The translations under genes were made by a program, and so were the position numbers. A stretch of DNA of 64,000 bases, taken from Candidatus Komeilibacteria bacterium. GTDB lineage: Bacteria > Patescibacteriota > Patescibacteriia > UBA1558 > 2-01-FULL-52-15. The notes under the pieces were generated by a model that saw only the letters and a program-made list of their open reading frames with translations, was not told the DNA's origin and ran no database searches. Location of the stretch: assembly GCA_043801745.1 (NCBI GenBank), contig JAZDLR010000022.1, positions 1,960-65,959 on the forward strand, in the 5' to 3' direction. Numbering within the stretch: position 1 is the stretch's first letter; each line of letters begins with the position of its first letter. Below, piece after piece: positions 1 to 64,000 of this stretch.

Positions 1-1475
1 TCAAAAGCTAACTTGTTAAGGATGTTGGTAACTCGGGCGGCGTGTTTCTGAGATACGCAAAAAACTATTGATTTTCCAAATAATGGAACATTTTGTTTCT
101 GCGCAATTGGATCGAAAAGGCCATTATCAATAAACGCCTTACACATGGCAATATTCGTTTCCTCATTGAAAAATTTTCGCTCATAATCACGGCCTTCAAA
201 TACTTCGTCAATAGCTTCACCCTCGTCAGTAGTTTTGTGCACGGCTAATCCTTGCTCGGAGAACAATTGAGTTGTGATCTCAGTTCGAGCATCGACAATA
301 ACCGGATTTACTAAGTAGCCATCTTTGACACCCGCAATTAGATCATAGCGAAATGTCGGCTCACCTGATTCACAGCCAAAGGTTTTATAGGTGCTTAATA
401 AAACCCTACGCTCATACTCTCGTTGTGTGTCAGCCCCTTCAGCATCAAATCCTTTTAGATAATCCTTTGGCGTGGCTGTCAGGCCAAGCTTATATCCAAT
501 AAAATATTCAAAGACCACACGGCTATTACCCCCGATCGAACGATGAGCTTCATCAGAAATAACCAACTCAAAATCTGTTGGCGAAAATTCCTTTCTATAC
601 CTATCACCCGCGAGAAACGTTTGGACGGTCGAAACCACAATACTGGCTGTTTGCCAGGAGTCACGATTATCTTTATAAATGACACAACGAAAATCATGTC
701 CCAGTTGTTGAACAAAGGCCTTGTGTGCCTGATCTTCTAATTCTAGTCGGTCAACTAAAAATAAAACGCGGCGAGCGTTTCCCGTTTTAAGAAATAATTT
801 GATCAACGCCGCCGAAACCAAAGTCTTGCCTGTGCCAGTAGCCATTTCAAAAAGGAATCTCTGATTACCTTGAGCCGCAGATTTCTGCAAACTTTTTATG
901 GCCTTTATCTGATATGGCCTTAGTTGCTTCAAATTATTATTGCGCAAAAACTCTGATCTAGTATTCTCGTCCTGATACGCTGGATCTTTGGCAAAGCTAG
1001 GCATCTGTGAAGCCACAATGTAATTCTCATCAACCTCTGTATCCGCTAACTCATCTGTATTGGGTACATAAGCCTCATATTGTGTTATAGATTCAGGAGT
1101 GGGGAAACGCGATATTACATCTGGGTTGCCACGATTTGTATCCCAAAAATAATGAATATTGCCGTTCGACAATATAATAAATCGAGCGTCGGTATTACGT
1201 GCATAATTTCTGGCTTGCTCTTTAGCAGAAAGTGGATCAACTGATTCTTTTTTTGCTTCGACAACCACTAAGGGTCGCCCATCTTTATCTAATAACAAAA
1301 AATCAATAAAACCGTGTTTCTCATTTTCAAAATCGTCACCTAATTCTGAATACTTAATACCCGGCTCTAACTGAATATTGGCTTTACCTTCTTTACTATC
1401 TTCAAAGCGCCAGCCCGACTCTTCAAGCAACTTATTTATCTTAATACGGGCTTTTGCTTCCTTTGGATTTGGCAT
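1..1475 (-). CDS. HsdR-like restriction R-subunit: N-terminal PD-(D/E)xK nuclease (HsdR_N-like) plus SF2 DEAD/DEAH helicase; C-terminus lies beyond window start (partial)
   Basis: Reverse frame from ATG at 1473-1475 reads MPNPKEAKARIKINKLLEESGWRF.. with GFIDFLLLD..VVVEAKK (nuclease-like), LRPYQIKAIKSL, FEMATGTGKT (Walker A), VISDEAHRS (motif II). No stop before position 1, so it is absent from the supplied ORF track. Hand translation only. Confidence 0.7.
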   Translation of the reverse strand, partial: MPNPKEAKARIKINKLLEESGWRFEDSKEGKANIQLEPGIKYSELGDDFENEKHGFIDFLLLDKDGRPLVVVEAKKESVDPLSAKEQARNYARNTDARFIILSNGNIHYFWDTNRGNPDVISRFPTPESITQYEAYVPNTDELADTEVDENYIVASQMPSFAKDPAYQDENTRSEFLRNNNLKQLRPYQIKAIKSLQKSAAQGNQRFLFEMATGTGKTLVSAALIKLFLKTGNARRVLFLVDRLELEDQAHKAFVQQLGHDFRCVIYKDNRDSWQTASIVVSTVQTFLAGDRYRKEFSPTDFELVISDEAHRSIGGNSRVVFEYFIGYKLGLTATPKDYLKGFDAEGADTQREYERRVLLSTYKTFGCESGEPTFRYDLIAGVKDGYLVNPVIVDARTEITTQLFSEQGLAVHKTTDEGEAIDEVFEGRDYERKFFNEETNIAMCKAFIDNGLFDPIAQKQNVPLFGKSIVFCVSQKHAARVTNILNKLAF

Positions 1476-1499
1476 GTCCCTATTTCATAAATTATTGGC

Positions 1500-1960
1500 C
1501 TAAATCTAGCCAATTTCTGCCCCAATCATCGCATATCCAAGAGGAAAGTTCAAGTTGGGAAGGTCGTGGTGGGCCACCTGCCTGGGTTTGAGGAAAGTGC
1601 GGCTTTCGAGCAAACCCGAAACCCTAAACACGAAACCCTAAAGAAATCCAAAACACCAAACACAAAATCCAAAACTCTTCGCCCAGCACGCCCCGCCAAA
1701 GGCGAGGCTCCGCAAATGCGGGCCGTGGGAGGCGGATCGGCTTTTATTGAATTATAAGGTGGGCGAAAACAAGTTCAAGGAGTAAGTGAAAGTGGGTTGA
1801 TGGGGCGGATGGGAGTAGATGGGGTTGGAGGGGTGATTGAAGATTGGGGCTTGGTCGTCCAGCTGAGCTGGATGAGCTCGATGGGGCTTGGGACTCGGTG
1901 CTGGGGGCTTGCCCGCTCTATTTGACAAACCCTTTTGGGTGGCATAATATATAGCCATAC
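1500..1960. repeat. Mosaic non-coding repeat module A1 upstream of the HsdR-like gene; shares blocks with 2700-3140
   Basis: Shared blocks with copy A2: tctgccccaatcatcgca.. (1516-1556 vs 2711-2751); aaggtgggcgaaaacaagttcaaggagtaagtgaaagtgggttgatggggcggatgggagtagatggggt (1756-1825 vs 2893-2962); ccagctgagct..gatggg.cttgggact (1860-1895 vs 3083-3110). Low-complexity A/C-rich tract 1617-1676. Confidence 0.7.
1517..1556 (-). promoter_or_regulatory. Conserved ~40-nt promoter-proximal element, copy 1 (about 40 nt 5' of the HsdR-like start)
   Basis: Minus-strand aacttgaactttcctcttggatatgcgatgattggggcaga contains TTGAAC then 17 nt then a weak -10-like GATGAT. A near-identical element sits at the same distance upstream of the DUF3800 gene. 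Confidence 0.35.
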
Positions 1961-2022
1961 AAGTAATTCCTCATACGTGGGCTTCCGGATGGTTGCTCAT
2001 AAACAGCGTATGGGGTTTTGTT

Positions 2023-2661
2023 TTAGCCAAAAAGTGAGCGTTCCTCTATAATCAAATCCCGGATAATCGCATAATAACTGTCGTCTCCCCGCTCGTATTT
2101 TCTGAAAACAGCCCAACAGACGAAATCGGCTACCTGCAGACATTTCTCGGCTTCCGGCGTGGCAATAATGACCTTGATGGCGCTTCTATGATTGCGGCTG
2201 ATCTGGCTTCTCAGATAATTCTGGAAATTTTCATTAAAAAATTTATTGGTTTCGCGGCGTGAAGCGATTAATTCTATGGGCTGGCCGCTGGTCACAATAT
2301 TCTGGGAATAAATTCTATCAAGCAGGATATTGGTCACGTAATTATACAGAACCTGTTTCTCGTCACGGAGCTTGGTATAAACCTTGGCTTTATCAAGATA
2401 AATAACCATAACCGAGCATTGATATTTGATTAACCGGCGCAAAACCCTCTTTCTGGTAATTGGCCGCTCCTTTACCGCATGCAAAACGCCCCGCTTTTTT
2501 CCTAAGATGCGGTGCAACTCAAAGCTGGTCTTCTGAATGATTTTCTCAATTGGCCGCTTGGAAGTAGGCACGAACAAAAAGGCAATAACAAAATATCTTG
2601 ATGAACCTTTTTTCTTGGAAAAACCCAAGTCGCCGCTTTCGTCCAGAAAAATATATGCCAT
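2023..2661 (-). CDS. DUF3800-like protein (conserved N-terminal DESG motif)
   Basis: ATG at 2659-2661 gives MAYIFLDESGDLGFSKKKGSSRYFVIAF.., the N-terminal DE motif typical of DUF3800. The track ORF extends to 2808, but that extension crosses a hairpin and the repeat, so the start is trimmed to the first ATG before the DESG motif. Confidence 0.6.
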   Translation of the reverse strand: MAYIFLDESGDLGFSKKKGSSRYFVIAFLFVPTSKRPIEKIIQKTSFELHRILGKKRGVLHAVKERPITRKRVLRRLIKYQCSVMVIYLDKAKVYTKLRDEKQVLYNYVTNILLDRIYSQNIVTSGQPIELIASRRETNKFFNENFQNYLRSQISRNHRSAIKVIIATPEAEKCLQVADFVCWAVFRKYERGDDSYYAIIRDLIIEERSLFG

Positions 2662-2678
2662 ATTTTTTAAATAAAATA

Positions 2679-2698
2679 AAACAGGGGGTTCCCTGTTT
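2679..2698 (-). promoter_or_regulatory. Perfect 8-bp stem-loop AAACAGGG-ggtt-CCCTGTTT, 17 nt upstream of the DUF3800 start
   Basis: Inverted repeat read directly. On the minus strand it is followed by TTTTATTTTATTT then ATG (terminator-like geometry immediately 5' of a start codon). Same motif at 4385-4407. Confidence 0.5.
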
Positions 2699-2699
2699 A

Positions 2700-3140
2700 A
2701 TTGACTTCTTTCTGCCCCAATCATCGCACATCTGAGGGGAATTTTCAAGTTTCTCGCCCGTCTCGCCGCATCGCGGACGAGCGGGCAAGTATCAAGTGCC
2801 TCCGCCAAAGGCGGATCGCCATTTATAGATTTTAAAGGTGGGCGAAAACACGAAACCCTTCGCCCAGAGGGCGATCGCCGTTAATAGATTTTAAAGGTGG
2901 GCGAAAACAAGTTCAAGGAGTAAGTGAAAGTGGGTTGATGGGGCGGATGGGAGTAGATGGGGTGGGAAAGCGACCATTAAGCTAAAGTTCTAAGCTCCCC
3001 GCCCGACTGCGAAGCGCAGCGAGGCGGGCGGGTAAGTTCGAAATCCTAAACAATATCGAAGTTCAAAATTCAAAGTTCAATCCAGCTGAGCTCGATGGGT
3101 CTTGGGACTTGATAGAGCCAGACAGCACCGAGTCTAAATA
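2700..3140. repeat. Mosaic non-coding repeat module A2 upstream of the DUF3800 gene
   Basis: See A1. Contains an internal ~57-bp tandem duplication (gatcgcc.tt.atagattttaaaggtgggcgaaaaca at 2812-2850 and 2869-2907) and a small inversion relative to A1 (actcggtgctg vs cagcaccgagt). Confidence 0.7.
2711..2751 (-). promoter_or_regulatory. Conserved promoter-proximal element, copy 2 (about 50 nt 5' of the DUF3800 start)
   Basis: Minus-strand aacttgaaaattcccctcagatgtgcgatgattggggcaga; about 85% identical to the 1517-1556 element. Confidence 0.35.
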
Positions 3141-3180
3141 AAAACGCCCCGAACAATTTGTTACGAGACGTTCTATTTAT

Positions 3181-3530
3181 TTGTTAACTGATCGCCAAAG
3201 CTTCTTTGATCTTTTGCACCACTACGTGGTCTTGCTCCAGTCGGGAAAGACGCTGTCTTACTTCCTGAAACTCACGCTGCATTTCCACTTTGGTTGGAAC
3301 CAGCTCGAAGCGTTTATATACCTCTTCAAATCGTTTATCCACACCGTCAAAGCCCTGCTTGATCATCAGGGCTAAATCGTCGTTGGTAACGTTATGATAA
3401 ATGTTTGGCTTAGGCATTGGGATAGGTTAAATTATTAAATTCTGGTAGTCACGTCCCCAATGGACGGGTCAAACCATATCCCTGTTTGAGTCATTCTCTC
3501 ACCTCAGAGAAAATTTGGCAACTGTTCATA
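3181..3530. repeat. Duplicated ~350-bp module (small-protein gene plus conserved leader), copy 1
   Basis: About 93% identical by eye to 5219-5570. The leader contains conserved hairpins TCAAAC-agggatatg-GTTTGA and CGTCC-attgg-GGACG on the minus strand. Confidence 0.8.
3184..3417 (-). CDS. Small 77-aa protein of unknown function (copy 1), predicted helical/coiled-coil C-terminus
   Basis: ATG at 3415-3417. MPKPNIYHNVTNDDLALMIKQGFDGVDKRFEEVYKRFELVPTKVEMQREFQEVRQRLSRLEQDHVVVQKIKEALAIS. The second intact copy is at 5222-5455 with 3 substitutions, which supports a real gene. Confidence 0.6.
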   Translation of the reverse strand: MPKPNIYHNVTNDDLALMIKQGFDGVDKRFEEVYKRFELVPTKVEMQREFQEVRQRLSRLEQDHVVVQKIKEALAIS

Positions 3531-3667
3531 AAACAACTGGCTCAGTGGATCGGGCGGGTTACTAATTTGATATATTTGTTCGTCTTGCTATGCTTACTTT
3601 GGCGCTTGGAGGGCTTGGCCCTATCACGGTCAATGTTTTCCAAACCGTAACCAAGTGCCACAAGAAC

Positions 3668-3689
3668 AGCCGAATGTCGGCTTTTTTTG
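3668..3689 (+). terminator. Rho-independent terminator-like hairpin AGCCG-aatgt-CGGCT followed by T7 on the plus strand
   Basis: Read directly. No annotated plus-strand gene upstream. Confidence 0.45.
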
Positions 3690-3707
3690 TTTATCATCAA
3701 ATACCAT

Positions 3708-3735
3708 TTGACAGCCGAAATAGGCATGCTAATAT
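3708..3735 (+). promoter_or_regulatory. Sigma70-like promoter TTGACA-16 nt-TAATAT (plus strand)
   Basis: TTGACA at 3708-3713, TAATAT at 3730-3735. Followed only by a 21-codon ORF (MKKTLIEVSLYRGLFYFLTHH) that includes the next terminator; this reads as sRNA-like. Confidence 0.4.
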
Positions 3736-3755
3736 ATAGTCATTACCATGAAAAA

Positions 3756-3798
3756 GACCCTTATAGAGGTTAGTCTCTATCGGGGGCTTTTTTATTTC
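3756..3798. terminator. Bidirectional intrinsic terminator (stem cccttatagag/ctctatcgggg; T-run on plus, and a T-run on minus after the NYN gene)
   Basis: Stem-loop plus CTTTTTTATTTCTT on the plus strand. The minus strand reads AAAAAAGCCCCCGATAGAG..CTCTATAAGGGTCTTTTT. It lies 73 nt downstream of the NYN stop. Confidence 0.55.
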
Positions 3799-3826
3799 TT
3801 GACACACCATTAGGTTGTGCTATCAT
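3799..3826 (+). promoter_or_regulatory. Sigma70-like promoter TTGACA-16 nt-TATCAT (extended -10 TGcTATCAT) directed antisense into the NYN gene 3' end
   Basis: TTGACA 3799-3804, TATCAT 3821-3826. Confidence 0.4.
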
Positions 3827-3870
3827 ATATATGAATACACATAGAAAGATACCTCTTAACGGTTCCGTCC

Positions 3871-4380
3871 TTAAGCGGTATTTTTCTTTTTATACTCAAG
3901 TTTATTTCGTAAATTATCTATAAAAGCGATCTTTTCTCTGGCTGTCCGCCTAAGCAAAGTCGAGCAAGTTTTGTAGTAAGGACTAAGAACCCGGGCCAAT
4001 TTATCAGCATTATATAGAAATTTGACAACTGAATAAAAGTCACCATCGCTGGTAATTAATATGACTTGATCAAAATTGCCTTCATAGAAATCAGTGATGA
4101 TCTGCAGAACCATGTCAGCATCAACATTCCCCTTATGATTTCCGTCTGGACCGATAATGACTGGCTTAAACTTCAAAATATATCCATCTTGCTGTAAGCG
4201 GGAATACAGATCCTGATTCTCCGGAATGTAACCAAGAAACAAATAGCATATTTTGACACCATATTTTTCCGCCAAATAGACCCGAAATTTTCGATAATCT
4301 AATTTCCAGCCCAGACTCTGGATTCCTAGATTTAGGTTCTGACCGTCAATATAGGCAAAATTATTAGCATTTTTTATCAT
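3871..4380 (-). CDS. NYN-domain (LabA/PIN-like) ribonuclease family protein
   Basis: ATG at 4378-4380. MIKNANNFAYIDGQNLNLG..KGNVDADMVL..ILITSDGDF, which are NYN/LabA-like acidic motifs. The track start at 4476 is a GTG whose extension crosses the hairpin. Confidence 0.65.
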   Translation of the reverse strand: MIKNANNFAYIDGQNLNLGIQSLGWKLDYRKFRVYLAEKYGVKICYLFLGYIPENQDLYSRLQQDGYILKFKPVIIGPDGNHKGNVDADMVLQIITDFYEGNFDQVILITSDGDFYSVVKFLYNADKLARVLSPYYKTCSTLLRRTAREKIAFIDNLRNKLEYKKKNTA

Positions 4381-4384
4381 AATA

Positions 4385-4407
4385 AAACAGGGCTTTCTTC
4401 CCTGTTT
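4385..4407 (-). promoter_or_regulatory. Stem-loop AAACAGGG-ctttctt-CCCTGTTT, 4 nt upstream of the NYN start
   Basis: Same stem sequence as 2679-2698. The left flank is also similar (attttttA..ATAA.A.AAACAGGG). Confidence 0.5.
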
Positions 4408-4481
4408 ATCTGTATCCGCATTATTGCACTTCTCCTCACAATTGGCAATATGTTCCAAAATGGAACCAGCTGCCACTCAAC

Positions 4482-5114
4482 TTAACTATCCGGAATTTCC
4501 GAATAGTTGCATTTTTTGCAACAGTTGAACACGCCGAACTCATCCCAGAGCCTATTATTCCTATCCCGCAGCCAATTTTGGGGATTCTGGCGGATATATT
4601 CCCGGATTTCAATTAGCGCATCTTCATGGCGAATGATGTGATCATAAAAAGACCGATGCCAAGCAAAATCAGGCAGGCCGGATTGATGGATTGATTTGGA
4701 GGAAATGGTTTTGAAGGCGCAGATGATTTTAGATAAAAGCATATGCTGGCGATAGATTTTATATCTTCTGCAGGCTGCGGTACGGACAACCCTAGGGTTG
4801 TCCGTACGAAATCTTTCGGACTGCCCGAAAAAATCATCTGCGCCCTGCCCCCGATCTTTTATAATTATTATTCCATGCACATGATTAGGCATAATAATGA
4901 AAGCATCTAAAGCAATATAGTGCCAGCGCCTAAGCCAAAGCCAGTTCCTCCTGGCAATCCAGCCGTATTTATTTAGCTGCATCCTGCCATTAATGACTTT
5001 ACCGAAGAAATTTTCATAATTAGCAGTATTGATCGTAATAAAATAATAGCCCGGCTGACTGTAATCATAGCCCTTAAGGCGATTGGCTTTTCTCTGGGGT
5101 AAATCAAGATACAT
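4482..5114 (-). CDS. tnpA: IS200/IS605-family (RAYT-like) HUH tyrosine transposase TnpA
   Basis: MYLDLPQRKANRLKGYDYSQPGYYFITINT..PNHVHGIIII (HUH motif), about 210 aa. The C-terminal 8 codons are encoded by a palindrome. Confidence 0.7.
   Translation of the reverse strand: MYLDLPQRKANRLKGYDYSQPGYYFITINTANYENFFGKVINGRMQLNKYGWIARRNWLWLRRWHYIALDAFIIMPNHVHGIIIIKDRGQGADDFFGQSERFRTDNPRVVRTAACRRYKIYRQHMLLSKIICAFKTISSKSIHQSGLPDFAWHRSFYDHIIRHEDALIEIREYIRQNPQNWLRDRNNRLWDEFGVFNCCKKCNYSEIPDS
4484..4508. repeat. Palindromic element AACTATCCGGAATTTCCGAATAGTT (copy 1 of 2; second copy at 9357-9381)
   Basis: Near-identical palindrome AACTATCCGAAATGTCCGGATAGTT at 9357-9381. Confidence 0.6.
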
Positions 5115-5215
5115 AAAAACAAGGATTCTTAGGTCCCTGCTTGCCCCGCCCCGCTCATAAGCGTTTCGCGCATTGAGCGGGCGGTGGTTTTCACCGCCAG
5201 AAAAGCGGCTTGTCT
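4484..5215 (-). mobile_element. Putative IS200/IS605-like element (tnpA only), bounded by subterminal hairpins; limits approximate
   Basis: Palindrome AACTATCCGGAATTTCCGAATAGTT at 4484-4508 overlaps the tnpA 3' end. Upstream hairpins CCCGCTCA..TGAGCGGG (5150-5181) and GGCGGTG-gtttt-CACCGCC (5180-5198). The ~0.7-kb size fits IS200. No TnpB. Confidence 0.35.
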
Positions 5216-5218
5216 AAC

Positions 5219-5570
5219 TTGTTAGCTGATCGCCAAAGCTTCTTTGATCTTTTGCACCACTACGTGGTCTTGCTCCAGGCGGGAAAGACGCTGTCTTACT
5301 TCCTGAAACTCACGCTGCATTTCCACTTTGGTTGGAACTAGCTCGAAGCGCTTGTATACCTCTCCAAATCGCTTATCCACACCGTCAAAGCCCTCCTTAA
5401 TCATAAGGGCTAAATCGTCGTTGGTAACGTTCTGATAAATGTTTGGCTTAGGCATTGGGATAGGTTTTAAATAATTAAATTTCGGCAGACGCGTCCCCAA
5501 TGGACGGATCAAACCATATCCCTGTTTGAACCATTTTCTCACTTCAAAGAAAGTTTGGCAATTGCTAAAT
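5219..5570. repeat. Duplicated ~350-bp module (small-protein gene plus conserved leader), copy 2
   Basis: See 3181-3530. Confidence 0.8.
5222..5455 (-). CDS. Small 77-aa protein of unknown function (copy 2)
   Basis: ATG at 5453-5455. MPKPNIYQNVTNDDLALMIKEGFDGVDKRFGEVYKRFELVPTKVEMQREFQEVRQRLSRLEQDHVVVQKIKEALAIS. The longer track ORF is an upstream extension. Confidence 0.6.
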   Translation of the reverse strand: MPKPNIYQNVTNDDLALMIKEGFDGVDKRFGEVYKRFELVPTKVEMQREFQEVRQRLSRLEQDHVVVQKIKEALAIS

Positions 5571-5578
5571 TACACCCC

Positions 5579-5607
5579 TTGACAAAATGCATATAATATG
5601 ATAATAT
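5579..5607 (+). promoter_or_regulatory. Consensus sigma70 promoter TTGACA-17 nt-TAATAT driving the G+C-rich protease gene
   Basis: TTGACA 5579-5584, TAATAT 5602-5607. The 5'UTR has two hairpins: GCCCAA-tt-TTGGGC, and CCCCC-ata-GGGGG which overlaps the SD AGGGGGG. Confidence 0.55.
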
Positions 5608-5676
5608 ACTATATTACCAGGTTGTTCATTTTTTTGCCCAATTTTGGGCTTTAACCCCCATAGGGGGGTAACAGTC

Positions 5677-6447
5677 GTGAAGCAGATCTGGTCGCGTTTC
5701 TTGGATGTTCTCCTGCTGGTTAGCACGAGCCTTTTTACCTGGTGGGCCATTAGGGCCATCATTACCCCCATGCTGCAGCACAACACACACCTGGCCCACT
5801 GGAACCCCAGTTTCCTGGCAACCATTGTGGTGGTGTCGGTGTTGGGCCATGAACTGGGCCATGCCTTTTTCATGGAACGCTATGGCCTGAGGACGCGGAT
5901 CTTTCTGCTCGTCTTCATTGGCGGCGCGGTCATCGATCCCAAGAAGATGGCCAAACTGTCGTGGAGCAAGCAGAGCAACATCCTGCTCGCAGGAGTTTGT
6001 GTTAACTTCCTGCTGGGTGTGATTGGTCTTCTGCTTGGACTGTTCGGCATCATCACCATCAGCACGGCCAGCATGTTCGCTCTGGTCAACGGAAGCATGA
6101 TCATCTGGAACTTGATACCCGTTGGACTGTTCGACGGAGGTCGCCTCGCCAAACTGCTCTTCAACAGCATTCCGGAACACGATGACCTCCGTGTCGCCCG
6201 GTACCTGAGTCGCGCTGTGCTGCCGGCTTTCATTGGGCTGTTCGCCTGCGCCGTGATCGACATGATCATCCCTATGACACTCATGGTCTGGGGATTTGGC
6301 TATCAGGCCACTCACGATGACCCCGAGGGCAGCTACAACCCTCTGGCCATGACCAGGGAGGACGTGAGCCGGCTGAGCTGGATCTACCTCTTACTGGTCT
6401 ACGGCGGTGCAGCCCTGCTGCTGCTCTTCGAACTGGTCAGGAAGTAA
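5677..6447 (+). CDS. Peptidase M50 / site-2-protease-family membrane zinc metalloprotease (minimal form)
   Basis: GTG start 8 nt after the SD AGGGGGG. HELGHAF (HExxH) in a TM helix and NLIPVGLFDGGR (the LDG motif of S2P). Multi-TM. G+C visibly higher than flanks. Confidence 0.65.
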   Translation: MKQIWSRFLDVLLLVSTSLFTWWAIRAIITPMLQHNTHLAHWNPSFLATIVVVSVLGHELGHAFFMERYGLRTRIFLLVFIGGAVIDPKKMAKLSWSKQSNILLAGVCVNFLLGVIGLLLGLFGIITISTASMFALVNGSMIIWNLIPVGLFDGGRLAKLLFNSIPEHDDLRVARYLSRAVLPAFIGLFACAVIDMIIPMTLMVWGFGYQATHDDPEGSYNPLAMTREDVSRLSWIYLLLVYGGAALLLLFELVRK

Positions 6448-6457
6448 GGCAACTTAG

Positions 6458-6510
6458 GAACCCGCGCTAGTATCATCCTCTGGATGAGAACGCGCGGGTT
6501 CATTTTTTTT
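6458..6510 (+). terminator. Long intrinsic terminator: GAACCCGCGC-tagta-TCATCC-tct-GGATGA-gaac-GCGCGGGTTC then T8
   Basis: 10-bp outer stem, 6-bp inner stem, T-run. Same architecture at 11148-11200. Confidence 0.7.
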
Positions 6511-6533
6511 ATTCAACAACGACTTGCCGACAT

Positions 6534-6857
6534 TTAGTGCGGAAAGCTAAACTCCCCGAGCAAAAACACGACAATAGTTATGAGGTAAATCAAAGCTAAA
6601 ATTTTCGCCACTGACCAGTCTTTATGTTTAATAACCGTATAGATGCCGAAAATTAATGACAGCGGACCGGATAAGGTAAAGATAATTGACAAAATATTAG
6701 CCAATACTTCTAGCCCGAAATTAGCTTCAATCACCTGCAGATTTCCCCTGATGGCCAAGGCAAAAATAAACTCGAAAATTAACGTGGCGGCCAGAGCCAG
6801 AGCGAACCAGATCGCCCACTGACCGGAACGGCTCTGGGGTTTAAAAGACAATTTCAT
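6534..6857 (-). CDS. Small hydrophobic membrane protein (about 3 TM), co-transcribed downstream of the CARDB protein
   Basis: ATG 6855-6857, 6 nt after the CARDB stop. Hydrophobic segments. Confidence 0.45.
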   Translation of the reverse strand: MKLSFKPQSRSGQWAIWFALALAATLIFEFIFALAIRGNLQVIEANFGLEVLANILSIIFTLSGPLSLIFGIYTVIKHKDWSVAKILALIYLITIVVFLLGEFSFPH

Positions 6858-6863
6858 AGTTTA

Positions 6864-9311
6864 TTACAGCTTGGGATAAACGGTGAAACGTTTAGTAGTT
6901 CTCTGAAAACAACTATTAATAAAAGATACTGACAGATTGTAGGAGGAATTTTTGACATCATATTTGTGCGTGGAAGTAAAATTATTACCACTATCTAAGG
7001 CCGGATGAGTATCTACCTGCCCCCAGGCAACGATAATAGGATCAAAGTAACGCGGCCCGGTACAGCCCGGGTAAGTACCCCAATAATCCATATGGCCACT
7101 AACTGTATAGGTTGCTAGACCGTCATTAGTCTCCGTGACTGTAATACTAGGATAACGGTCACCGGTTGGAGTTGTGGGCTCGGGCGTAACTACCGGATTC
7201 ACCGGTGTCACAGGCGGTGTAACCGGAGGCGTAACAACCGGCTCTGGTTCGGGTACGATTATGGTCGGCGGAGTAACTACTGGTACATCTACTTGCGGGA
7301 TTACGGGAATAGTAATATCGGGTACAGGATTAAGCACACCACCCGGAACATCAACACTGGGATTATTGGATCCGGTGTTATTATCGAAAATATAAGACAC
7401 TGGTGGGTGTTCTTGGATAAACTTCACTCTACCGGGTATCGGAGATGCTAAAGAATTATTATTCTCATTGCTTTCCCTAATCTGTGACTGCGGCGCATCG
7501 CCCGTGCCGTCACCCACGTCAACCGTGGCCTTAAATTTGGTGGCATATTTATAGGAATCATTATTACCGCAGAAAACGTCTTTCTGCGTATAGCGCTTAT
7601 TGCGTCCCAGCGTGCCCATAGTTTCATAACATCCGCCCAAACGCTCACCGAAAATGTTATACCAATCATAAGCCACCCGACTGTTTCTACTCGTGCCTTC
7701 CGTACCTTTATTAATAATAGTTACTTCCGGATGCAGATCGCTGCCGCGGAAATTCATGCCTTCAATTTTCAGATCCGGCGCCGGTAGGTCAATCGTTTTC
7801 GAATTATTACTTTCATTAGATTCGTGAACCAAATTTGAAGCCAGAGGTTCATTGGGATCCTCTGACATATCTAAAGTAACGCGCAGTTTGACTGCTTGTT
7901 CAGCAAATTCTGCCGGACAGGCACGGGCCACGGCTGTAGATGTACGACCCACCCCAAGAGATGCGACTCCAGCTCCGGAACCACAAGTATTGATCACACG
8001 ATTGTTGCTGTCCAGCCATTCAGAAACCAAGTTAAACCTCGGCGCTGTATCAGCTCTACCAGAGTTAATGAAATTAACATTACCAATGCGTTCGCCTCGT
8101 TCATTACGGGCCAGAGAAATTGACGTTATCCGCAAATCTGACAAAGGAATGGTCACTGTCTTAGAATTATTACTTTCATTAGACTCGTGAACTAGATTTG
8201 AAGCCAAAGGTTCATTGGGATCCTCTGACATATCTAAAGTAACGCGCAGTTTAACTGCTTGTTCGGCAAATTCAGGCGGACAGGCACGGGCCACGGCTGT
8301 AGATGTACGAGCTACGCCCAGCGGCTCCACACCAGCGCCAGAACCGCAAGTATTGATCACCCGGCCGTTACTTTCTAGCCATTCTGAAACCAAATTAAAT
8401 CTTGGTGAGGTAGAAAATCTGCCGGCATTAATGAAATTAACATTACCAATGCGTTCGCCTCGTTCATTTCGGGCCAGAACAATTGACGTTATCCGCAAAT
8501 CCGGCAAGGGAATACTGACTGTTTTCGAATTATTACTTTCATTGGACTCATGAACCAGATTTGAAGACTCCGGTTCATCCGGGTTCTCAGACCTGTCCAC
8601 AATCACCCGTAACTTAACAGCTTGTTCAGCGAATTCAGCCGGACAGGCACGGGCTACAGCAGTTGAAATCTCACCAAAACCCAAAGATTCTACTGCCGCG
8701 CCAGAACCGCAAGTATTGATCACCCGGCCGTTACTATCTAGCCATTCTGAAACCAGGTTAAAAAATGAAGGCGTAGAACCACGACCGGTGTTTACTATAA
8801 TTACATTACCAATGCGTTCACCCTGACTATTGCGAGCTAAAGTAAGTGAAGATATTTTCAAATCCGGCAAAGGAATGGTCACTGTCTTGGAATTATTACT
8901 TTCATTGGACTCGTGAACCAGATTAGTAGCCAAAGGATCATCGCTCTCATCTTTATCTATCGTCACGCGCAGTTTAACTGCCCGTTCAGCAAATTCAGGC
9001 GGACAGGCCCGAGCCACAGCTGTAGTTACCCTGGCAATACCCAAGGGTTCAACCGCGGCCCCAGAATCACAAGTATTGATCACCTGGCCGTTACTATCTA
9101 ACCACTCCGACATTAAATTAAACCTCGGACCAGTGGCGGCTCGACCGGCATTAATGATTACGACATTACCGATGCGTTCAGCTTGTGAGTTACGGGCAAT
9201 AGTAATGCTAAGAACCTGCAAATCTGGCAAATTTTCTGCTGCCGCCGGCGTCAGATTAGGCACTAATAAAAAAAATACCCAGAGCAGCGCGATTAGAAGT
9301 TTATATTTCAT
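6864..9311 (-). CDS. Secreted cell-surface protein: signal peptide, 5 tandem CARDB-like repeats (~121 aa each, ..NLVHESNESNNSKT..), Pro/Thr/Val-rich linker, C-terminal Cys-containing domain
   Basis: MKYKLLIALLWVFFLLVPNLTPAAA signal peptide. Repeats LPDL.V.SI.IARN..ERIGNV..IN.GR..T.PRFNL.SEWLDSNG.VINTCGSGA.VE.LG...T.TAVARACP.EFAE.AVKLRV. A PVVTPPVTPPVTP linker. Confidence 0.6.
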   Translation of the reverse strand: MKYKLLIALLWVFFLLVPNLTPAAAENLPDLQVLSITIARNSQAERIGNVVIINAGRAATGPRFNLMSEWLDSNGQVINTCDSGAAVEPLGIARVTTAVARACPPEFAERAVKLRVTIDKDESDDPLATNLVHESNESNNSKTVTIPLPDLKISSLTLARNSQGERIGNVIIVNTGRGSTPSFFNLVSEWLDSNGRVINTCGSGAAVESLGFGEISTAVARACPAEFAEQAVKLRVIVDRSENPDEPESSNLVHESNESNNSKTVSIPLPDLRITSIVLARNERGERIGNVNFINAGRFSTSPRFNLVSEWLESNGRVINTCGSGAGVEPLGVARTSTAVARACPPEFAEQAVKLRVTLDMSEDPNEPLASNLVHESNESNNSKTVTIPLSDLRITSISLARNERGERIGNVNFINSGRADTAPRFNLVSEWLDSNNRVINTCGSGAGVASLGVGRTSTAVARACPAEFAEQAVKLRVTLDMSEDPNEPLASNLVHESNESNNSKTIDLPAPDLKIEGMNFRGSDLHPEVTIINKGTEGTSRNSRVAYDWYNIFGERLGGCYETMGTLGRNKRYTQKDVFCGNNDSYKYATKFKATVDVGDGTGDAPQSQIRESNENNNSLASPIPGRVKFIQEHPPVSYIFDNNTGSNNPSVDVPGGVLNPVPDITIPVIPQVDVPVVTPPTIIVPEPEPVVTPPVTPPVTPVNPVVTPEPTTPTGDRYPSITVTETNDGLATYTVSGHMDYWGTYPGCTGPRYFDPIIVAWGQVDTHPALDSGNNFTSTHKYDVKNSSYNLSVSFINSCFQRTTKRFTVYPKL
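7630..9230. repeat. Intragenic tandem DNA repeat, period about 363 bp, about 4.5 copies, roughly 90% inter-copy identity
   Basis: Near-identical antisense ORFs 7852-8190 and 8215-8553 lie 363 bp apart. Repeated ESNESNNSKT-encoding units. Confidence 0.8.
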
Positions 9312-9356
9312 GCAAATATGGTTAATTAATTACGCGATAATTATAGCATAATTAAA

Positions 9357-9390
9357 ACTATCCGAAATGTCCGGATAGTTGTTTTTGAAC
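9357..9390. terminator. Palindrome AACTATCCG-aaatgtc-CGGATAGTT flanked by T-runs on both strands (bidirectional terminator-like); copy 2 of the tnpA-end palindrome
   Basis: Plus strand: stem plus GTTTTTG. Minus strand: stem plus TTTAATTAT. Lies between the 9412-9666 gene and the CARDB promoter. Confidence 0.5.
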
Positions 9391-9411
9391 AGCAGTGTCC
9401 TCCCGTGCCGG

Positions 9412-9666
9412 TTATTTAACCAACTTGTTATAAACCCAGGCAAAAAAACCAAAATGGCAGAAACCTTCAATGAAGCCCCAGATCACAGCCATAATCACTC
9501 CAAACCAACTCACCGAATAGCCATAGGCACTATAAAATTGCGCCAGCAAATCCGCAAAGGGCCTAAGACCGGGAATCCCAATTAGGGCAGCGATTGTCAC
9601 TAAGCCAAAGCACAGGGCACCATAAATGCCCGCGGCTAAGGCGAATTTGAGAGTATTAAGTTTCAT
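9412..9666 (-). CDS. Small membrane protein (2-3 TM), unknown function
   Basis: ATG 9664-9666. Hydrophobic segments. Confidence 0.4.
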   Translation of the reverse strand: MKLNTLKFALAAGIYGALCFGLVTIAALIGIPGLRPFADLLAQFYSAYGYSVSWFGVIMAVIWGFIEGFCHFGFFAWVYNKLVK

Positions 9667-9724
9667 ATCTTATGTTAGCTATTTAGATGCTAATTATAGC
9701 TTATTTTAGCGTTTATAGTTACCT

Positions 9725-9753
9725 CTTGACAAGGACATCAATATATGCTATTA
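9725..9753 (+). promoter_or_regulatory. Consensus sigma70 promoter TTGACA-17 nt-TATTAT for the G+C-rich two-gene cassette
   Basis: TTGACA 9725-9730, TATTAT 9748-9753. An about 75-nt 5'UTR ends in the SD GGAGGAG, 6 nt before the ATG. Confidence 0.6.
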
Positions 9754-9833
9754 TGATTTAATACTTAAGTCCTTTGAAATTCGGCTAATCACAGCCTTTT
9801 CAATGTTCACCATCCTACCCTACGGAGGAGTCA

Positions 9834-10766
9834 ATGAACTACGTGGAATTTGTTCGGACCAACAACGGTTTTGCCCAGGCCAAGTTGCAGAAGGCCGCTC
9901 TCGACATCGCCCAGCTGCTTGACAACAACGAGCTGCTGCCGGTGAATGGAAAGGACGGCTATACGCGCGAACGCCAGGCAAAGCTGCGCAGTCAGGTCTT
10001 CGATGACTTTTGCGTCGTCTGCTTCCGGGTCGGTGTGGCTGTCCCCGACCTCGAGCCCGCTCTCTACGAGGGCATGATCGAGGCACCCAAGAAGGAGCAG
10101 CTGGAGAAATTCACTGCTCTGAAGCGCCAAGTGTTCCAGCGCTTGCGCGGCCAGAACAGCCGCCAGGCCAAGGAAGCGCGCGCTCTGGTGCGCGCCATGT
10201 GCGTGTTGGCTAACTACCTGGAGGACAACTCCTTCAGCGGCGCCAAGCTGGACAACATGCTCGGCGTGCTGAACCAGCGCATCGTTGGACTCGGTCTGAA
10301 ACCGGTCCGCGACGACTACACCACCCGCGAGGTGCGCGTAAGGTTGGACGGGTCTGATCCCGGCAAGCCGACAACCGTCGTGGTTGTTGACGACTCCAGT
10401 GAGGAGCTCATCAAGACCGCACTGGCTCTGGCTGGCTGGCCCAACCTGCAGGTGGTTCTGTACCGGCAGCGACTTGAGGGCGAAGCCTACGGCCTCCGGG
10501 GTGAAAGAAAGACACAGGAGTTGAACCGGGCGGCGCAGGAGATCATGGCTTTTAACCCGGCAGTGATCCTAATGGACATGGGTCTTGCTGGTTTCGAGGG
10601 TACTGAGCTGGTTCGCCAGCTGCAGAGCCTGAGCAACAACATCCAGTACATTGCCAACACCGGCGGAACTCCTGATGAGCTTTACTCGGTCGGAGCGCTG
10701 GAGAACTGCGAAAAGGGACGAAACATGGCCGGCATGCGCCAGGCCATGAGAAATCTGGCTGCCTAA
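9834..10766 (+). CDS. Protein with a novel ~190-aa N-terminal domain fused to a C-terminal CheY-like receiver (REC) domain; no recognisable output domain
   Basis: C-terminus TTVVVVDDSSEELIK..AVILMDMGLAGFEGTELVRQLQ..YIANTG resembles the receiver acidic pocket and phospho-Asp region. The N-terminal 190 aa match nothing I recognise. High G+C codon usage. Confidence 0.5.
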   Translation: MNYVEFVRTNNGFAQAKLQKAALDIAQLLDNNELLPVNGKDGYTRERQAKLRSQVFDDFCVVCFRVGVAVPDLEPALYEGMIEAPKKEQLEKFTALKRQVFQRLRGQNSRQAKEARALVRAMCVLANYLEDNSFSGAKLDNMLGVLNQRIVGLGLKPVRDDYTTREVRVRLDGSDPGKPTTVVVVDDSSEELIKTALALAGWPNLQVVLYRQRLEGEAYGLRGERKTQELNRAAQEIMAFNPAVILMDMGLAGFEGTELVRQLQSLSNNIQYIANTGGTPDELYSVGALENCEKGRNMAGMRQAMRNLAA

Positions 10767-10805
10767 CCAAGGCCAGCCTCGGACTTTAGCGGAAAGGAGC
10801 TACAC

Positions 10806-11129
10806 ATGTTCTTGCTGTACGTAGTCCTCATTCTGGCGGGCTGGGGACTGGCTGGCGTGGCCGCCAACTACCTCCACGACTTTCTGCTCGGCAAAGGTAA
10901 GCCGGCAGGTTACGGCTGCTGTGAGGACTGGGACAAGGCTTGGGCTCAGTACCAGCACGACCGCGATCAGCGCGAAATTGCGCTGGTTGCACTGGGTCCG
11001 TTCGGCATTCTGCTCATTCTGGCGATCTGGCTGTTCTTCCAGATGATCAAGATCGCCTTCCAGGCCGTCTGCGCCGCCGTCGTTTTTCTGCGGCGCGTGT
11101 TCATCAAGCCGAGCCTGATGGCGCTCTAA
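10806..11129 (+). CDS. Small membrane protein (2 TM) with a Cys-pair-containing loop; second gene of the cassette
   Basis: SD AAAGGAG 7 nt upstream of the ATG. MFLLYVVLILAGWGLAGVAANYL..GPFGILLILAIWLFF hydrophobic segments. Confidence 0.45.
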   Translation: MFLLYVVLILAGWGLAGVAANYLHDFLLGKGKPAGYGCCEDWDKAWAQYQHDRDQREIALVALGPFGILLILAIWLFFQMIKIAFQAVCAAVVFLRRVFIKPSLMAL

Positions 11130-11147
11130 CACTGAGTGTCAACAACA

Positions 11148-11200
11148 GAACCCGCACTAGTATCATCCATCGGATGAGAACGTGCGGGTTCTTCTTTTTT
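11148..11200 (+). terminator. Long intrinsic terminator GAACCCGCAC-tagta-TCATCC-atc-GGATGA-gaac-GTGCGGGTTC then TTCTTTTTT
   Basis: Same design as 6458-6510, with a compensatory G:C to A:T change in the outer stem. Confidence 0.7.
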
Positions 11201-11217
11201 ACAAAAAAATATTACCC

Positions 11218-11892
11218 TTATGAACCGTAGCGCTGCAGCAGCTCTTCGCGGCTAATCGAGGCCAGAGCAGTATCACGCAGATCAATATCGTGGCTCTCAC
11301 CCTTTTCCTCGTCAGTTAACTGCCGCACAGTAAAACCCAGACGTTCCAGTAATGAACCACGACTGGCCACAATCCAGGAAATGCCAACTATATACTTGAT
11401 ATCCGGACTATTCTTAACAATAACAGCCAACTCCTTTAATCCTGACTTGATTAGATTGACCTTTTCTACTGCCGGCGTGGTCTCATTCGGCGCCACGTGT
11501 AAATATATAGTATCTCCATCAATACCGTAAGCGAGCAGCTGGTTAATGACCATAAAATCCTCGCGCTGCTGGAATTCTCTGCGCGCCACAACATCCCACC
11601 GTTTAGGATAATTTTTCTTTACAATCAGCAGAGGCTCTAGTATTTTAAAAACTGCGGCCACAAAATCATCTTTATTCTCTAAGCTCGCGCAAGTGGCAAA
11701 TTCAGCGGCCAGTTCCTCGGGCGAAATAATTAAAAGTTCGGCAAATCCTGTGAGCCGCTTTTGAATTTCCTTGATTGCTCCGGCCGCGCCTCCTTCTGAG
11801 TCATAACTGTCAGCAATTGATAATTTAACTCTTTGGGCCAGTTCTGCGTCATAGACCGGAGATTCTACTGGTTGTTCGGGCATTGATTCCAT
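11218..11892 (-). CDS. Hypothetical protein (224 aa)
   Basis: ATG start, 224-aa ORF. No recognised motifs. Confidence 0.35.
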   Translation of the reverse strand: MESMPEQPVESPVYDAELAQRVKLSIADSYDSEGGAAGAIKEIQKRLTGFAELLIISPEELAAEFATCASLENKDDFVAAVFKILEPLLIVKKNYPKRWDVVARREFQQREDFMVINQLLAYGIDGDTIYLHVAPNETTPAVEKVNLIKSGLKELAVIVKNSPDIKYIVGISWIVASRGSLLERLGFTVRQLTDEEKGESHDIDLRDTALASISREELLQRYGS

Positions 11893-11909
11893 AATAGCTA
11901 TTAAATAAC

Positions 11910-12467
11910 TTATTGAAGAAAAAATAGTTCCTTAATTTTATCAGCCTGAATCTTATCGTGACCGGCCAGTAATTTAGTATAGGCTACTTTAGCTGCTTGC
12001 TGTACCTCGGCAGACTGTATAACTTCAGGTGGAAAACTATATTTTTCCAAAATATCCTGCACCGTGTAGACGTCTTTGATATAATTTAAGGCTGATATTA
12101 AAGCCTCCAGAACAGCTTGCTGCAATTCACTGGCACTAAGCGGAAAGTCCTGTAACATTTCGTCATTAATATGATCATAACCATTAGACAAATTATAGAC
12201 AAATTGCTCGATTATAGCCTGACGGACTTCTTGGCTTTGCATAACCTCCGGCAATAGTTTACTTTTCAACCTAGCGGCTAAATCCGCTTTTCCGGCTTTA
12301 AGTTGGCTGAGTAATTCCTCCTTATAGCCTTTCTGCTCCTCAGTTAAACTGTCAGCGTCAAGTTGCTGTTCTGCACTGTCATAATCCAAGGCTTCTCCAG
12401 TTTCAACTTTCTGACTCAAAGTACTAGCTTCGTCTTGAGCTTTTTCCCAGGTATATTTTTCTATCAT
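11910..12467 (-). CDS. Hypothetical acidic protein (185 aa)
   Basis: ORF in an apparent operon with the flanking minus-strand genes. Confidence 0.35.
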   Translation of the reverse strand: MIEKYTWEKAQDEASTLSQKVETGEALDYDSAEQQLDADSLTEEQKGYKEELLSQLKAGKADLAARLKSKLLPEVMQSQEVRQAIIEQFVYNLSNGYDHINDEMLQDFPLSASELQQAVLEALISALNYIKDVYTVQDILEKYSFPPEVIQSAEVQQAAKVAYTKLLAGHDKIQADKIKELFFLQ

Positions 12468-12478
12468 TGGTCTAGCTG

Positions 12479-13105
12479 TTAGTTATTGACGTCCACAATT
12501 TCCATAGCATCATCTTTGATGTGGACATATTGATTATTCGTGAGTAGAAGTAATGGTACTTGGTTATCACGATAGACGATCTTCAATCGTTCATTCAAAT
12601 ACCTATCTTTAAAATTTTCAGAACCCCAATGAGGCAGAATAGTAAAATTCACAAAGTTATAACAGATTTGGTTTTCCAAATCAGCCGCTTCACTGGCAAA
12701 GTAATCCGGCAATTTCGGACCAGCGATTATCGAGCCAGCACTTGTTCCGATGTAGATTTTTCCTTTGTTGCGTATTAGATCCTTAATTACCGCTAAAAAT
12801 CCTGATTTTTGTGACTGCTCTAACAAATAGACAGTGTCTCCGCCACACATATAAATATAGGCAAATCCTTGGAGATCGTCGGCTAACTGTTTTTCCGCTT
12901 TCCCGGTAATAGTATAGTCAGTCACCTCGAATCCAGCTGTCACCAGCGCCTGCCGATCATTCTTAAGCCAGGTCATATCGCTCCGCTCCCATTTGGGCTC
13001 TGCGGCTGTATCAATAAAAACCAACTTATTTGACACGGGAAGATCAACTCTCTTGGCAATATCGTGGGCTACCGCATGAATTGACGAGGTAAGAAATAGT
13101 TCCAT
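12479..13105 (-). CDS. Peptidase S51 (dipeptidase E/cyanophycinase-like) family protein
   Basis: FIDTA.., CGGDTVYLL, IYIGTSAGSII (Ser nucleophile context). Confidence 0.6.
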   Translation of the reverse strand: MELFLTSSIHAVAHDIAKRVDLPVSNKLVFIDTAAEPKWERSDMTWLKNDRQALVTAGFEVTDYTITGKAEKQLADDLQGFAYIYMCGGDTVYLLEQSQKSGFLAVIKDLIRNKGKIYIGTSAGSIIAGPKLPDYFASEAADLENQICYNFVNFTILPHWGSENFKDRYLNERLKIVYRDNQVPLLLLTNNQYVHIKDDAMEIVDVNN

Positions 13106-13299
13106 ATTAGTAGCAGGTTAATTTAGGCATTAATAATTTCCTCCAGACTTTCTCGCATCATCGCCGGATGGTCGTTTTTATTTTCACTCGTCAGGTACAG
13201 GACATGAACAAATCGCCTACTATTCAGGGCAAGCTTATACTAAGTACTTTAGCACGGGCTTGCCATGAACCGGAGCGAACGCAGTGAGCGACTGGTTCA

Positions 13300-13373
13300 T
13301 GGCTCGGGGACATGGATTCGAACCATGATTGACGGCTCCAAAGGCCGCTGTCCTACCATTAGACGATCCCCGA
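13300..13373 (-). tRNA. tRNA-Gln (anticodon UUG) with genomically encoded CCA
   Basis: Hand fold: acceptor TCGGGGA/TCCCCGA, D-arm GTCTAATGGTAGGAC, anticodon stem GCGGC/GCCGT with loop CTTTGGA, T-arm CATGG-TTCGAAT-CCATG, discriminator G, CCA. Confidence 0.75.
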
Positions 13374-13526
13374 ATAGAATTCTAGAGATCAGCCGCGCCG
13401 AATCCGCCGGCTGGCGGAGTAGGCGGGCGATCCCCGAATAATTTATGACGTAGCAACTATAATATTTTATTAGCTAATTGTCAAAAATAGACGCCGCACC
13501 AGTCTTATGCTTTAATTATACTAATT

Positions 13527-14414
13527 ATGACTGAAGCTACCTTAGAGTACCGCGTTGGTCACCGGGAAAAGCCCGGCGATACTGCTATCCGTTTAATTAA
13601 ACAATTTGCCACCCAAACCAATGACCGTTTAGGTGGCAACATGCTTGATTGGGAAGGGCGTTTACGTTTGGATCAATTTACCTCAGGTGACGACTACGAT
13701 CCGGATGAAGTAATCCATGATATGGATCATTGCCGCCGCAAAGAACTACTACATACCGGACTGGATGTAGCCAGCGTCCGCGAATTTAAAATCAAACAGC
13801 AGGGCATTAATACTGCCGGATTGACTGAATCACAACTGACTGAACAGCTATTGGAAAAAGAACAACTTAACCGCTACAAACACCAAGGCAGTCAGGCAGA
13901 AGTCGTTATTCCTTTGATTATGCAGCGGGCTTTGGGTGACCGTTTTGTGATTGTCCGCACCAGTACTTACGACGATTATGAAGCCGGCGTGGATCATCTG
14001 ATTATTGACCGTGAATCCGGTCAGGTGATTTGCGGCATTGATGAAGTTCTCAGTGAGGCCGCGACAGGAAAGGAAAAATTTAAAATTGAACGGGCGGAAA
14101 AGAAAGCTCAACGTGGTGGCACAACGATTAGATATGGATTGACCTTTGACAACGGGCAATTAGTCAAGAAAGAGCTGGATCATTTACTGACCATGATTTT
14201 ACCTATTAGCACCACCGACTTAGCAGCCTCACTGCAGGAATTAGGCCAGAACGTTCCGGCCGCTGCTTGCCGGCGGATCTATGATTCGCTGCGTACAGCC
14301 TTATCAGAACAACTACAACATCTGGGCACATTAAATTTATCACCAGCTATGAATCAGAAAGTCACCGAGTTCAAAACTTTGCTCAAACAATTTCCTTCAG
14401 CTACAGCTACCTAA
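13527..14414 (+). CDS. Hypothetical protein (295 aa)
   Basis: ATG start. No recognised motifs. Confidence 0.35.
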   Translation: MTEATLEYRVGHREKPGDTAIRLIKQFATQTNDRLGGNMLDWEGRLRLDQFTSGDDYDPDEVIHDMDHCRRKELLHTGLDVASVREFKIKQQGINTAGLTESQLTEQLLEKEQLNRYKHQGSQAEVVIPLIMQRALGDRFVIVRTSTYDDYEAGVDHLIIDRESGQVICGIDEVLSEAATGKEKFKIERAEKKAQRGGTTIRYGLTFDNGQLVKKELDHLLTMILPISTTDLAASLQELGQNVPAAACRRIYDSLRTALSEQLQHLGTLNLSPAMNQKVTEFKTLLKQFPSATAT

Positions 14415-14421
14415 AGATCAG

Positions 14422-15003
14422 ATGCTGCCTCTCAATTCTCAGCACTATCAACTGATCAAAGACTTAACCTGGGACGAGGTTTTTGAAATTTGGCGTGAAA
14501 ACGAGGAAACCAATCCGGCCTGGATCAATCACTGGCAAAGCAAGGGTTTTAAGTCCTGGCAGCAGTGGCGCCAGACCATGGCTGAACCCTGGGAATGTAG
14601 TCAGCGCCAGTGGTATCTTTATAAAGTCAATAATCCCCTAGTAGTCGCTCCCCAGTGGCGCGGCGGACCGTTCCGTACCTGGCGTAAATTTTTCTACCGT
14701 AATCAAAACTTTGCCACCTTTCACGACATTATTACCGGACCTCATATTGACCAACATCCGGGCTACCAAAAAATGTTAAGTTTATTTGACAATTTTCCCG
14801 GCAACACCACCATGACAGCTTTGCTGACCAATCAGGGCCCGGTTATTATTGAAGGCATGCACCGAGGCTGCGCTCTGGCTCTGGCTGCACTCAATAATAA
14901 AAAACTTAATACCAAAATATATTTGACCATAGCTTCGGCCCAGGGTGAAGAATTAGCTTTGTCCGGTCAAAAACCTGAAGACAGCGGAATTACACTAAAA
15001 TAA
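14422..15003 (+). CDS. Hypothetical Trp-rich protein (193 aa)
   Basis: ATG start, 8 nt after the upstream gene. Confidence 0.35.
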   Translation: MLPLNSQHYQLIKDLTWDEVFEIWRENEETNPAWINHWQSKGFKSWQQWRQTMAEPWECSQRQWYLYKVNNPLVVAPQWRGGPFRTWRKFFYRNQNFATFHDIITGPHIDQHPGYQKMLSLFDNFPGNTTMTALLTNQGPVIIEGMHRGCALALAALNNKKLNTKIYLTIASAQGEELALSGQKPEDSGITLK

Positions 15004-15047
15004 GGCCGCGCTGGCCCTTATAACCTAATTCAACAAGGCCTAACAGC

Positions 15048-16685
15048 CTATTTTTGTTTCTTGGCCGCTCTTAATAGTCCTACAAACAAAGGATGCGGCT
15101 TCATTGGCCGTGATTGAAATTCCGGATGAAACTGTGAAGCAATAAAATAGGGATGAACTGATGTCGGTAATTCAATAATTTCCACCAGATCATTATCAGG
15201 ACAAATTCCTGAAAAAATTAAGCCCGCTTTAGCTATAATTTTGCGGTATTGATTATTAAACTCATAACGGTGACGATGACGCTCGCTGATCCGCCGCGAA
15301 CCGTACAATTTGCGGGCCAAAGTACCTTCTTTCAACACGCAGTCGTAGGAACCCAAACGCATAGAATTGCCAAAATTACTTTCGGCCAAATTTTTTGCCT
15401 GTTTATCATTAACGTGAATCACCGCGTCTTTCGCTTGAGGATCAATTTCCACCGTGTCAGCTTTCTTAATGTTGGCAACATTTCTGGCAAATTCCACCGA
15501 AGCCAGCTGCATACCGTAACATAAACCTAAATAGGGAATTTTCTTCTTACGGCAATATTCAATGGCCTTAATAATGCCATTAATGCCCCGCGAACCAAAT
15601 CCACCCGGAACAATCACTGCATCAAGAGAATCTAAAGCCCTCAGGGAGGCCTTTGGCTTCTCAAATTCAGCCGAATCAATCCAGTGCAGTTCCGGTTTCA
15701 CTCCCACAGCTCCGCCGGCGTGTTTAATCGCCTCAATTACCGAAATATACACATCTGACAATACATAAGAACCGGAATAAAAATATTTACCCACAATTCC
15801 CACCCGCACTTTAGTTTTGGCGTGTTTAATCTGAGACAACATCCGGCGCCATTCAACCAAATCTTTCTTCTTGGTCTTCAAGCCAAATTTATCTAGAATC
15901 TTGTTACCTAATTGTTGTTTTTCAAAATTTACCGGCACATCGTAAATACTGGCCACATCCGGCGCCGAAATAGCGTCATCAGCATTGATATTGCAGAAAG
16001 TGGCAATTTTTTCCCGCCGTTTGCGGTCTAAAGGATGACTGGCACGACAAATAATAAAGTCAGCCTGAATACCCGCGCTATTCAGTGTGCGCGAAGCATA
16101 TTGCGTGGGCTTGGTTTTCATTTCTCCCACCTTGGCCGGAATCGGTAAATAACTAACCAGAATAAATAACACATCCCGGGGCGCTTTCAGCTTCATCATA
16201 CGAGCTGCTTCCAGAAAAATCAGATTTTGATATTCACCGATAGTACCCCCGACTTCCACAATGGTAAAGTCCGATTTGGCCAGACGTGAAGCGCGTTTGA
16301 CGCGCTGAATAATCTCATTCGGAACGTCCGGCACCACTTCCACGCATTTACCTTCATAACCCAAATTTCGCTCCCGTTGGATGACTGTCGAATAAACGCG
16401 GCCAGTCGTCATATAATTGGCGCACGGAATATCGACATTTAAAAAACGCTCATAATTACCAATATCCTGATCAGTCTCGTCCCCATCAATGGTAACGAAA
16501 ACCTCGCCATGCACCGTGGGATTCATCGTGCCGGCATCAACATTGACGTAAGGGTCAATTTTGATGGCCGTAACGCGGTAGCCTTTGCTTTGTAAAATTT
16601 TACCAATAGAAGCTGTGGTAATACCCTTACCAACCCCAGACATTACTCCGCCGACGACAAAAATGTATTTAGTATTAGTGGCCAT
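15048..16685 (-). CDS. pyrG: CTP synthase
   Basis: N-terminus KYIFVVGGVMSGVGKGI..; 545 aa. C-terminal glutamine amidotransferase domain with GLCYGMQ. Confidence 0.9.
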   Translation of the reverse strand: MATNTKYIFVVGGVMSGVGKGITTASIGKILQSKGYRVTAIKIDPYVNVDAGTMNPTVHGEVFVTIDGDETDQDIGNYERFLNVDIPCANYMTTGRVYSTVIQRERNLGYEGKCVEVVPDVPNEIIQRVKRASRLAKSDFTIVEVGGTIGEYQNLIFLEAARMMKLKAPRDVLFILVSYLPIPAKVGEMKTKPTQYASRTLNSAGIQADFIICRASHPLDRKRREKIATFCNINADDAISAPDVASIYDVPVNFEKQQLGNKILDKFGLKTKKKDLVEWRRMLSQIKHAKTKVRVGIVGKYFYSGSYVLSDVYISVIEAIKHAGGAVGVKPELHWIDSAEFEKPKASLRALDSLDAVIVPGGFGSRGINGIIKAIEYCRKKKIPYLGLCYGMQLASVEFARNVANIKKADTVEIDPQAKDAVIHVNDKQAKNLAESNFGNSMRLGSYDCVLKEGTLARKLYGSRRISERHRHRYEFNNQYRKIIAKAGLIFSGICPDNDLVEIIELPTSVHPYFIASQFHPEFQSRPMKPHPLFVGLLRAAKKQK

Positions 16686-17106
16686 GAGCTTCGGCTTTAA
16701 CTATTACGGTTAATATTGCTCGTTCCTGGCCATTTTTTATTGGCAGCTGAAAATGACCACTATGTTTTAAGGCTTTAAAATCAATTAGCTGCTTTTCCTG
16801 CAAATCAATGCCCAATTGCAGTTTAACCTGCTGAATGATTTCAGCCGCATTAATTCCGGCGTAAAGGTTTTTGGCACCGGTAACCTTAGCTGCTAAAGAA
16901 ATCGTCGCTCCGTTTAAACCCTTGATTGCCACAGTACTGACCGGAGCTATCACTGATTCACTAACAATCGGTGCTACAAAGGAATCCCCCACTGCCTGAG
17001 CTAATTTCTGCGGCAACAAAAAATTGGCCGCAAAACCATCGCGGACAATCTTGACTTCTCCTTTTTGACCAACATTGGGTATATGTTGCAGGAGCACTAC
17101 TTTCAT
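16675..17106 (-). CDS. rplI: 50S ribosomal protein L9
   Basis: MKVVLLQHIPNVGQKGEVKIVRDGFAANFLLPQKLA.. matches the L9 N-domain. 143 aa. Confidence 0.8.
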   Translation of the reverse strand: MKVVLLQHIPNVGQKGEVKIVRDGFAANFLLPQKLAQAVGDSFVAPIVSESVIAPVSTVAIKGLNGATISLAAKVTGAKNLYAGINAAEIIQQVKLQLGIDLQEKQLIDFKALKHSGHFQLPIKNGQERAILTVIVKAEAHGH

Positions 17107-18356
17107 GGCTGCTTTTGCTTAATTAGTTCCAGGGCTTTATCTAACTGCGGATCTTTATTGGCCTGCACATCGGCGTCAGTAAAAGGAACAACCACGTCCG
17201 GCTGAATGCCCTGATCCTGAATTGACCGGCCTTTCGGCGTCAGCCACTTAGCCACGGTGATTTTTACCGCTGAACCGTCGGGCAATTGTTCCAGATTCTG
17301 CACTGAACCCTTACCATAGGACTTTTCACCCACCACTGTAGCTAAGCCGTAATCTTGCAATGCACCAGCCAGAATTTCTGAAGCCGAAGCTGAACCGCCA
17401 TTAATCAGAACAACGGTGGGCACCTCCGGGGCGCGAACAAATTTGCGGGCCGCATAAGTAGTGTCTTTACCAGCGTCAATAAACGATTCCTTAACTACCA
17501 CGTCACCCTCTTTGACCCAGGCGCTGGCAATAGCCACCGCCTGATCCAGAAAACCACCGGGATTATTACGCAGATCAATAATTAGACCCTTAGGATTTTT
17601 CTTAGTAATGTCATTAAGCGCCGAAATAAATTTCTTCTCCACATCCTGATTGAAGCTGATTATACGAATAGTAGCGATATTACTGGCGTCAACCGAAGAA
17701 GAAATCACCGGAATATCAATCGTATCACGCTGGACAGTAATTTTCTCCGGCTTACTATTAGTAGAATCCTTATGAATTACCAGTAGCACAACTGAAGTAC
17801 CTTTGGGTCCACGTATTTTTGCCACCGCCTCATCAATATTCAGATTCTGAGCCGAGACATCATCAATGCTTAAAATTATGTCTCCCGCTTTTATTCCCGC
17901 CTTGGCCGCTGGACTGCCCGGCAAAGGCGCTACTACAACCAGATTACCGTCTTTGGCGCTAATTTCTGCTCCAATACCGTCAAAACTGCCATTCAAATCC
18001 TGAGAAAACTCCTGATTCTCCTGGGGAGCTAAAAATAAAGTGTGTGGGTCTCCCACAGCATCGACCATGCCCCTGATGGCGCCATAATATAGCTTTTGCT
18101 CATCCAGCTGGGAGCGGTCAACATATTCACCTTTCAGTAAATCCCAAACTTTCCAGAAAACAGAAAAATCCACAGCGTGTTCCTGTGCCAGTTGCTCGCT
18201 ACTCTGCCGAAACTGCCAAGGATCAAAAATTTTACTCCCCGCCTGTCCGTCTGATAAAGCCAAAAAATAACCAGCTAAAAAAGCCACAGCCACAACCACT
18301 AGCCAGCCCAGGCGATAACCCGGCCGCGGTCCTGATGAAATAGAAGTTGGTGCCAT
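17103..18356 (-). CDS. ctpA: C-terminal processing peptidase (S41 family) with PDZ domain
   Basis: PDZ GSPAAKAGIKAGDIIL. S41 core LIIDLRNNPGGFL and GGSASASEILAGALQ. Confidence 0.8.
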   Translation of the reverse strand: MAPTSISSGPRPGYRLGWLVVVAVAFLAGYFLALSDGQAGSKIFDPWQFRQSSEQLAQEHAVDFSVFWKVWDLLKGEYVDRSQLDEQKLYYGAIRGMVDAVGDPHTLFLAPQENQEFSQDLNGSFDGIGAEISAKDGNLVVVAPLPGSPAAKAGIKAGDIILSIDDVSAQNLNIDEAVAKIRGPKGTSVVLLVIHKDSTNSKPEKITVQRDTIDIPVISSSVDASNIATIRIISFNQDVEKKFISALNDITKKNPKGLIIDLRNNPGGFLDQAVAIASAWVKEGDVVVKESFIDAGKDTTYAARKFVRAPEVPTVVLINGGSASASEILAGALQDYGLATVVGEKSYGKGSVQNLEQLPDGSAVKITVAKWLTPKGRSIQDQGIQPDVVVPFTDADVQANKDPQLDKALELIKQKQP

Positions 18357-18412
18357 AATAAAATAATTACTTCGGTAGTATAACGTAATTTGTGCCCATA
18401 AGCAAAGAACAA

Positions 18413-19705
18413 TTAATCTCTTTTGATATTGGCACCTAGAGCCAACAAACGCTGATCAATAGCCTCGTAACCGCGGTCCACCTGACTAATATTAGTAATA
18501 GTGCTTTCACCCTGAGCAATCAGCGCCGCAATAATTAAAGTTGCTCCGGCGCGCAAATCATAGCTGGTAATTTCCTTGCCATAGAGCGGAGTTGGTCCGA
18601 CAATAGTGACGCGGTGAACATCCAGCAAAGTCATATCGGCTCCCATTTTCTGTAACTCCTGCACGTACTTCATACGGCCGTCATACATCCAATCATAAAT
18701 TAAACTGACTCCGCGGGCCTGTGTCAGCAGTACGGCCATTGGTTGTAGCAAATCAGGACTAAAGCCCGGTGCCGGCATGTCGTGCAATTTAACCAAGGGC
18801 AACAGTTCATCCGTCTGGCGAGTCAGCACGGAAAATAATTCATAATGATGTGAAGGATCCCAACCTTCAGATCGTAGTTCAAATTTCATACCAACTTCAC
18901 GGAATTTTTCTAATTCTAAATACAAAAATTCCCGCGGTAAATGCTTAATAGTAATAGCCGAATTACTGGCTCCGGCCATAATCATAAAAGTCCCGGCTTC
19001 TACCGGATCGGGCACAATGTGATAAGTAGAACCTTGAAGTTTACTACTGCCTTTAACCTTGAGTACCGCCGAACCAATGCCTTCAACCTGCGCTCCCAGT
19101 GATTGTAAAAACCAACATAAATCCTGAACCTGGTGATCCGAACCGGCAGCAATGCGTATTTCCAAGGGCTGGTCACTACCAGCCGCAGCCAACAATAATA
19201 ACTCTGTGGCTGTCACGCTAAACTCGCTGAGAATAACCCGCTCCGGCTGCTTCTGATCGCGGACAATATGCATCAGACGCTCTTCGTTCGTAATAGTGCA
19301 ACCAAATTGCTGGAGCGCACCCAAATGAGCGTCTAACGGCCGCGAACCAATTTGACAACCACCCGGCGTAGAAATTGTGATTTCCCGGAACCGGGCGACC
19401 AATGAACCGATAAGAATAATAGAAGCACGGATACGCTTAACTAAGGTTATATCCAATTTCCGCGGATCCAGCGAGTCATTATTGATAGTCAGTGAATGCT
19501 CGTCAGTCCAGCTGATCTTTGATCCCATACTGGCCAGCAGTTCAATCATAGTTAAGACATCACCAATTCTGGGGACATTATGCAGTTGACAGTCACCGGA
19601 AACTAGCACTGTAGCCGCTAAAATGGCCAAAGCCGAGTTTTTGGCCCCTCGGACCTCAATCTCACCCCGCAGGCGTTGATCGCCTTGAATAATGAAGGAA
19701 TCCAT
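18413..19705 (-). CDS. murA: UDP-N-acetylglucosamine 1-carboxyvinyltransferase
   Basis: MDSFIIQGDQRLRGEIEVRGAKNSALAILAA.. The start is trimmed to the ATG at 19703-19705 (the track start is an upstream TTG). Confidence 0.85.
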   Translation of the reverse strand: MDSFIIQGDQRLRGEIEVRGAKNSALAILAATVLVSGDCQLHNVPRIGDVLTMIELLASMGSKISWTDEHSLTINNDSLDPRKLDITLVKRIRASIILIGSLVARFREITISTPGGCQIGSRPLDAHLGALQQFGCTITNEERLMHIVRDQKQPERVILSEFSVTATELLLLAAAGSDQPLEIRIAAGSDHQVQDLCWFLQSLGAQVEGIGSAVLKVKGSSKLQGSTYHIVPDPVEAGTFMIMAGASNSAITIKHLPREFLYLELEKFREVGMKFELRSEGWDPSHHYELFSVLTRQTDELLPLVKLHDMPAPGFSPDLLQPMAVLLTQARGVSLIYDWMYDGRMKYVQELQKMGADMTLLDVHRVTIVGPTPLYGKEITSYDLRAGATLIIAALIAQGESTITNISQVDRGYEAIDQRLLALGANIKRD

Positions 19706-19767
19706 TGTAGTATGCGTCAATTAGGTTTATGATTGGTAGTATAATGCAGTCTACATAATAGCTCAAG

Positions 19768-21036
19768 ATGACCATTACGCAACGCCGAATTGTCTACAGT
19801 CTTTTCTTCCTGCTTTTTTTTATTATCTCGCCCCTGATCGTGCTTTACGCCACGGGCTACCGGCTAGATCTGACCTCGGGAAGTATCAGTAAAGTGGGCG
19901 CTTTATATATTAAGACCTACCCCTCAGGCGCCAAAGTCTACCGCAATAATCTATACACTAAGCGGAAAACTCCCACGCAAATAGTTAACATACCCAGCGG
20001 CTTACAAACTATTAGCGTGATCAAAGATGGCTATCAGCCCTGGACAAAAGAACTGCGGATTGAAGCCGGAAAAACCACCTTCGTCGAAGACATTGTTTTA
20101 TTCCGTGAAACATTTACCAGCGAAAAGTTAGGCGCCGGCGGTTCCCAACTAGTCTTATCACCCGACAGGGAACTGGCAGCCTATGCTGACAATAACAATA
20201 AGTTAGCTATCGTTAACCTGACTGCCGGCACTATTGATACCAGTATTATTCTGCCGGCGGCAAGTCGCATCAAGCGTTGGTCACAAGATCACAGCCGCCT
20301 AGCTTACCAGACGCGCGAACAATGGAATATTGTGGATATTGGCAGTCAAAAGGTTTGGCCCTTAGCCAACTACATTAAGGGTCCAATTTCCAACTTACAT
20401 TTCGGCAGCACTGGCGATGATATCTGGGTTCAAGCCGGCAGTAGTTTATGGCGACTCAATTTGCTAACTGGAAAAAAGCAGATCGCTGCTAACGAAACCA
20501 AAGATTTTTACATCACTGCCGACTCGCTGGTGCAATTATCTTCCGACAACCATCTGCTGCTGGCCAAAATCACCACTAACAGTCAACAGGTCTACGCTCT
20601 GCCCGCCGGCGATTATCAATATATTGCTGATTTCCGCAATGATGTGGTTTTACTGCAGGGCAACAATCAATTTTTTATCTGGAGTAATGAGCAGTTGCGG
20701 GACACTATTAGCGCCACCCAATTTGACTGGCGCAAAAATAAAATTATCTTAACCAATGGCTACGACATCTGGCGCTATGACACGGCCGATCAGTCCACAA
20801 CTCTGCTAGACCGCACCGGTTCACAGCCGCAGCTTATTCGCTGGCATCCCAGTGAAAGCTATATTACCGAAGTAGTGGGCGGCCAGATTCAAATAATTGA
20901 ATTAGACAACCGCGGTGAGAAACGCCACCTGATCACTATTGCCCCCTTATCCCAGGGCGATTATACTTTTGACCCCAAAGGCGAAAAAATCTATATCCTC
21001 ACGGACAAAGATTTTCAGCAGTTAACTATTCAGTAG
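19768..21036 (+). CDS. PEGA-domain membrane-anchored protein with a C-terminal beta-propeller-like region
   Basis: N-terminal TM, then YPSGAKVYRNN..IVNIPSGLQTISVIKDGYQPW (PEGA-like). Confidence 0.5.
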   Translation: MTITQRRIVYSLFFLLFFIISPLIVLYATGYRLDLTSGSISKVGALYIKTYPSGAKVYRNNLYTKRKTPTQIVNIPSGLQTISVIKDGYQPWTKELRIEAGKTTFVEDIVLFRETFTSEKLGAGGSQLVLSPDRELAAYADNNNKLAIVNLTAGTIDTSIILPAASRIKRWSQDHSRLAYQTREQWNIVDIGSQKVWPLANYIKGPISNLHFGSTGDDIWVQAGSSLWRLNLLTGKKQIAANETKDFYITADSLVQLSSDNHLLLAKITTNSQQVYALPAGDYQYIADFRNDVVLLQGNNQFFIWSNEQLRDTISATQFDWRKNKIILTNGYDIWRYDTADQSTTLLDRTGSQPQLIRWHPSESYITEVVGGQIQIIELDNRGEKRHLITIAPLSQGDYTFDPKGEKIYILTDKDFQQLTIQ

Positions 21037-21763
21037 TCCCGTTGCCACGGCGCAAACGGGCAATCAGATTAGAAGCCTCCAGTAAGGCGTCAAAAGTCCC
21101 GGTATCCAGCCAATGACCCTCAAAAATTTGTAGTTCCAAAGATCCTTCCCGCAGATAGAGATTATTAATATCCGTAACTTCCAACTCGTTTCTGGCCGAA
21201 GGCTTGAGCGACTTGGCTTTGGCCACCACAGTGGAATCATAGACGTATAATCCGGTAACAGCCAAATTACTTTTGGGCTCTGCCGGTTTTTCGCTAATTG
21301 CTACTACTTTCTTATCAGGACCAAACTCAACTACGCCGAACCGCTTGGGGTCAGTCACTTCTTTGGCAAATATCCGGCCACCCGAGGTAAAACTGGTAAT
21401 CGCATGCCGAATTTGCTCCTCATGACCTATAAACAAATTATCGCCCAGGATCATTGTCACCGGATCATTGTCAATAAAGTTTTCGGCAATTATAAAGGCT
21501 TGCGCTAATCCTTCGGGACGGTCCTGTACCTCATAGGAAATTTTTACACCCCAATCCCGACCGCTACCCAACAGTCTGACAAAATTGCCAATATTCTGCG
21601 GATCAGAAATAACTAGTATTTCTTTAATACCAGCCGCGATTAGGGTTTGCAGCGGATAATAAATCATTGGCCGATCAAAAATCGGCAACAGCTGCTTACT
21701 GGTAATTTTGGTCAGCGGATACAGGCGCGTACCAGCGCCCCCGGCTAAAATAATTCCTCTCAT
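21026..21763 (-). CDS. rfbA: Glucose-1-phosphate thymidylyltransferase (short form)
   Basis: MRGIILAGGAGTRLYPLTKITSKQLLPIFDRPMIYYPL. Confidence 0.75.
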   Translation of the reverse strand: MRGIILAGGAGTRLYPLTKITSKQLLPIFDRPMIYYPLQTLIAAGIKEILVISDPQNIGNFVRLLGSGRDWGVKISYEVQDRPEGLAQAFIIAENFIDNDPVTMILGDNLFIGHEEQIRHAITSFTSGGRIFAKEVTDPKRFGVVEFGPDKKVVAISEKPAEPKSNLAVTGLYVYDSTVVAKAKSLKPSARNELEVTDINNLYLREGSLELQIFEGHWLDTGTFDALLEASNLIARLRRGNGTTE

Positions 21764-21767
21764 TCGT

Positions 21768-22745
21768 TTATTGTTTATAGGCTCCCGACACTATAGCGCG
21801 CCACCAATTCTGCTGCTCCCGATACCAATCAATGGTGGCTTTCAGCCCTGATTCGAAATCATATTCCGGTTGCCAGCCTAATGTCAAGTTGCTGGCACTA
21901 CTGTCAATAGCATAACGCCAATCATGGCCCGGACGGTCAGTAACAAATTCTAGTACGTCATCTGTCACGCCCATCAGCGCTACAACCTTACGCGCCAGGT
22001 CAATATTACTCAACTCCTGACCGCCACCGAAAAGATAGGTCTGTCCCACTTGTCCTTTTTGTAAAACCAGCTCTATACCCCGTATATGATCTAGTACATG
22101 CAGCCAATCCCGCACGTTACTACCATCGCCGTAAATGGGAACTTTCTTAGACTGCAAAATATTAGTAATCATCAGCGGTAAAAATTTTTCCGGGAACTGA
22201 TAAGGACCGTAATTATTACTACAATTACTAATGGTTATAGGTAAGCCATAAGTATAATAATAAGCGCGCACTAAATGATCAGCAGCGGCCTTAGAAGCCG
22301 AATACGGACTATGCGGGTCATAGGGGCTATGTAAATTAAAAGTCCCTTGAGCCGAAAGACTGCCAAAAACTTCATCGGTGGAAACGTGATGAAATCTCTT
22401 GACTCCCAGCTCTTTGGCGGCCGCCAATAAAATACCCGTACCGACCACATTGGTCTGTAAAAAAGGCAGAGCATTTTTAATAGAGTTGTCGACGTGCGAC
22501 TCAGCCGCAAAATGAACAACTACGTCAACACCCGACATCGCCCGACCCACTGCTGCCGCATCAGTTATGTCTCCCAGAATAAAACTATAGTTGGCCAGGG
22601 ACTCAATTGCAGATAAATTGGCTTTATTACCGGCGTAAGTGAGAGCATCAAGATTTACAATCTGATCGGCCGGATGCTGACGCAGCCAATAGTGAATAAA
22701 ATTGCTGCCGATAAATCCGGCTCCGCCGGTTACCAGGAGTTTCAT
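21768..22745 (-). CDS. rfbB: dTDP-glucose 4,6-dehydratase
   Basis: MKLLVTGGAGFIGSNF.., YSASKAA (YxxxK), 325 aa. Confidence 0.8.
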   Translation of the reverse strand: MKLLVTGGAGFIGSNFIHYWLRQHPADQIVNLDALTYAGNKANLSAIESLANYSFILGDITDAAAVGRAMSGVDVVVHFAAESHVDNSIKNALPFLQTNVVGTGILLAAAKELGVKRFHHVSTDEVFGSLSAQGTFNLHSPYDPHSPYSASKAAADHLVRAYYYTYGLPITISNCSNNYGPYQFPEKFLPLMITNILQSKKVPIYGDGSNVRDWLHVLDHIRGIELVLQKGQVGQTYLFGGGQELSNIDLARKVVALMGVTDDVLEFVTDRPGHDWRYAIDSSASNLTLGWQPEYDFESGLKATIDWYREQQNWWRAIVSGAYKQ

Positions 22746-23140
22746 GACCTTAAGACATTCTTGATGGAGTCAGCCATAATAACGTCAGCGCCTTCCTGGT
22801 AAGCAGTTGTCGGCCAACCTTTAAACCCATCATTAAAATAACGCGGAATTAAATGAATATGAAAATGCGGCACGTCTGTGCCAACCACATTTACGACAAC
22901 GAAGTCAGCGCCGGTGGCCAATTTGATGGCTGGTAATAATTTCTTGGCTTTAATAAACAGCTGAGCTAATAAAGTATCCGGAGTTTCCGCCAATTGCGCG
23001 TGATGCTGCTTGGGTATTAATAAAACATGTCCCGGATGCACTGGCTTAATATCCAGAAAGGCTAAAGCTTGCTCATCTTCATAAACCTTGTTGGCCGGAA
23101 TAGTGCCGGACACAATGGAACAAAATAGGCAATCAGTCAT
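22742..23140 (-). CDS. HIT-family (histidine triad) hydrolase
   Basis: HVHFHIHLIP triad. 132 aa. Confidence 0.75.
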   Translation of the reverse strand: MTDCLFCSIVSGTIPANKVYEDEQALAFLDIKPVHPGHVLLIPKQHHAQLAETPDTLLAQLFIKAKKLLPAIKLATGADFVVVNVVGTDVPHFHIHLIPRYFNDGFKGWPTTAYQEGADVIMADSIKNVLRS

Positions 23141-23531
23141 TGTTCTGCGGTTTTTTAATGATTAATCTGATAACTGTCAATATAATAATAACCGCTACAG
23201 TCGGCCACCACAACCAGTTTGGCAGTACTGCTAAACGGATAATAATTTTATCAACAACCATAACGGCCGCCAGAAACCAGAACAAATAATACCAGCGCCA
23301 CCAACCACTTAGGCGCTGCTCCTCTACAACCAACCCGGCCACCACTACAATAACTATTGTCAGCAACACCATCAGATTGAGATCGGCTATATTACTAATA
23401 ATGCCGGGCTTGAGCCATTCCAGGCCAGCTGCCAGAACAGTGGTCAAACTACAGCTGACAGCTGCCTCCAAGGCCAATTGACGGAATTTAGGCTGATTTA
23501 ACCAAAGCATATAATTCTTGTTGTAGAGCAC
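23133..23531 (-). CDS. Small integral membrane protein
   Basis: Hydrophobic helices. In-operon overlap with neighbours. Confidence 0.4.
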   Translation of the reverse strand: MLYNKNYMLWLNQPKFRQLALEAAVSCSLTTVLAAGLEWLKPGIISNIADLNLMVLLTIVIVVVAGLVVEEQRLSGWWRWYYLFWFLAAVMVVDKIIIRLAVLPNWLWWPTVAVIIILTVIRLIIKKPQNND

Positions 23532-24054
23532 GCCAAACGGCTGATACCGAAGTTAGCGGCTGTTTATACAGACTAACGGTCAGCGCCTCAATAGTTAATT
23601 TATTTACCGACTGATCATAATTAGACAGTGACAACATAAAACGCAATGAGCGCTGTTCCACGGCAGCTGATGCTGGATCAAAAGTAACGCTAGCGCGACC
23701 ACTACTATCAGCCTGCAAAGTCTGTAAATAATAGTTCCAACCGGCAGTATCTTGCACTTGTAATCCCAGCTGGACCACTGATGGCTGCGGTTGTTGGTAA
23801 CGGATCGCCACAGTTACTTTATCGTACTTCTGCGGATAGCGTACCCGCCAATATACAGGTTCAGCCAAGACGTCCAGGCCACCGGCTGACGCAGTTAAAC
23901 GGCCAACCGGATACAAGCGAGAAATTTGCGGACTCTCCTGTTGCCAATCATAAGTAATAACTCGTACTCCCGATAGATTTAAATCATACAGCACGACTAG
24001 TGCAAAAAATACCAGAGGGATGGCAGCAATGATCCAGCGTAATACTCTAATCAT
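23488..24054 (-). CDS. Membrane-anchored hypothetical protein (N-terminal TM plus extracytoplasmic domain)
   Basis: N-terminal hydrophobic helix. 188 aa. Confidence 0.4.
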   Translation of the reverse strand: MIRVLRWIIAAIPLVFFALVVLYDLNLSGVRVITYDWQQESPQISRLYPVGRLTASAGGLDVLAEPVYWRVRYPQKYDKVTVAIRYQQPQPSVVQLGLQVQDTAGWNYYLQTLQADSSGRASVTFDPASAAVEQRSLRFMLSLSNYDQSVNKLTIEALTVSLYKQPLTSVSAVWRALQQELYALVKSA

Positions 24055-25633
24055 GGATTAATTCCAATTGATATAAGCCCAAATTTTCCGCCTCAAAAAG
24101 CGGCGGACCCAAACGTAGACCATAGTTATTCCATTGCTGATTAAAATAGTCCCGACGTTCACTTGTAACCTGCGGATTTAGAAAATAGACCGGCCAACCA
24201 GCGCGCACTAAAGCCGCCGTTGCTTCCAAATAGCCGCTATCGCCCTGAGGTGTTACAACCGCATAGGTTGGCCATAAATATTTATCCGCCTTCTGGGTCA
24301 TAATTATGGAGTCAGCCGGTATGATTGCTTTGACACGTTCCAAAGTTCTAGTATAAACCTGCAAGTCCCGCCTCTGCTGCCACCACCCCTCCTGCGGCTC
24401 CAGCATCACCCGCTGAAATGAGAACAAACCCAAAGTCAAAACAATACTGACGATAAATAATTTCTGATACCGCGGTAACAATTGCCGGCTTAAGCCAATA
24501 ATAGCCCAAGCAACATAAGGAGCCAATAAAATATAGAGCGGTAATAAATAACGCACATACGAGGTGCCAATAGTCACGGCTCCGGGCTCGGGATTATCTT
24601 GTAGGGCCCAGCTGCCGTAATAGCACAATAGAAAAATCCCCACAAAAAGTGTTAACCAACCATAACGACGATGCCGTTGCTCTTTAAAATTATGCCGTAA
24701 AGACAAAGCGCCGACCAAAGCTAACAGCAAAAAGGGGAACTGCCACCAGACAACATATTGCTCAACCACCCAAAGTATCAACCGCGGATGAAAACCAAAA
24801 GGGAAAAGTAGAGCCGAAACAAGATAAAAAATGCTAGTTGGACCAGTCGAAATTATCTGATTGCCACCGCCCCAAAGTACCGACCAGTGATCCACCACCG
24901 CCAGTAAGGCAACCAGCACGACAGGAATCACGCCTAAGGCTGCCAATAAAATATATTTGGCGAACAACCGCCGCCATTCAATGACAATAAAAGTAGCGAC
25001 AGCAGCTAATATCCAGACCGATTCCGAAGGTCTGACGATTATCGCCCCGGACAGAGTGACTCCCAGCAAAGCGTAATCCCACCAGCGGCGGCGCTGGGAA
25101 ATTTGGTATAAATAATAACTGGCCATCAGCAACAAACTAACAAACAATACGTTGGGCAATAAGCTGCGTTGAGTATAATAAAGCCAGGCCGGATGAAACA
25201 TGGCCACCAAAACTGACCACCAAGCCATTTGGGGCGAAAAAACTTTCTTGATCAACCAATAAAAATGCAGCAAACCTAATAAGGCGAAGAGCAAGGTCCA
25301 ATATGGTAGTAGCACCGTGGAAGTTAAACTACTTAAGAAACCATAGAAAGCAATTAGTCCGACAAATCCGGCCGGTAATAAATATCCGCCCCTGACAACC
25401 GCGCTGCGCGGTGTAACATATTCGCCGGCCACCGGTATGGTCACCGGCAAACCCAGCGGCTGACCCGTAGCCAAACGATAGGCAAAATGATAGTTAATAG
25501 TGGCATCGGGCGATTCAAAAATCTTGGCCGGCCCCCCATTCCAAATTAATATCAGCTGAAGAACAACAAAAATGCCAAAAATCACAAATAGGCCATATTG
25601 TGTCAAGAGTTGAATCTTAAGCTGGTGCCACAT
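24047..25633 (-). CDS. Polytopic membrane protein, possible GT-C-type glycosyltransferase or polymerase
   Basis: More than 10 predicted TM helices. Context in the glycan locus. Confidence 0.4.
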   Translation of the reverse strand: MWHQLKIQLLTQYGLFVIFGIFVVLQLILIWNGGPAKIFESPDATINYHFAYRLATGQPLGLPVTIPVAGEYVTPRSAVVRGGYLLPAGFVGLIAFYGFLSSLTSTVLLPYWTLLFALLGLLHFYWLIKKVFSPQMAWWSVLVAMFHPAWLYYTQRSLLPNVLFVSLLLMASYYLYQISQRRRWWDYALLGVTLSGAIIVRPSESVWILAAVATFIVIEWRRLFAKYILLAALGVIPVVLVALLAVVDHWSVLWGGGNQIISTGPTSIFYLVSALLFPFGFHPRLILWVVEQYVVWWQFPFLLLALVGALSLRHNFKEQRHRRYGWLTLFVGIFLLCYYGSWALQDNPEPGAVTIGTSYVRYLLPLYILLAPYVAWAIIGLSRQLLPRYQKLFIVSIVLTLGLFSFQRVMLEPQEGWWQQRRDLQVYTRTLERVKAIIPADSIIMTQKADKYLWPTYAVVTPQGDSGYLEATAALVRAGWPVYFLNPQVTSERRDYFNQQWNNYGLRLGPPLFEAENLGLYQLELIHD

Positions 25634-25837
25634 ATTATCAGTATACCCCGTGAGATAACTGATTTACAAGTTAATAATATCTTGGGCAGGTTGAGCAGAA
25701 AAACCTTTTTTTGTCGCAAATAAATCCTGCTTGTGTCTATATTTTATTAATTACCTTTTGTCCGGGAAAAATTGTGAAATTATTGGCACTTTTCTCTAAC
25801 AGGATAAATATGTTACACTGGGCGCATTGACAATACC

Positions 25838-27904
25838 ATGAAATTTCTGCTTATTTCCGCTGTATTATTTCTTCTGCTTATTATTCCCTGGCCCTGGACC
25901 GGCCTTCAGCTCCTGGTTACCGTCCTTTATTTGGCCGGTCTGAGTTATCTCTTAGGCTGCAAATATTCACCTACTAATGAGTTAATTTTTCGTTTAGCTC
26001 TAGGTTTATTATTAGTATTGTCATTAATAATGGTCGGCAGTACTATTTTTTTCTATCTGGCCAGCTTAAACTACTGGACTTTACTACTGACTGCAGCTTT
26101 GCCGCCGCTGGCACTGCTTTGGCCCTATCAGGCAAAAATAAAAAAAATTATTGAGCCTAGTAATTTAAAGACCCTACTCCTGCCACTAGTACAGCTTTTT
26201 CTAGGACTTGGTCTACTCTGGGTACTGCAACAACACGCCACGACTGAGCCAATTCAATCTCCCTGGCAAATTTTGCCTGCCTCAATCTGGCCAATCTATA
26301 CTGCTACTTGTTTACTCAGTCTAATTATCGCCACCAGCAGGAAAACTTCAGCCTGGATAAAAATCCTGTCGGCCAGCTGGCAATTATTTATGAGCATCAG
26401 CCTGGTTCTCTGGGTGTATTCTTTGGGCTTTGGTTTTGATCCTTTTATTCATCAGGCCACGGAAAAAATTATTGTGGCTACCGGGACTATCAGTCCCCGG
26501 CCGCTATATTACATTGGCTATTATGGCTTAGTTGTCTGGTTACATTACTGGAGTCAAATTTCCTTATCACTGATTGATAGTTGGCTCTTACCCTGCCTGA
26601 CCGCGCTATTGTTGCCGGCAACAATATATTTTAGCTTCCGCTGTAACTTCCGCAGCGAACCCCGCGCGCTAGCAGTTTTGCCTTTATTTTTTTTGCTACT
26701 ACCTTATCCTTTTTTTATTCAGTCAACGCCTCAAGGGTTATCTCTGCTCTGGAGTCTGCTGATTATTTTACTTAGTTTTTTTTATATTCAGCGTCAGCAA
26801 CTGCCGGCTGTCATAATCTTGTTACTGGCTATCGGCGCTTTAACACTGCATCCACTTTCCGGCATCCCGATGATATTTTACACTGCCATGCTGATTGTCT
26901 ATCACCGCTCTTGGGAAGCGTCTAAATTGCTGCGCTGGCTGCGTTTAACGGTCTATGGTTTATTGGCTGCCCTGGCAGCACTGGCCCTGCCGCTGGTTTT
27001 CACTCTGCAATCACAGCTGACGCCGCTAAATACTAACTCTTTATCTTCTGACGGAACCGGCGGGGTTTCCCTTTGGCAACTTCCGGCTTATTACCGCTTT
27101 ATCCGCTGGGACGACTTACTTTATCTATTTTCAGCTAATAGTAAATTACTGTTTATTTTGCTGGCGTTGCTGGGTTTCTGGTACGTTATCAAGCGCCACC
27201 GGGCTCATTATTTTATAAATTATTTAATTACTTATCTGGTAGTGATTGTTAATTATCTACTATTAAGCTGGTTTATTCCTTTTGATTGGCTGTTACCTTA
27301 TGAGCGTCAATCCTATCCTGAACGAATACTGACGTTAAGTTATTTCTTTCTCTGGCCTTTAGCCTTTATCACTTTCTATTGGCTGACGAAAAAAATACTA
27401 CGGTCGCCGCGGCTAATGCAAATGATCATTGGATTTTTCCTGGCCCTAACTATGACCATTAGCTGGTATCTTAGCTATCCCCGCTGGGATTATTATGCAC
27501 AAAATAAAGGCTTCAATACTAGCAGACATGATCTGGCGGCTGTTACCTGGATTCAAGCCCGAGCTGGTCAGGAATCCTATGTTGTGTTAGCCAATCAGGC
27601 GGTTTCGGCCGCGGCCATACAAACCTTAGGTTTTCAACCCTATTACCGCGGGCACTATCTCTATCCAATTCCGACTGGCGATCCACTGTATCAATCTTAT
27701 CTGGACGCGGTTTATAACCGTCAACCACTAACTAGTGTTTGTCAGGATGTTCAAGCTCTAACGGGAGTTTCCCAAGTGTATCTCGTGGTCAACGATTATT
27801 GGTCAGACTTCCCTGCCACGATTGAAAGATTAAAAAAAACCGCCACCTTGGCTGCGGTAATTGACGGCGGACGAAGCTATATTTTTATTTTGCCGGCAGG
27901 TTAA
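25838..27904 (+). CDS. Large polytopic membrane protein (688 aa), possible glycan polymerase/GT-C
   Basis: Many TM helices. Divergently transcribed from the 24047-25633 gene. Confidence 0.4.
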   Translation: MKFLLISAVLFLLLIIPWPWTGLQLLVTVLYLAGLSYLLGCKYSPTNELIFRLALGLLLVLSLIMVGSTIFFYLASLNYWTLLLTAALPPLALLWPYQAKIKKIIEPSNLKTLLLPLVQLFLGLGLLWVLQQHATTEPIQSPWQILPASIWPIYTATCLLSLIIATSRKTSAWIKILSASWQLFMSISLVLWVYSLGFGFDPFIHQATEKIIVATGTISPRPLYYIGYYGLVVWLHYWSQISLSLIDSWLLPCLTALLLPATIYFSFRCNFRSEPRALAVLPLFFLLLPYPFFIQSTPQGLSLLWSLLIILLSFFYIQRQQLPAVIILLLAIGALTLHPLSGIPMIFYTAMLIVYHRSWEASKLLRWLRLTVYGLLAALAALALPLVFTLQSQLTPLNTNSLSSDGTGGVSLWQLPAYYRFIRWDDLLYLFSANSKLLFILLALLGFWYVIKRHRAHYFINYLITYLVVIVNYLLLSWFIPFDWLLPYERQSYPERILTLSYFFLWPLAFITFYWLTKKILRSPRLMQMIIGFFLALTMTISWYLSYPRWDYYAQNKGFNTSRHDLAAVTWIQARAGQESYVVLANQAVSAAAIQTLGFQPYYRGHYLYPIPTGDPLYQSYLDAVYNRQPLTSVCQDVQALTGVSQVYLVVNDYWSDFPATIERLKKTATLAAVIDGGRSYIFILPAG

Positions 27905-29093
27905 TACAGTCCAACAGCCGTTGCAGATAATTTTTAACGGTAAAGCCAGCGACTGATTGCTGACAGGCTGTTGTCATGGCGCCGATATTTCCCCGACTGT
28001 CAGCCAACTTATTGATCAGTAGGTCTAATTGCCTCCAATTTCCGGCTTCAAAAATCCAGCCATTAAAATCAGGCTTTATTAATTCAGCGGCACCGCCAAT
28101 ATCTGAAGATATCACCGGGATACCCAGGCTTAAAGCTTCCAGAGTGACTGTCGGTGAATTCTCATAACAGGTTGAAGGCATAACTAAGATATCGGTGTGA
28201 GTCAAAATTTCCAACAAATCCTGACGACTACGCCAACCATAAAACTGTATCCGCTCATCTTGCCCGGCCAGTTCCAAAGCTTGATTTAATTTTGGTCCTA
28301 AACCAACTACCCGCAGTCGGACATCGGTCCGCTGTAAGCGGTGAACTAAATCAACTAGCTGCAGAATCCCTTTAGCTTCAGTGATTTGCCCAACGTAGGC
28401 CAAACGCAACTCAGCCGCCGTACTGCGCGTCAGGGCGCGATCGGGGAAATCCACTGGATTGCGCACGACCTGCAAGCATTCAGTCCGGGGGAAAAATCCC
28501 CGTTGCTGATAAAAATTAAGTAGGAATTGTGAGGGTGAAATGACCATTTTAGGTGATCCCAGCAAACGCCGCATCAAACGGGGATAACCCAACAAATTTA
28601 CCAAACGCTGCTGCCAATTATTTTCCTGACCTCTGATGATAATGCCCGAAGGATTATACAACTGCACATCATGAACCGTATGAATGTGAATAATGCCGTG
28701 CCGGCGCAATAAATAAGGGATCAAAAAGCCGATACCCATAAGATTATGAGTAATCACCATGTCGGGTTTTTCTTTAGCTATAACCGAACGGACTGCTAAA
28801 TAGGAATGTAAATTAAAAATATCCAGCAAGTGCCAAACCAAACGTATAATGGCCGGATAAGCGTAATCATTCAGGTAATAATAAAGATTCCAGGGATAAA
28901 AGCGGTAGACTTTGACGCCGCGCGTTTCGCGCGCCCTAGGCCACCAGGAAGACCAACCGGACGGCGGTTGAGTAGAAATAACAAAAACGTGATGCAGGTT
29001 ATCTTTCAAACCTTCGGCTAAGGTGCTGGCAATAATTTCAGCGCCACCACGGACAAAAGGCGGATAGAGATTGGAAATAATGCCTATTTTCAT
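27885..29093 (-). CDS. Glycosyltransferase family 4 (GT-B)
   Basis: C-terminal EALSLGIPVISSDIGGAAELI (EX7E-type motif). Confidence 0.7.
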   Translation of the reverse strand: MKIGIISNLYPPFVRGGAEIIASTLAEGLKDNLHHVFVISTQPPSGWSSWWPRARETRGVKVYRFYPWNLYYYLNDYAYPAIIRLVWHLLDIFNLHSYLAVRSVIAKEKPDMVITHNLMGIGFLIPYLLRRHGIIHIHTVHDVQLYNPSGIIIRGQENNWQQRLVNLLGYPRLMRRLLGSPKMVISPSQFLLNFYQQRGFFPRTECLQVVRNPVDFPDRALTRSTAAELRLAYVGQITEAKGILQLVDLVHRLQRTDVRLRVVGLGPKLNQALELAGQDERIQFYGWRSRQDLLEILTHTDILVMPSTCYENSPTVTLEALSLGIPVISSDIGGAAELIKPDFNGWIFEAGNWRQLDLLINKLADSRGNIGAMTTACQQSVAGFTVKNYLQRLLDCINLPAK

Positions 29094-30229
29094 ACAAATT
29101 CGTTATACACCTGTTCCAGCTTGCGGCCAACGACCCCCCAATCGTAAGTAGTCACCACTTTCTGCCGCCCAGCCTCACCGAACTTAGTGCACATTTGAGG
29201 ATTTCTTAGTAACCAGTCCATATACCTGGCCAAAGTGCCGACGTCTTTCGGTTTGACCAGAAAGCCATTGACCTTTTTTTCAATTAAACTCCGGACCCCG
29301 GGCAAATCGGAAGCAATCACCGCAATACCCGAAGCCATAGCTTCTAATAAAACCAAACCAAAAGCCTCCGAGCCGTCAATGGAAGGCAGAACCACAATAT
29401 CAGCCACGTTATAATACAGCGGCAACTGGTCATTGGCCACAAAACCGGTAAAAATAACTTTTTTCTCCAAACCAAAATTTTGCACTAAGCTAAAATAGCT
29501 GGACAACAAATCACCCGTACCCACAATCACTAAGCGGTAATCATCATGAGAAGCGACCATTTGAAACGCTTTGATCAAATAAGTAATACCCTTAAAATAA
29601 TGAGCCCGGTCTAAAGCGCCGATAAACAGAACAATACGTTTATTTTGCAAACCATGGCGGTCTAATAAACCTTTATCCTTGCGGCGGGGTCTAAAGGTAT
29701 CAGCATCAACGCCAAAAGGTATTTCCCGGAATTTCTGCGGCTCGCAGACTAAACGATTATGCAGTTGAGAGCGGAGCGCATAATCCAGCGACGAAACCAC
29801 GATGGCATCCGCACGGGTCAACACGCGCGGCATAATTTCTGCCGTATGCCAACGAAAAAATTTTTCCGACAGACCCTGACCATGGACATCCATATGGTAA
29901 TGGATGACTAAGGGCGCTTCACTGAAAAAATCCCGTAAATAAATTATTTCCGCCCCGCCGAAAAATGGATAATGTAAATCAATAATATCAAAACCTCTTA
30001 ACTGCCAAAGTAATTGCGGCAAGAAAGCGGCATTGCCATAACGGACCCAGGGCCGTAAACGCCGCACGCTAAAGGGATAAGTTTGATCCAACGTTGGTTT
30101 GGAACTGTACGGCGTAAAAACCGTAACAGCATGTCCCAGTCGGGACAACTGCCAACTCAAATGATAAACAACATTACCCATACCGGCTAAATAGGGCGGA
30201 AAAGTTGATACGATGTGCGCAATCTTCAT
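29090..30229 (-). CDS. Glycosyltransferase family 4
   Basis: LEAMASGIAVIASDLPGVRSLI. Start trimmed to the ATG MKIAHIVS. Confidence 0.7.
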   Translation of the reverse strand: MKIAHIVSTFPPYLAGMGNVVYHLSWQLSRLGHAVTVFTPYSSKPTLDQTYPFSVRRLRPWVRYGNAAFLPQLLWQLRGFDIIDLHYPFFGGAEIIYLRDFFSEAPLVIHYHMDVHGQGLSEKFFRWHTAEIMPRVLTRADAIVVSSLDYALRSQLHNRLVCEPQKFREIPFGVDADTFRPRRKDKGLLDRHGLQNKRIVLFIGALDRAHYFKGITYLIKAFQMVASHDDYRLVIVGTGDLLSSYFSLVQNFGLEKKVIFTGFVANDQLPLYYNVADIVVLPSIDGSEAFGLVLLEAMASGIAVIASDLPGVRSLIEKKVNGFLVKPKDVGTLARYMDWLLRNPQMCTKFGEAGRQKVVTTYDWGVVGRKLEQVYNEFV

Positions 30230-30231
30230 CC

Positions 30232-31290
30232 CTACCAATAGATAATTAGTAAAACCAACCGGCGATACCAGGCGAAAACCGGATTAGCAACGTATCGTAG
30301 CAACCAGGGAGCTAAAGGTTGGAATAATATTTGTCCGGTGAACTCCTGCAACATAACCCGATCGCTGACTTTGCGCTGGCGACCCAATTGCCGCCGTTGT
30401 CGCCAGAGCTTGCCCCACTGCGATCCGGAAAATAACCAAGAATAACTTTTCAATTTAGCCTTTAGCCACTGCCGCTTCCAAGCGAAGAATAACTGACCCA
30501 GCTCCATTACCAGCCAGGCCGGAAATAATAGAACCAAAGTCCCTAAGCGATAATTTTTGGCTCCGACCCATAAACGGTTACGTTCAAAATAGAAGATCTG
30601 GCGCAGGCTGCGCTGAAACTCGTACTGATGATAAACTACGGCGCTAGGTACTAAATAGTTGCGATAACCCGCCAAACGCAAGCGCCAGCCCAAATCTAAA
30701 TCCTCGTGATACATAAACATTTCCGGATCAAACAAGCCACTACCCAACTGTTCAATTACTTCCGGCCGCAACAAGACTGCAGCGCCAGTACAATAATTTA
30801 TTGACCTCGGCGCTACGGCAATCTGCTGATCCGGCCAGCCGTTACCCTCAGTGTAGCCGAAACCTAAATAGTGAATGCGGTTACCCAGTGAATTAATCAA
30901 ACTCTGGTCCGGCCAGAGCAATAATTTAGGCTGCACCGCAGCCGCATCGCTATGCTGCTCCAAAAAATCGACTAATTGGGTCAAGACCCGGTCAGTCAGA
31001 TAAGCATCCTGATTTAATAAAAAAATGTAATCAGCTTGACCCTGTTTAATTATAGCCTCCCAACCCAACTGATTACCGCCGGCAAAGCCCAGATTAGTTT
31101 TCGCTTGAATTAGCCGCACCTGCGGATAGTGCTGCCGGATATAATCAACCGATGTATCAGTTGAATTATTATCAACCACATAGACTAGCCGTTCAATATC
31201 CGGCTGCAGAGTTGTAAAAACAGCCGACAAGCACTGGGGCAAATAGGCTAGACCGTTATAATTGACGATCAGTAGGGCGACGGTTTTCAT
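30232..31290 (-). CDS. Glycosyltransferase family 2 (rhamnosyltransferase-like)
   Basis: LLIVNYNGLAYL..VVDNNSTD. Start trimmed to the ATG. Confidence 0.65.
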   Translation of the reverse strand: MKTVALLIVNYNGLAYLPQCLSAVFTTLQPDIERLVYVVDNNSTDTSVDYIRQHYPQVRLIQAKTNLGFAGGNQLGWEAIIKQGQADYIFLLNQDAYLTDRVLTQLVDFLEQHSDAAAVQPKLLLWPDQSLINSLGNRIHYLGFGYTEGNGWPDQQIAVAPRSINYCTGAAVLLRPEVIEQLGSGLFDPEMFMYHEDLDLGWRLRLAGYRNYLVPSAVVYHQYEFQRSLRQIFYFERNRLWVGAKNYRLGTLVLLFPAWLVMELGQLFFAWKRQWLKAKLKSYSWLFSGSQWGKLWRQRRQLGRQRKVSDRVMLQEFTGQILFQPLAPWLLRYVANPVFAWYRRLVLLIIYW

Positions 31291-31606
31291 GGTCACGCAA
31301 AGCCAGCTCCCGAGTTAAGGTAGTTATTGATCGGTCTAAGGAGTCAAGACGAACAAACAGACGAAACACAGCATACAACAAAACAATGATGGCACCATAA
31401 GTGACTACATCGGCGCCTCGTCCAATATGTAGTAAATCAGCCAAACGGTTCGTCAACTCCGGCCACCAGAAAACAACAGCTACAGCCAGCCAAATAATGG
31501 TCCAGATCCAAGCTAAGCCCAAAGAGATTCTAACCACCCGGCGGCGGCGCCAGATAGCTACTAACGCCAGTAGAGTAATTAAGGAAACCAACAGTGATAA
31601 AGCCAT
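31256..31606 (-). CDS. Small 2-TM membrane protein (DUF2304-like, commonly paired with a GT2)
   Basis: Two hydrophobic helices plus a charged tail. Position immediately upstream of a GT2. Confidence 0.4.
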   Translation of the reverse strand: MALSLLVSLITLLALVAIWRRRRVVRISLGLAWIWTIIWLAVAVVFWWPELTNRLADLLHIGRGADVVTYGAIIVLLYAVFRLFVRLDSLDRSITTLTRELALRDHENRRPTDRQL

Positions 31607-31612
31607 AAATTG

Positions 31613-32287
31613 TTATTTAATTAATCTCTGCTTAAGTAAATCCCCAATAATACGCAAGCCGCCAACCAGACCCTGTCCATAATCATAATAGCGGATTGTG
31701 ACCGGAACTTCCTGATAGCGCCAACCGTGACGCTTAATTTGCATGATTATTTCTGAGGCGTGAGCCATGCGGTCCTGACGGATATCTAGTCGCGCGGCAG
31801 CAGTCGCTCTAAAAGCGCGGAAACCGTTGTGAACATCCGTTAAGCGTAAACCGGAGGTTAAATGTTGAAAAATCAAAGCTGGTTTTTGCAGCAAATATTT
31901 TTTTGTCCAGGGTATATTGTTGACCTGTAAAAAGCGTGAACCCAGCACCAGGTCTAATTCCTCGTTTTGCTGCAAAGGAGCGATCATGGCGGCAATATCA
32001 TTAGGATCCATCTGACCGTCAGCATCAAAATGTACAATAATTTCTGCACCCTGCTGTAAAGCATAGCGCATCCCCGTCAGCAGAGCCGCGCCCTGGCCGC
32101 GATTAAGCGGATGACTTATAACCGTGGTAAACTCCCGGGCAATCTCAGCCGTAGCATCGCCGGAACCATCATCAACCACTACAACTTGATAAGGTAATGT
32201 TCGCAACTGCTCCAAAACCGCCCGCAACCTCCGGTCAGCCACGTTATAAGCCGGTATAACAATATAGATTGAGCTAGTGTTTTCCAT
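31613..32287 (-). CDS. Glycosyltransferase family 2 (polyprenyl-phosphate glycosyltransferase-like)
   Basis: IVIPAYNVADR..VVVVDDGSGDATAEI. Confidence 0.7.
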   Translation of the reverse strand: MENTSSIYIVIPAYNVADRRLRAVLEQLRTLPYQVVVVDDGSGDATAEIAREFTTVISHPLNRGQGAALLTGMRYALQQGAEIIVHFDADGQMDPNDIAAMIAPLQQNEELDLVLGSRFLQVNNIPWTKKYLLQKPALIFQHLTSGLRLTDVHNGFRAFRATAAARLDIRQDRMAHASEIIMQIKRHGWRYQEVPVTIRYYDYGQGLVGGLRIIGDLLKQRLIK

Positions 32288-33416
32288 GAACCTGATTTAG
32301 CACGTTTTGTGTTTGCGCCAGAACTACTTCGGGTGTAAAAGCCGACAAACTGGCCACTCTGTTAGCATTAACAGTTTGTGCCAGTGATTGATCAGTCAGG
32401 GCTCGGACCAAAGCGTCAACCATAGCCGGCCGGTCGCCAATAGTCACCAATAAACCATTCTGACCCGAAGTAATAATTTCAGCATTACCGCCAACAGCTG
32501 TGGCCACAGGTATTAAACCGGCATTCAAAGCCTCCAGCAGCACGTGTGACAATCCCTCATAGGTGCTATTGAGAACAAAAACCCGGGCCGTAGCTAGGCG
32601 CTGCAAGACTTGGTCGTGTGACAATTGACCCAAAACCTCAATAGTAGGGCTAACTTGCGCTGCCTTGACCTGGACTGCTTCCAGCTCCGGACCGTCGCCG
32701 ATCAAGCACAAACGAGCCTCTGGCATCCGGACTAAGACCTCGGGCCAATAACTAATCAACTGCTGGTACTGCTTCCAGGGTACCATACGGCCCACTGACA
32801 CAATTAGCGGCTGCCGTTCTAACCCGGCCACAACCTTCGGCTCAACCGGAGTAAAAGCATTAAAAATAACGGCTATGTCCGCCTCGGCCACTTTCCAACT
32901 TTTAACAATCCCGGCCAAATACTGACTGGGCACTATTACTTTGTCCGCGCGGCGTACCACCCACTGCTGCAATAAACGCATAATTCTTATTCGAACGGGC
33001 AGATTCAGAGCGGTTGAAAACTGCTCTAAAGAATCACGATAACCATATTGCACACCAGCCTGTTCCCAGGCATAATCTCCGGTAACTTTTACGGCCACCG
33101 GTATACCCCACATACCGCCCAGTATTATTGACTGCCAACCGCCGGCAATAGGATTCTGCGCATAAATAACCCCTGCGCCTTGGCAGACACGCCAAAGAGC
33201 CAAAAAATAACGCCAGTGACTGATGATTTTGGAACCGCGCTTTACCCGGATTACAGTAAAAGCAGCGTGAGTTTCGGGAATAATTTCCTCCGAAAAACAG
33301 ACAACTGTTACTTGCTGTCCGTGATTGGCTAACCAACTAGCTAATTTATTACTGAAAATGGCTGGACCGCCGACATCAGGCGGAAAAATACCGGCAGCAA
33401 TAATTACGCGGCTCAT
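32274..33416 (-). CDS. Glycosyltransferase family 4
   Basis: EGLSHVLLEALNAGLIPVATAVGGNAEII. ATGA overlap with the upstream gene. Confidence 0.65.
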   Translation of the reverse strand: MSRVIIAAGIFPPDVGGPAIFSNKLASWLANHGQQVTVVCFSEEIIPETHAAFTVIRVKRGSKIISHWRYFLALWRVCQGAGVIYAQNPIAGGWQSIILGGMWGIPVAVKVTGDYAWEQAGVQYGYRDSLEQFSTALNLPVRIRIMRLLQQWVVRRADKVIVPSQYLAGIVKSWKVAEADIAVIFNAFTPVEPKVVAGLERQPLIVSVGRMVPWKQYQQLISYWPEVLVRMPEARLCLIGDGPELEAVQVKAAQVSPTIEVLGQLSHDQVLQRLATARVFVLNSTYEGLSHVLLEALNAGLIPVATAVGGNAEIITSGQNGLLVTIGDRPAMVDALVRALTDQSLAQTVNANRVASLSAFTPEVVLAQTQNVLNQVHGKH

Positions 33417-34327
33417 AAAGATTGCTTCTGCCAATTATAAGTGCGACGCAATCCTTCATTTAAATTCACCCGCGGCTCCCAGAGTAACTGCTGCCGGGCT
33501 TTCTGAGCGCTGTAAACAAAACGTTTGACTTCTCCTACAATAGGCTCACTATGACGTCTGATAATTTCTTTCTCGTGCAGGGTCTCCAACATTTTTACCA
33601 GATCCATAATCGAGGTTTCCTGATTCGTGCCGAGATTATAAATACCTTCGCGCTCTAAACCTTGAACCAAACCAGTAACCATGTCATCAACGTAGGTATA
33701 ATCTCTGGTCTGCTGACCGTCACCATTGACGACAAATTCCTGACCTTTCAAAGCACAATTAATGAGCAGACTGATGACCCCGGCTTCTCCGGCCGGATCC
33801 TGCCTGGGACCATAGACATTAGCAAAACGGAAAATAGTAACTGGTAAACCGTGAGTCAGTTGATAGAAAAGTAAATAATGTTCCAGGGTCTTTTTGGTAA
33901 TACCGTAAGGATTTATGGGGTGGGTCTGATCACCTTCTTCGGGACGTAAAGTATGCTCCCCGTAAACAGCCGCAGAGGAAGAAAAAATAAGGCGCGGTTT
34001 TCTGGCAGCTGCCGCCTGTAATAACCGCAAGCTGCCAATAACGTTAATCTGCGCGTCGGCAATTGGATCAGCTAAAGCCAGACGTAAATTTTTCTGCGCC
34101 GCCAAATGGTAGATAACCTCCGGCTCAAACTCCTCAATGCACTGCTTGAGGTCAGCGGTCAAAAGATCAATATTGTAGAAAACCGCTTCTGGGGGCACAT
34201 ATTCCCGCTTACCGGTGGACAAATTATCCAAAACAGCCACTTGGTGGCCAAGGGCTAGTAAACGCTCAACAAGATGAGATCCAATGAATCCGGCGCCTCC
34301 GGTGACTAATATTCGCATAATTCTCAA
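33413..34327 (-). CDS. NAD-dependent epimerase/dehydratase (UDP-hexose 4-epimerase-like SDR)
   Basis: ILVTGGAGFIGSHL, YGITK (YxxxK). Confidence 0.7.
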   Translation of the reverse strand: MRIMRILVTGGAGFIGSHLVERLLALGHQVAVLDNLSTGKREYVPPEAVFYNIDLLTADLKQCIEEFEPEVIYHLAAQKNLRLALADPIADAQINVIGSLRLLQAAAARKPRLIFSSSAAVYGEHTLRPEEGDQTHPINPYGITKKTLEHYLLFYQLTHGLPVTIFRFANVYGPRQDPAGEAGVISLLINCALKGQEFVVNGDGQQTRDYTYVDDMVTGLVQGLEREGIYNLGTNQETSIMDLVKMLETLHEKEIIRRHSEPIVGEVKRFVYSAQKARQQLLWEPRVNLNEGLRRTYNWQKQSL

Positions 34328-34387
34328 TAAAAATCGGGCTCGTAATCCAATACTATACGAAACCCGAAAAAAATCAACCTGTCAAAG

Positions 34388-35428
34388 CTATTCTTTTCTA
34401 TCTCCTATCACACCATAAGAAACGTTAAGCGTCAAGGAAGAACGAGCATAGGCAATAGTCTCCGCCAATCCCTGATCTAAACTGACCAAAGGAAACCAAC
34501 CTAGTTTATCCTTGGCCAAGGCTATGTCCGGCAAAGCCTGGCGATGGGTAAAAGCCAAACTCTCGGCAAAGCTAATTTCTGAATGAGATTTGGTCAGTTC
34601 AACAATCTTCTGAGCAACTTCCAACAAAGTATGAAAAGAGTCGCCACCAAGATTAACCGGATCAGTTATAGCACCGTGCATCAAAGCCACTAAACCCTCG
34701 ACCATATCTTTCACATAGCAAAGTGATGAGCCGGTAGTTTCGGCACCATGAATCACAATCGGCTGATTGCGCAAGGCGTTATTAATAAAATCCGGGACAT
34801 TACGGCCACTGGAAAGCATCATGCGCGGACCGTAAGCTGTAAACACGCGGGCAATACGCGTCGGCATTTTATAATGATCACGCCAGCTGCTGACTAATGT
34901 TTCGGCAAACCTTTTACCCTCATTGTAACAGGCCCGCGGCCCGATAAAACTGACATTGCCTAGATAATTTTCATTAATCATGTCCGCTTCATCCGGTGGC
35001 CGGCCGTAAACCGCCGAGGATGAAACCAACAGATACTTAGCATTGTACTGACGCGCTAATTCCAAACTATTAATCACGCCTAGTGAATTAGCCTTAGCCG
35101 TTTCTATCGGCAGTTTAGTAAAGTCCTCCGGCGATGTGGGGCAAGCCAAATTATAAATCTCCTGAATCCCCTGAGCCTTGACTTTAAATTTCTTCAATTC
35201 CGGCAAGTCATCCAGTTCCAACTTTTCAGTAATATCATGGCGGATAAATTCGAAGCTGGGAAATTCCAGCATCATCTTAATATTCTCCACATCGGAGGTA
35301 ATAAAATTATCCACGCAGATAACCTGATCCCCGCGCTTAAGCAAAAATTCACATAAATGCGAGCCCAAAAAACCGGCCCCGCCCAGGACTAGGATATTTT
35401 TCCTCTCAATAGGATAACGTACTGTCAT
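34388..35428 (-). CDS. UDP-glucuronate decarboxylase (UXS)-like extended SDR
   Basis: VLGGAGFLGSHL; YNLACPTSP..; SSSAVYG..; CYNEGKRFAE matches the UXS family core. Confidence 0.6.
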   Translation of the reverse strand: MTVRYPIERKNILVLGGAGFLGSHLCEFLLKRGDQVICVDNFITSDVENIKMMLEFPSFEFIRHDITEKLELDDLPELKKFKVKAQGIQEIYNLACPTSPEDFTKLPIETAKANSLGVINSLELARQYNAKYLLVSSSAVYGRPPDEADMINENYLGNVSFIGPRACYNEGKRFAETLVSSWRDHYKMPTRIARVFTAYGPRMMLSSGRNVPDFINNALRNQPIVIHGAETTGSSLCYVKDMVEGLVALMHGAITDPVNLGGDSFHTLLEVAQKIVELTKSHSEISFAESLAFTHRQALPDIALAKDKLGWFPLVSLDQGLAETIAYARSSLTLNVSYGVIGDRKE

Positions 35429-36126
35429 AGTTTATAGCGATGGGTCCAATAGTTATATTGTACACTAAAAACTGCCAGCAGAGTAGTGATATAGGACCAG
35501 GGCTTAACTTTGGAAGCAAAATTGTTAACCCAGCGGACCGGCAGCTCGGAAATAACCAGGCCTTTTTTACGAGCCAGAAATAACAGCTCAAAATCAAAAG
35601 CCCAATCATCCCTGGTCTGCAACTGAAACAAAACCCGACAGCTGGAGCGGAACATTTTAAAGCCGCATTGCGTATCACTTATGCCCGGTACCAACAAGAG
35701 CCGGATCAGGCCATTGCCGAGACGTCCCAGCGTACGCTTGAGCCAGGGTTGTGCTACTAGAACATTAGCCTGAGCTATCTGACGTGAACCAATAACAATG
35801 TCAGCCCGGTCTAAAGCTGACAAAAACGCCGGCAAATGGTCAATGTCCGTGGAATTGTCAGCATCAGTAAATAAAATCACCTGACCCTGTGCCGCTAGAA
35901 CGCCACTACGCACGGCTGCTCCTTTACCACGGTGTGGTAAAGGCAAAAGTTTAACCGGCTGAAAGGTAGATACCAGTTGGGCCGTGGAATCGAGGGAACC
36001 GTCATCGGCAACAATAATCTCAAAATTACCGGCATAATGCTGATCCAAAAAACTAACCACACGTCGTAATGTGGTGGCAATAACTGAGGCCTCATTATAG
36101 GCAGGTATGACAACACTAAGCAACAT
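35425..36126 (-). CDS. Glycosyltransferase family 2 (polyprenol-phosphate sugar transferase, ArnC/DPM1-like)
   Basis: VVIPAYNEASVI..IIVADDGSLDST. Confidence 0.7.
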   Translation of the reverse strand: MLLSVVIPAYNEASVIATTLRRVVSFLDQHYAGNFEIIVADDGSLDSTAQLVSTFQPVKLLPLPHRGKGAAVRSGVLAAQGQVILFTDADNSTDIDHLPAFLSALDRADIVIGSRQIAQANVLVAQPWLKRTLGRLGNGLIRLLLVPGISDTQCGFKMFRSSCRVLFQLQTRDDWAFDFELLFLARKKGLVISELPVRWVNNFASKVKPWSYITTLLAVFSVQYNYWTHRYKL

Positions 36127-36129
36127 AGA

Positions 36130-36570
36130 TTAACGGAAAGTCCAAATCTTATTAAGAGAAAAATTCCATAACATGACAATGATGGCAATTATAAATTTTG
36201 CCAATAAATCGTTCCAGCTCCAACCACTAACAAAAATAAATAGTAAGACGGAAGTTAAAAACAGACCAACAATATTTACTGACAAAAACTTAAAATACTG
36301 CTGTCCCAATGGCTGACTAACCGCTGTCCGGAAAGTCCAGCGTTTATTCCAGTAAAAACTCCAAGCAGCCGAAATCAAGAAAGATAAAATATTGGCCAGC
36401 AAATAATAGAGGCCAGTTAATCTAGTCAATACAACGTATACCAGCATGTCAACTATGAAGCTGGAGACACCAATTAACGCAAACTTTGTCAGTTGTGCTA
36501 AAATCGGCCAGCGCCGAAATAAGAAGAAATTCACCCACCAACGATGTATTTGTGTGTACCAGGACTTCAT
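36130..36570 (-). CDS. GtrA-family membrane protein
   Basis: 4 TM helices; C-terminal WNFSLNKIWTF typical of GtrA. ATGA overlap with the S8 gene stop. Confidence 0.6.
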   Translation of the reverse strand: MKSWYTQIHRWWVNFFLFRRWPILAQLTKFALIGVSSFIVDMLVYVVLTRLTGLYYLLANILSFLISAAWSFYWNKRWTFRTAVSQPLGQQYFKFLSVNIVGLFLTSVLLFIFVSGWSWNDLLAKFIIAIIVMLWNFSLNKIWTFR

Positions 36571-38591
36571 TGACCCAATAAGCTTAACGACCAACCACGG
36601 CTGTTGACTAATTTGGCTGCCAAGCGGTTCAGAATCTGACCATTGTAGTCATAGGTATCAAGGCTGGTTACTGACCGCTCGGCCGGGAAAACTACCAGGT
36701 CAGCCAAACCATCACCCGTGGTATCACCAGCCAAAAAATTCACGCGGTAGGATTTGGGTTTTAATTGCGGAAACATTGGCCAGGTATTTTTTTGTTTGCC
36801 AGTGCCAGCAAAAATACGGATATTAGTTTTATTGCCGCTAAAATCAGCCACAATGATATCCGGACTTAAATCATGATCCAAATCACCGACGGTCAGAGCA
36901 TAACCACCCCGGGAATTAGAATCAAAAGCCATAAACTGCGCTTTGACTTTACCCTGACCATCGAAGATCCGAACATGCGGTCCGCCCTGTTGGCGAGGCA
37001 TAGTTACAATATCAGCAACACCGTCGGCATCAACATCACCAATAGCAACTAAGCTACCGCCACGGAAACGGTGATCATAAGCTAGGAACTCACCTTTTTT
37101 ATTACCCCGACTGTCAAAAACGCGGACTGTACTGGCAGCTCCGCCGTTAGGCACTACCACAATCTCATTAACGCCGTCAGCATCAACATCACCAATAGCA
37201 ATATTATAGCCGGTCCGCCATTTACCCTCGTAAGCCATAAATTGCCCCTTGAGAACGCCCCGAGCGCTAAAAATACGTATATGCGGACCACCATTACTAT
37301 AAGGAGCGGTCACAATCTCCACTTGCCCGTCACCATCGACGTCACCGCTGGCCACATTAACTCCACCAGAAAATAACGGCGCATAAGCCAGAAATGACGA
37401 TTGCACGACTCCTTGGCGATCAACGAATGATAATTCTGGCCGGCCCGACAGAGGCGCCACGGCGAATACTTCTGAATTCTGCTGAGCCAAACGGTCAGCT
37501 ACCTTGAGAGCCGCTCCCATATTCAGTAGGCCGGCACCCACAGCCTGCGGGTTAGAGGGATTAGATGACTGCACATTAACGGCATTAGCGGTAATGATGT
37601 TATAAATCGTATCCAGAATCAACTTGGGCGCAATACGTTTGATGTTAGCTATAGTTGCCGCAACCATCGGAGCCGCCACCGAAGTACCAGTCCAACCACC
37701 ACTGTAATTCTGAGAAAATTGCGTGCTACCGGGAATAATCGGCGCTGTAGAAAAAATTCCGGTTCCAGGAGCAGAAATATCGACACACTGCGAACCGTAA
37801 TTAGAAAATGAACTGAGGGTATTATTATCGTCCACCGCAGCGACCCCCATAACCTGGTTAGCTCCCGAGGCATCACACACTGGATAGCGGGGAGAAGTAT
37901 TTAAATCAATACCATAGACTTCCTCGTTACCAGAGGCAGCCACGACCGCCACCCCGTGTGAGTTGGCTCGGGCTATGGCATCAGTCAGACGTGGATCTAA
38001 AACCTTTCCCACCAAACTCAAATTAATTACAGCGGCACGATTATCTACGGCATAATCAATGGCCTGAGATAGCACCAGGGTATTACCGGAACCGCTACTA
38101 TCCAGAGCCTTAATGGGCATAATCTTAACCTGGGGAGCCAAACCAGAAATACCAATACCATTATCAAAACCAGCAGCGATAATACCAGCCACAATCGTGC
38201 CATGACTAACTGCGTCACCATTCAAAGCTGACGATAGTGTTGGTTCGGGATCATTATTACCACTGATAAAATTCCAGCCATGGACATCATCAATATAACT
38301 GTTGTTATCATCATCAATACCATTGCCAGGTATCTCATTTTTATTCGTCCAGATAGAATTCAGTAAATCAGGATGATTTAAATCAACTCCGGTATCCAAG
38401 ACAGCAACGATAATCTCCCCGGTGCTGGGGCGTTTCAGTACATAATCCCAACCCTCAAAAGCATTAATACGCTGCAGATAACTCTGCTGCGGTAATTGCG
38501 GATCATTGGGAATATAAGCGTAAGCAGCTGGTGCAATTAACCAGCTACCAATAATAATACTACCTAACAAAACGAAGATTTTTTTGTGCAT
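36567..38591 (-). CDS. Secreted subtilisin-like serine protease (S8) with C-terminal FG-GAP/VCBS-like repeats
   Basis: Signal peptide. VAVLDTGVDLNHPDL (Asp), HGTIVAGIIAA (His), GTSVAAPMVAA (Ser). Repeated GDVDGDG..EIV motifs. Confidence 0.75.
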   Translation of the reverse strand: MHKKIFVLLGSIIIGSWLIAPAAYAYIPNDPQLPQQSYLQRINAFEGWDYVLKRPSTGEIIVAVLDTGVDLNHPDLLNSIWTNKNEIPGNGIDDDNNSYIDDVHGWNFISGNNDPEPTLSSALNGDAVSHGTIVAGIIAAGFDNGIGISGLAPQVKIMPIKALDSSGSGNTLVLSQAIDYAVDNRAAVINLSLVGKVLDPRLTDAIARANSHGVAVVAASGNEEVYGIDLNTSPRYPVCDASGANQVMGVAAVDDNNTLSSFSNYGSQCVDISAPGTGIFSTAPIIPGSTQFSQNYSGGWTGTSVAAPMVAATIANIKRIAPKLILDTIYNIITANAVNVQSSNPSNPQAVGAGLLNMGAALKVADRLAQQNSEVFAVAPLSGRPELSFVDRQGVVQSSFLAYAPLFSGGVNVASGDVDGDGQVEIVTAPYSNGGPHIRIFSARGVLKGQFMAYEGKWRTGYNIAIGDVDADGVNEIVVVPNGGAASTVRVFDSRGNKKGEFLAYDHRFRGGSLVAIGDVDADGVADIVTMPRQQGGPHVRIFDGQGKVKAQFMAFDSNSRGGYALTVGDLDHDLSPDIIVADFSGNKTNIRIFAGTGKQKNTWPMFPQLKPKSYRVNFLAGDTTGDGLADLVVFPAERSVTSLDTYDYNGQILNRLAAKLVNSRGWSLSLLGQ

Positions 38592-38682
38592 CAAAATATT
38601 GTCAATTATACTAGAGTTAGGCCGGTTAATCAAATCTCATTTGACAAATATTTGGTTTCATTTTATATTATGGATGACCTTT

Positions 38683-40062
38683 ATGATTACTGCCAAAAAA
38701 ATACTACTTTTTCTGGGGGATATTATTCTGCTTTACGTAGCTCTATGGCTGACCCTGCTGCTACGCTACCAAGATCATTACTCCCCCCGATTATACCAAG
38801 AGCATCTTTTGCCCTTCACTTTAGTATTTTTTATTTGGATTACCATTTTCTTTATTAACGATTTATATAGTGTCCATTCATCGCAAAATGATTTCCGCTT
38901 TTACGGTTACTTATTACAAAATCAGTTCATCAATACTATACTGGGCTTTGCTTTTTTCTACGTCGTGCCTTCAGATTTTACCCACCTCAGACCACAGACG
39001 GTATTACTCATCCTAGTCATCGTCTATACTATTCTATTTTTACTCTGGCGGCGATTATTTTATTTCGTCAGCAGTAATTCTCGCTTAGCCAATTCAGTAC
39101 TATTTATCGGTGTTGACAAAGAGGTGACAAATTTAATCAATGAAATGCAGCGCAAGCCGCAGCTAGGATACAAAGCAGTGGCTCTTATCAATATTGCTAA
39201 TTATCCTTTGCCGGTTTCCTTGGCCACCATTGGCCAAAAAAGAGATTTAATCAATTTACGCCACTATATTGTTGACAATCATATTGCCACTGTTGTCACG
39301 GCGATTGATCAAAAAAACAGCGCTCAGGTTTCCAAATATTTATTTGATACCTTAGATCTTAAATTGCGCTATTATTCTTTTCCGGATTTTTACGAAGCCA
39401 TTACCGGCAAAGTTCCGGTTACCTCTCTGGAAAAAACCTGGTTTCTGGAGAACTTGACTCAAGGCAGAAAAAAAACTTATGAGGTCATCAAACGATTAGA
39501 AGACATTTTTCTGTCCCTGATTTTAGCCATTGTCACCTCGCCCATTTCACTTCTTCTGATACTAATAATCAAGCTGGAATCACCGGGTCCGATATTCTAC
39601 ACCCAGATCCGTACCGGTAGGGGCGGAAAAATCTTTAGGGCGATTAAATTCCGCTCTATGCGCCACAACGCCGAAAGCGCCGGCCAAGCTGTCTGGGCCA
39701 GCAAACAAGATCCCCGCATTACCCGCATTGGCCGCCTAATACGCACCAGCCGTTTAGACGAGATTCCCCAGGTAATTAATATTTTGCGTAGTGAGATGAG
39801 TTTTGTCGGACCGCGTCCCGAACGACCGGAATTTATTAAAATATTAGGTGAACAAATTCCTTATTATAATGAACGATTGTTAGTTAAACCTGGCCTGACC
39901 GGCTGGGCTCAAATCAATTATCCTTATGGCGATTCCATCGAAGACGCTCTGGTTAAACTGCAATTCGACCTATTTTATATCAAGAACCGCTCCTTTACCC
40001 TTGACGCCTCAATTATACTCAAAACCATTAATACGGTGCTAAACCGTTCCCTGGGACAATAA
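38683..40062 (+). CDS. Polyprenyl-phosphate sugar phosphotransferase (bacterial sugar transferase, WbaP/WcaJ-like initiating enzyme)
   Basis: C-terminal domain PGPIFYTQIRTGRGGKIFRAIKFRSM..MSFVGPRPERPEF. Start trimmed to the ATG at 38683. Confidence 0.75.
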   Translation: MITAKKILLFLGDIILLYVALWLTLLLRYQDHYSPRLYQEHLLPFTLVFFIWITIFFINDLYSVHSSQNDFRFYGYLLQNQFINTILGFAFFYVVPSDFTHLRPQTVLLILVIVYTILFLLWRRLFYFVSSNSRLANSVLFIGVDKEVTNLINEMQRKPQLGYKAVALINIANYPLPVSLATIGQKRDLINLRHYIVDNHIATVVTAIDQKNSAQVSKYLFDTLDLKLRYYSFPDFYEAITGKVPVTSLEKTWFLENLTQGRKKTYEVIKRLEDIFLSLILAIVTSPISLLLILIIKLESPGPIFYTQIRTGRGGKIFRAIKFRSMRHNAESAGQAVWASKQDPRITRIGRLIRTSRLDEIPQVINILRSEMSFVGPRPERPEFIKILGEQIPYYNERLLVKPGLTGWAQINYPYGDSIEDALVKLQFDLFYIKNRSFTLDASIILKTINTVLNRSLGQ

Positions 40063-41324
40063 TGACCCGTCTACAGCAGCAGGCCTATAGACTTTTACGC
40101 TGGAGCGAACGCCATACCAAAACTGATATGATCTATTTGGCGCGCGGTGGCTTCTGGCTGTTGGCCGGTCAAGTTGGCGGTGCCTTATTATCCTTGGGTG
40201 TAGCCGTAGTTTTAGCACACGCTTTATCCAGAGAAACCTACGGCGACTATAAATATATTTTGTCGGTTCTATCGCTTCTGACCATAACTAGTTTGCAGGG
40301 CCTAAGTCCGGCCATTACCCGTTCAGTAGCTCAGGGCAACGAAGGCGGTTTGACCCAAGCTTTAGTCTTAAGAATTAAATGGGGCCTCTTAGGATTAGGT
40401 ATTGGTATCCTTGGGGCAATTTATTCTTATTGGCAACACAATCAGACTCTGACACTGACCTATGCAGTTATTGCCCTAGCCGCGCCACTATTTGATAGTC
40501 TGAAAATTTACGATGCTTTCTTACGTGGAAAGAAATTATTTCAACCTTCCTCAATCCTGCAATTTATCAGTAAAGCCATCACTTCAGCCGCCCTGGTACT
40601 GACAGTTTTGATTAGCAAAAATTTAACCATCATTATCGCCAGCTACTGTCTGATTTTCATTATCTGTGAATTATTAATTTATCGCTACGTCAAAAATAAA
40701 TATGTTCAGAATTCTTACACTGATCCCGCAACTGCCAGTTATGGAAAACATCTCAGTCTCAACGCCCTGGTTGGAACCGCAGCCGCCTATTTAGATAAAC
40801 TGTTAGTCTATTATCTGCTAGGCCCAGTGCCTCTGGCAGTCTATTCTTATGCCATTGCTATACCCGAACAGCTCAAAGCCGGGCAAAAAGCTTTGGACCT
40901 ACTAATTTTCCCCAAGTTTGCCGCTAACCAAGCTGACGAAATTCAGGCCGGTATTGTTGGGAAATTTTGGCGCTTATTTCTACTTTACGCCACTTTGGCC
41001 GCGGCCTATATTATAGCCGCGCCCTGGCTATTTCAGTGGCTCTTTCCGCAATATAATGACGCCGTAATCTATTCTCAATTATTTGCCCTATCAATCGTGG
41101 GCGCGGCAATAAACCCCGCCTTTACCTACTTGCAAGCCAAGAAAAAAATTAAGGCTCAATACCTTAATAATACCCTCACCGCTGTATTCCAAATTGCTAT
41201 CATGATAGTAATGATTATCCAGTGGGGCTTGCTGGGCCTAATTATTGCCCGCATCATCACCCGCTTTGTCAGCGCCGGATTAAATTTATTCTTCTATCAC
41301 TACAGTAAGTCATCACTTGACTAA
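40062..41324 (+). CDS. Polysaccharide flippase-like (MOP/Wzx family) membrane protein
   Basis: About 12 TM helices. ATG overlaps the upstream stop (TAATG). Confidence 0.5.
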   Translation: MTRLQQQAYRLLRWSERHTKTDMIYLARGGFWLLAGQVGGALLSLGVAVVLAHALSRETYGDYKYILSVLSLLTITSLQGLSPAITRSVAQGNEGGLTQALVLRIKWGLLGLGIGILGAIYSYWQHNQTLTLTYAVIALAAPLFDSLKIYDAFLRGKKLFQPSSILQFISKAITSAALVLTVLISKNLTIIIASYCLIFIICELLIYRYVKNKYVQNSYTDPATASYGKHLSLNALVGTAAAYLDKLLVYYLLGPVPLAVYSYAIAIPEQLKAGQKALDLLIFPKFAANQADEIQAGIVGKFWRLFLLYATLAAAYIIAAPWLFQWLFPQYNDAVIYSQLFALSIVGAAINPAFTYLQAKKKIKAQYLNNTLTAVFQIAIMIVMIIQWGLLGLIIARIITRFVSAGLNLFFYHYSKSSLD

Positions 41325-41349
41325 CTCTTCTAGCGTCCAAATACTTTTA

Positions 41350-42465
41350 CTATTTAGACAAAAGTTGCTGATAAAGATCGAGCCACTGTTTACCAATAAC
41401 TGACCAATCATGCTGCTGAGCGTAACGATAACCGGCCTCACCCAAAGTAGTAGCTAAGTCGGGATTTTCCAGCAACCGTAAAATTGCCTGACTCGTTGCC
41501 TCGGGGTCGTTTTCAGGCACAATCAATCCTGTCTGACCATCAATTACCGCGTCAGGGACGCCTCCTGAGCGGGCGGCAATTATTGGTTTTCTGCAAGCTG
41601 AAGCTTCCAGATAAACAATACCGAAGCCCTCAAAATTTCCCCGGGTCAGACGAGCAGTATGAATATAGATATCACTGGCCTGAAAAATCCCAACCATTTC
41701 TTGGCCTGATCGCTCGCCCATAAAGGTCACAAATTCCTCCAGACCTTGATCAGCCACTATTTGCTTCAGTGTAGCCTGCTGATCACCCAGACCAACAATT
41801 AAATAGTGCCAATCGGTCCGCTGTTGCTTCACCAAAGCTAAAGCCCGCAAAACAATGTCTTGACCTTTGCGGCGCCGCAAAGCCCCGACTGTCAATAATA
41901 ACTTCTTACCTGGGTACACCTGGCGGATAGCGGCTGTATCCCGGGGAGTAGTAAATCTAGCAAAATTAACGCCATTATGTATAATGCGGACCGGCCTGGA
42001 CACGGAACACAAATTCAGAATGGAATCCCGAGTATAGGCACTGGTAGCAACTAAAGCGTCAGCCGCACGGTAAGCGCTTTTTACAAAAAAACTTTCTGGC
42101 CACAAAGTAAGGGGTTTAACGGCGTAGGTTCCTTGGGCCCCAATCACCAGTTTAGCGTTCTTCCGATTAGCAAGTTTCTGTGCCAACAGAGCATAAGGAA
42201 ATTCAAATAACGAGTGAATAATATCGGGCTGCCCGGGATAATTAAAAAAAAGATATTTCAAAAGTTGCCGACTTTTTAAGCGGAATATGTAGTCGGGTAA
42301 AACGTAGTCAATATTATATGTTGCGGCAGTATTGGCTCTTTTTTGTGATTTCGGCAGGAGCAATGTAAAGTCAAGTTTATCGGAGAAATAACAACACAAC
42401 TCGTGCGTAATATTTCCATAGCCGTTAGTAACAGAATTGGTCGAAGAAAGAAGTAGAACCTTCAT
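41350..42465 (-). CDS. Glycosyltransferase family 4
   Basis: MKVLLLSS.. and EGFGIVYLEASACRKPIIAARSGGVPDAV. Confidence 0.65.
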   Translation of the reverse strand: MKVLLLSSTNSVTNGYGNITHELCCYFSDKLDFTLLLPKSQKRANTAATYNIDYVLPDYIFRLKSRQLLKYLFFNYPGQPDIIHSLFEFPYALLAQKLANRKNAKLVIGAQGTYAVKPLTLWPESFFVKSAYRAADALVATSAYTRDSILNLCSVSRPVRIIHNGVNFARFTTPRDTAAIRQVYPGKKLLLTVGALRRRKGQDIVLRALALVKQQRTDWHYLIVGLGDQQATLKQIVADQGLEEFVTFMGERSGQEMVGIFQASDIYIHTARLTRGNFEGFGIVYLEASACRKPIIAARSGGVPDAVIDGQTGLIVPENDPEATSQAILRLLENPDLATTLGEAGYRYAQQHDWSVIGKQWLDLYQQLLSK

Positions 42466-42484
42466 GAATAAATTCTGACTGATT

Positions 42485-44254
42485 TTATTGCAGATTAACG
42501 CTGCTGATCTTCTTAGAGGTAAAAGCATTAGAAAATTCCACAGACAATATATTACCCAAAGCCGCCGTAATGTTCGGGCTGACGGTGCCGGACGGTTGAT
42601 AGATTCGTTGCCAGACAGCGGAATTATCTGCTACCAACCAGACCTTGCGGCTGGAATACTTGGGCTTCATATATAGAGCATCGCTCATATCCCGGGCAGC
42701 TAAGATTAACAGATCAGGCTTAATTGTATAGCTGCCCTGGCTGCAGTCCATATTTTTTACAACTTTATCCCCGGCATCATAAAGTCCGTCATTATTACTG
42801 TCAGCAACTAATTTGAGATGAGCAACACAGCTATCCAATAAATTGACAGTCAACTTATCCAGTCTAACCGAGCTGAAACCGCTGGTACCCAAGTCCAAAG
42901 AAATCTGGAGCTGTCCGGGTGTGTAACCGGTCGTTATAGAAGCAGTAGCATTTTTAAAATTATTTTTTAAAAATGCAATTTTATCCCGTAATTCTGCCCG
43001 ATACATTTTAATATAGCCTAGATAGCGCCAATCACTATCAACTTTCAACCAGTCCTTCAGAAAATCGATTCGGGTCAGATTATCTAAACGGTCATACTCC
43101 GCTAAATCATCCGTTAAATTATTATTGTTATCTAGGTAATCCCACAAGACCTCGTTCCGTTGCTGCAAAAATTCCGGATTGGCCAATATCCTATTAGTTA
43201 ACTTATTACTCTTATATTCCAGCAGAGCCGGAGGAGTAACGCTCAGAGAAACATCCCAAGGAAAAAACACAAATTTCTTTAGCTTCGAATCAAAATACAT
43301 TCTGATATTAGGACCCGTAGCGTGAGAACTGGTATTTAATACCTGCAAAATCTGCCAGCGGTAAAAGGAATCCATGTCCACCAGCTGCGGAATAGTGGCC
43401 GCAAAATCCTTATCGGACAGATTATTAACAGCATCAAGCAAGGCCTGAAGGTCAGACTTATTAGTGGCATCACGGCTCGGGTCTTGAGAAATCTTAGACC
43501 AAGCATCAGTAGAATCAAAATAATCAGTCAACCGGGCGGGAAAATCAACCGTATCAACTCCTGTATAAAAATTAACTTGCCCGTCAATTCCCTGCCGCTC
43601 CAATAAATCCGCATTGAAATCTTCTACCTGCCAGTAAACTCCTTGTCTCGCGCCATTAACAAAAAAATTGACAAACTTAGTTTGAGGAGCAGGTAAACCC
43701 AACTTTTTAGCTCTAAAATTGGAAATTTCCTCAACAAAGTATTTGCGGTCATCCGGGATAATTAAAGCAATTTTTTGATAGCCGTCAAAATAATCATCAT
43801 CAGGAAATTTAATCAGCCAGGATTTCTTAGCGTCGCGCCAATGATTATCTGTGCCGCCACGATAACGCACTTTAGTTGTAGTAGCTTCATAACCGGTAGC
43901 CGTAAAAACAGCCTTTTCAGTCTTTTTATATTGCTCACCCAATAAATTATCAGCATAGCCAGCGGGTAAATTATGATTTAAGGCATACCAATGATTGACA
44001 CTAATCTTGAGATCATAGCTCTCCAGCTGGGAAGGTAAAAAATAAACGGGCAAAAAGAAAATATTGGATAACTTCCTCACCAACTGAATCTCGGCATGGT
44101 AGTAGCGGTAAATGCCCACGCGGCCCAAACGGACAAAACTCCCAACAACCGGCACAACAATAATTATTATTCCCAGAGCCAGCCACAAAATTATCCGGCC
44201 TATTCGATATCGCTGACTCGGAGACAAAAACATAATTTTAAAAAAATTTCTCAT
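42485..44254 (-). CDS. CotH-like (atypical kinase fold) secreted protein
   Basis: N-terminal TM/signal. Central YQKIALIIPDDRKYFVEEISNFRAKKLGLPAPQTKFVNFFVNGARQGVYWQVEDF resembles the CotH core. Confidence 0.45.
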   Translation of the reverse strand: MRNFFKIMFLSPSQRYRIGRIILWLALGIIIIVVPVVGSFVRLGRVGIYRYYHAEIQLVRKLSNIFFLPVYFLPSQLESYDLKISVNHWYALNHNLPAGYADNLLGEQYKKTEKAVFTATGYEATTTKVRYRGGTDNHWRDAKKSWLIKFPDDDYFDGYQKIALIIPDDRKYFVEEISNFRAKKLGLPAPQTKFVNFFVNGARQGVYWQVEDFNADLLERQGIDGQVNFYTGVDTVDFPARLTDYFDSTDAWSKISQDPSRDATNKSDLQALLDAVNNLSDKDFAATIPQLVDMDSFYRWQILQVLNTSSHATGPNIRMYFDSKLKKFVFFPWDVSLSVTPPALLEYKSNKLTNRILANPEFLQQRNEVLWDYLDNNNNLTDDLAEYDRLDNLTRIDFLKDWLKVDSDWRYLGYIKMYRAELRDKIAFLKNNFKNATASITTGYTPGQLQISLDLGTSGFSSVRLDKLTVNLLDSCVAHLKLVADSNNDGLYDAGDKVVKNMDCSQGSYTIKPDLLILAARDMSDALYMKPKYSSRKVWLVADNSAVWQRIYQPSGTVSPNITAALGNILSVEFSNAFTSKKISSVNLQ

Positions 44255-46005
44255 GGTTGAAAACGATAAATCTTAATGCCATTAATCTCGGAAATCGCCT
44301 GTAGCCAGGGATATTGGTCCAAATTCCACTGTTGATCGCTCTGCTTATCCCACAGAGCGTAATCAAGACGATATTGCTGGAAAAATTGACGGCTGTCAAC
44401 TTTCTGCAACCATGTCAAATAGTCAGCTTTAACTTGATCTAGCTGAGCTTGAGTAAAACACCCCTCCTTACAAGCCCCGGTCTTTAATTGATAGCGGCCA
44501 AAAAGATACTCATAAACATCTTTATTTTTCTGACTGACAAAACTATCAATATTTCTATCGTTGGCTCCGGCCAAATACAGATTGGCATACAGCCGATCGC
44601 GGAAACGCTCCATAGGAACCAGGTAAAATTCACCCCAGCGTGATAAGTAACTATTGTCGTGGGTGTAAATAGGCAGATCAACGTTCAATTGTCCATGAGC
44701 TAAAACCACATCATCTGGAGAAGAATTTTTTTCAAGCCACTGATAGACTGCAGCGTAGCGCTGCGAATCCAAAGCTAATGCCTTATTTTTCTCATAACCC
44801 AGATATTGTCTGGTCACACCATTAGCGAAAACCAGTAGCAAAATAATAACTGTAATAAGGTAACGTAAAAAAAGGCTGCGGCCGGAGATAATCCTATATA
44901 AACACCAATAAACAAAGAAGATGGTTAAGGGAGCAATGTAATACCAGTGCCAGTGGCCCGGATAAAACCGCAGCCCGGTTATAACCTGTTGGTTAATCAA
45001 AAAAAACAGGGCAGCAAACTGACAAAGAAACCAATAAAACAGCCAATCTTTAGAGCGCCGCCCGTAAAAAGCCAGCAAGACGACAAAATCAAGAAATAAA
45101 ATATTACTCCAAATAAACTGATGAGAGGAATAAAAACCGTAACGCTTCTGTAACAGTGGATAAATTGGATCGGAAATAGATCGGAAAAAATTATACCAAT
45201 AGGGAAGAGAAATAATTAAAGCCCCGCCCAACAGCCAAAACATTTTTTTACGTGGCAAAGACAGATGAGTAACAGACGGGAAAAAGCTGGCCAGCAGCAA
45301 TAATACAATCAGACCAAACGCCAACATCCAAGAATAGATATAGGTATAAAACATCAGACCCAAAAATAATACCGCCACAAAATACTGACTATTTTTATGA
45401 GATTTTAGCCAGGAATAAAAAAAATACAGCCAGAAAAAAAATATCAACGAGCTCATTTGCGGATTAATAGGGCGGCTATAATCCACAATGGTGTTCAAGC
45501 CGGAAAAGTCGGCTCTCAATATGCCCAGAACACCGCCCGGACTTAATATAAAATTCGACGCCAAAATAACTGTTGCCGGGGCAACTAAAGACAACGAACG
45601 GCTGCGACTGATCAGATAAAACAGGCCGTATAAAACTAAAAATAACAGCGCAGGAAAAACAAATTTGCCTATGGTGACAATCTGCATTGCTGTCACTCCG
45701 AGTATTCTGGCTAACGTACCTTCAATAATTTCCATCAGCGGCGGCTGCGCATAGGGCTTAGCCTTATATTCAGAGAGGTCGGGGCTGGCAATATTCCAAT
45801 GTCCGTCATAAGCTTCTCTCACCCGGATAATATAGTATTCTTCCGTGTCAGTTCCGGTCATGTCAATCCCCCGATAGCTACTGCCGGCTTCCTGTAGCAA
45901 TAACAATTGCGGCATCAAAGTCACTAGACCAATGCCAAAAGCGATAATCAGTGCTGACCAATGTTGCTTACAGCGCGCTAGCAATATGGAGAAAACAGCT
46001 TGCAT
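44251..46005 (-). CDS. Large polytopic membrane protein (584 aa), unknown; possibly polymerase-like
   Basis: Many TM helices. Confidence 0.35.
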   Translation of the reverse strand: MQAVFSILLARCKQHWSALIIAFGIGLVTLMPQLLLLQEAGSSYRGIDMTGTDTEEYYIIRVREAYDGHWNIASPDLSEYKAKPYAQPPLMEIIEGTLARILGVTAMQIVTIGKFVFPALLFLVLYGLFYLISRSRSLSLVAPATVILASNFILSPGGVLGILRADFSGLNTIVDYSRPINPQMSSLIFFFWLYFFYSWLKSHKNSQYFVAVLFLGLMFYTYIYSWMLAFGLIVLLLLASFFPSVTHLSLPRKKMFWLLGGALIISLPYWYNFFRSISDPIYPLLQKRYGFYSSHQFIWSNILFLDFVVLLAFYGRRSKDWLFYWFLCQFAALFFLINQQVITGLRFYPGHWHWYYIAPLTIFFVYWCLYRIISGRSLFLRYLITVIILLLVFANGVTRQYLGYEKNKALALDSQRYAAVYQWLEKNSSPDDVVLAHGQLNVDLPIYTHDNSYLSRWGEFYLVPMERFRDRLYANLYLAGANDRNIDSFVSQKNKDVYEYLFGRYQLKTGACKEGCFTQAQLDQVKADYLTWLQKVDSRQFFQQYRLDYALWDKQSDQQWNLDQYPWLQAISEINGIKIYRFQP

Positions 46006-46007
46006 TT

Positions 46008-46379
46008 CTATTTAATTTGAAACAGAAAAAATAGTCCGACCAAAATTAGAGCTATGCCCAGAAACTGAACTGGCGCAATAGCCTCTTTAAAAAAGAAGAG
46101 CGATCCTAAAATTATCAAGATATAAACGCCGCTAAGAGATGAGTAGGCTACGGATAATTTAATTCGGGATAAAACATAGAGCCAACAAACGAAAGCCAGG
46201 CCGTAACAAACAACTGTTGACCAGAAGTATAGGTTACGGATTAAAAAAAGAAATAAACTGCCTAAGGCTTGCCACTGCAGTTCAAAGGAACCAAATGAGC
46301 TCATCAGCTTTTTCAACAGTAATTGAGCGCTGGCCGCTAAAAATACATCTATAATAAGCAATAAATAGGTGAATAACAT
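46008..46379 (-). CDS. Small 4-TM EamA/SMR-like transporter (ArnE/ArnF-like)
   Basis: 123 aa, four hydrophobic helices. Confidence 0.4.
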   Translation of the reverse strand: MLFTYLLLIIDVFLAASAQLLLKKLMSSFGSFELQWQALGSLFLFLIRNLYFWSTVVCYGLAFVCWLYVLSRIKLSVAYSSLSGVYILIILGSLFFFKEAIAPVQFLGIALILVGLFFLFQIK

Positions 46380-46433
46380 TACTTTATATTAAATAATAAG
46401 CGGTAAAAAAAATTCTTATCACAACTGACACTA

Positions 46434-47030
46434 TTACTTATCTAGAATGAAAACCTGGTAGGGACAAATTCCGCTCCACATAGAAAATGAACTGACCAGC
46501 TTTAGGTCCGGCGGCAACAGCCTCTGATACTCCTCTGCTGATCTAATATACTTACCCTCGTCGAAATTATGCATCAAGGTCGTCAACCAATATTTTTTAG
46601 CAACGCGCAAATCCTCCATTAATATCACCCGGCCACCGATTTTCACTACTCTCTTAATCTCGGACAATATCGCCCTACTAAGTGTATCATCTAAATGATG
46701 CAGCACGCCAATCATCAGAACCTTATCGAAACTCTGATCCGAAAAGGTCAATTGCGTAGCGTCACCGACCATAAATTGATAGGGCTGCTTTCTTTTAGCA
46801 TAAGCAATATAGTCAGGATTTATGTCCAAACCAAGATACTGCTCGGGCGGAAATAAACGGGAAAACTCTCCGGTGCCGCAGCCAATATCCAAAATACTGC
46901 CGCTAATCTCCCGGCTCCAATATTTGGCAATGACTGCTTTCTCGCCCGCGAAATTATTTTCTAGAATCCGGCGGCTGACCTCAAAAAAATACGGCCACCG
47001 GGCCAACAAGGATGTAATTTTACTGGCCAC
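46434..47030 (-). CDS. Class I SAM-dependent methyltransferase
   Basis: ILDIGCGTGEF (motif I), ..VLMIGVLHH. Confidence 0.65.
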   Translation of the reverse strand: MASKITSLLARWPYFFEVSRRILENNFAGEKAVIAKYWSREISGSILDIGCGTGEFSRLFPPEQYLGLDINPDYIAYAKRKQPYQFMVGDATQLTFSDQSFDKVLMIGVLHHLDDTLSRAILSEIKRVVKIGGRVILMEDLRVAKKYWLTTLMHNFDEGKYIRSAEEYQRLLPPDLKLVSSFSMWSGICPYQVFILDK

Positions 47031-47766
47031 TTCGTTTCTTCTTTACGACAATATTAACCCACAATCCGGCTAACTGCCATAAGGACCGAGCTACCCGCGG
47101 AAAATTGAAAAACTGTGATTGACCATAAATCCTATGATAATGAGAAACACCAACCTCGGCAAAACGAAATCCGGCGTCTTGAATTCTTTTTACCAACTCC
47201 ACACAGACTGTGCCCGTATGACTTTCTAACTTAACTACGTCGAATATCTTGCGGCGCATCAAACGGAAATCACAATCAACATCTCGAATTTTCAGTCCAA
47301 ACATTAGACTGACAAAAAAATGATAAATCTTACCGATTATCAAACGGTACCAGGGATCGTTACGCTTAATTTTAAAGCCGTTAACAATATCAATATCGTC
47401 CGTCAAAGCTGCGTATAGCAAAGGTAATTCCTTAACATCATACTGACCGTCGCCGTCAGTATAAAAAACTAAATCCTTAGTGGCGGCAGCAATACCGCTT
47501 TGGATAGCCGCGCCATAACCGCGATTATGATCGTGGAAAACCAAACGTAACATTTGATATTGGCTTTGTAATTCCCGTAAAAAATCCCTACTGCCGTCGG
47601 TAGAACCGTCGTCAATTACGATAATCTCATACTCATCAGTAAGTTTATCAAGTACCCCTTTGGCATCAATCACCAAACTTCCAATAGTTCCCTTATCGTT
47701 ATAACAAGGGAAAAATACGGAAATTGAAGGTCGAACAGACAACTGCATATTAGTATTCAATGTCAT
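47020..47766 (-). CDS. Glycosyltransferase family 2
   Basis: FFPCYND..EIIVIDDGSTDGS..YTDGDGQYD. Confidence 0.7.
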   Translation of the reverse strand: MTLNTNMQLSVRPSISVFFPCYNDKGTIGSLVIDAKGVLDKLTDEYEIIVIDDGSTDGSRDFLRELQSQYQMLRLVFHDHNRGYGAAIQSGIAAATKDLVFYTDGDGQYDVKELPLLYAALTDDIDIVNGFKIKRNDPWYRLIIGKIYHFFVSLMFGLKIRDVDCDFRLMRRKIFDVVKLESHTGTVCVELVKRIQDAGFRFAEVGVSHYHRIYGQSQFFNFPRVARSLWQLAGLWVNIVVKKKRSGQ

Positions 47767-48445
47767 TCTTGGCCGAAATTAAACTTACTTCTGAAATTCC
47801 AGTTACCCGACTCAATTCTGCTAAGAAGGCGTCACTTTGATTTTCTGACAGGAAGCGGACATTAAAGCTTAATTCTAATATCCGGCCGTGATCAACCGTA
47901 TTAATATTCAATAAATCCTTGACTTTGAGATACTTGTTAAAAATATCCCGATAAACATCCTGTGAAGTCTGGGAAGAATCCAAATGAAAAGTCACTATAT
48001 AGTCGTACTTCTTAATTGAGCCCAAATTGAATCTGTGCATCAAATATATAACTAAAATAACCAGAACTGTGGAAACTCCGGCAATAGCATAACTTCTGGT
48101 ACCAACGGCCATACCTAAGGCTAGAGCTAAAAACAAATAAATCATATCCCGAGCATCTTTGATGGCAGTGCGGAAACGGATGATAGAAAAAGCACCAAAA
48201 GCACCAAAAGCCCGAGTCAAACTGTCACCAATTACCATCATAATCATCGCAATGATGACTGTGCTCAAAACTAAAGCAGTGACAAAAGATTGTGAATAAG
48301 ACAACCCTTTATGAGTCTTGCGGTAGACCCAAGCTATTAAAAGCCCTAAGGCTGAAGCAATAACTATATTCAAAATAATCCCTGGGATTTCTAAACTCTG
48401 GGCGTATAAGGCTGTAGGTATAATCGGTGATGTTGACTGTGCCAT
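47750..48445 (-). CDS. DUF4956-like membrane protein
   Basis: TM helices plus FGAFSIIRFRTAIKD motif. Adjacent to a VTC-domain gene, a recurrent pairing. Confidence 0.45.
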   Translation of the reverse strand: MAQSTSPIIPTALYAQSLEIPGIILNIVIASALGLLIAWVYRKTHKGLSYSQSFVTALVLSTVIIAMIMMVIGDSLTRAFGAFGAFSIIRFRTAIKDARDMIYLFLALALGMAVGTRSYAIAGVSTVLVILVIYLMHRFNLGSIKKYDYIVTFHLDSSQTSQDVYRDIFNKYLKVKDLLNINTVDHGRILELSFNVRFLSENQSDAFLAELSRVTGISEVSLISAKNDIEY

Positions 48446-48466
48446 AGATATTATTAGAGCTAATGA

Positions 48467-49279
48467 TTAAGGTCTTGATGAATAAGTTTCTAAGCGGTTG
48501 ACAGCCTGCGTCCGTTCAACCGAGTAACAATACTTGGAATAAGGCAAAGCCGTTAATTTATATTTCTGAATAATCGCGTAAAACCAAGCAGGTACTATAT
48601 TATTGTATTTGACTTCCAAAATTATCAGACCCGGATACAAAGGTTTCATTGCTGTTCTGGTGCTATCTAAATCTCTGGCACTGGCGGCACAAATATCGCT
48701 ATCAAAAGTCACGCGGAAATCTTTTAAAACTTTCCCCTGCAAAGCTTTACGCCGGTAAGAAACGATGAGTTCGGGTTGCATAGAATTATACTCTTTTAAC
48801 CAAACAAATTCCTCCAAAACAGCCCGCTGCTCCGGTTTTAACCGCTGCTGCAGTGCTTGATAACCTCGGCGTTTAAGTAGGCCCCGGGCCTCATCAGCCG
48901 TCAGCCGCAACCGGTCTTTTAAAATCACCATACCCAGACGCCGCTTAATTTCTAAATAAATCGGGGTGGTATCACTTATTGTCGGTTCGTAAAAGCGCAG
49001 ACGCAGCTTCTTACGGTAATTCAGACCAGCCAGCTTTTCAAAGTAACAAGCTTTACCGATATTGTCCAAATATAGACTGCTAATCAAATAGTCCTTGGTG
49101 GGACAGAGCTCAGAAAATGGATCCCAAACCATATAATCTCTCAACTCCGGCATTATCTTCTCGGCCGTACCACGCGGCAGCTGATATTTAAACTCATAGC
49201 GGCGGAAGTGGTTCGGCGGAATAATTGAATCCATAGTAAGTAGAGTATATAATCTTGATTCAGAGTTCAATTTAAGCAA
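48467..49279 (-). CDS. VTC-domain (polyphosphate-polymerase-like / CYTH-like) protein
   Basis: RYEFKYQLP.. N-terminal signature, ..YLEIKRR. Confidence 0.45.
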   Translation of the reverse strand: MLKLNSESRLYTLLTMDSIIPPNHFRRYEFKYQLPRGTAEKIMPELRDYMVWDPFSELCPTKDYLISSLYLDNIGKACYFEKLAGLNYRKKLRLRFYEPTISDTTPIYLEIKRRLGMVILKDRLRLTADEARGLLKRRGYQALQQRLKPEQRAVLEEFVWLKEYNSMQPELIVSYRRKALQGKVLKDFRVTFDSDICAASARDLDSTRTAMKPLYPGLIILEVKYNNIVPAWFYAIIQKYKLTALPYSKYCYSVERTQAVNRLETYSSRP

Positions 49280-49375
49280 TAAAAGACCTTTTTGTCAATT
49301 CTAATGACCGGCCAACTCCTGGCTACTATTTTACCTTTAGCTTGAGGTCCGGTTACAAGCCACAGCTATTAAAAA

Positions 49376-50119
49376 CTACTTGGTATTCTTTCGGGACAAG
49401 AAAATAATAGATAATCCACAGGGAAACGAGATCCGGCTTATTAACTTAGATTCTAACCAGAGCCAAAAATACAACAAGCTATTAAGGCTGGGACGAATAA
49501 TAAAATACGATTGTTCCGAATTGAGATTTTTTCTCAGACGTTCGCTCAGCCGTACTAGCAAAGCTAGGGGAAATAAAAAGAAATTAATATAACTGGATCG
49601 GATAACGGTGAAACCAGCTTGCTGCAATTTATCTATCAACTCAGGTTTAGTAAAACGACGCTTAGTCCAAACTAAACGATCGTGTTCACTTCGCAACCAG
49701 TTGTAGGCGGCTTCGCGCAACAATAAGTGACCGCCGGGTACGAGTACACGTTGCAGCTCGCGCAGAGCCCGGTTGTCATCCTCAATACCCTGATGATATA
49801 GAACATCCGAACATAACACCAAGTCAAAACTATTATCAGGAAAGGGCAGATGATTAATATCGGCTACCATAACATCAGCTATACCCCGCTTAGCCGCCAG
49901 CTCAATTGCCTGGGTCGAAAGATCGACGCCGGTTATTTGTCCGAAAGGTAAAAGTAAGGAAAACATGCCGCCGGTAGCACAACCGGCATCCAAAATTTTT
50001 AGACCACTCTGAACCGGTAAATATTGTCTTAAAACTTTGGTGGTAATTTTCCGCATGCCTTTGTGCCACCAAAACCCATCTTCACGTTCCGACATGCCAC
50101 GATAGACTTCAGACTCCAT
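49376..50119 (-). CDS. Class I SAM-dependent methyltransferase
   Basis: [10 protein letters not shown].., LREAAYNW. Confidence 0.6.
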
Positions 50120-51224
50120 GCTTAAAAGAATTACAGACAGTAATTATTTTCGCTATCTCTTCTTCCGTCAGGCTAGGATAGAGCGGTAAACTAATGACAG
50201 TCCGGTGAATCTGTTCACTAATAGGATAACTCAACTGTGACCATTCACGGAAAGCCGGCTGCTTGTGCGGCGGAACCGGATAATGAATCAAAGTTTCAAT
50301 ACCGTTGGCTAATAAATGTTGGCCGAAAGCTTCTCTCTGCTCTGTGCGTACAACAAATAAATGCCAGACATGCGACTCTTCGCTAGCAGACGCAGGCAGA
50401 ATCAATCCGGGATTATTTATTCCCGCTAAATATTTATGGGCAATTTCCCGCCGTCTAGCATTCTCTTGATCTAAATATTTTAGCTTAACCGATAAAACCG
50501 CGGCTTGCAATTCATCCAGACGGCTATTAACTCCCTTGTAGTTATTATGATATTTTTTGTGACTGCCGTAATTCGCTAAAGCGCGAACAACCTCGGCTAA
50601 GTGGTCATCATTAGTTGTTACTGCGCCCGCATCTCCTAAGGCACCTAAATTTTTTGACGGGTAAAAACTAAAGCCACTAGCATCTCCGAGGTTACCGGTC
50701 TTCTTTCCCTGATATACGGCGCCGTGAGCCTGGGCTGAATCTTCAATAATTTTTAAGCCATGCCTATCGGCTATCTCTTTCATTTTAGCGGAATAACCAA
50801 CCTGACCATAAAGATGAACTACCATTATAGCCTTGGTTTTGGGGGTAATACTGGCTTCTAATAACTGAGGATCAATATTAAAAGTATTTATGTCCGGTTC
50901 AACCAAGACCGGCCGTAAAGCATTTTCTGTAATGGCTAGAATACTGGCAATATAAGTATTGGACGGAACAATAATCTCGTCACCTTCGTGAAAAATTCCT
51001 AATTCCTTATAAGCGCGCATGATTAAAGTGAGCGCATCCAAACCATTACCCGTACCAATGGTGTGCTTAACACCACAATATTTTGCGAATTCAGTTTCCA
51101 AAGTCCTTAATTTATTACCCAGAATAAACCAGCCCGAAGCAAAAACCTCGGTCATAGCATCGAGTAACTCCTGACGGTGCAAATCATTCAGCTTCTTTAA
51201 ATCTAAAAACGGAATCATTATCAA
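50109..51224 (-). CDS. DegT/DnrJ/EryC1/StrS-family PLP-dependent sugar aminotransferase
   Basis: ..[17 protein letters not shown].. (Lys-PLP region). 371 aa. Confidence 0.75.
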
Positions 51225-51257
51225 GTTATCAATAAGAAATGAGGTAACGCCAATAAA

Positions 51258-52514
51258 TTAGTCCACCACCTTGAATTCCGGTAGGGGCAAAACGAATTTT
51301 GATTTAACGCCCTTTTTACGCCAGCTGTCCATAATGAAGTCACCATAATGCCAAGCCAAGATCAAAATGTAATCTGGCTGTTCTTCAAGGATTATTTTAT
51401 TATCAACAATAGGAATATGAGTGCCAGGTAAATATTTTCCTACCTTTTCTGAACCCGGCAGCTGAGCAATGTAGGGCAAAAGATTCTTATCTAAACCGTA
51501 ATAATTAACTAACACAGCGCCACGGCCCGGGCAAGAATCAGCCACAAACCGTAATCCTTTCTTTTGAGCGTCGTGTACTAATTCCATCAGCCGGCTGCGG
51601 TTGTCAGCCACCCTGGCACGCCATTTGGCCCAAGTCTCGGGTTTAAATAACCCGGCCCTTTCTTCCTCAGCCAATAATTCCCCTACCCGTGAACTAGTCG
51701 GCTGAACCCCTTGACGCGCCACGTAAACGCGAATATTACCGCCGTAGCGGGAAGCCCGCTGGACATCGAATACTTCCATACCATAGTAAGGGAACAAGGT
51801 AACCAGAGCTTTCAGGCTGTAAGTGCGGATATGTTCATGGTATATTCCTTCGAACTGATTTCTTTCCAAAACATCCAACAAGTACTGACTCTCGGTAATA
51901 AAGATCCCGTCTTTATCCAATAACTGATTCAATCCGCGCATTACTTCGCCCAGAGGAGCCATATGCGCAAAAACATTAGTCATGGTAATTATTTTGGCCT
52001 GACCATAATCTTTGACAATATCGAGAGCTAATTTTTCCGTAAAAAATTCCTGGATAGTTTCTATATTATTTTCCGCTACGGCAATTTTAGCGATATTAGT
52101 CGGCTCAACACCCAAAGTGCGCATACCATTCCGTTTAAATCCGGTCAATAAAGTGCCATCATTAGAGCCAATATCGACACACAGCGACTGTGGGGGGATG
52201 GTAAATCTCTGAATAATATCGTCGGCAAAAGCGCGTTGATAAACTCTTAATGGCTCAGATATACCGCTGCGGTAAGGATAGTCAGCCGGATAAATAATAG
52301 AACCGTCAACGACAAAATCCAGCTGGGCCAGACCGGAGTCAGGACAGATCATCAAGCGCAAGGGGTAGGTTATTTCCGGCTGATTCAACATCTCCGGACT
52401 AAGCAAAGCATCGCAAGGTGGTTGGTGACCGAGATCAATAGCCTCAAATAAATTTGTGGAGCCGGTAATTTGACAATAATCTAATCTGCCTGGGGCCACA
52501 TCATGTTCAATCAT
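51258..52514 (-). CDS. NDP-hexose C-methyltransferase-like (TylCIII/NovU-type: N-terminal Cys-rich Zn-binding domain plus SAM MTase)
   Basis: N-terminal C..C..PPC motif, central SAM-binding region. Family assignment from memory. Confidence 0.45.
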   Translation of the reverse strand: MIEHDVAPGRLDYCQITGSTNLFEAIDLGHQPPCDALLSPEMLNQPEITYPLRLMICPDSGLAQLDFVVDGSIIYPADYPYRSGISEPLRVYQRAFADDIIQRFTIPPQSLCVDIGSNDGTLLTGFKRNGMRTLGVEPTNIAKIAVAENNIETIQEFFTEKLALDIVKDYGQAKIITMTNVFAHMAPLGEVMRGLNQLLDKDGIFITESQYLLDVLERNQFEGIYHEHIRTYSLKALVTLFPYYGMEVFDVQRASRYGGNIRVYVARQGVQPTSSRVGELLAEEERAGLFKPETWAKWRARVADNRSRLMELVHDAQKKGLRFVADSCPGRGAVLVNYYGLDKNLLPYIAQLPGSEKVGKYLPGTHIPIVDNKIILEEQPDYILILAWHYGDFIMDSWRKKGVKSKFVLPLPEFKVVD

Positions 52515-52602
52515 AAATCAATAGCAATTAGCTGTTTAAATAAAACACTGAAATTATAGTATATTGCGCCAAATTGTCAATGTTTAAGCGCCGAATTGAC
52601 GA

Positions 52603-53724
52603 TTAAACATTTAGAAAATTCCGAATAATGCTTTCCGCCCTATTACTCCACGAATATCCTGACGCTGCCCTCCGGTACTGGTGACTAATATCTCTGGTAG
52701 CTAAACCGACAGCAGCCACAAAAGAAGAGGCCTGATCAGGCTGAAAATAAAATACGCCCGCCTGTTCAGCCATAATAGAACGCAGAGATTCTACGTCGGC
52801 TGCCACCAGCGGCTTAGCCGTACTTAAATATTCGTACAATTTTAGCGGCGAGGTGTAGCGCCCGGAAGAACGGTAACGGCCGCTATTAGGAATAATTAAA
52901 ATGTCAGCCGCCTGCAAAACATCAGGAATTTGCTGGTGCGGCAGCCAGCCTAGCCACTGCACTTTAGCTAATTGATCCTGATAAAGTTGATCTGTCCACT
53001 GTTTAATTTCGGCCGTACTACCCCCGGCAATAACCAGCAAAAAATCCGCAGGTAATAATGACAATGATTCCATCATGACCGCCAATCCCTTTTCGCGGCT
53101 CAGACTGCCGGTATAAACCAGAAGTTTTTTTTCAGCCGGCAGCCGAAAAAGGCGGCGGCACTCCTCTGATGTTTTCTGAGAAGGAAACAATTCCAAATCA
53201 ACACCGTCCGGCGCCAGCAGCACCCGCTTTTCAGCTATACCCAATTGTTTCAGCTCGCTAACCAAAGCCTGACTGATGGCGACGAAAAATATGGGACGTC
53301 GAAAAAAAAGTTTATGCCACCATTTTAACTTACGGGGAAATTGATGAATTTCAAAAATTACCCTTCGGCCGGTGAAACTCAGGATATAGGCCGAAAAGGG
53401 ATCGCGTGAATATATTGCCGTATCCGCCGGGCAACGAACCAAAGAAAACCAGACGCCTATCATAAAAGTTAATGACTGCAGCCAAAATCCCAGAACCGGA
53501 ATCATACCCACCAGATCAACACAAGGAATATTGCGGATAGAAAAAAGCGGCTTCAGGTTATAAAACGAACCAATGGCTTCCGGCTGACTAAAGCGTCTCC
53601 GGGGCAAAACCAAAGTCACGGCCATCCCTTGCTGCGCTAAGGCCTGACACATAGCCACAGTTTGAATGCCATGCGCGCGGCTGGAAGGCAAACGATAATT
53701 AGCAATATACCAAAGTTTTAACAT
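52603..53724 (-). CDS. Glycosyltransferase family 4
   Basis: GT-B fold. C-terminal LKLYEYLSTAKPLVAADVESLRSIM. Confidence 0.55.
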   Translation of the reverse strand: MLKLWYIANYRLPSSRAHGIQTVAMCQALAQQGMAVTLVLPRRRFSQPEAIGSFYNLKPLFSIRNIPCVDLVGMIPVLGFWLQSLTFMIGVWFSLVRCPADTAIYSRDPFSAYILSFTGRRVIFEIHQFPRKLKWWHKLFFRRPIFFVAISQALVSELKQLGIAEKRVLLAPDGVDLELFPSQKTSEECRRLFRLPAEKKLLVYTGSLSREKGLAVMMESLSLLPADFLLVIAGGSTAEIKQWTDQLYQDQLAKVQWLGWLPHQQIPDVLQAADILIIPNSGRYRSSGRYTSPLKLYEYLSTAKPLVAADVESLRSIMAEQAGVFYFQPDQASSFVAAVGLATRDISHQYRRAASGYSWSNRAESIIRNFLNV

Positions 53725-53738
53725 TTTACATCGCGTCC

Positions 53739-54383
53739 TTATTGCAACTTCAACTGTACCCGCGCAAACTGAATTTTTAATACACCCCAGTCCTTCCTAA
53801 AGCAATCTTGAATCGGCAATACTTCAACCATAAATTTATTCCTATCAATGGCATCAACCACCAGCTTAGCGCCTTCTGTCATATCGCCCTTGCAACCCTC
53901 AGCCCAATAATCATCAAAAATCACTACCGTTTTCTCGTTCATGGCTTGCTGCGCATATAACCAATCATTAGCTACCGTCTCGTGAGAATGTCCGCCGTCA
54001 ATAAAAATAAGATCCATCTTCGGTAGAGAGGCGACAGTCTGAGGCAAAGTCTTTTGCGTAAACCCCTGATAAAGCTCGATCTTGGCTCCGGTTAACGCCA
54101 ACTTGGCTTGCACTTCAGCCTTGGACGGCGGCATCTTGGATATTTCCTTATCAAAGACTTCGGGATTCATCTCTTCAAACAGGTCATAGCCGTAATACTC
54201 CACCGCCGGGCTAAATTTCTGAGCTAACCTAATCATAGCCAGGGCTCGCTGGCCATTCCAAGTGCCAATTTCCATAAGACGTGTAGCGTGATTTCTCTTA
54301 ATTGTTTGAAAAAGATACTGATAACGCTGCGCCCCCAAAGAACGGCCTAAAAGTTTCTTAATAATGTTCTTAATTGTTCCCAT
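53739..54383 (-). CDS. Class I SAM-dependent methyltransferase (Methyltransf_24/CmcI-like)
   Basis: LMEIGTWNGQ.., LIFIDGGHSHE. Start trimmed to MGTIKN to avoid overlap with gmd. Confidence 0.55.
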   Translation of the reverse strand: MGTIKNIIKKLLGRSLGAQRYQYLFQTIKRNHATRLMEIGTWNGQRALAMIRLAQKFSPAVEYYGYDLFEEMNPEVFDKEISKMPPSKAEVQAKLALTGAKIELYQGFTQKTLPQTVASLPKMDLIFIDGGHSHETVANDWLYAQQAMNEKTVVIFDDYWAEGCKGDMTEGAKLVVDAIDRNKFMVEVLPIQDCFRKDWGVLKIQFARVQLKLQ

Positions 54384-54399
54384 TGATCTGTAATATCGC

Positions 54400-55389
54400 T
54401 TAATAACTTTTCTTAGATTCCTGCAGCCTGGCCAGATCAGCATCAACCATCATTTTGACCAACTGCTCAAAATGAACTTTTGGTTCCCAATGCAATTCTT
54501 TCCTGGCCTTAGAAGCATCGCCGCGTAAATGATAGACTTCGGCCGGCCGCAAAAATTGTTTATCCAGCTTAACATATTTCTTCCAATCCAAGTCCAAATA
54601 ACCAAAGGCGACTTCCACAAACTCCTGAACCGTATGCGGTTCACCGGTAGCAATGACGTAATCTTGGGGCACTTCTTGCTGCATCATCAGCCACATAGCC
54701 TCCACATAATCGCCCGCAAACCCCCAATCCCGCTTGGCTTCAAGATTACCCAGGAGTAATTCCTGACCCAATCCCAATTTAATTCGCGCAGCAGCGTCAG
54801 TAATTTTGCGGGTAACGAATTCCAGTCCCCGACGCGGAGATTCATGGTTAAACAGAATACCCGAAACAGTAAACATATTGTACGACTCCCGGTAGTTAAT
54901 AGTAATCCAATGAGCATACAGCTTAGCCACACCATAGGGACTGCGCGGATAAAAAGGAGTTGTTTCTTTCTGTGGCACCTCTTGTACCTTTCCGAACATC
55001 TCAGAAGAAGAAGCCTGATAAAATTTTACTTTAGGGTTCACTTGGCGCACGGCTTCTAATAGATTAGTAACTCCTAACCCCGTTACGTAGCCAGTATAAA
55101 CCGGCTGTTTCCAGGACTCGGCCACAAACGACTGCGCCGCTAAATTATATATTTCTTCCGCTTCAGAATAGCGTACGGCATTAACCAGGGAGCCAAAATC
55201 TGACAAATCACCGGATATCAATTCTATCTGATCAAGAATAGGTTTAATATTTCCGTAGCTCTTTTGACTGCTTCTCCGCTCCAAACCATACACCTTATAA
55301 CCTTTGGTCAATAAGAGCTCCGCTAAATACGAACCGTCCTGACCAGTAATGCCGGTAATTAAAGCTTTTTTTTGCTTAGTAGTATTCAT
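54400..55389 (-). CDS. gmd: GDP-mannose 4,6-dehydratase
   Basis: [35 protein letters not shown]. Confidence 0.85.
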
Positions 55390-55410
55390 ACAAATAAATA
55401 TAAAGGCAAA

Positions 55411-55965
55411 TTATTTTTTTCCCTGATAATATACAGCGCTATGAATCGGGCTACCTTGCGAAAGAAAATAACCGCTTTCCACTTCAGCAAAATCCTTCAT
55501 CCACTCCCGCAAACCCAGCTGGGTTACCCGCCAATAATCCTGGGGTGAGGGATGAAAGGGTTGACAAAAGGGGACTTCAATCCAAATCTCGCCACCCGGC
55601 TTCAACACACGCCGTAGCTCGGCAATGGCACGCCCGGGGTCGGGAACATGTTCTAACACCGCCGCACAAACCACCACATCAAAGACCTCATCCGGAAACT
55701 CCAGGTTCATTATATCATAGTGAAAATCAATATAATCAGACTTATCATATAAATCAACACTAACCCAAGCAGGCGAAAATTTCTGTTTGCGTACACCAAT
55801 TTGTAAACCTTTTCGCTCCTTAAAACGTTCAACCAATTTATAGAATGAGGCGTCTCTAGCTGAACGGTCATCCTTGATTAATCTAGAAAAAGTCTGACGG
55901 TATAAATGAAAGTACCATCCACTGGGAAAATATTTAATAATAATTTGTTTAATTGTCTTCAGCAT
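55411..55965 (-). CDS. Class I SAM-dependent methyltransferase (Methyltransf_11-like)
   Basis: VVVCAAVLEHVPDPGRAIAELRRVLKPGGEIWIEVPF. Paralogue of the 58156-58770 gene. Confidence 0.6.
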   Translation of the reverse strand: MLKTIKQIIIKYFPSGWYFHLYRQTFSRLIKDDRSARDASFYKLVERFKERKGLQIGVRKQKFSPAWVSVDLYDKSDYIDFHYDIMNLEFPDEVFDVVVCAAVLEHVPDPGRAIAELRRVLKPGGEIWIEVPFCQPFHPSPQDYWRVTQLGLREWMKDFAEVESGYFLSQGSPIHSAVYYQGKK

Positions 55966-55985
55966 CTTATTTAATAATACAATAA

Positions 55986-57107
55986 TTATATCCGCTCCTC
56001 ATAAGCGCCGCTTAATTCGTGATATATTTTTTCATAGCCCTGACGCATCATACTCCAATCCAGCTGCTGACTAAAGGTCCGCGAGTTCAGGCTTAAGGTT
56101 TGCTTGAGTTCGGAATTAGTCAAAATTTTCCGCACCGCGGCTTTAGCTGACTCCGGATCAGCTGGTGACACCAAATAGCCGTTAAAATCCTGCTGCAGAG
56201 CATCCTCGGCTCCGCTGTCTGTCGCTCCAATAACTGGTAAACCAAAACAGGCCGCTTCCACATAAACTAAACCAAAACCCTCAATATCGAAATTGTCATT
56301 TTGCGGCAGTAGCAGAAATAACTCGGCCGCCGAATACAGCTTAGCCAATTCTTGATCACTAATATTGTTTAAAATGATAACGGCATCTTCTAAATTGTAA
56401 TCCCTAATATAGGCCTGCATTTTTTGCCAATACTCTCCGCCGCCGCTACCGACAATAACATATTTTAATAAAGGAAACTCCTCCCTCAGCCGAACAAAAA
56501 CTTGCAAACTCTGCAAATACCCCTTGCGTGGCTTGAGCCGGCCAACGGATAATATAAAAGGCGATAACTTGGCATATTCATTGGGCTGACCGGAGATAGA
56601 CGCGGCTAAAGAAAGAAAATGGATCCGGTCAATACCCGGCCTGATGATTTCTACCTGCAAACCCGGAACTTTTTTAACAATCTCTCGGGCAGTAAAAGAA
56701 CTAATAGCAATAACTCTCTCCGCCCGTCGATATACCCCAGATAAAAGCCAACGGGACCAGTAAGATTGCAGCGGCTTAACTGAACCACTACCCACAACGG
56801 TGATAATAATCGGCTTATGCAATCCCCAGGCTAATATAGCGGCCAATAAACCGTAAGGTAAACCGTCAAAAACGTGGATCAAATCGCAGCGACGAATAAG
56901 CGAGCGTAATTGAAAAAACTTACCGAGGATAACCAATTTATTGGTTCCGATGACCAGACAATTCTCGTCGGCGCCAACAGCAGATTTAACCAAAATAGTC
57001 TGCTGCAAATCCGGCACCGCCAATTTTAATTGGCTAATCAGTTCACGACTAAAGCGACCGCCGCCATTTTTATAATCAAGATTATCAGTCAAATAAACTA
57101 CTTTCAT
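55986..57107 (-). CDS. Glycosyltransferase family 4
   Basis: EGFGLVYVEAACFGLPVIGATDSGAEDAL. Confidence 0.65.
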   Translation of the reverse strand: MKVVYLTDNLDYKNGGGRFSRELISQLKLAVPDLQQTILVKSAVGADENCLVIGTNKLVILGKFFQLRSLIRRCDLIHVFDGLPYGLLAAILAWGLHKPIIITVVGSGSVKPLQSYWSRWLLSGVYRRAERVIAISSFTAREIVKKVPGLQVEIIRPGIDRIHFLSLAASISGQPNEYAKLSPFILSVGRLKPRKGYLQSLQVFVRLREEFPLLKYVIVGSGGGEYWQKMQAYIRDYNLEDAVIILNNISDQELAKLYSAAELFLLLPQNDNFDIEGFGLVYVEAACFGLPVIGATDSGAEDALQQDFNGYLVSPADPESAKAAVRKILTNSELKQTLSLNSRTFSQQLDWSMMRQGYEKIYHELSGAYEERI

Positions 57108-58159
57108 AATTGTTTATATTGCTGTACAACTTTAGTTATTAACGCATCAATATTATGCTCATTAACAATCAATTCTCTTAACTTGCTCTGAAGTAATAAG
57201 CGATCCTCTGCCGACAACTGCAGGATTATTTCGGCCTTATTCAGCAGATCCGCATAGCTCTCAGCAAATAAATTTTCGTTAATATTATGGAAAAAATTTC
57301 GATAGGCGGTGTTGGTGGTTATAACGATTGTGCCACAGGCCATGGCTTCCAACACGACTTTATCTAAGCTGCCTGTCCGACTACAATTAACGAATAAGTC
57401 AGCGCCAGAATAAACCGCCGGTAATTCAATATTAGGCACCGCGGCAATAAATTCGACAAAATCAGCTAAACCCTCCTGCTTAATCTTCTGCTCTAACCCA
57501 CGTAAATACTGATCGTCTCCCGGCCGTGAAGTCTGCCCAACTAAGCGTAAGCGGACCTGCGGATATCCCAACTGGTGCAAATCTTTCACGAGATCGATTA
57601 ACCACTCTAGATTTTTACTCGGCGTTGTCCGCCCAACAGTTACTAGCGTAAATAATTGACCGGGCGTTTTTGGTTTAAAGCTGAATAATTCAGTATCAAT
57701 ACCCTGATGTAATACCAGCATTTTTTTCGAGGCCAAACGGAATCCTTCAGCTGATGAAGTAGCCACGACATTGACCAGACGTTCCATTAAACGCACTTTC
57801 CAGCTGACGGCGCCATGCGCATACCAGCTGATTAATTTTTTTTGAAATAGTCTAGCCCAGGGTGCGATCAAAATGGCGTATTCCGGATTCTGATGCGTCC
57901 AGACGCCATCAATGTGCGGCACAATCTTACCGGCTAATAACTGAAACCGCCAAAATTCCCGCCAGCGATTTTTGCCACACTCCTTACCCAGAGAATAAAC
58001 CTGACAGTTGGCCGGTAAATCGGAAATATCTCCCCTTTCTAAACAAATGACATCTAACTGATCAACTAACCGAGCAATCTTTTTCACCCATTGATAACTA
58101 AAGCCCGCTAAAGCGTCCTGTCGGTCAATTTTTCTGGTAATATACAGCAATTTCATCAC
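57104..58159 (-). CDS. Glycosyltransferase family 4
   Basis: GSLDKVVLEAMACGTIVITTNT. Confidence 0.6.
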   Translation of the reverse strand: MMKLLYITRKIDRQDALAGFSYQWVKKIARLVDQLDVICLERGDISDLPANCQVYSLGKECGKNRWREFWRFQLLAGKIVPHIDGVWTHQNPEYAILIAPWARLFQKKLISWYAHGAVSWKVRLMERLVNVVATSSAEGFRLASKKMLVLHQGIDTELFSFKPKTPGQLFTLVTVGRTTPSKNLEWLIDLVKDLHQLGYPQVRLRLVGQTSRPGDDQYLRGLEQKIKQEGLADFVEFIAAVPNIELPAVYSGADLFVNCSRTGSLDKVVLEAMACGTIVITTNTAYRNFFHNINENLFAESYADLLNKAEIILQLSAEDRLLLQSKLRELIVNEHNIDALITKVVQQYKQL

Positions 58160-58770
58160 TTCGTAAGAAAAATATTATAGCCGCTGGTCTGATTGGTGCT
58201 AGTTTTATGTAGCCACCTATCTAATAACCGCGTCAGTCCGCGTGTCAGACGCGATAACTTAACCGGATACAATTTATTAACCGTTTCCAGGGCGCCGCGC
58301 ACATTAACTGATTCAAAACCGGAAAATTCGCGTAATAAATAGCGCGCACCCTCAATCGTGTAGCGATAAAAATCCCCATAATAACCTGGCAGAGGATGAT
58401 AATAATAGAGAAACGGCAAATATATATAGGCGTAACCCCCGGGTTTAAGTACACGATGAATTTCTCGCGCGGCTTTCTGCGGTTCTTCCACGTGCTCTAA
58501 AACAGCAATACAAATGACCGCCTCAACTGAATTATCAGCTAAAGGTAACTGATGGATATCGCCGACAATATCCGGATGAAAATCAGCCACCTTGTCCACT
58601 ATTTTATAATTCACGCTGTTAATTTTATCTTTTAACCATAAACGCTGTTGCTCGCACCGATTACCCTGACCTGGCTGAATTCTTAATCCTCCGCCAATAT
58701 CAATAATATCTTTTTTTTCTTCAAAAATTTTGGTTAACTTTTCAACTTCAAATTTTTCCCAGGGTGTCAT
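58156..58770 (-). CDS. Class I SAM-dependent methyltransferase (Methyltransf_11-like)
   Basis: AVICIAVLEHVEEPQKAAREIHRVLKPGGYAYIYLPF. Confidence 0.6.
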   Translation of the reverse strand: MTPWEKFEVEKLTKIFEEKKDIIDIGGGLRIQPGQGNRCEQQRLWLKDKINSVNYKIVDKVADFHPDIVGDIHQLPLADNSVEAVICIAVLEHVEEPQKAAREIHRVLKPGGYAYIYLPFLYYYHPLPGYYGDFYRYTIEGARYLLREFSGFESVNVRGALETVNKLYPVKLSRLTRGLTRLLDRWLHKTSTNQTSGYNIFLTK

Positions 58771-59909
58771 GACAAATTATTTTCAGCTAGCTTTTGCCAC
58801 AAATTAATTATTTCAGAAATATTTCTCTCCCGGTCAAAGCGTTGTCGATACTGTCGCGCCGCCATCTGACCAAGACGATCACGTTCAGTTTTATCCGTTA
58901 AAAGCCTGTCAATAACTTCTACGGTTGATGACAAATCATTAAGTGGCACAACAACTCCTGTCTGACCGTCTTCAATGATTGTCCCGGCACCCAGTGTAGC
59001 CGACGCCACCGTTGCCACGCCGGCCGCGCCAGCTTCAATAATAACCTTGCCAAAGCTCTCATTAGTAGATAGCAGTAGCAATAAATAGGCCTGTTGATAA
59101 TAATCCACTAACTGCTCCGGCGTTTTATCGCCCTGGAAAAATACCACCCCATCTAAACCCAGCCGGTGGCTTTGACGTTTGATATCTTCCTCCAGCGGTC
59201 CTGATCCAATGATAGAAAGGTTGAAATCCTGCCTTTTCTGCCGTAATTCAGCCATAACCCGCAGCATAAAATCTAAATTTTTAGCTGCCACTAAACGCCC
59301 GACAAAAAGTAAAGTCTTAACAGCGCTTTCCGGCTTATTAATTACTGCGGAAAAACGTTCAACATCAACCGGCGTGTTAATAACAACAATTTTGTCAGCC
59401 GCCACACCCAGCTGCCGCACAGCTGCTACCAACCGATCAGAAACTACGCGGACAATATCCGCACGCGGCAGTACCCGGGATTGAATCCGGGCAAAGAGCT
59501 GGTTTTTCCAGGATTCAGCTAACCACTGACGATTACCGATAAAGTCACCGTGCAGATGAACCTCCAAGGGCAGCTGAAACTTTTTCTTCAGCCACCAGCC
59601 CAACAAACCGGTAGCGTGCGGATCTTGCGTATCGATCAGATCATAAGGCCGTTGGCGCAAAAGTCGGGCAGCAATCTTCCAACCAGTAAATAATTTGTTT
59701 ACCGCGCCAGGACCAGTAGAATAAACTGCGGCATTGGCAGCCAACGCACTTACAGTACGCTCCCTACCGCCCAGAACAACAATATCCAAACGAGCAACAC
59801 GCGCGGCGTATGCTTGATGCCGTTGACGCACATCACTGGCTGACCGCTCAATCAGTAATCCGTCATCCAGACTGATCATTAATATTGATAATTGATCGGC
59901 TGGTTTCAT
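58767..59909 (-). CDS. Glycosyltransferase family 4
   Basis: ESFGKVIIEAGAAGVATVASATLGAGTII. Confidence 0.65.
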   Translation of the reverse strand: MKPADQLSILMISLDDGLLIERSASDVRQRHQAYAARVARLDIVVLGGRERTVSALAANAAVYSTGPGAVNKLFTGWKIAARLLRQRPYDLIDTQDPHATGLLGWWLKKKFQLPLEVHLHGDFIGNRQWLAESWKNQLFARIQSRVLPRADIVRVVSDRLVAAVRQLGVAADKIVVINTPVDVERFSAVINKPESAVKTLLFVGRLVAAKNLDFMLRVMAELRQKRQDFNLSIIGSGPLEEDIKRQSHRLGLDGVVFFQGDKTPEQLVDYYQQAYLLLLLSTNESFGKVIIEAGAAGVATVASATLGAGTIIEDGQTGVVVPLNDLSSTVEVIDRLLTDKTERDRLGQMAARQYRQRFDRERNISEIINLWQKLAENNLS

Positions 59910-59910
59910 T

Positions 59911-61062
59911 TTAAGCCAAACAGCTAATAAATAATTTGTTCATGGCAACAGCGATTGTATTCCAATCATATTGAGCTCGGACTAACTGCTGGCCAGTAGT
60001 TTGAATGTGCCGATACAACTGCTGATCACAATAATAGCGTTGCAGTGCCTGGGCAATAGATAGAGGTTGACGCACCTGACAAACTAAACCGGTTTCACCA
60101 TCACGCAAAAAATCAACAATACCCCCAACCGGGGTAGCTATGATCGGCAAACCAAAAGCCATAGCTTCTAAAAATGAATTACCTAAGCCCTCAGATAAAG
60201 AAGGCCGGCAGAAGACATCGGCCGCTGCCAAATACTTAGGCATTTCCCGATGATCAATCTGACCAATAAAGGCAACGTATTGCGCGACACCTTTCTTAAC
60301 AGCCAAAGCTTCTAAAATTCTCTGGTCCGAGCCGGCACCGACAATTAATAAACGAGCCGGCACGCCCAACTTATAACGCGCGCAGTTGATGGCTTTGATC
60401 AAATCATCAATGGCATTCTTATAGACCAGACGACTAGTAGTAATAACCACAAACTCCTCATCAGCAATGGTTAGTTGATGACGGAAATCCCGGCACTGGG
60501 CAACAGAAAAGGAGTTAGTAAAAACGTCCAGATCAACACCGTTGGGTATAACAGCAATTTCTTTCTTTCTATGTCCAAATTTTTTAGCGCGACGGGCCAG
60601 ACTCTGACTAATAGCCTGCAAACGGACAGCCCGTTTATACATTGAACGGTAAATTGGCAGCCAAAACCAAACCCGTATCCAGATAAAAAAATCCGAGTCG
60701 CCACTTTGCTCGGTCAAGACATAGGGCACACGCGAACGCCAACGAAAAAGCCAGGCCGCTAATCCGGCGTAATTAGCCATCATGGCCCAAGCCAGATCAA
60801 ACTTCTGAAATGACTGCAATTGATAAGCGCGACGGGCGGCCCGGAAAGCATAAAGATACTTGTCCCAGATATTCCCCTGCCCCAGACGGATAACCTTAAT
60901 ACGACCCAACATCTCCTCCTTGGGCAGCTCCGGTTTAAGTTTAGCTGTCAGTAAAACAGCATCAAAATCAGTTATGCGGTCGGCGATTTCCTTGATAGCC
61001 ACCTCAGCTCCACCAACAAATGGATAGTAAGTCAAGGAAAATATCAGTAATCTTTTAGCCAT
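59911..61062 (-). CDS. Glycosyltransferase family 4
   Basis: EGLGNSFLEAMAFGLPIIATPVGGIVDFL. Confidence 0.65.
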   Translation of the reverse strand: MAKRLLIFSLTYYPFVGGAEVAIKEIADRITDFDAVLLTAKLKPELPKEEMLGRIKVIRLGQGNIWDKYLYAFRAARRAYQLQSFQKFDLAWAMMANYAGLAAWLFRWRSRVPYVLTEQSGDSDFFIWIRVWFWLPIYRSMYKRAVRLQAISQSLARRAKKFGHRKKEIAVIPNGVDLDVFTNSFSVAQCRDFRHQLTIADEEFVVITTSRLVYKNAIDDLIKAINCARYKLGVPARLLIVGAGSDQRILEALAVKKGVAQYVAFIGQIDHREMPKYLAAADVFCRPSLSEGLGNSFLEAMAFGLPIIATPVGGIVDFLRDGETGLVCQVRQPLSIAQALQRYYCDQQLYRHIQTTGQQLVRAQYDWNTIAVAMNKLFISCLA

Positions 61063-61193
61063 AGTTAGCCAATTTTTTGGCTTATTGAGATATTAGTATA
61101 CCGTATGACTATGCCAGATTATCCGTCATTTATCAAGCTTTTTTGTCTATACAAAAGGCCAACTATTTGTTAGAGTAAAAAACGAATATCTCT

Positions 61194-62354
61194 ATGATTA
61201 GCGGAAAAAAAATATTATACGTCATTACCCAGAGCAAATATGGCGGGGCACAAAAATACGTCCTGGATCTAGCTAAGGCTTTTACGTCTCACAACTCAGT
61301 AAGCGTGGCTGTTGGTGAGCTGAACGACCAGGACCAGACTTTTTTTCAACCTTTAGCTGATCAGCCTACTATTCAGGTACACCGTCTAATTTCTCTGCAG
61401 CGGGGAATTAATTTACTCAAGAACTGGCAAAGCGTCTGGGAATTAAAAAAACTTTATAAAACTATTGAACCAGACTTAGTTCACATTAACAGCTCTATGG
61501 CTGGTTTTACCGCCAGCTTAGCCGCCCATTGGTACAACCGAACTGCCGTAAAAAAAATTAAAGTAGTTTACACCGCTCATGGTTTTGTTTTCGATGAACC
61601 ACTGCCGGTCTTGGTTCGCCAGCTATATATTTTTATTGAACGCCTGGGCGCTCGCTGGAAAGACGCCATCATTACGGTCTCCGACCAATCAAAATTAAGC
61701 GGCGTCAAACATGGCCTAGCACTTAGCAATAAATTCACTACTATTCATAACGGAATCAGCCTGACGCCGGAAAATTTTTTTAGCCGTGAGCAGGCACGCC
61801 TCAAATTGCATCTTCCGCCCGACGCTTTAGTGGTCGGCAGCATTTCCTCCTGCTATCCAACTAAAGGCTTACGCTATCTGATTGAAGCCGCTTATCAGCT
61901 AGCACGACCGGAAGTTCAATTCATTATTATCGGCGGTGGTCCGGAAAAAGATTACCTGCAGGAATTAATCGGGAGACTAAAATTAACCAAGCAATTTTAC
62001 CTGGCGGGCGCTAAAGCCGAAGCCTGGCGCTATTTACCAGCCTTTGATCTTTTCGTTTTACCTTCAGTCAAAGAAGGACACCCCTATGCCATCTTAGAAG
62101 CTGGTCTGACTCCTCTACCGGTGATCGCCTCTAATGTTGGCGGCATACCCGAAATTATTAATCACGACCATAATGGCTGGCTAGTGCCGCCCGCCGATGC
62201 CGTATCTTTAGCTGCTGCCATAACCAAAGCTTTAGAACAACCAGCCGAACGAACACGTATAGCCCTAGCTTTACAACAAACCGTCCAAAGAGAATTTTCA
62301 CTCTCGGCTATGATTACTAAGACCGACCAGGTCTACCAGCGACTATTGATCTAG
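61194..62354 (+). CDS. Glycosyltransferase family 4
   Basis: EGHPYAILEAGLTPLPVIASNVGGIPEII. Confidence 0.65.
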   Translation: MISGKKILYVITQSKYGGAQKYVLDLAKAFTSHNSVSVAVGELNDQDQTFFQPLADQPTIQVHRLISLQRGINLLKNWQSVWELKKLYKTIEPDLVHINSSMAGFTASLAAHWYNRTAVKKIKVVYTAHGFVFDEPLPVLVRQLYIFIERLGARWKDAIITVSDQSKLSGVKHGLALSNKFTTIHNGISLTPENFFSREQARLKLHLPPDALVVGSISSCYPTKGLRYLIEAAYQLARPEVQFIIIGGGPEKDYLQELIGRLKLTKQFYLAGAKAEAWRYLPAFDLFVLPSVKEGHPYAILEAGLTPLPVIASNVGGIPEIINHDHNGWLVPPADAVSLAAAITKALEQPAERTRIALALQQTVQREFSLSAMITKTDQVYQRLLI

Positions 62355-64000
62355 GGCTGAAGACTGGGGAAATAGGGTATCAGCGCCGGCAATAAACTGG
62401 GATAATTATTTACCGCTTGTTGAGCACTGATCTCAGCTTTTTCCGTCTTCCCTTGTCCTAGCAGTAACAAGGCTGTTAACAGGGCAACATCGGCAGGCGA
62501 CTTTTGTCGTTGTTTTAAGATTTCTAGGTGTTTAGCTGCTAAATCATAGCTGCTAGTTCGTAAATCATATTGCGTTACAGCCAACAAATCAGCATACGGG
62601 GCAGTGACCAAATGCTGATTAAAATAATCATTGGCCTCCTTTAACCAACCCAGGTTAAGTAATTGCTTATAGTATTGAATATGAGTATCAAAAATTTCCG
62701 GCCGACGTTCGGCTACTTGCTGGAATAAATCCAAACCCGCCTGCTCCTGTCCGGAAGCTAGGCGTAATTGACCGGCAATGTAAAGAAATTGGGTCCGCTC
62801 CGGATTGTCACGAAGCAAAATTTCTGCCAGCTTCAAACCCCGCTCCCAATAAACGCTATCTATCCGGCCTGCCAGTAAATAAAAATTTGCCAGTTCAACG
62901 TAATTTACCGTGTCCCCAGGCTTCTTGCTGATATTTTTTAGCATAACGGATTCAGCATAAGCTATCTGTTGTTTTAGTGCTGCCACCTCCAAGGGTGAGC
63001 CGCGGGCAATTAAATCACTAACCAACAAAACATACTGATAACGCAGCTCGGATTTACCCAGCGTCGGCGCTGCAGCTGCGTCATACCTAATAGACTCCAA
63101 TTTCTCCGCCGTAATCAACTGCCAGTCAGAACGGACCGACATTAGACTGGTGGTGAAGCGGTAGTTAGCCAAAAGGTTCTGAACAAAAAAATTATAGATA
63201 AATAAGGCAGCGATCAAACATAACACAGAAAAAAATACTGGGCGTCTAAATGGCGTCTGTAGTGGCAAGCCATACTTGTCAACTTTATCTGAAAGTTCCG
63301 TCTCACGGCTCCAGATATAAGCCAGAAGAACGAAGAAGATCAGTTGATTATTGATCGTGTCAAAATAGAAAATACTTTGAATTTGATAAACCAAGGCTCC
63401 AGCTGCCAGAATGACCCAGGCTGTTCTTTCAGCCGGTTTCTGCCGCCACAAACGCAGCCAAGAACGAAGCAACAATAACCATAGTACTAAATATAATAAC
63501 AGTGCCACCAAACCGCCTTCCACCAAATGCTGAATAAAAATATTATGCGCTTTATCATACCAGATCGGCGAAACACCAGAGCGAAATATGCGGTCATCAT
63601 AATGCTGATTAAAGGCAAGGGAAAAATTTTCCGGACCCCAACCCAATATTGGCTTAGCCCGGAAAGCCTGCCAGCTAATATCCCAAACAACCAAACGGTC
63701 ATAAAATGAGTTATAGGGCTGTAAATCGTCCTTAGATAGGGTGAGTGACTGCCAATTGACAAATATCAGCCCAAGGCCCAAACAAGCCAACAGTATTATG
63801 GCCAAAATCAATCTCTGCTTAACTGATACCAGTCTTCGGCTCTGCTGCCAGGCGGCAATGATAAATAAAACCACCAAACCAAAGGCTGTAGCAACAACGG
63901 CGATGCGGGCTCCCGAAAGCCACAAAGCTGCTAATTGCAGCAACAATAGACTGCCGACGGCCAACCAACGTTGCCAAGATTTTTTATCTAAGCGATACCG
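62351..64000 (-). CDS. O-antigen-ligase-like (Wzy_C) membrane protein fused to C-terminal TPR repeats; 5' end beyond window (partial)
   Basis: The reading frame stays open from 63964 to 64000 (the track 'M' is a TTG). TM region plus WDISWQAFRAKPILGWGPENF (ligase loop), then TPR-like helical repeats. Confidence 0.55.
   Translation of the reverse strand, partial: RYRLDKKSWQRWLAVGSLLLLQLAALWLSGARIAVVATAFGLVVLFIIAAWQQSRRLVSVKQRLILAIILLACLGLGLIFVNWQSLTLSKDDLQPYNSFYDRLVVWDISWQAFRAKPILGWGPENFSLAFNQHYDDRIFRSGVSPIWYDKAHNIFIQHLVEGGLVALLLYLVLWLLLLRSWLRLWRQKPAERTAWVILAAGALVYQIQSIFYFDTINNQLIFFVLLAYIWSRETELSDKVDKYGLPLQTPFRRPVFFSVLCLIAALFIYNFFVQNLLANYRFTTSLMSVRSDWQLITAEKLESIRYDAAAAPTLGKSELRYQYVLLVSDLIARGSPLEVAALKQQIAYAESVMLKNISKKPGDTVNYVELANFYLLAGRIDSVYWERGLKLAEILLRDNPERTQFLYIAGQLRLASGQEQAGLDLFQQVAERRPEIFDTHIQYYKQLLNLGWLKEANDYFNQHLVTAPYADLLAVTQYDLRTSSYDLAAKHLEILKQRQKSPADVALLTALLLLGQGKTEKAEISAQQAVNNYPSLLPALIPYFPSLQP

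Follow-up and report, generated by a model that had tools for sequence, protein, structure and literature searches.

A self-contained gene cassette encoding a predicted minimal site-2 protease in a Candidatus Komeilibacteria genome

Introduction

Site-2 proteases govern membrane-to-cytoplasm signalling in nearly all cells. The closest described relatives of the protein considered here, SpoIVFB (PDB 8vjl) and the Methanocaldococcus jannaschii S2P MJ0392 (PDB 3b4r), carry the HExxH and NxxPxxxxDG motifs of their zinc site in transmembrane helices; SpoIVFB also possesses a CBS domain, and RseP a PDZ domain. We know of nothing established about site-2 proteases in the candidate phyla radiation, a group of mostly uncultured episymbionts with tiny genomes, and a literature search on site-2 proteases in Patescibacteria returned nothing relevant. 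With regard to gene organization, the nearest described systems include the phage "morons" of the Hendrix and Juhala concept, in which a gene of deviant composition, with a promoter and a terminator of its own, has been inserted as an autonomous unit among resident genes.

The DNA analysed here, a stretch of 64,000 nucleotides referred to as the window, comes from a natural Candidatus Komeilibacteria MAG. As judged from its predicted signals, the segment 5579-6510 (cassette 1) is a self-contained monocistronic unit consisting of a promoter, a leader with a Shine-Dalgarno (SD) sequence, a site-2 protease (M50) coding sequence and a terminator. A first-pass annotation of this DNA had described a self-contained transcription unit, and all four predicted elements were recovered where it had placed them. 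Cassette 1 resembles a moron in having its own predicted promoter and terminator around a single gene, in a composition unlike that of its neighbours, in its location between resident genes (it is convergent with the downstream one) and in flanks that vary between genomes. It differs from a moron in lying outside any recognisable prophage, its neighbours being chromosomal or defence-type genes, in having no relatives in PHROGs, IMG/VR or phage collections, and in being retained across related genomes as part of a gene family that is chromosomal in many Patescibacteria.

A minimal site-2 protease

The coding sequence of cassette 1 (5677..6447, forward strand) starts with GTG and encodes a protein of 256 aa containing HELGH (residues 58-62), NLIPVGLFDGG (145-155) and a DDPxGS..AM loop (214-224). 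The presence of the first two motifs had suggested an M50 protease, and the corresponding profile confirmed this assignment (Pfam PF02163, 55.5 bits against a cut-off of 27.2, E 6.6e-15). No second Pfam domain was found and the membrane core fills all 256 aa, in agreement with the original description of a minimal body free of PDZ and CBS domains and in distinction from SpoIVFB and RseP. Profile matches to SpoIVFB (8vjl, E 2.5e-13) and mjS2P (3b4r, E 1.2e-11) are accompanied by only 20-23% identity to SpoIVFB and MJ0392. The AF2 model (pLDDT 95, pTM 0.90) places HELGH in helix 44-68, and Foldseek returned the same two structures as top matches with a probability of 1.0, at TM-scores of only 0.41-0.49. 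The protein is a helical membrane protein with 6-7 predicted transmembrane helices and an intact HExxH...NxxPxxxxDG zinc site, and residues H58, E59, H62, P148, D153 and G154 do not vary among the 36 subfamily sequences compared. These data support the prediction that cassette 1 encodes a minimal site-2 protease with intact active-site motifs; the putative enzyme would cut a transmembrane or amphipathic segment of some substrate, for which gene co-occurrence points to no candidate.

Two features set the protein apart from SpoIVFB and MJ0392: an extra segment, LF(D/N)SxPE, and the C-terminal DDPxGS...AM loop preceding the last helix. They are shared by a subfamily of ~250-aa proteins that has roughly 80 to 970 members and no conserved gene neighbours, and whose named members all belong to the Patescibacteria (including Komeilibacteria). 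We define it here as a minimal site-2 protease subfamily with an extra conserved C-terminal motif.

Promoter and leader

The predicted promoter of cassette 1 (5579..5607, forward strand) comprises the -35 element TTGACA (5579-5584), a 17-nt spacer, a TGa extended -10 and the -10 element TAATAT (5602-5607). It had been called perfect, which is correct for the -35 element and the spacing but not for the -10 element, where 4/6 consensus positions are matched. The pattern TTGACA-N14-TGnTAnnnT occurs twice in 64 kb, at cassette 1 and at a second unit downstream (cassette 2), versus 0.03 occurrences expected. Transcription probably starts near 5614, which would yield a leader of ~63 nt (5614..5676, forward strand) containing a hairpin, GCCC-AAUUUU-GGGC (5636-5649), a C-run (5655-5659) that can pair with the SD, and the SD itself, AGGGGGG (5662-5668). 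The layout of small hairpin followed by C-rich and SD elements is kept at two related loci, L001 and L002, and the leader of cassette 2 has the same architecture.

The SD lies 8 nt upstream of GTG 5677 and forms a duplex of -12.3 kcal/mol with the canonical anti-SD. The median duplex energy over 53 ORFs of the window is -1.5, and values of -6 or below were obtained for only 4/53, two of which are cassette genes, bearing out the initial impression that the native genes of the window lack SD sequences. Cassette 1 would be transcribed from a strong sigma-70-type extended -10 promoter, with transcription ending at its own, very stable terminator, and its translation would be SD-dependent in a host that otherwise has SD-less genes, often with almost no leader.

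A terminator shared by unrelated genes

The coding sequence is followed by a predicted two-tier intrinsic terminator (6458..6510, forward strand), in which a 10-bp outer stem, an internal loop (UAGUA/GAAC), a 6-bp inner stem and a 3-nt loop are succeeded by an A and T8. Positions 6458-6501 fold with an energy of -28.3 kcal/mol (z = -5.8), consistent with the 10+6-bp double stem proposed at the outset. Cassette 2 ends in a terminator (11148..11200, forward strand) that is 87% identical and shows one compensatory change, G-C to A-U, in the outer stem. In an alignment of five copies, 98.8% of cells are paired and compensatory changes occur at 4 pairs; both stems covary and the apical loop varies, whereas the 9 nt of the internal loop are invariant in all five (hypergeometric estimate, p ~0.04). 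The same terminator is found 3' of three unrelated cargos: the M50 gene, the c2A/c2B gene pair of cassette 2, and a 79-aa ORF in the related locus L006. The covariance model scored 80.9 bits for the cassette 1 copy and 79.3 bits for that of cassette 2; with filters off it recovered only these two in the 64-kb window, the next match having an E of 0.39, and there is one copy per related locus. Among species-representative genomes, the pattern CCGCRCTAGTATCA-N8-20-TGAGAACGYGCGG matched only the L001 contig and L006, with 0 matches in IMG/VR and 0 in JGI metagenomes. In Rfam, tRNA-Gln alone passed the gathering threshold, and within 5500-11300 no family matched even with E relaxed to 1.

The sarcin-ricin / loop E (bulged-G) motif has the consensus AGUA/GAA. 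The terminator loop, 5'-UAGUA-3' opposite 5'-GAAC-3' between two helices, resembles it in sequence and is a candidate for such a motif; no Rfam family matches the terminator. We know of no report of a sarcin-ricin / loop E motif inside an intrinsic terminator, and a literature search on this subject returned nothing relevant. Reading the internal loop as a K-turn was rejected on inspection, since no tandem G.A pairs are in register. A terminator with a loop-E-like invariant loop that is common to unrelated cargos constitutes a concrete small RNA or DNA element.

Cassette 2

Cassette 2 is predicted to be transcribed from a promoter at 9726..9754 (forward strand; TTGACA-17-TATTAT with a TGc extended -10) and contains two genes. 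The first, c2A (9834..10766, forward strand; SD GGAGGAG, GC3 0.765), encodes 310 aa with a helical N-terminal region and a putative C-terminal receiver-like (REC) domain. The latter matches Pfam Response_reg PF00072 at 22.6 bits, below the cut-off of 30.2 (E 1.2e-4), and an NCBIfam response regulator at E 6e-4. Residues D186, D187, D248, T276 and K294 are kept in the single homologue cluster of c2A (P0006, 37% identity); the AF2 model, built from 2 sequences, is unreliable (pLDDT 46). The P0006 relative resides in a 35% GC genome and has a GC3 of 0.34, indicating that GC richness is not intrinsic to the c2A family, and no M50 gene is present in the P0006 stretches fetched. The second gene, c2B (10806..11129, forward strand; SD AAGGAG, GC3 0.787), encodes a hydrophobic orphan membrane protein of 107 aa, for which no homologue other than itself was found among 5.8 billion proteins.

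The first-pass annotation had proposed that likely partners of the protease are encoded by cassette 2, and such a functional partnership is hypothetical. The two units have terminator (87%), leader layout and codon usage in common; the genes do not co-occur at other subfamily loci, as no c2A or c2B homologue was found near any other M50 subfamily member. Searches of viral contigs with the M50 and c2A alignments yielded no relatives. The leader of cassette 2 also resembles the M50 leader of L001 and L002. The shared elements suggest that the two cassettes have one origin or are regulated in common, and cassette 2 probably arrived by the same route as cassette 1.

Neighbourhood and related genomes

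Related genomes, represented by the independent assemblies L001 and L002/L003, have the same cassette from promoter to terminator at 68% nt identity. The similarity of the cassette with L001 and L002 begins at the -35 element and stops after the terminator, and the flanks differ. Between L001 and L002 themselves the cassette is 94% identical, but different genes lie next to it (RhuM/Fic in the one, Bro-N in the other). Window and L001 nonetheless share the order NYN ... M50 ... tRNA-Gln-pyrG within a broadly syntenic variable region, with nt identities of 71% for pyrG-S41, 96% for tRNA-Gln, 67% for NYN and 68% for M50; PyrG shows 81% aa identity between the window and a related genome. At 4-fold sites, M50 shows an identity of 0.43 between window and L001 (0.29 expected) and pyrG one of 0.31 (0.27 expected), a marginal difference over 70 sites; the cassettes may share a more recent ancestor than their genomes. 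The equivalent slot of L006 is without the cassette.

The first-pass annotation had held that best homologues of the same lineage and the same composition would speak against foreign origin. Such homologues were found in part: those with the highest similarity, in L001 and L002, have 53-55% protein identity, the same broad neighbourhood and the same anomalous composition. In the window, RM, NYN, DUF3800 and RAYT-like genes make up a variable island beside tRNA-Gln, and in the related genomes the unit sits in a hypervariable, defence-island-like stretch by tRNA-Gln and pyrG. Neither PADLOC nor PHROGs returned a match to the cassette proteins, and the neighbours had no PHROG matches.

Composition and the subfamily-wide signature

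The M50 coding sequence has a GC of 0.565 and a GC3 of 0.759, and the genes of cassette 2 have a GC of 0.60 and a GC3 of 0.77-0.79. Mean GC3 over the 53 ORFs of at least 150 aa, which include two cassette coding sequences, is 0.452 (sd 0.07); the other 51 range from 0.355 to 0.527 and are typically ~0.44. The RSCU of cassette 1 correlates at 0.07 with the host pool and at 0.73 with cassette 2, and the compositional boundaries of the cassettes are sharp. The coding sequence is indeed alien to its host in composition (GC3 0.76 versus ~0.44), as its G+C content judged by eye had suggested.

This property extends to the entire subfamily. GC3 exceeds that of neighbouring genes in 13/13 subfamily loci (by +0.02 to +0.37, and by at least +0.2 in 8), compared to a mean excess of +0.03, with none above 0.2, in 27 generic M50 control loci; a search for related loci with a 5-sequence alignment had returned 51, among them just 4 true subfamily members, and the rest served as the generic M50 control. 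Low values were obtained for the low-GC members L020 (+0.02) and L004 (+0.10). Since the excess is typical of the whole subfamily, composition is no clock for recency here: deviant GC or codon usage cannot be read as recent transfer, because in the examined loci it characterises the gene subfamily as such and, to a lesser degree, SD-led genes. Indeed, SD-led genes in the subfamily loci are GC3-richer than SD-less genes when M50 is excluded (Mann-Whitney p 0.0013), and non-M50 cargo of matching composition is present in cassette 2, in L017 and in a 4.3-kb block of L011.

Expression signals follow the same distribution. The M50 gene is led by a strong SD (duplex -6.4 to -12.3 kcal/mol) in 11/12 loci checked, with none in L004, one only at an upstream TTG start in L011, and L017-L020 outside the 12. 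An exact TTGACA -35 element with 17-nt spacing is present in the window, L001, L002, L012, L013, L015, L068 and L069. In the last five of these the M50 gene stands alone against oppositely oriented neighbours, and in L011 it heads the 4.3-kb GC-rich block on the same strand. Wherever neighbours were read, subfamily members are stand-alone genes, most having, besides a strong SD, a consensus promoter and a terminator of their own, so that in the examined loci the gene is usually a unit with strong predicted expression signals. Two translation-initiation styles appear to coexist in these genomes, one used by core genes that lack an SD or a leader and the other by accessory cassettes led by an SD. 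The cpn60 and cpn10 chaperonin genes of L015 (GroEL/GroES family, Pfam) have a low GC3 and no SD.

Origin of the cassette

We lean towards the view that the M50 cassette is a long-standing, horizontally circulating accessory module that was neither recently acquired by this genome alone nor engineered, most likely having been exchanged repeatedly through a GC-richer, SD-using accessory gene pool within the Patescibacteria. The analysis turned up no GC-rich donor genome and no mobile element, and none of the subfamily members is set in uniformly GC-rich surroundings. Vertical descent with selection is a tentative alternative, possible rather than probable, according to which the gene is an old resident of this lineage and of Patescibacteria at large. 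On this view its high GC3, strong SD, long leader and strong promoter are not remnants of transfer but are maintained by selection, which might act, for instance, on a separate mode of SD-dependent expression, on the stability of the mRNA or on its evasion of AT-directed RNases. An excess of GC3 in all 13 loci, even in GC-richer hosts (L013, L069) and with no donor context in sight, is explained by gene-specific selection no less well than by 13 recent transfers. The gene order common to window and L001 and an M50 identity (68%) close to that of pyrG (71%) are compatible with descent, and SD-led genes in these loci are generally GC3-richer. Moreover, the synonymous sites of core genes are saturated, yet both M50 copies have a GC3 of 0.72-0.76, which neutral amelioration should erase. 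What descent accommodates poorly is the equal composition of unrelated cargo (cassette 2, the L011 block), including a gene, c2A, whose family is not intrinsically GC-rich, together with the existence of low-GC subfamily members and the missing cassette in L006. The L015 chaperonin genes, low in GC3 and SD-less, argue against simple translational selection, which was rejected as the cause of the GC3 excess. Recent acquisition by this genome alone from a donor rich in GC and reliant on SD sequences, with the partners of the protease encoded in cassette 2, was the original interpretation and is now improbable: L001 and L002 already carry the cassette with its regulatory elements at 53-55% protein identity, which largely refutes it, the anomaly is subfamily-wide, and c2A and c2B have no relatives near other subfamily members. 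In its favour are the divergence of codon usage from the host and its agreement with cassette 2, the membership of the cassette genes in the small set of ORFs with a strong SD duplex, and the setting in a variable island by tRNA-Gln. The suggestion of an engineered insertion fails on other grounds. A protein of an NCBI Komeilibacteria MAG matches the M50 protein at 100% identity, independent assemblies carry the cassette within low-GC flanks, and plasmid and phage collections searched with the cassette at the DNA and protein level contain no match, which excludes vector or engineered parts and known mobile elements as its source. Likewise, subfamily relatives were absent from viral contigs, phage and plasmid collections, PHROGs and PADLOC. 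Assembly of a GC-rich fragment from another organism into the Komeilibacteria contig would explain the sharp compositional boundaries and has a negligible probability, as homologous cassettes occur on low-GC flanks in four independent assemblies (the NCBI MAG of the window, GCA_964540995.1 and two Logan runs), the flanks run on into syntenic host genes, and host-like genes lie between the two separate cassettes.

The shared terminator brings to mind a different kind of mobility. As with integron attC sites and REP-RAYT systems, a conserved imperfect palindrome lies 3' of different cargos and its stems covary around conserved unpaired bases. An ORF at 4482-5114 (reverse strand), ~460 nt upstream of the cassette 1 promoter, is a candidate RAYT-like gene (NF047646, E 3.4e-13, 49.7 bits against a cut-off of 80; its Pfam Y1_Tnp match is also below cut-off). 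The promoter, leader and terminator hairpin could then form a recognition or recombination module within which cargo genes are swapped, as in attC or REP/RAYT systems. One terminator behind three unrelated cargos, the constant internal loop between covarying stems and the likeness of the cassette 2 leader to that of M50 in L001 and L002 agree with such a module, which we nevertheless consider very doubtful. Integron ORFs are promoterless whereas cassettes 1 and 2 have their own promoters; the hairpin ends in GGGTTC and a T-run, as does an ordinary terminator, and lacks the R''/R' (GTTRRRY) core sites of attC; and no integron integrase was seen among the island ORFs scanned (1-21 kb). REP elements form a dispersed family, whereas the covariance scan found only two palindrome copies in 64 kb, on which basis both the REP-like dispersed repeat and the attC readings were rejected; there is one copy per related locus and none in viral or JGI metagenome contigs. 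The sharp limits of homology between L001 and L002 are equally well explained by replacement of the flanking genes, and no target-site duplications or inverted repeats were seen by eye at the cassette ends. The broader idea that the chassis and not the cargo is the conserved exchangeable unit, with M50, the REC-domain pair and small ORFs swapped within it and the terminator hairpin recognised by a protein or in a recombination step, is speculative and in our estimate unlikely. The chassis so conceived may include the consensus extended -10 promoter, the structured SD leader, the GC3-rich codons and the two-tier terminator with its UAGUA/GAAC loop, and would serve these SD-less, largely leaderless Patescibacteria as a standard, foreign-style housing for a separate class of accessory genes. 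If real, it would amount to a novel type of gene-cassette system, with translation initiation in the candidate phyla radiation running under two regimes.

The left flank of cassette 1 contains a duplicated segment (5219..5564, reverse strand; 96% / 86% identical to 3181-3524) carrying a 106-aa ORF (5222-5542), and the duplication stops 14 nt short of the cassette 1 promoter. A homologue of this ORF in L006 (1493-1705) is likewise followed, divergently, by consensus promoters.

Cassette 1: a self-contained site-2-protease unit

The features that the first-pass annotation had listed for cassette 1 (5579-6510 of the window) are all present in the sequence where it had placed them. The promoter, read in the sequence, consists of a -35 hexamer TTGACA at 5579-5584 and, after a 17-nt spacer, a -10 hexamer TAATAT at 5602-5607, which matches the consensus at four of six positions and is preceded by TGa, making this an extended -10 promoter. 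The pattern TTGACA-N14-TGnTAnnnT occurs twice in the 64 kb, against 0.03 matches expected by chance: here and at 9726, where a second GC-rich cassette begins (cassette 2, 9726-11200). The leader, probably about 63 nt long, folds into a small hairpin (5636-5649) and carries the Shine-Dalgarno (SD) sequence AGGGGGG (5662-5668), which in the predicted fold is able to pair with a leader C-run. The coding sequence runs from a GTG at 5677 to 6447 and is followed at 6458-6501 by a terminator with a 10-bp outer and a 6-bp inner stem (-28.3 kcal/mol, z = -5.8) and then T8.

The protein scores 55.5 bits against Pfam Peptidase_M50 (cut-off 27.2), and a profile of 36 relatives matches SpoIVFB (8vjl, E 2.5e-13) and the M. 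jannaschii S2P (3b4r, E 1.2e-11). The AlphaFold model built from the same alignment is confident (pLDDT 95, pTM 0.90), and its top structural matches are again these two proteases (probability 1.0, TM 0.41-0.49). H58, E59, H62 and D153 are invariant in the subfamily alignment and intact here, and no PDZ or CBS domain was found in the protein. Among 1.84 billion representatives, searched exhaustively with HMMER, are 972 relatives at E <=1e-3 and 80 at E <=1e-10; the best of them are mostly 240-255 aa long, match nearly end to end and share two further motifs: LF(D/N)SxPE and a C-terminal DDPxGS...AM loop. Named members come from Patescibacteria or Komeilibacteria; as far as members carry names, the subfamily is restricted to Patescibacteria. 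Together, these sequence and model comparisons argue that the protein is, as first proposed, a bona fide minimal site-2 protease, and one of a distinct subfamily. Having its own promoter and terminator, cassette 1 resembles a phage moron, and the protease appears to be packaged as an autonomous, moron-like unit.

Composition and translation signals

The cassette 1 gene has a GC content of 0.565 and a GC3 of 0.759, and both genes of cassette 2 have a GC content of 0.60 and a GC3 of 0.77-0.79. Mean GC3 over the 53 window ORFs of at least 150 aa, two cassette coding sequences among them, is 0.452 (sd 0.07); with those two set aside, the remaining 51 span 0.355-0.527. Relative codon usage in cassette 1 shows no correlation with that of the host pool (r 0.07); its correlation with cassette 2 (r 0.73) is as good as that between a typical host gene and the host pool (median 0.77).

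As first claimed, SD sequences are missing from native genes: measured as duplex energy with the canonical anti-SD, the median over the 53 ORFs is -1.5 kcal/mol, and the three cassette genes reach -12.3, -9.5 and -7.9 kcal/mol, strong SDs in the window being found only on GC-rich cassette genes. Upstream of many native start codons, at a distance of 8-12 nt, lies a TATAAT-like box (e.g. for the genes at 13527, 17103, 18413 and 24047), which suggests that native mRNAs are by default leaderless or very short-leadered. Consensus TTGACA promoters are native to the host too: tRNA-Gln has one, as do a number of small intergenic units.

The same unit in related genomes

An NCBI protein of a Candidatus Komeilibacteria MAG matches the cassette 1 protein at 100% identity; the same MAG encodes the cassette 2 proteins as V1846_04640 and V1846_04645. 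The nearest relatives of the protease (53-55% identity) lie in L001 (assembly GCA_964540995.1) and L002/L003 (two Logan runs). There the promoter is TTGACA-17-TAATAT or TAATTT with TGt, the leader carries a GCCC..GGGC hairpin and a C-rich/SD segment before a GTG start, and the terminator has an outer stem and internal loop identical to those of cassette 1. In alignments, homology extends from the -35 element to just past the terminator, and the flanks are unrelated.

L001 comes from a genome related to that of the window: nucleotide identity is 71% in the pyrG-S41 region, 67% in the NYN gene and 96% in tRNA-Gln, and PyrG is 81% identical in protein. Both share the gene order NYN ... M50 ... 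tRNA-Gln-pyrG, with differing genes in between. L001 and L002 are 94% identical over the cassette and the downstream ferric-reductase gene, between which one carries RhuM/Fic and the other Bro-N. A third relative, L006, has no protease in the equivalent slot; the same terminator stands there, following a 79-aa ORF that is unrelated, low in GC and leaderless. Cassette 1 is thus part of a hypervariable region resembling a defence island (RM, NYN, DUF3800, RAYT-like, Bro-N, Fic), and it is older than the window genome. The MAG records of L001/L005 and L006 are titled 'uncultured Gammaproteobacteria bacterium'; they are 71-75% identical to, and syntenic with, Komeilibacteria-type sequence, and the label, contradicted by the content of L001, is probably wrong.

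A terminator and leader layout common to different cargos

In five terminator copies (cassettes 1 and 2, L001, L002 and L006) the hairpin aligns without gaps; 98.8% of paired cells are standard pairs, with compensatory double changes at four pairs, and in shifted-register controls the paired share falls to 22-54%. The apical loop varies (UCU, AUC, ACU, CUU), and the nine bases left unpaired in the internal loop (UAGUA facing GAAC) are unchanged in all five copies: none of the 12 variable columns among 44 falls there (hypergeometric estimate p ~0.04). The sarcin-ricin/loop E bulged-G motif has the consensus AGUA/GAA, and the resemblance is a lead only. A covariance model detects two copies in the window and one in each related locus; a further 322 kb from other loci contains none. 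The known copies being its only matches, a dispersed REP-like repeat is ruled out, and the hairpin has no attC features.

Cassette 2 and the protease leaders of L001 and L002 also have a layout in common, namely AGUCCUUU, a small hairpin, UUCACCA, a C-rich stretch and an SD. One expression chassis is therefore common to unrelated cargos. In L001, the gene upstream of the protease cassette ends in a two-tier hairpin terminator of different sequence (9881-9945: long outer stem, internal loop, inner stem CCACC/GGUGG), and these accessory genes may tend to end in terminators of the two-tier kind.

The first-pass annotation had placed the likely partners of the protease in cassette 2. c2A (9834-10766, 310 aa) combines a helical N-terminal region with a receiver-like domain at the C terminus (Pfam score below threshold), whose acidic pair, Asp, Thr and Lys are kept in its single homologue cluster; no homologue was found for c2B (10806-11129, 107 aa), a hydrophobic orphan. 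No relative of either lies near other subfamily proteases, and no M50 gene lies near the c2A homologue in the fetched contigs (up to 4.6 kb). Common origin or co-regulation of the two cassettes is plausible; functional partnership, e.g. with c2B as substrate, is speculation.

A subfamily-wide anomaly and its origin

We compared protease-gene GC3 with that of the neighbours at 13 subfamily loci from different hosts. It is higher in all 13: by +0.37 in L011 and L015, +0.35 in L017, +0.31 in the window, +0.30 in L002, +0.27 in L069, +0.25 in L001, +0.22 in L068, +0.19 in L013, +0.15 in L018, +0.12 in L012, +0.10 in L004 and +0.02 in L020. Generic M50 genes in the same scan average +0.03, with 0 of 27 loci above 0.2. 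In L012, L013, L015, L068 and L069 the gene is isolated between two neighbours of opposite orientation; in L011 it heads a same-strand GC-rich block. Eight loci (window, L001, L002, L012, L013, L015, L068, L069) have an exact TTGACA -35 at 17-nt spacing; at each of them a leader is present too, and the unit has a different terminator of its own. Of the 12 loci checked (L017-L020 lay outside this check), 11 have a strong SD upstream of the gene, with duplex energies between -6.4 and -12.3 kcal/mol; L004 has none, and in L011 the SD is read only at an upstream TTG start. Core genes around these loci lack SDs (e.g. the L015 cpn60/cpn10 chaperonin genes), and the split between SD-less native and SD-led genes recurs in L001, L012, L013, L015 and L069. 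With the protease left out, SD-led genes of these loci are still GC3-richer than SD-less ones (Mann-Whitney p 0.0013, n = 83); further GC-rich cargo comprises cassette 2, a 4.3-kb block adjoining the L011 protease and several small L017 ORFs. This compositional and SD anomaly across a subfamily, within SD-less genomes, is of note, as is the conserved two-tier terminator common to different cargos.

The first-pass annotation had read cassette 1 as a recent horizontal acquisition or engineered insertion. Its observation is confirmed and its interpretation holds in part: the self-contained site-2-protease unit stands, and an engineered or a recent, private origin is not supported. Engineering or a chimeric origin is very unlikely, because independent assemblies carry the cassette and the plasmid and phage collections gave no match. 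Recent acquisition private to this genome is largely refuted and improbable, the same unit being present in L001 and L002/L003. We rank first, at somewhat better than even probability, repeated exchange by way of a pool of accessory genes that is GC-richer and uses SDs. In its favour, the codon usage is common to unrelated cargo, the c2A relative is not GC-rich within its own 35% GC genome, low-GC subfamily members exist, and L006 is without the cassette. Gene-specific selection behind the GC3 excess comes second and is rather unlikely; in its favour, a donor context was seen in 0 of 13 loci and the excess holds even in GC-richer hosts. At four-fold synonymous sites, the identity of window and L001 is 0.43 in the protease gene (composition alone predicts 0.29; 70 sites) and 0.31 in pyrG (0.27 predicted; 195 sites), a marginal contrast by which the cassettes' common ancestor may be more recent than that of the genomes.

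In L011, the GC-rich, SD-led block (1-4309, GC3 0.62-0.87) encodes a 46%-identical protease and three unrelated secreted or lipoprotein-like ORFs; directly adjoining low-GC genes (4506-7265, GC3 ~0.4) include a FEN-1/XPG-type nuclease, a type that hints at an archaeal host (DPANN-like?) or at a chimeric contig.

Neighbouring features of the island

A ~345-nt segment is duplicated at 3181-3524 and 5219-5564 (96% / 86% identity) and encodes a 77/106-aa coiled-coil-like ORF with a homologue at L006 1493-1705; in every case divergent strong consensus promoters follow, for differing small units or the protease cassette. ORF 4482-5114 (minus strand, 210 aa) has weak similarity to REP-associated tyrosine transposases (E 3.4e-13 with NF047646, below cut-off) and adjoins several short direct-repeat families (1514-1556/2709-2751, 1726-1829/2805-2967) in a G-rich intergenic region; no link to the cassette terminators was found. 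Between the cassettes, 6864-9311 (minus strand) encodes an 815-aa secreted CARDB-repeat protein of host-like composition, with four tandem ~363-nt repeats of progressive divergence (100, 85, 74, 60%). Divergent from the cassette 2 promoter, ORF 9412-9666 (minus strand) encodes an 84-aa membrane protein (bacteriophage holin_4 subfamily of NCBIfam, E 8.3e-11, below cut-off) without a PHROG match.

Two tandem small transcription units at 3700-3895 recur at L006 1937-2125 and L001 770-962, 77-80% conserved across the three genomes. Their promoters are TTGACA-16-TAATAT at 3708 and TTGACA-16-TATCAT with TG at 3799, and each unit has a short hairpin and T-run. The second, which in the window and L001 reaches, in antisense, into the NYN-nuclease gene at its 3' end and has an anti-SD-like ACCUCCU in its conserved core in L006 and L001, could be an sRNA or antisense regulator.

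Follow-up and report, generated by a model that had tools for sequence, protein, structure and literature searches.

The window, by which we mean the whole 64-kb stretch analysed here, taken from a metagenome-assembled genome (MAG) of an uncultured Candidatus Komeilibacteria (Patescibacteria) bacterium, carries two copies of a 44-nt hairpin that, on balance and with somewhat more belief than doubt, we understand as an RNA acting in cis where the messenger RNA has its 3' end: a Rho-independent terminator with a sarcin-ricin module set into its stem. Termination by this hairpin is something that we infer, as is any binding partner or stabilising role, and it probably does more than stop transcription. 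The first-pass annotation, which had brought the two copies to attention, overlooked what would be their chief feature, an invariant UAGUA/GAAC internal loop that is, by its sequence, a sarcin-ricin-type module. Judging from comparison with other genomes, the element is natural and conserved, and it belongs to a small RNA family in Komeilibacteria-like bacteria of the candidate phyla radiation (CPR). Its copies in the window are laid out as follows.

6458-6501, + strand: element copy A, GAACCCGCGC-TAGTA-TCATCC-TCT-GGATGA-GAAC-GCGCGGGTTC, starting 10 nt past the stop codon of the M50 gene
6458-6467/6492-6501, + strand: outer stem of copy A, within which lie J1/2 (UAGUA, 6468-6472), the inner stem (6473-6478/6482-6487), the loop UCU (6479-6481) and J2/1 (GAAC, 6488-6491)
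6502-6510, + strand: U-tract of copy A, A6502 then T8 (6503-6510)
11148-11191, + strand: element copy B, GAACCCGCAC-TAGTA-TCATCC-ATC-GGATGA-GAAC-GTGCGGGTTC, starting 18 nt past the stop codon
11148-11157/11182-11191, + strand: outer stem of copy B, within which lie J1/2 (UAGUA, 11158-11162), the inner stem (11163-11168/11172-11177), the loop AUC (11169-11171) and J2/1 (GAAC, 11178-11181)
11192-11200, + strand: U-tract of copy B, TTCTTTTTT

In both copies the 44 nt are organised alike, with an outer stem of 10 bp, an internal loop of 5/4 nt, an inner stem of 6 bp and a terminal loop of 3 nt, and the U-tract comes after them; in copy B one further pair (A11147-T11192) could extend the outer stem. 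The pair 6466-6493 is G-C in copy A and its equivalent, 11156-11183, is A-T in copy B, a compensatory change, while the inner stem is identical between the copies and the terminal loop differs (TCT vs ATC). The earlier description of these features is borne out by the sequence, as are the letters and coordinates that came with it, save that A6502 had been omitted ahead of T8. The two copies are homologous. RNAfold returns the two-stem structure both as the minimum free energy (MFE) fold and as the centroid (-28.3 kcal/mol and z = -7.0 for copy A, -27.6 kcal/mol and z = -8.1 for copy B), and a pattern search allowing 3 mismatches recovers exactly copies A and B, against 0 hits when 100 shuffles are searched. 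When a covariance model is applied with its filters off, neither strand of the 64 kb yields a third copy, which bears out the statement that the window has no other terminator like the element.

The succession of a stable, G+C-rich hairpin (-28 kcal/mol) and a U-rich tract (A+U8 and UUCUUUUUU) is that of an intrinsic terminator, and so is the place right behind a co-oriented gene, 10 nt (copy A) or 18 nt (copy B) past the stop codon, with the same arrangement in the related loci L085, L086 and L092. As in Rho-independent terminators at large, the hairpin stands directly before its U-tract, a few nucleotides past a stop codon and between convergent genes. It departs from ordinary ones in that its 44-nt stem is broken by a sequence-invariant 5/4 internal loop, and in that the hairpin in its entirety has been conserved between genomes whose adjoining coding sequences have reached synonymous saturation. 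Terminator hairpins normally drift freely in sequence, and in the window, as in 1.4 Mb of related DNA, the ordinary terminators have a simple hairpin.

The sarcin-ricin (loop E, bulged-G) motif has four canonical sequences, among them AGUA/GAA (PMC1865062); in E. coli, the sequence of the sarcin-ricin loop is CCUAGUAC...GGACCGG (PMC3496166). The element sets 5'-AGUA-3' opposite 5'-GAA-3' between Watson-Crick helices, in its sequence as in its fold, and the module bases are invariant while the flanking helices covary, both in the alignment and in RNAalifold. Compared with helix 95 of 23S rRNA, it has 5'-C-UAGUA-U/5'-A-GAAC-G where E. coli has 5'-C-UAGUA-C/5'-G-GACC-G; unlike the ribosomal loop, the module of the element sits in an mRNA 3' hairpin and has a 6-bp stem with a 3-nt loop as its cap, not a GAGA tetraloop. 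An S-turn geometry of the internal loop, with the G-U-A base triple of the motif, may be expected from this likeness.

The same hairpin is found in other genomes. Orthologues of the M50 gene (53-55% identical) carry it at the gene end in two other assemblies (L085 and L086), and in a third metagenome (L090) it follows an unrelated membrane-protein gene; the 211-aa protein of L090 matched only itself in the homologue search. In L090 the internal loop is the same and the inner stem completely different. These relatives fold into the two-stem structure as MFE and centroid and score 58-83 bits with the covariance models, and RNAalifold independently predicts the same structure. In the alignment of 5 sequences, four of them independent, the units of L085 and L086 being ~94% identical, 97.5% of the cells are paired and 6 of the 16 pairs have changed on both sides, with covariation in both stems; the covariation score of 0.431 compares with 0.197 for shuffles, none of which (0 of 500) attains it, and with no more than 0.11 for slid controls. 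Every one of the 9 bases of the internal loop (5'-UAGUA/5'-GAAC) is invariant in the five aligned sequences. The proposal that the structure is under selection is supported by this, as relatives in other genomes retain both stems via double-sided changes around an unchanging loop. The inner stem is the variable part of the element across relatives, while 7 of the 10 pairs of the outer stem never vary, a constancy that might be due to a recent common origin of the element, or to its gene conversion, and not to selection on sequence. The identical inner stems of copies A and B suggest that, in the lineage from which the window comes, one of the two arose from the other or was homogenised with it.

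All copies lie 8-20 nt past the stop codon of a co-oriented gene and ahead of a convergent gene (window, L085, L086, L092), and each has a U-rich tail, which is weaker and interrupted in L085 and L086 (UUUUAUAAUAUAUUUUU). The L090 copy contains G-U and U-G pairs, with which pairing is possible on the sense strand only. The G-U pairs, the U-tract and the fixed orientation behind the upstream gene together point to an RNA on the sense strand.

The units closed by the hairpins comprise the following features.

5579-5607, + strand: promoter of unit 1, TTGACA, 17 nt, TAATAT, with TG upstream; conserved in the relatives' loci L085 and L086
5636-5649, + strand: small conserved 5'-UTR hairpin of unit 1, GCCCAATTTTGGGC; L085 and L086 carry CGCCCACTTCGGGC at the equivalent place in the alignment
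5677-6447, + strand: site-2-protease-like (Peptidase_M50) membrane protein, 256 aa, GTG start, GC3 0.76; Pfam PF02163
9726-9754, + strand: promoter of unit 2, TTGACA, 17 nt, TATTAT, with TG upstream; 11/12 matches
9834-10766, + strand: 310-aa protein with a weak C-terminal receiver-like domain, GC3 0.77
10806-11129, + strand: 107-aa predicted membrane protein, GC3 0.79, orphan

Each unit is provided with a near-consensus promoter of its own. The M50 protein has an identical counterpart in an NCBI Komeilibacteria MAG, and homologues at 53-55% identity besides; the HELGH and DGG motifs are conserved, as is the start codon. DNA homology of unit 1 with its relatives begins at the promoter, and from the -35 hexamer to the end of the hairpin the unit is orthologous to one in the closest relative (pyrG 80% identical), with which the window has the gene order NYN - M50 - tRNA-Gln - pyrG in common. 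Between the two, the M50 coding sequence is 67% identical in nucleotides, with a third-position identity of only 0.46, and its high GC3 has been retained in both lineages despite saturated synonymous sites. The syntenic NYN-domain protein gene is at 3871-4476, and a RAYT-like gene (REP-associated tyrosine transposase homologue, Y1; 49.7 bits) occupies 4482-5114, 1.3 kb upstream of copy A. Unit 2 is missing from the closest relative and is lineage-specific. Its 310-aa protein has a single distant homologue (37%), whose gene precedes an ordinary terminator, and an AlphaFold model too poor for use (pLDDT 46); for its 107-aa protein, a search of 1.84 billion representative proteins brought up no homologue, so that neither this protein nor the 211-aa one of L090 served to enlarge the family. 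Another hairpin that the units share, H2 (4484-4508 and 9356-9380), was considered as bounding the units in the manner of transposon-like modules, and this idea was dropped because H2 is absent from all other loci, H2a lies inside the end of the RAYT coding sequence, and the contents of the units are compositionally mixed.

The genes ahead of the hairpins are the compositional outliers that they had been said to be: the three have GC3 values of 0.76-0.79 against a window mean of 0.457 (sd 0.073), and they alone exceed 0.6 (3 of the 61 ORFs of the window). Every copy of the element, relatives included, ends a unit with a GC3 of 0.61-0.79, in hosts at ~0.45. That such units are foreign cassettes from one donor, as first proposed, is nevertheless doubtful for unit 1, which is orthologous and syntenic in the closest relative and in which GC3 persists. 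An old import should have lost its GC3 signal by the time third-position identity had fallen to 0.46. Recent import from a common donor is therefore unsupported, unit 1 being syntenic in the closest relative and high in GC3 despite synonymous saturation, and this unit would rather be an old resident, doubtful as a foreign cassette.

An exact pattern for the inner part (CTAGTATCATCC N3-7 GGATGAGAAC) found nothing in viral, genome and metagenome collections; a second pattern, combining the conserved outer stem and the loop, found L090 in metagenomes and nothing in viral contigs, it being understood that these scans of public DNA used exact patterns, to which relatives with an altered outer stem or loop would be lost. 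Two other hits of the second pattern, L088 and L089, were rejected as chance matches in coding DNA. Neither covariance model detected further members in 80 pyrG-anchored CPR loci (1.3 Mb), where the weak matches were plain terminators, and a generic AGUA/GAA hairpin search of 1.42 Mb of CPR DNA returned only the element family and two chance matches. Rfam gave no match near the gathering score, only chance matches of at most 13 bits to terminator parts of leader models. The M50 profile had no match in viral contigs, the element and both proteins had none in phage and plasmid collections, exact-sequence look-ups of the window's own proteins gave no record, and E. coli genomes had no match to the window. 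The common source that had been proposed for the two copies is upheld as far as their homology goes, and not in the forms then envisaged: a designed part is excluded, since the element is found in independent metagenome assemblies; a phage or plasmid donor is unsupported, with pattern, profile and protein searches of the viral, phage and plasmid collections all negative; and a single foreign donor is doubtful for unit 1.

It could be that the copies are ordinary paralogous terminators, with no role beyond ending transcription, in which the internal loop is an accident kept through a recent shared ancestor, an explanation that we hold to be unlikely and yet to be reckoned with. Hairpin and U-tract do stand directly after stop codons, the Komeilibacteria genome uses many simple hairpin terminators, and the seven unvarying outer-stem pairs fit a young element; however, the nine loop bases stayed unchanged and the inner stem was rebuilt by double changes while the M50 sequence fell to 67% (0.46 at third positions), and L090 has the same loop with a different inner stem behind an unrelated gene. 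RNase III offers another way of accounting for the internal loop, and a highly improbable one. Phage T7 RNase III hairpins (e.g. R1.1) have two helices and an asymmetric internal loop at the message end, and are thought to stabilise upstream RNA; by analogy, the element, which at the 3' end of an mRNA has ~20 stacked pairs broken by an asymmetric 5/4 loop, might be a processing signal where a single cut would leave a protective 3' hairpin. The resemblance is one of architecture only: the U-tract right after the stem already accounts for 3'-end formation, and the loop of known RNase III sites is unconserved in sequence, whereas that of the element matches a defined motif.

Two further explanations place the function in DNA. 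REPs are imperfect palindromes at gene ends, dispersed in many copies per genome and typically flanking a RAYT gene, and the element, too, is a repeated extragenic imperfect palindrome at gene ends with a RAYT-like gene nearby (1.3 kb upstream of copy A); copies A and B are direct repeats, and the second hairpin family, H2, also occurs twice in the vicinity. A DNA-level hairpin for an HUH/Y1 enzyme, be it REP-like or an IS200/IS605-type end mobilised by the gene at 4482-5114, is for all that improbable. Just two copies are found by the covariance model in the 64 kb of a 131-kb contig; the RAYT-like gene is near copy A only and is not flanked by the copies, since 4482-5114 lies outside 6458-11191 and the end hairpins do not enclose the Y1 gene; and the element is carried by two loci without a Y1 transposase (20-kb L085, 11-kb L092), accompanying an orthologous gene where no RAYT is present. 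Its orientation is tied to the upstream gene, its strand-specific G-U pairs and U-tract fit a sense-strand RNA, and its loop matches an RNA motif. An integron attC-like recombination site, ending mobile and compositionally foreign cassettes, is decidedly improbable, notwithstanding a similar layout (outer stem, unpaired central spacer, inner stem, variable loop) at the 3' end of units that are all GC3-rich, the absence of unit 2 from the closest relative, and a gene swapped beside the hairpin in L085 vs L086. The RYYYAAC/GTTRRRY core sites of attC are absent, the base of the hairpin reading GAACCCGC...GCGGGTTC; Pfam, NCBIfam and PADLOC scans show no integrase or recombinase in the surrounding ORFs; there is no cassette array; each unit has a promoter to itself; the M50 unit keeps its synteny from genome to genome; and the block that differs between L085 and L086 is the gene neighbouring the hairpin, not the unit that carries it.

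We may then return to the terminator with a sarcin-ricin module, and consider how it would operate. The G+C-rich 10-bp outer stem and the U-tract would alone be sufficient to release RNA polymerase between convergent genes, and the upper part, made of the invariant 5'-UAGUA/5'-GAAC loop and the 6-bp stem, would be kept by selection for a second job, most likely as a protein docking surface, or as a rigid cap guarding the 3' end from exonucleases or directing its processing. On this reading the element in every case closes self-contained units, each with its own promoter and a GC3-rich coding sequence, and in the Komeilibacteria genome one copy sits on the old resident M50 unit and the other on a lineage-specific unit. 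A bolder version, which we regard as unlikely, would have it as an undescribed 3'-UTR motif that mimics the ribosomal sarcin-ricin loop, recruits a trans-acting factor (a translational GTPase, a ribosomal protein, or a structure-specific nuclease such as the syntenic NYN-domain protein) and marks a small post-transcriptional regulon of GC3-rich CPR genes, mostly for membrane proteins. Were this true, the element and the lasting bias in GC3 would be two aspects of a single mechanism of expression or stability.

The setting is one of bacteria with tiny genomes and few known regulators. A terminator that keeps a ribosomal-type protein-docking module across genomes would imply an extra layer of control at the 3' end. 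The tight link between the element and GC3 (~0.75 in hosts at ~0.45, past synonymous saturation) would point to selection on these messages, or else to a hidden gene pool as their source. The motif itself, short and well defined, is a candidate for RNA family libraries.

The two gene units of interest lie in a window of about 45% G+C, where the best relatives of pyrG belong throughout to MAGs of Patescibacteria. Each unit is closed by a copy of the same two-stem hairpin, and the relevant features are these:

5579-5607: promoter of unit 1, near-consensus
5636-5649: small conserved hairpin, GCCCA-NNNN-GGGC, in the 5′ UTR of unit 1, between promoter and M50 gene
5677-6447: unit 1 protein, a 256-aa site-2-protease-like membrane protein (Pfam Peptidase_M50, hence M50)
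6458-6501: copy A, GAACCCGCGC-TAGTA-TCATCC-TCT-GGATGA-GAAC-GCGCGGGTTC, followed by A and eight T
9726-9754: promoter of unit 2
9834-10766: first protein of unit 2, 310 aa, weakly receiver-like at its C-terminus and identical to a protein encoded on a 131-kb contig of an NCBI Candidatus Komeilibacteria MAG
10806-11129: 107-aa orphan membrane protein of unit 2
11148-11191: copy B, with A for G at 11156, T for C at 11183 and another 3-nt loop than copy A, followed by TTCTTTTTT

Copy A starts 10 nt past the stop codon of the M50 gene and copy B 18 nt past that of the 107-aa gene, the gene opposite being convergent in both cases. Direct reading agrees with the positions and sequences that the first-pass annotation had reported for the two copies, and the paired change which it had described is the one seen at 11156 and 11183. 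For both copies the minimum-free-energy and centroid folds coincide: an outer stem of 10 bp (or 11 bp) leads through a 5/4 internal loop to an inner stem of 6 bp capped by three loop nucleotides. The energies are -28.3 (copy A) and -27.6 kcal/mol (copy B), the z-scores -7 and -8. A pattern search of the window allowing 3 mismatches returned these two sites only (0 in 100 shuffles), and an unfiltered run of a covariance model made from both copies found no third one on either strand, as expected from the earlier remark that no other terminator of the window is alike.

The search for relatives in genomes and metagenomes relied on exact-pattern scans, the first of which, using the inner stem, gave no match. 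Homologues of the M50-like protein, at 53-55% identity, are present in a CPR MAG (L085, GCA_964540995.1) and in two Logan assemblies (L086 and L087), and 3′ of each lies AAAACCCGCGC-TAGTA-TCACCA-ACT-TGGTGA-GAAC-GCGCGGGTTTT or a near-identical form, scoring 58-62 bits with the two-sequence covariance model. A metagenome scan using a pattern drawn from the conserved parts added two chance matches within coding DNA and one further true relative (L090/L092), GAAGACCCGCAC-TAGTA-CATTCTCC-ATC-GGGGGATTG-GAAC-GTGCGGGTTTTC, which sits 3′ of the gene for an unrelated 211-aa membrane protein. Over the five aligned sequences, four of them independent, standard pairs fill 97.5% of cells, both sides have changed in 6 of the 16 pairs and none of the nine internal-loop bases varies; covariation scores 0.431 vs 0.197 in shuffles (0/500 reach the observed value), with slid partners at 0.11 or less, and RNAalifold independently returns the two-stem structure. 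Between window and L086, the M50 genes share 67% of their DNA sequence, and as identity at their third codon positions is only 0.46 (about 0.32 being expected from composition alone), the adjoining hairpin has been kept far beyond neutral expectation. Together, the copies and their relatives make up a conserved family of natural origin. The idea of a designed part is excluded by these natural relatives, and the annotation's view that the structure is under selection is upheld by the both-sided pair changes, the invariant loop and a conservation far above neutral.

The internal loop, flanked on either side by Watson-Crick pairs, sets 5′-UAGUA-3′ against 5′-GAAC-3′. In a sarcin-ricin module such strands would be expected to form a U·C and an A·A pair, then a bulged G followed by a trans U·A pair and a sheared A·G. 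AGUA/GAA counts among the four canonical sequences of the motif (PMC1865062), and the strands of the E. coli sarcin-ricin loop, UAGUA / GACC (oligonucleotide GGGCUCCUAGUACGAGAGGACCGGAGU; PMC3496166), differ from those of the element by one base. We infer that the loop would adopt the sarcin-ricin geometry, stacking the two helices as one rod and offering a distinctive docking surface. The combination is rare, since a generic scan for AGUA/GAA hairpins (≥4 bp in the inner and ≥6 bp in the outer stem) in 1.42 Mb, window and CPR loci together, gave only family members and two chance matches.

Four features point to an element acting as RNA of the sense strand: all copies lie in one orientation, following a co-oriented gene; all carry a U-rich tail; L090 includes G-U and U-G pairs that would be mismatches on the opposite strand; and the loop matches the RNA motif on the sense strand only. 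A DNA hairpin of the Y1/REP type (REP or IS200/IS605) was suggested by a RAYT-like Y1 transposase gene at 4482-5114, yet this gene is not flanked by the two copies, 64 kb hold only two of them, and the loci of L085 (20 kb) and L092 (11 kb) have the element but no Y1 gene, making the reading improbable. The gene itself, on the minus strand, is a homologue of RAYT / IS200-like Y1 (HUH) transposases with visible HVH and Y motifs; its best NCBIfam match, REP_Tyr_transpos, reaches 49.7 bits, under the 80-bit cutoff, and no obvious REP pair flanks it. A second family of repeated hairpins, AACTATCCG-N7-CGGATAGTT, is found at 4484-4508 and 9356-9380 (84% identical; about 0.06 chance matches expected), one copy left of each GC3-rich unit, the first reaching into the final codons of the RAYT-like gene; none of the 94 loci retrieved contains this family. 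Against an attC-like recombination site stand the missing core sites, the missing integrase and the units' own promoters; it is slightly less credible than the Y1/REP hairpin, and we give least weight of all to a processing signal of the RNase III type.

The genes before the element are compositional outliers, at every copy. G+C at third codon positions (GC3) exceeds 0.6 in 3 of the 61 window ORFs of at least 100 aa, exactly the three genes of units 1 and 2 (0.76-0.79; window mean 0.457, sd 0.073), and the enrichment runs evenly along the coding sequences, ending at promoters and 5′ UTRs of 35-38% G+C. The M50 gene has a GC3 of 0.68 in L085 (host genes about 0.45) and 0.71 in L086; in L090, the 211-aa and 200-aa genes have 0.76 and 0.61 (host genes 0.32-0.42). 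The overall range is 0.61-0.79 (window 5677-6447 and 9834-11129; L085 10076-10846; L086 241-1008; L090 213-1481). The annotation had taken both units as foreign, from a single source: its observation of the pair stands, as do selection and the outlying composition, and what finds no support, besides the excluded designed part, is a phage or plasmid origin, without relatives in the phage, plasmid and viral collections searched, and a recent import of unit 1. The latter is syntenic with L085, the closest host relative (amino-acid identity 80% for pyrG, 68% for L9, 66% for NYN), sharing the order NYN - M50 - tRNA-Gln - pyrG; DNA homology begins precisely at the -35 hexamer and ends with the hairpin, conserving promoter, 5′-UTR hairpin (counterparts at about 10040-10055 in L085 and 200-215 in L086), ribosome-binding site and GTG start. 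GC3 stays above 0.7 in both lineages at near-saturated synonymous sites, unlike what an ameliorating import should show. Possible causes are selection acting on these messages, biased gene conversion, or a pool of higher G+C, itself unsampled, that supplies such genes repeatedly. L085 lacks unit 2; for the 310-aa protein there is one homologue (37%), followed by an ordinary terminator, and no homologue of the 107-aa protein was found. The inner stem is identical in copies A and B, and the A-U pair and AUC loop of copy B recur in L090; copy B is most simply read as duplicated or homogenised within this lineage.

L085 and L086 are close relatives (M50 unit DNA 94% identical), and the block they share begins at the promoter and ends about 20 nt beyond the hairpin. 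The convergent gene that follows has been swapped (L085 10917-11906 vs L086 1079-1885), one genome having RhuM/Fic and the other Bro-N, and homology resumes at the gene after it. By this comparison the hairpin adjoins a variable slot, the unit bearing it being the stable part. The neighbourhood in the window also comprises an 815-aa CARDB-domain protein (6864-9311, minus strand) with four tandem repeats of about 363 nt (121 aa; 60-85% DNA identity) at 7795-9180, and an 84-aa membrane protein (9412-9666, minus strand), divergent from unit 2, with a sub-threshold match to phage holin_4 (42 bits, cutoff 70). Around a DUF3800 gene (2023-2808, minus strand), the stretches 1-2000 and 2810-3870 have sparse ORFs and several sites resembling promoters or terminators; no Rfam match was obtained there in an E-value-level scan. 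In the window (3871-4476, minus strand) and in L085 (932-1453) alike, a conserved gene for a NYN-domain (LabA-like) nuclease lies to the same side of the M50 unit.

A hairpin stem followed by a U-tract is the signal of intrinsic termination, and the element, which matches no Rfam family, is probably a terminator with a conserved putative S-turn module. The outer stem and U-tract would be enough for termination; that it is a plain terminator seems unlikely to us, and slightly more so that it imitates the sarcin-ricin loop and marks a small post-transcriptional regulon. We hold it somewhat more likely than not that the element is an intrinsic terminator in which a sarcin-ricin module, kept by selection, makes up the upper half and serves a second role, be it protein docking, 3′-end protection or processing. 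The invariant loop and the 7 of 10 invariant pairs of the outer stem argue for a partner that would read the surface of the hairpin, and it is pure speculation to name the NYN-domain protein as a candidate for this structured 3′-UTR element.

Follow-up and report, generated by a model that had tools for sequence, protein, structure and literature searches.

A G+C-rich, probably acquired two-gene cassette of a Candidatus Komeilibacteria chromosome encodes a stand-alone response regulator of a nearly Patescibacteria-only family

Positions 9726-11200 of the 64-kb stretch of DNA that was analysed as a whole, called the window here, form a sharply bounded islet of high G+C content (about 60% compared to 44%). 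This islet, cassette 2, is probably a self-contained unit that was recently acquired from a G+C-rich donor, with a response regulator of a Patescibacteria family as the product of its first gene. The donor, of about 60% G+C, would most probably have been another Patescibacterium, and the unit would have arrived in the order promoter, leader, gene 1, gene 2 and strong terminator to sit in what may be a variable stretch of the Candidatus Komeilibacteria chromosome. Cassette 1, which codes for an M50/S2P protease and lies 3.3 kb upstream, may have come from the same donor or donor pool.

The foreign composition of cassette 2, proposed in the initial annotation, is evident in G+C content, GC3 and codon usage alike. 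The G+C content is 0.59-0.63 over positions 9801-11000 versus about 0.40-0.47 in the flanks, and within the whole window only this region and 5600-6500 deviate so strongly, the next-highest stretches (1601-2200 and 32401-33000) reaching merely 0.50-0.52. GC3 amounts to 0.765 in gene 1, 0.787 in gene 2 and about 0.76 in the M50 gene, as compared to 0.36-0.53 in native genes (n=18). GC1 is raised too in the cassette genes, which points to a long evolution of the protein in a G+C-rich genome. Codon usage of the three genes correlates mutually with r 0.68-0.80, but with that of native genes only with r 0.14-0.28; the codon-position G+C pattern of gene 2 resembles that of gene 1, and the steps in G+C and GC3 coincide with the ORFs. 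The neighbours of cassette 2 are CARDB, an S51 peptidase, small membrane proteins and tRNA-Gln, and the remaining window consists of ordinary chromosomal genes, such as those for CTP synthase, a MurA-type EPSP synthase and an S41 protease. The gene 1 protein is listed in NCBI as a hypothetical protein of a Candidatus Komeilibacteria metagenome-assembled genome (MAG), and exact-protein look-ups with it and the products of two flanking native genes retrieved no further contig.

One promoter, two Shine-Dalgarno sites, two ORFs and one strong terminator, all on the forward strand, make cassette 2 a two-gene operon. The sigma-70-type promoter (9726-9754) reads TTGACA-17-TATTAT, matches at 11 of 12 positions and has an extended -10 TG. 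It is followed by an A+T-rich 5' leader (9755-9823) with a small hairpin (GGCT..AGCC) and a run of Ts. Within the leader G+C climbs only from about position 9800, its hairpin fold attains a z of only -2.9, and a search of Rfam over 5400-11400, leader included, returned no match at E<=1. The Shine-Dalgarno sequence of gene 1, GGAGGAG (9824-9830), is located 3 nt ahead of the ATG at 9834 and that of gene 2, AAAGGAG (10793-10799), 6 nt ahead of the ATG at 10806. The intrinsic terminator (11147-11200; dG -27.6 kcal/mol, z -7.1) is composed of an 11-bp outer stem, an internal loop, a 6-bp inner stem, a 3-nt loop and a T-tract, and faces the next native gene tail to tail at a distance of 17 nt. All these signals, including a terminator of the cassette 1 design, are present as first annotated. 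The promoter had also been counted among the anomalies of the cassettes, but it is not specific to them: the layout TTGACA-16/17-TGnTAnnAT is seen in intergenic promoters of native genes too (3708, 3799 and 13484). Promoter likeness was discarded as a sign of common origin because native promoters have the same design.

Cassette 1 (5579-6511, forward strand) shows the same foreign codon usage. A promoter recognised in the sequence (5579-5607, forward strand) precedes the M50/S2P ORF (5644 or 5677 to 6447, forward strand), which matches PF02163 (E 7e-15, 55.4 bits) and contains the motifs HELGH (HExxH) and NLIPVGLFDGG (the downstream NxxPxxxxDG). Near-identical native duplications are found at 3181-3524 and 5219-5564; the latter flanks cassette 1 and stops 14 nt short of its -35 element, which bounds the left edge of the cassette. 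A weak HUH/Y1 transposase-like ORF, with a Y1_Tnp match below threshold, lies beside cassette 1. The cassette 1 terminator (6458-6511; dG -28.3, z -5.8) is 87% identical to that of cassette 2 over 54 nt; the hairpin has the pattern GAACCCGCRCTAGTATCATCC-N3-GGATGAGAACGYGCGGGTTC, and one of the differences is a compensatory stem change, G:C to A:U. The 21-nt terminator core occurs at these two places of the window and at no others, with a chance expectation of none, and the hairpin core was not found in species genomes, viral contigs or any fetched homologue locus. Homologous terminators and correlated codon usage relate the two cassettes beyond mere composition. REP/RAYT or IS200-type hairpins were set aside, as there are only two copies, both 3' of G+C-rich ORFs, and Y1_Tnp is sub-threshold. 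The cassettes are indeed separated by native DNA, namely three genes of native composition on the opposite strand, and all three foreign genes are contained within 5.6 kb. That two imports from one donor pool should lie so close together is a surprise, which cooperation between the genes would lessen.

Gene 1 (9834-10766, forward strand) encodes a protein of 310 amino acids that contains the sequences VVVVDD and ILMDMGL. As first described, it is a fusion of an N-terminal region without recognisable motifs and a C-terminal receiver. In an AF2 model based on an 85-sequence alignment (pLDDT 93, pTM 0.89; a 2-sequence alignment gave pLDDT 46), an all-helical domain of eight helices with a linker (residues 1-176; 9834-10361, forward strand) packs compactly against the receiver (REC; residues 177-310 and stop codon; 10362-10766, forward strand). 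The receiver has a (beta-alpha)5 flavodoxin-like fold that is superposable on solved receivers and a full receiver site, with an acidic pair after beta1, an Asp after beta3, a Thr/Ser after beta4 and a Lys after beta5. Across 85 family members the respective residues are conserved in 85 (D186), 83 (D187), 84 (D248), 79 (T276, replaced by Ser in the other 6) and 83 (K294) sequences. The Pfam profile PF00072 scores the gene 1 protein at 22.6 bits (E 1.2e-4), below the gathering cut-off of 30.2, under which most relatives tested also fall (20.8 and 13.7 bits, and 29.6 for P0104, with P0100 over the cut-off at 32.3).

The N-terminal domain is conserved at K20, D24, L29, R52, F56, P71, E74 and N147 and leads into a conserved linker, P-[IV]-R-P-D-Y. 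Its profile gave only chance-level matches against PDB sequences and Pfam, and comparison of the gene 1 model with the PDB matched no two-domain structure outside the REC part (TMq <= 0.33); the N-terminal domain may yet conceal a known fold. In agreement with the initial annotation, no DNA-binding or enzymatic domain was recognised by any library searched. A PADLOC search with the gene 1, gene 2 and M50 proteins and two relatives produced a single chance-level match (E 0.014), and NCBIfam and PHROGs searches with the cassette proteins were uninformative. The cysteines C60 and C63 were rejected as a metal or redox site, being conserved in just 78% and 65%.

The gene 1 protein had been called novel, which holds in that its family is unnamed, but it is not an orphan. 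A word-indexed search with the single protein gave one relative among the matches listed; an exhaustive search of cluster representatives (50% identity) unveiled a family of at least 140 clusters; a threshold of E<=1e-3 is passed by 142 representatives, one of E<=1e-30 by 86. Members are almost without exception full length with 290-335 residues (about 300). The highest identity found is 38%, and the searches brought up no near relative or donor. Homologue loci in species genomes were collected with a degenerate DNA pattern for NTGG-x4-L-x3-G-x3-N-x2-KG, 24 of whose 28 matches were true homologues, and almost all genomes carry the labels Patescibacteria, Saccharibacteria, Uhrbacteria, Paceibacterota, Moraniibacteriota or Parcubacteria. 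Gene 1 belongs to an unnamed, nearly Patescibacteria-only family of stand-alone response regulators, and its N-terminal domain is, as judged by sequence comparison, without detectable relatives outside this family.

The genomic surroundings of the family were compared at 27 other gene 1 loci with 148 neighbouring ORFs and flanks of about 1-7 kb. The homologue forms a single-gene unit with a terminator hairpin at eight loci and at L001 and L005, and a TTGACA-type promoter is visible at most inspected loci, L009 and L013 excepted. BLASTP clustering of the neighbouring ORFs revealed no recurrent family, and any one Pfam family is represented in at most three of the 148. One-gene G+C islands were found elsewhere as well, with an excess of 0.21 in L028, 0.14 in L016 and L030 and 0.12 in L019 and L017; in L031, L015 and L026 the homologue lies under its flanks in G+C. 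Since the homologue matches host composition at about half of the loci and the excess deviation in G+C over neighbouring genes is weakly significant (p 0.026), the term mobile fits some family members and not all.

The conserved receiver site is compatible with a switch in which D248 would be phosphorylated by a distantly encoded histidine kinase or by a small phospho-donor. Phosphorylation may alter the packing of the receiver against the helical domain, and the latter would serve as output, not through catalysis but by binding a partner, be it a protein or a nucleic acid. No histidine kinase was detected among the 30 window ORFs scanned, and none is recurrent near the homologues. PhyR of the Alphaproteobacteria is likewise a stand-alone, atypical response regulator in which a helical N-terminal domain precedes a C-terminal receiver whose phospho-acceptor site is intact, and gene 1 is likewise not located beside a kinase gene. 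The compact packing in the gene 1 model is what would be expected if the receiver masked the output domain. Unlike in PhyR, the N-terminal domain of gene 1 matches neither sigma-70 region 2/4 nor another Pfam family, no anti-sigma partner is encoded nearby, and the family is almost confined to Patescibacteria-labelled genomes.

Gene 2 (10806-11129, forward strand) encodes an orphan membrane protein of 107 residues, whose ORF is present as initially described. Hydrophobic segments span residues 1-20, 58-80 and 82-100 approximately, and the polar loop 22-57 holds the sequence GCCEDWDKAW. A comparison with 5.8 billion proteins returned the self match only, and no anti-sigma or other domain or family was matched in Pfam, PADLOC, NCBIfam or PHROGs. 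Gene 2 codes for a lineage-specific small membrane protein that is probably co-transcribed with gene 1, but the gene 1 family in general does not have it as a partner.

It is unlikely that the cassettes are phage-type morons, or units shuffled by repeated promoter/stem-loop elements in the manner of the PeSLs, and represent remnants of a Patescibacteria phage or another mobile element with many such units. The criteria listed for morons (PMC2920897) demand that a unit brings its promoter and terminator with it and departs from its surroundings in G+C content, and the cassettes likewise comprise one or two genes with these features between unrelated genes. Unlike for morons, the host DNA is a region of a bacterial chromosome and not a prophage, the genes flanking the cassette are not phage genes, and phage relatives of the proteins are missing: none of the three has a PHROG match, tblastn with gene 1 matched none of 50,697 phage and 72,556 plasmid records, and no relative of it was found in IMG/VR contigs. 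In PeSLs, the promoter/stem-loop regulatory cassettes known from T4-type phages (PMC2839356, PMC4122927), ORFan-type genes stand, as here, between a strong sigma-70-like promoter and an efficient terminator of stem-loop type, and the stem-loops of different units are homologous. As paralogous copies the two terminators have diverged by 13%, whereas the coding regions have remained unameliorated, which suggests that a stem-loop family existed already in the donor, as for the PeSLs (PMC2839356). Against this stand the number of units, with the stem-loop visible in two copies only, the absence of its core from the viral and species-genome collections, a promoter of general host type instead of a conserved composite motif, and the lack of a phage context and of signs of recombination between elements. 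For a mobile element speak the transposase-like ORF and the duplicated flanks that adjoin cassette 1. The units do not resemble integron gene cassettes, which are promoterless ORFs with an attC in arrays beside intI: they have their own promoters, are not contiguous and have no integrase ORF within 1-15 kb, and the T-tract behind the hairpin is in keeping with a terminator.

A further reading, held to be improbable, sees in the helical domain a new output domain and in gene 1 a Patescibacteria-specific switch that spreads among the CPR lineages as a ready-to-express one-gene unit, with the S2P protease and gene 2 perhaps as partners in the donor. It draws some plausibility from the lack of outside relatives of the N-terminal domain, the unameliorated one-gene islands and the common donor signatures.

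The initial annotation had suggested a single signalling and proteolysis module made up of the products of gene 1, gene 2 and the S2P gene, in which the small membrane protein would be cut by the protease and the REC protein would act as effector, as in sigma/anti-sigma cascades. RseP/RseA and SpoIVFB/pro-sigma-K are known examples of such intramembrane proteolysis by site-2 proteases, and an M50 protein with HExxH, NxxPxxxxDG and a significant Pfam match in cassette 1 and a small membrane protein in cassette 2 are reminiscent of them. Co-import is plausible in view of the foreign codon usage common to the three genes, the homologous terminators and the short distance. The module is nevertheless unsupported, because there are no recurrent neighbour, no gene 2 homologue and no sigma factor, and we consider it a poor candidate. 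Homologues of the three genes were adjacent at none of the 27 other loci, where tblastn with the M50 and gene 2 proteins found nothing in any fetched sequence and neither M50 proteins nor histidine kinases make up a recurrent family among the 148 neighbours, with the limits that some flanks are too short to cover a gene 3.3 kb upstream and that a lone M50 neighbour could escape listing. No sigma factor is encoded among the ORFs of 5400-13100, gene 2 lacks an anti-sigma domain, and the genes are divided between two transcription units that have a promoter and a strong terminator apiece, with three opposite-strand genes in between. The response regulator would probably act without functional coupling to the protease.

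That the islets are chimeric assemblies, with G+C-rich reads joined into a Komeilibacteria contig, is very unlikely: the source is a MAG and its near-identical duplications can mislead assemblers, but each islet would require two junctions inside one contig, the edges lie exactly at functional signals (an A+T-rich promoter of host design and a terminator tail to tail with a native gene), and equivalent one-gene G+C islands exist in independent assemblies, including L016, L017, L019, L028 and L030.

Patescibacteria (CPR) have tiny genomes, and their sensing and signalling are little understood. The cassettes reveal no new proteolytic signalling system. The analysis defines a compact, nearly Patescibacteria-only family in which a receiver is joined to an unannotated helical partner domain, and the high-confidence structure model of gene 1 offers a testable entry into CPR signalling. 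If the cassettes were acquired from a G+C-rich donor, then G+C-rich relatives can supply genes of this family, as well as an S2P protease, in the form of ready-to-express promoter-gene-terminator units, and imports of this ready-made kind bear on how reduced CPR genomes gain functions.

The stretch at 9726-11200 (cassette 2) is an autonomous transcription unit. On the plus strand, a promoter, TTGACA-17-TATTAT with an extended -10 TG (9726-9754), is followed by the Shine-Dalgarno sequence GGAGGAG (9824-9830), the 310-aa ORF of gene 1 (9834-10766), a second Shine-Dalgarno sequence, AAAGGAG (10793-10799), the 107-aa ORF of gene 2 (10806-11129) and a terminator hairpin with T-tract (11147-11200; dG -27.6 kcal/mol, z -7.1). 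The initial annotation had proposed all these elements and considered the unit compositionally foreign, and both statements hold. In a composition scan, G+C rises from ~0.40-0.45 to 0.59-0.63 over 9801-11000 and is back down by 11400; the only other outlier of such size in the 64-kb window is 5600-6500. GC3 is 0.765 in gene 1, 0.787 in gene 2 and ~0.76 in the M50 gene of cassette 1, compared to 0.36-0.53 in 18 native genes. The step is largest at third codon positions; first positions are also elevated, and the encoded proteins themselves therefore evolved in a G+C-rich background. The promoter layout, which had been taken as a cassette hallmark, is none, since the native promoters at 3708, 3799 and 13484 share the TTGACA-type arrangement. 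At NCBI, genes 1 and 2 are hypothetical proteins (V1846_04640 and V1846_04645) on a 131-kb contig of a Candidatus Komeilibacteria MAG.

Against Pfam, gene 1 gave a receiver match alone (22.6 bits, E 1.2e-4), under the cut-off of 30.2, and NCBIfam, PADLOC and PHROGs added nothing further. A word-indexed search returned one full-length relative (37% identity). When 1.84 billion representatives were searched exhaustively with a profile, 142 proteins came up at E<=1e-3, 86 of them also at E<=1e-30; almost all measure 290-335 aa and align end to end. Gene 1 is therefore a member of a genuine, unnamed family of two-domain proteins. The AlphaFold2 model built from an 85-sequence alignment (pLDDT 93.1, pTM 0.89) comprises eight helices (residues 1-152) and a (beta-alpha)5 domain (180-309), joined by a linker in which the motif P-[IV]-R-P-D-Y is conserved. 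Because the receiver catalytic quintet (D186, D187, D248, T276 and K294) is kept in 79-85 of 85 family members and one relative exceeds the Pfam threshold, the receiver assignment is sound despite the weak score of gene 1 itself. Gene 1 encodes a stand-alone response regulator whose phospho-acceptor site is intact. The N-terminal region had been described as free of recognisable motifs, and searches of Pfam models and PDB sequences indeed yielded no significant match. This domain has conserved polar residues (K20, D24, R52, E74, N147 and R159), no catalytic signature and no conserved Cys or His site. In family variants of ~220 aa its first and last helices are kept and the middle ones are gone; three such proteins (P0087, P0104 and P0111) have NSD or NTD in place of NTGG. 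The members at loci L028 and L030 begin with Lys/Ala-rich tails that resemble extensions which bind nucleic acid.

Gene 2 is most likely real and co-transcribed with gene 1, because it has a good ribosome-binding site, a codon-position G+C signature matching that of gene 1 and a location between gene 1 and the sole terminator. Hydropathy analysis places hydrophobic segments at residues ~1-20, 58-80 and 82-100; a Cys-Cys-Glu-Asp-Trp motif lies in a polar loop. A search of 5.8 billion sequences returned only gene 2 itself. No homologue follows other family members at any compared locus, and gene 2 is therefore not a general family partner.

Screening species genomes with a degenerate DNA pattern, designed on C-terminal motifs that the gene 1 family conserves, gave hits in 28, and tblastn confirmed true homologues in 24 of them. 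Nearly all of these carry the label Patescibacteria, Saccharibacteria, Uhrbacteria, Paceibacterota, Moraniibacteriota or Parcubacteria. Two of the confirmed homologues (L019 and L030, on contigs of 297 kb and 240 kb) come from MAGs under the label 'uncultured Gammaproteobacteria'; either this label is wrong or the family extends past Patescibacteria. At each of ten loci with inspected flanks, the homologue forms a unit of one gene that ends in a hairpin terminator, with a TTGACA-type promoter in most. One-gene G+C islands occur at L028 (+0.21), L016 and L030 (+0.14) and L019 and L017 (+0.12), the homologue lies below its flanks at L031, L015 and L026, and in roughly half of the loci its composition is that of the host. 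The gene is thus patchily distributed in the Patescibacteria (CPR): some lineages have it as a native gene, others received it by recent transfer, and gene 1 of the window falls in the recently transferred group. Some neighbourhoods (L030, oriented, 3300-8000; L015, 6234-7109; L026, 830-6100) are gene-by-gene G+C mosaics, such as 0.56/0.34/0.50/0.58/0.40 or a 291-aa ORF of 0.61 surrounded by genes of 0.37, which suggests hot spots of single-gene acquisition in several Patescibacteria genomes. The L005 member, on a 1.36-Mb contig, has a ~200-nt leader (7760-8000) whose terminator-like hairpin (~7938-7970), directly before the start codon, could be an attenuator.

Cassette 1 (5579-6511) shares the terminator design of cassette 2, as had been noticed earlier: across 54 nt, the hairpin behind its M50 gene (6458-6511) has 87% identity to that of cassette 2 and folds into the same two stems, with a single compensatory exchange of G:C for A:U, and the 21-nt hairpin core occurs at just these two sites in the window. 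Since the hairpins show 13% divergence and a compensated pair, yet the coding regions are unameliorated, the donor probably already carried them as distinct copies of one repeated terminator element. Codon usage of gene 1, gene 2 and the M50 gene correlates mutually at r 0.68-0.80, compared to 0.14-0.28 with native genes. Hairpin copies and codon preferences support a common donor or donor pool; they do not demonstrate a common function. The two cassettes are transcribed separately, with three opposite-strand genes of native composition between them. The M50 protease (5677-6447) is small, without a PDZ domain, and has only chance-level NCBIfam similarities, to intramembrane metalloproteases of RiPP maturation (YydH/LiaK and daptide types, E ~0.04).

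Apart from the cassettes, the window is ordinary chromosome, with CTP synthase, an EPSP-synthase-family enzyme, an S41 protease, a tRNA-Gln and a long envelope-polysaccharide gene cluster. Its initial 13 kb form a variable zone with DUF3800 and NYN genes, a weak HUH/Y1-transposase-like ORF, a duplicated 77-aa gene and a CARDB surface protein. The minus-strand 77-aa gene is duplicated with its upstream region at 3181-3524 and 5219-5564; the copies are 96% identical across 248 nt and 86% identical across the following 98 nt. The second of them stops 14 nt short of the cassette 1 -35, which bounds the left edge of that cassette. Intergenic G+C-rich repeats (1726-1829, 2805-2850 and 2864-2967; 46-101 nt, 78-90% identity) flank the DUF3800 gene (2023-2808) and explain a mild G+C bump at 1600-2200. 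At 3871-5114, the NYN-domain ORF adjoins an ORF of 210 aa that contains HVHGII, an HUH-like motif, and matches Y1_Tnp (IS200-like) below threshold; this second ORF lies directly upstream of the duplicated flank of cassette 1. The 815-aa CARDB-domain protein (6864-9311), of native composition, lies between the two cassettes and contains four tandem repeats of 363 nt each (7795-9180; 60-85% identity).

The anatomy of the cassettes matches that of morons (PMC2920897) and of PeSLs, the promoter/stem-loop elements of T4-type phages (PMC2839356). A similar origin, on some undescribed mobile element or phage of the CPR, is unlikely and has no direct support: phage context is absent here, the stem-loops number just two, and searches of IMG/VR contigs, phage records and plasmid records returned no relative of gene 1. 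The boldest reading, a new output domain or a three-gene module encoded by the donor, is improbable. Improbable too is the signalling/proteolysis module of the initial annotation, in which receiver protein, membrane protein and S2P protease would act in regulated intramembrane proteolysis: its components do not co-occur in the other loci compared, and a sigma or anti-sigma component is missing. All-against-all BLASTP of neighbours in 27 contexts (species genomes and metagenome loci) revealed no recurrent partner. A Pfam scan of 148 neighbour ORFs within 3.5 kb showed no family in more than three ORFs and no recurrence of M50, HisKA or HATPase_c, and tblastn with gene 2 and the M50 protein gave no match in any homologue locus. 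An assembly chimera is very unlikely, as the islet junctions fall on functional signals and the same kind of island is present in independent assemblies.

Cassette 2 is best read as an import from a G+C-rich donor, most probably another Patescibacterium. D248 of gene 1 may receive its phosphate from acetyl phosphate or from a kinase whose gene lies elsewhere, which would alter the packing of the receiver on the helical domain; such a masked-output design would fit the confidently predicted inter-domain geometry. The helical domain may work through partner binding; catalytic signature and conserved Cys/His site are both lacking. Gene islets gained by horizontal transfer are already known in kind, as are receiver proteins whose partner domains are unusual; the novelty here lies in defining a CPR family with its helical domain and in observing that this family moves as a one-gene unit.
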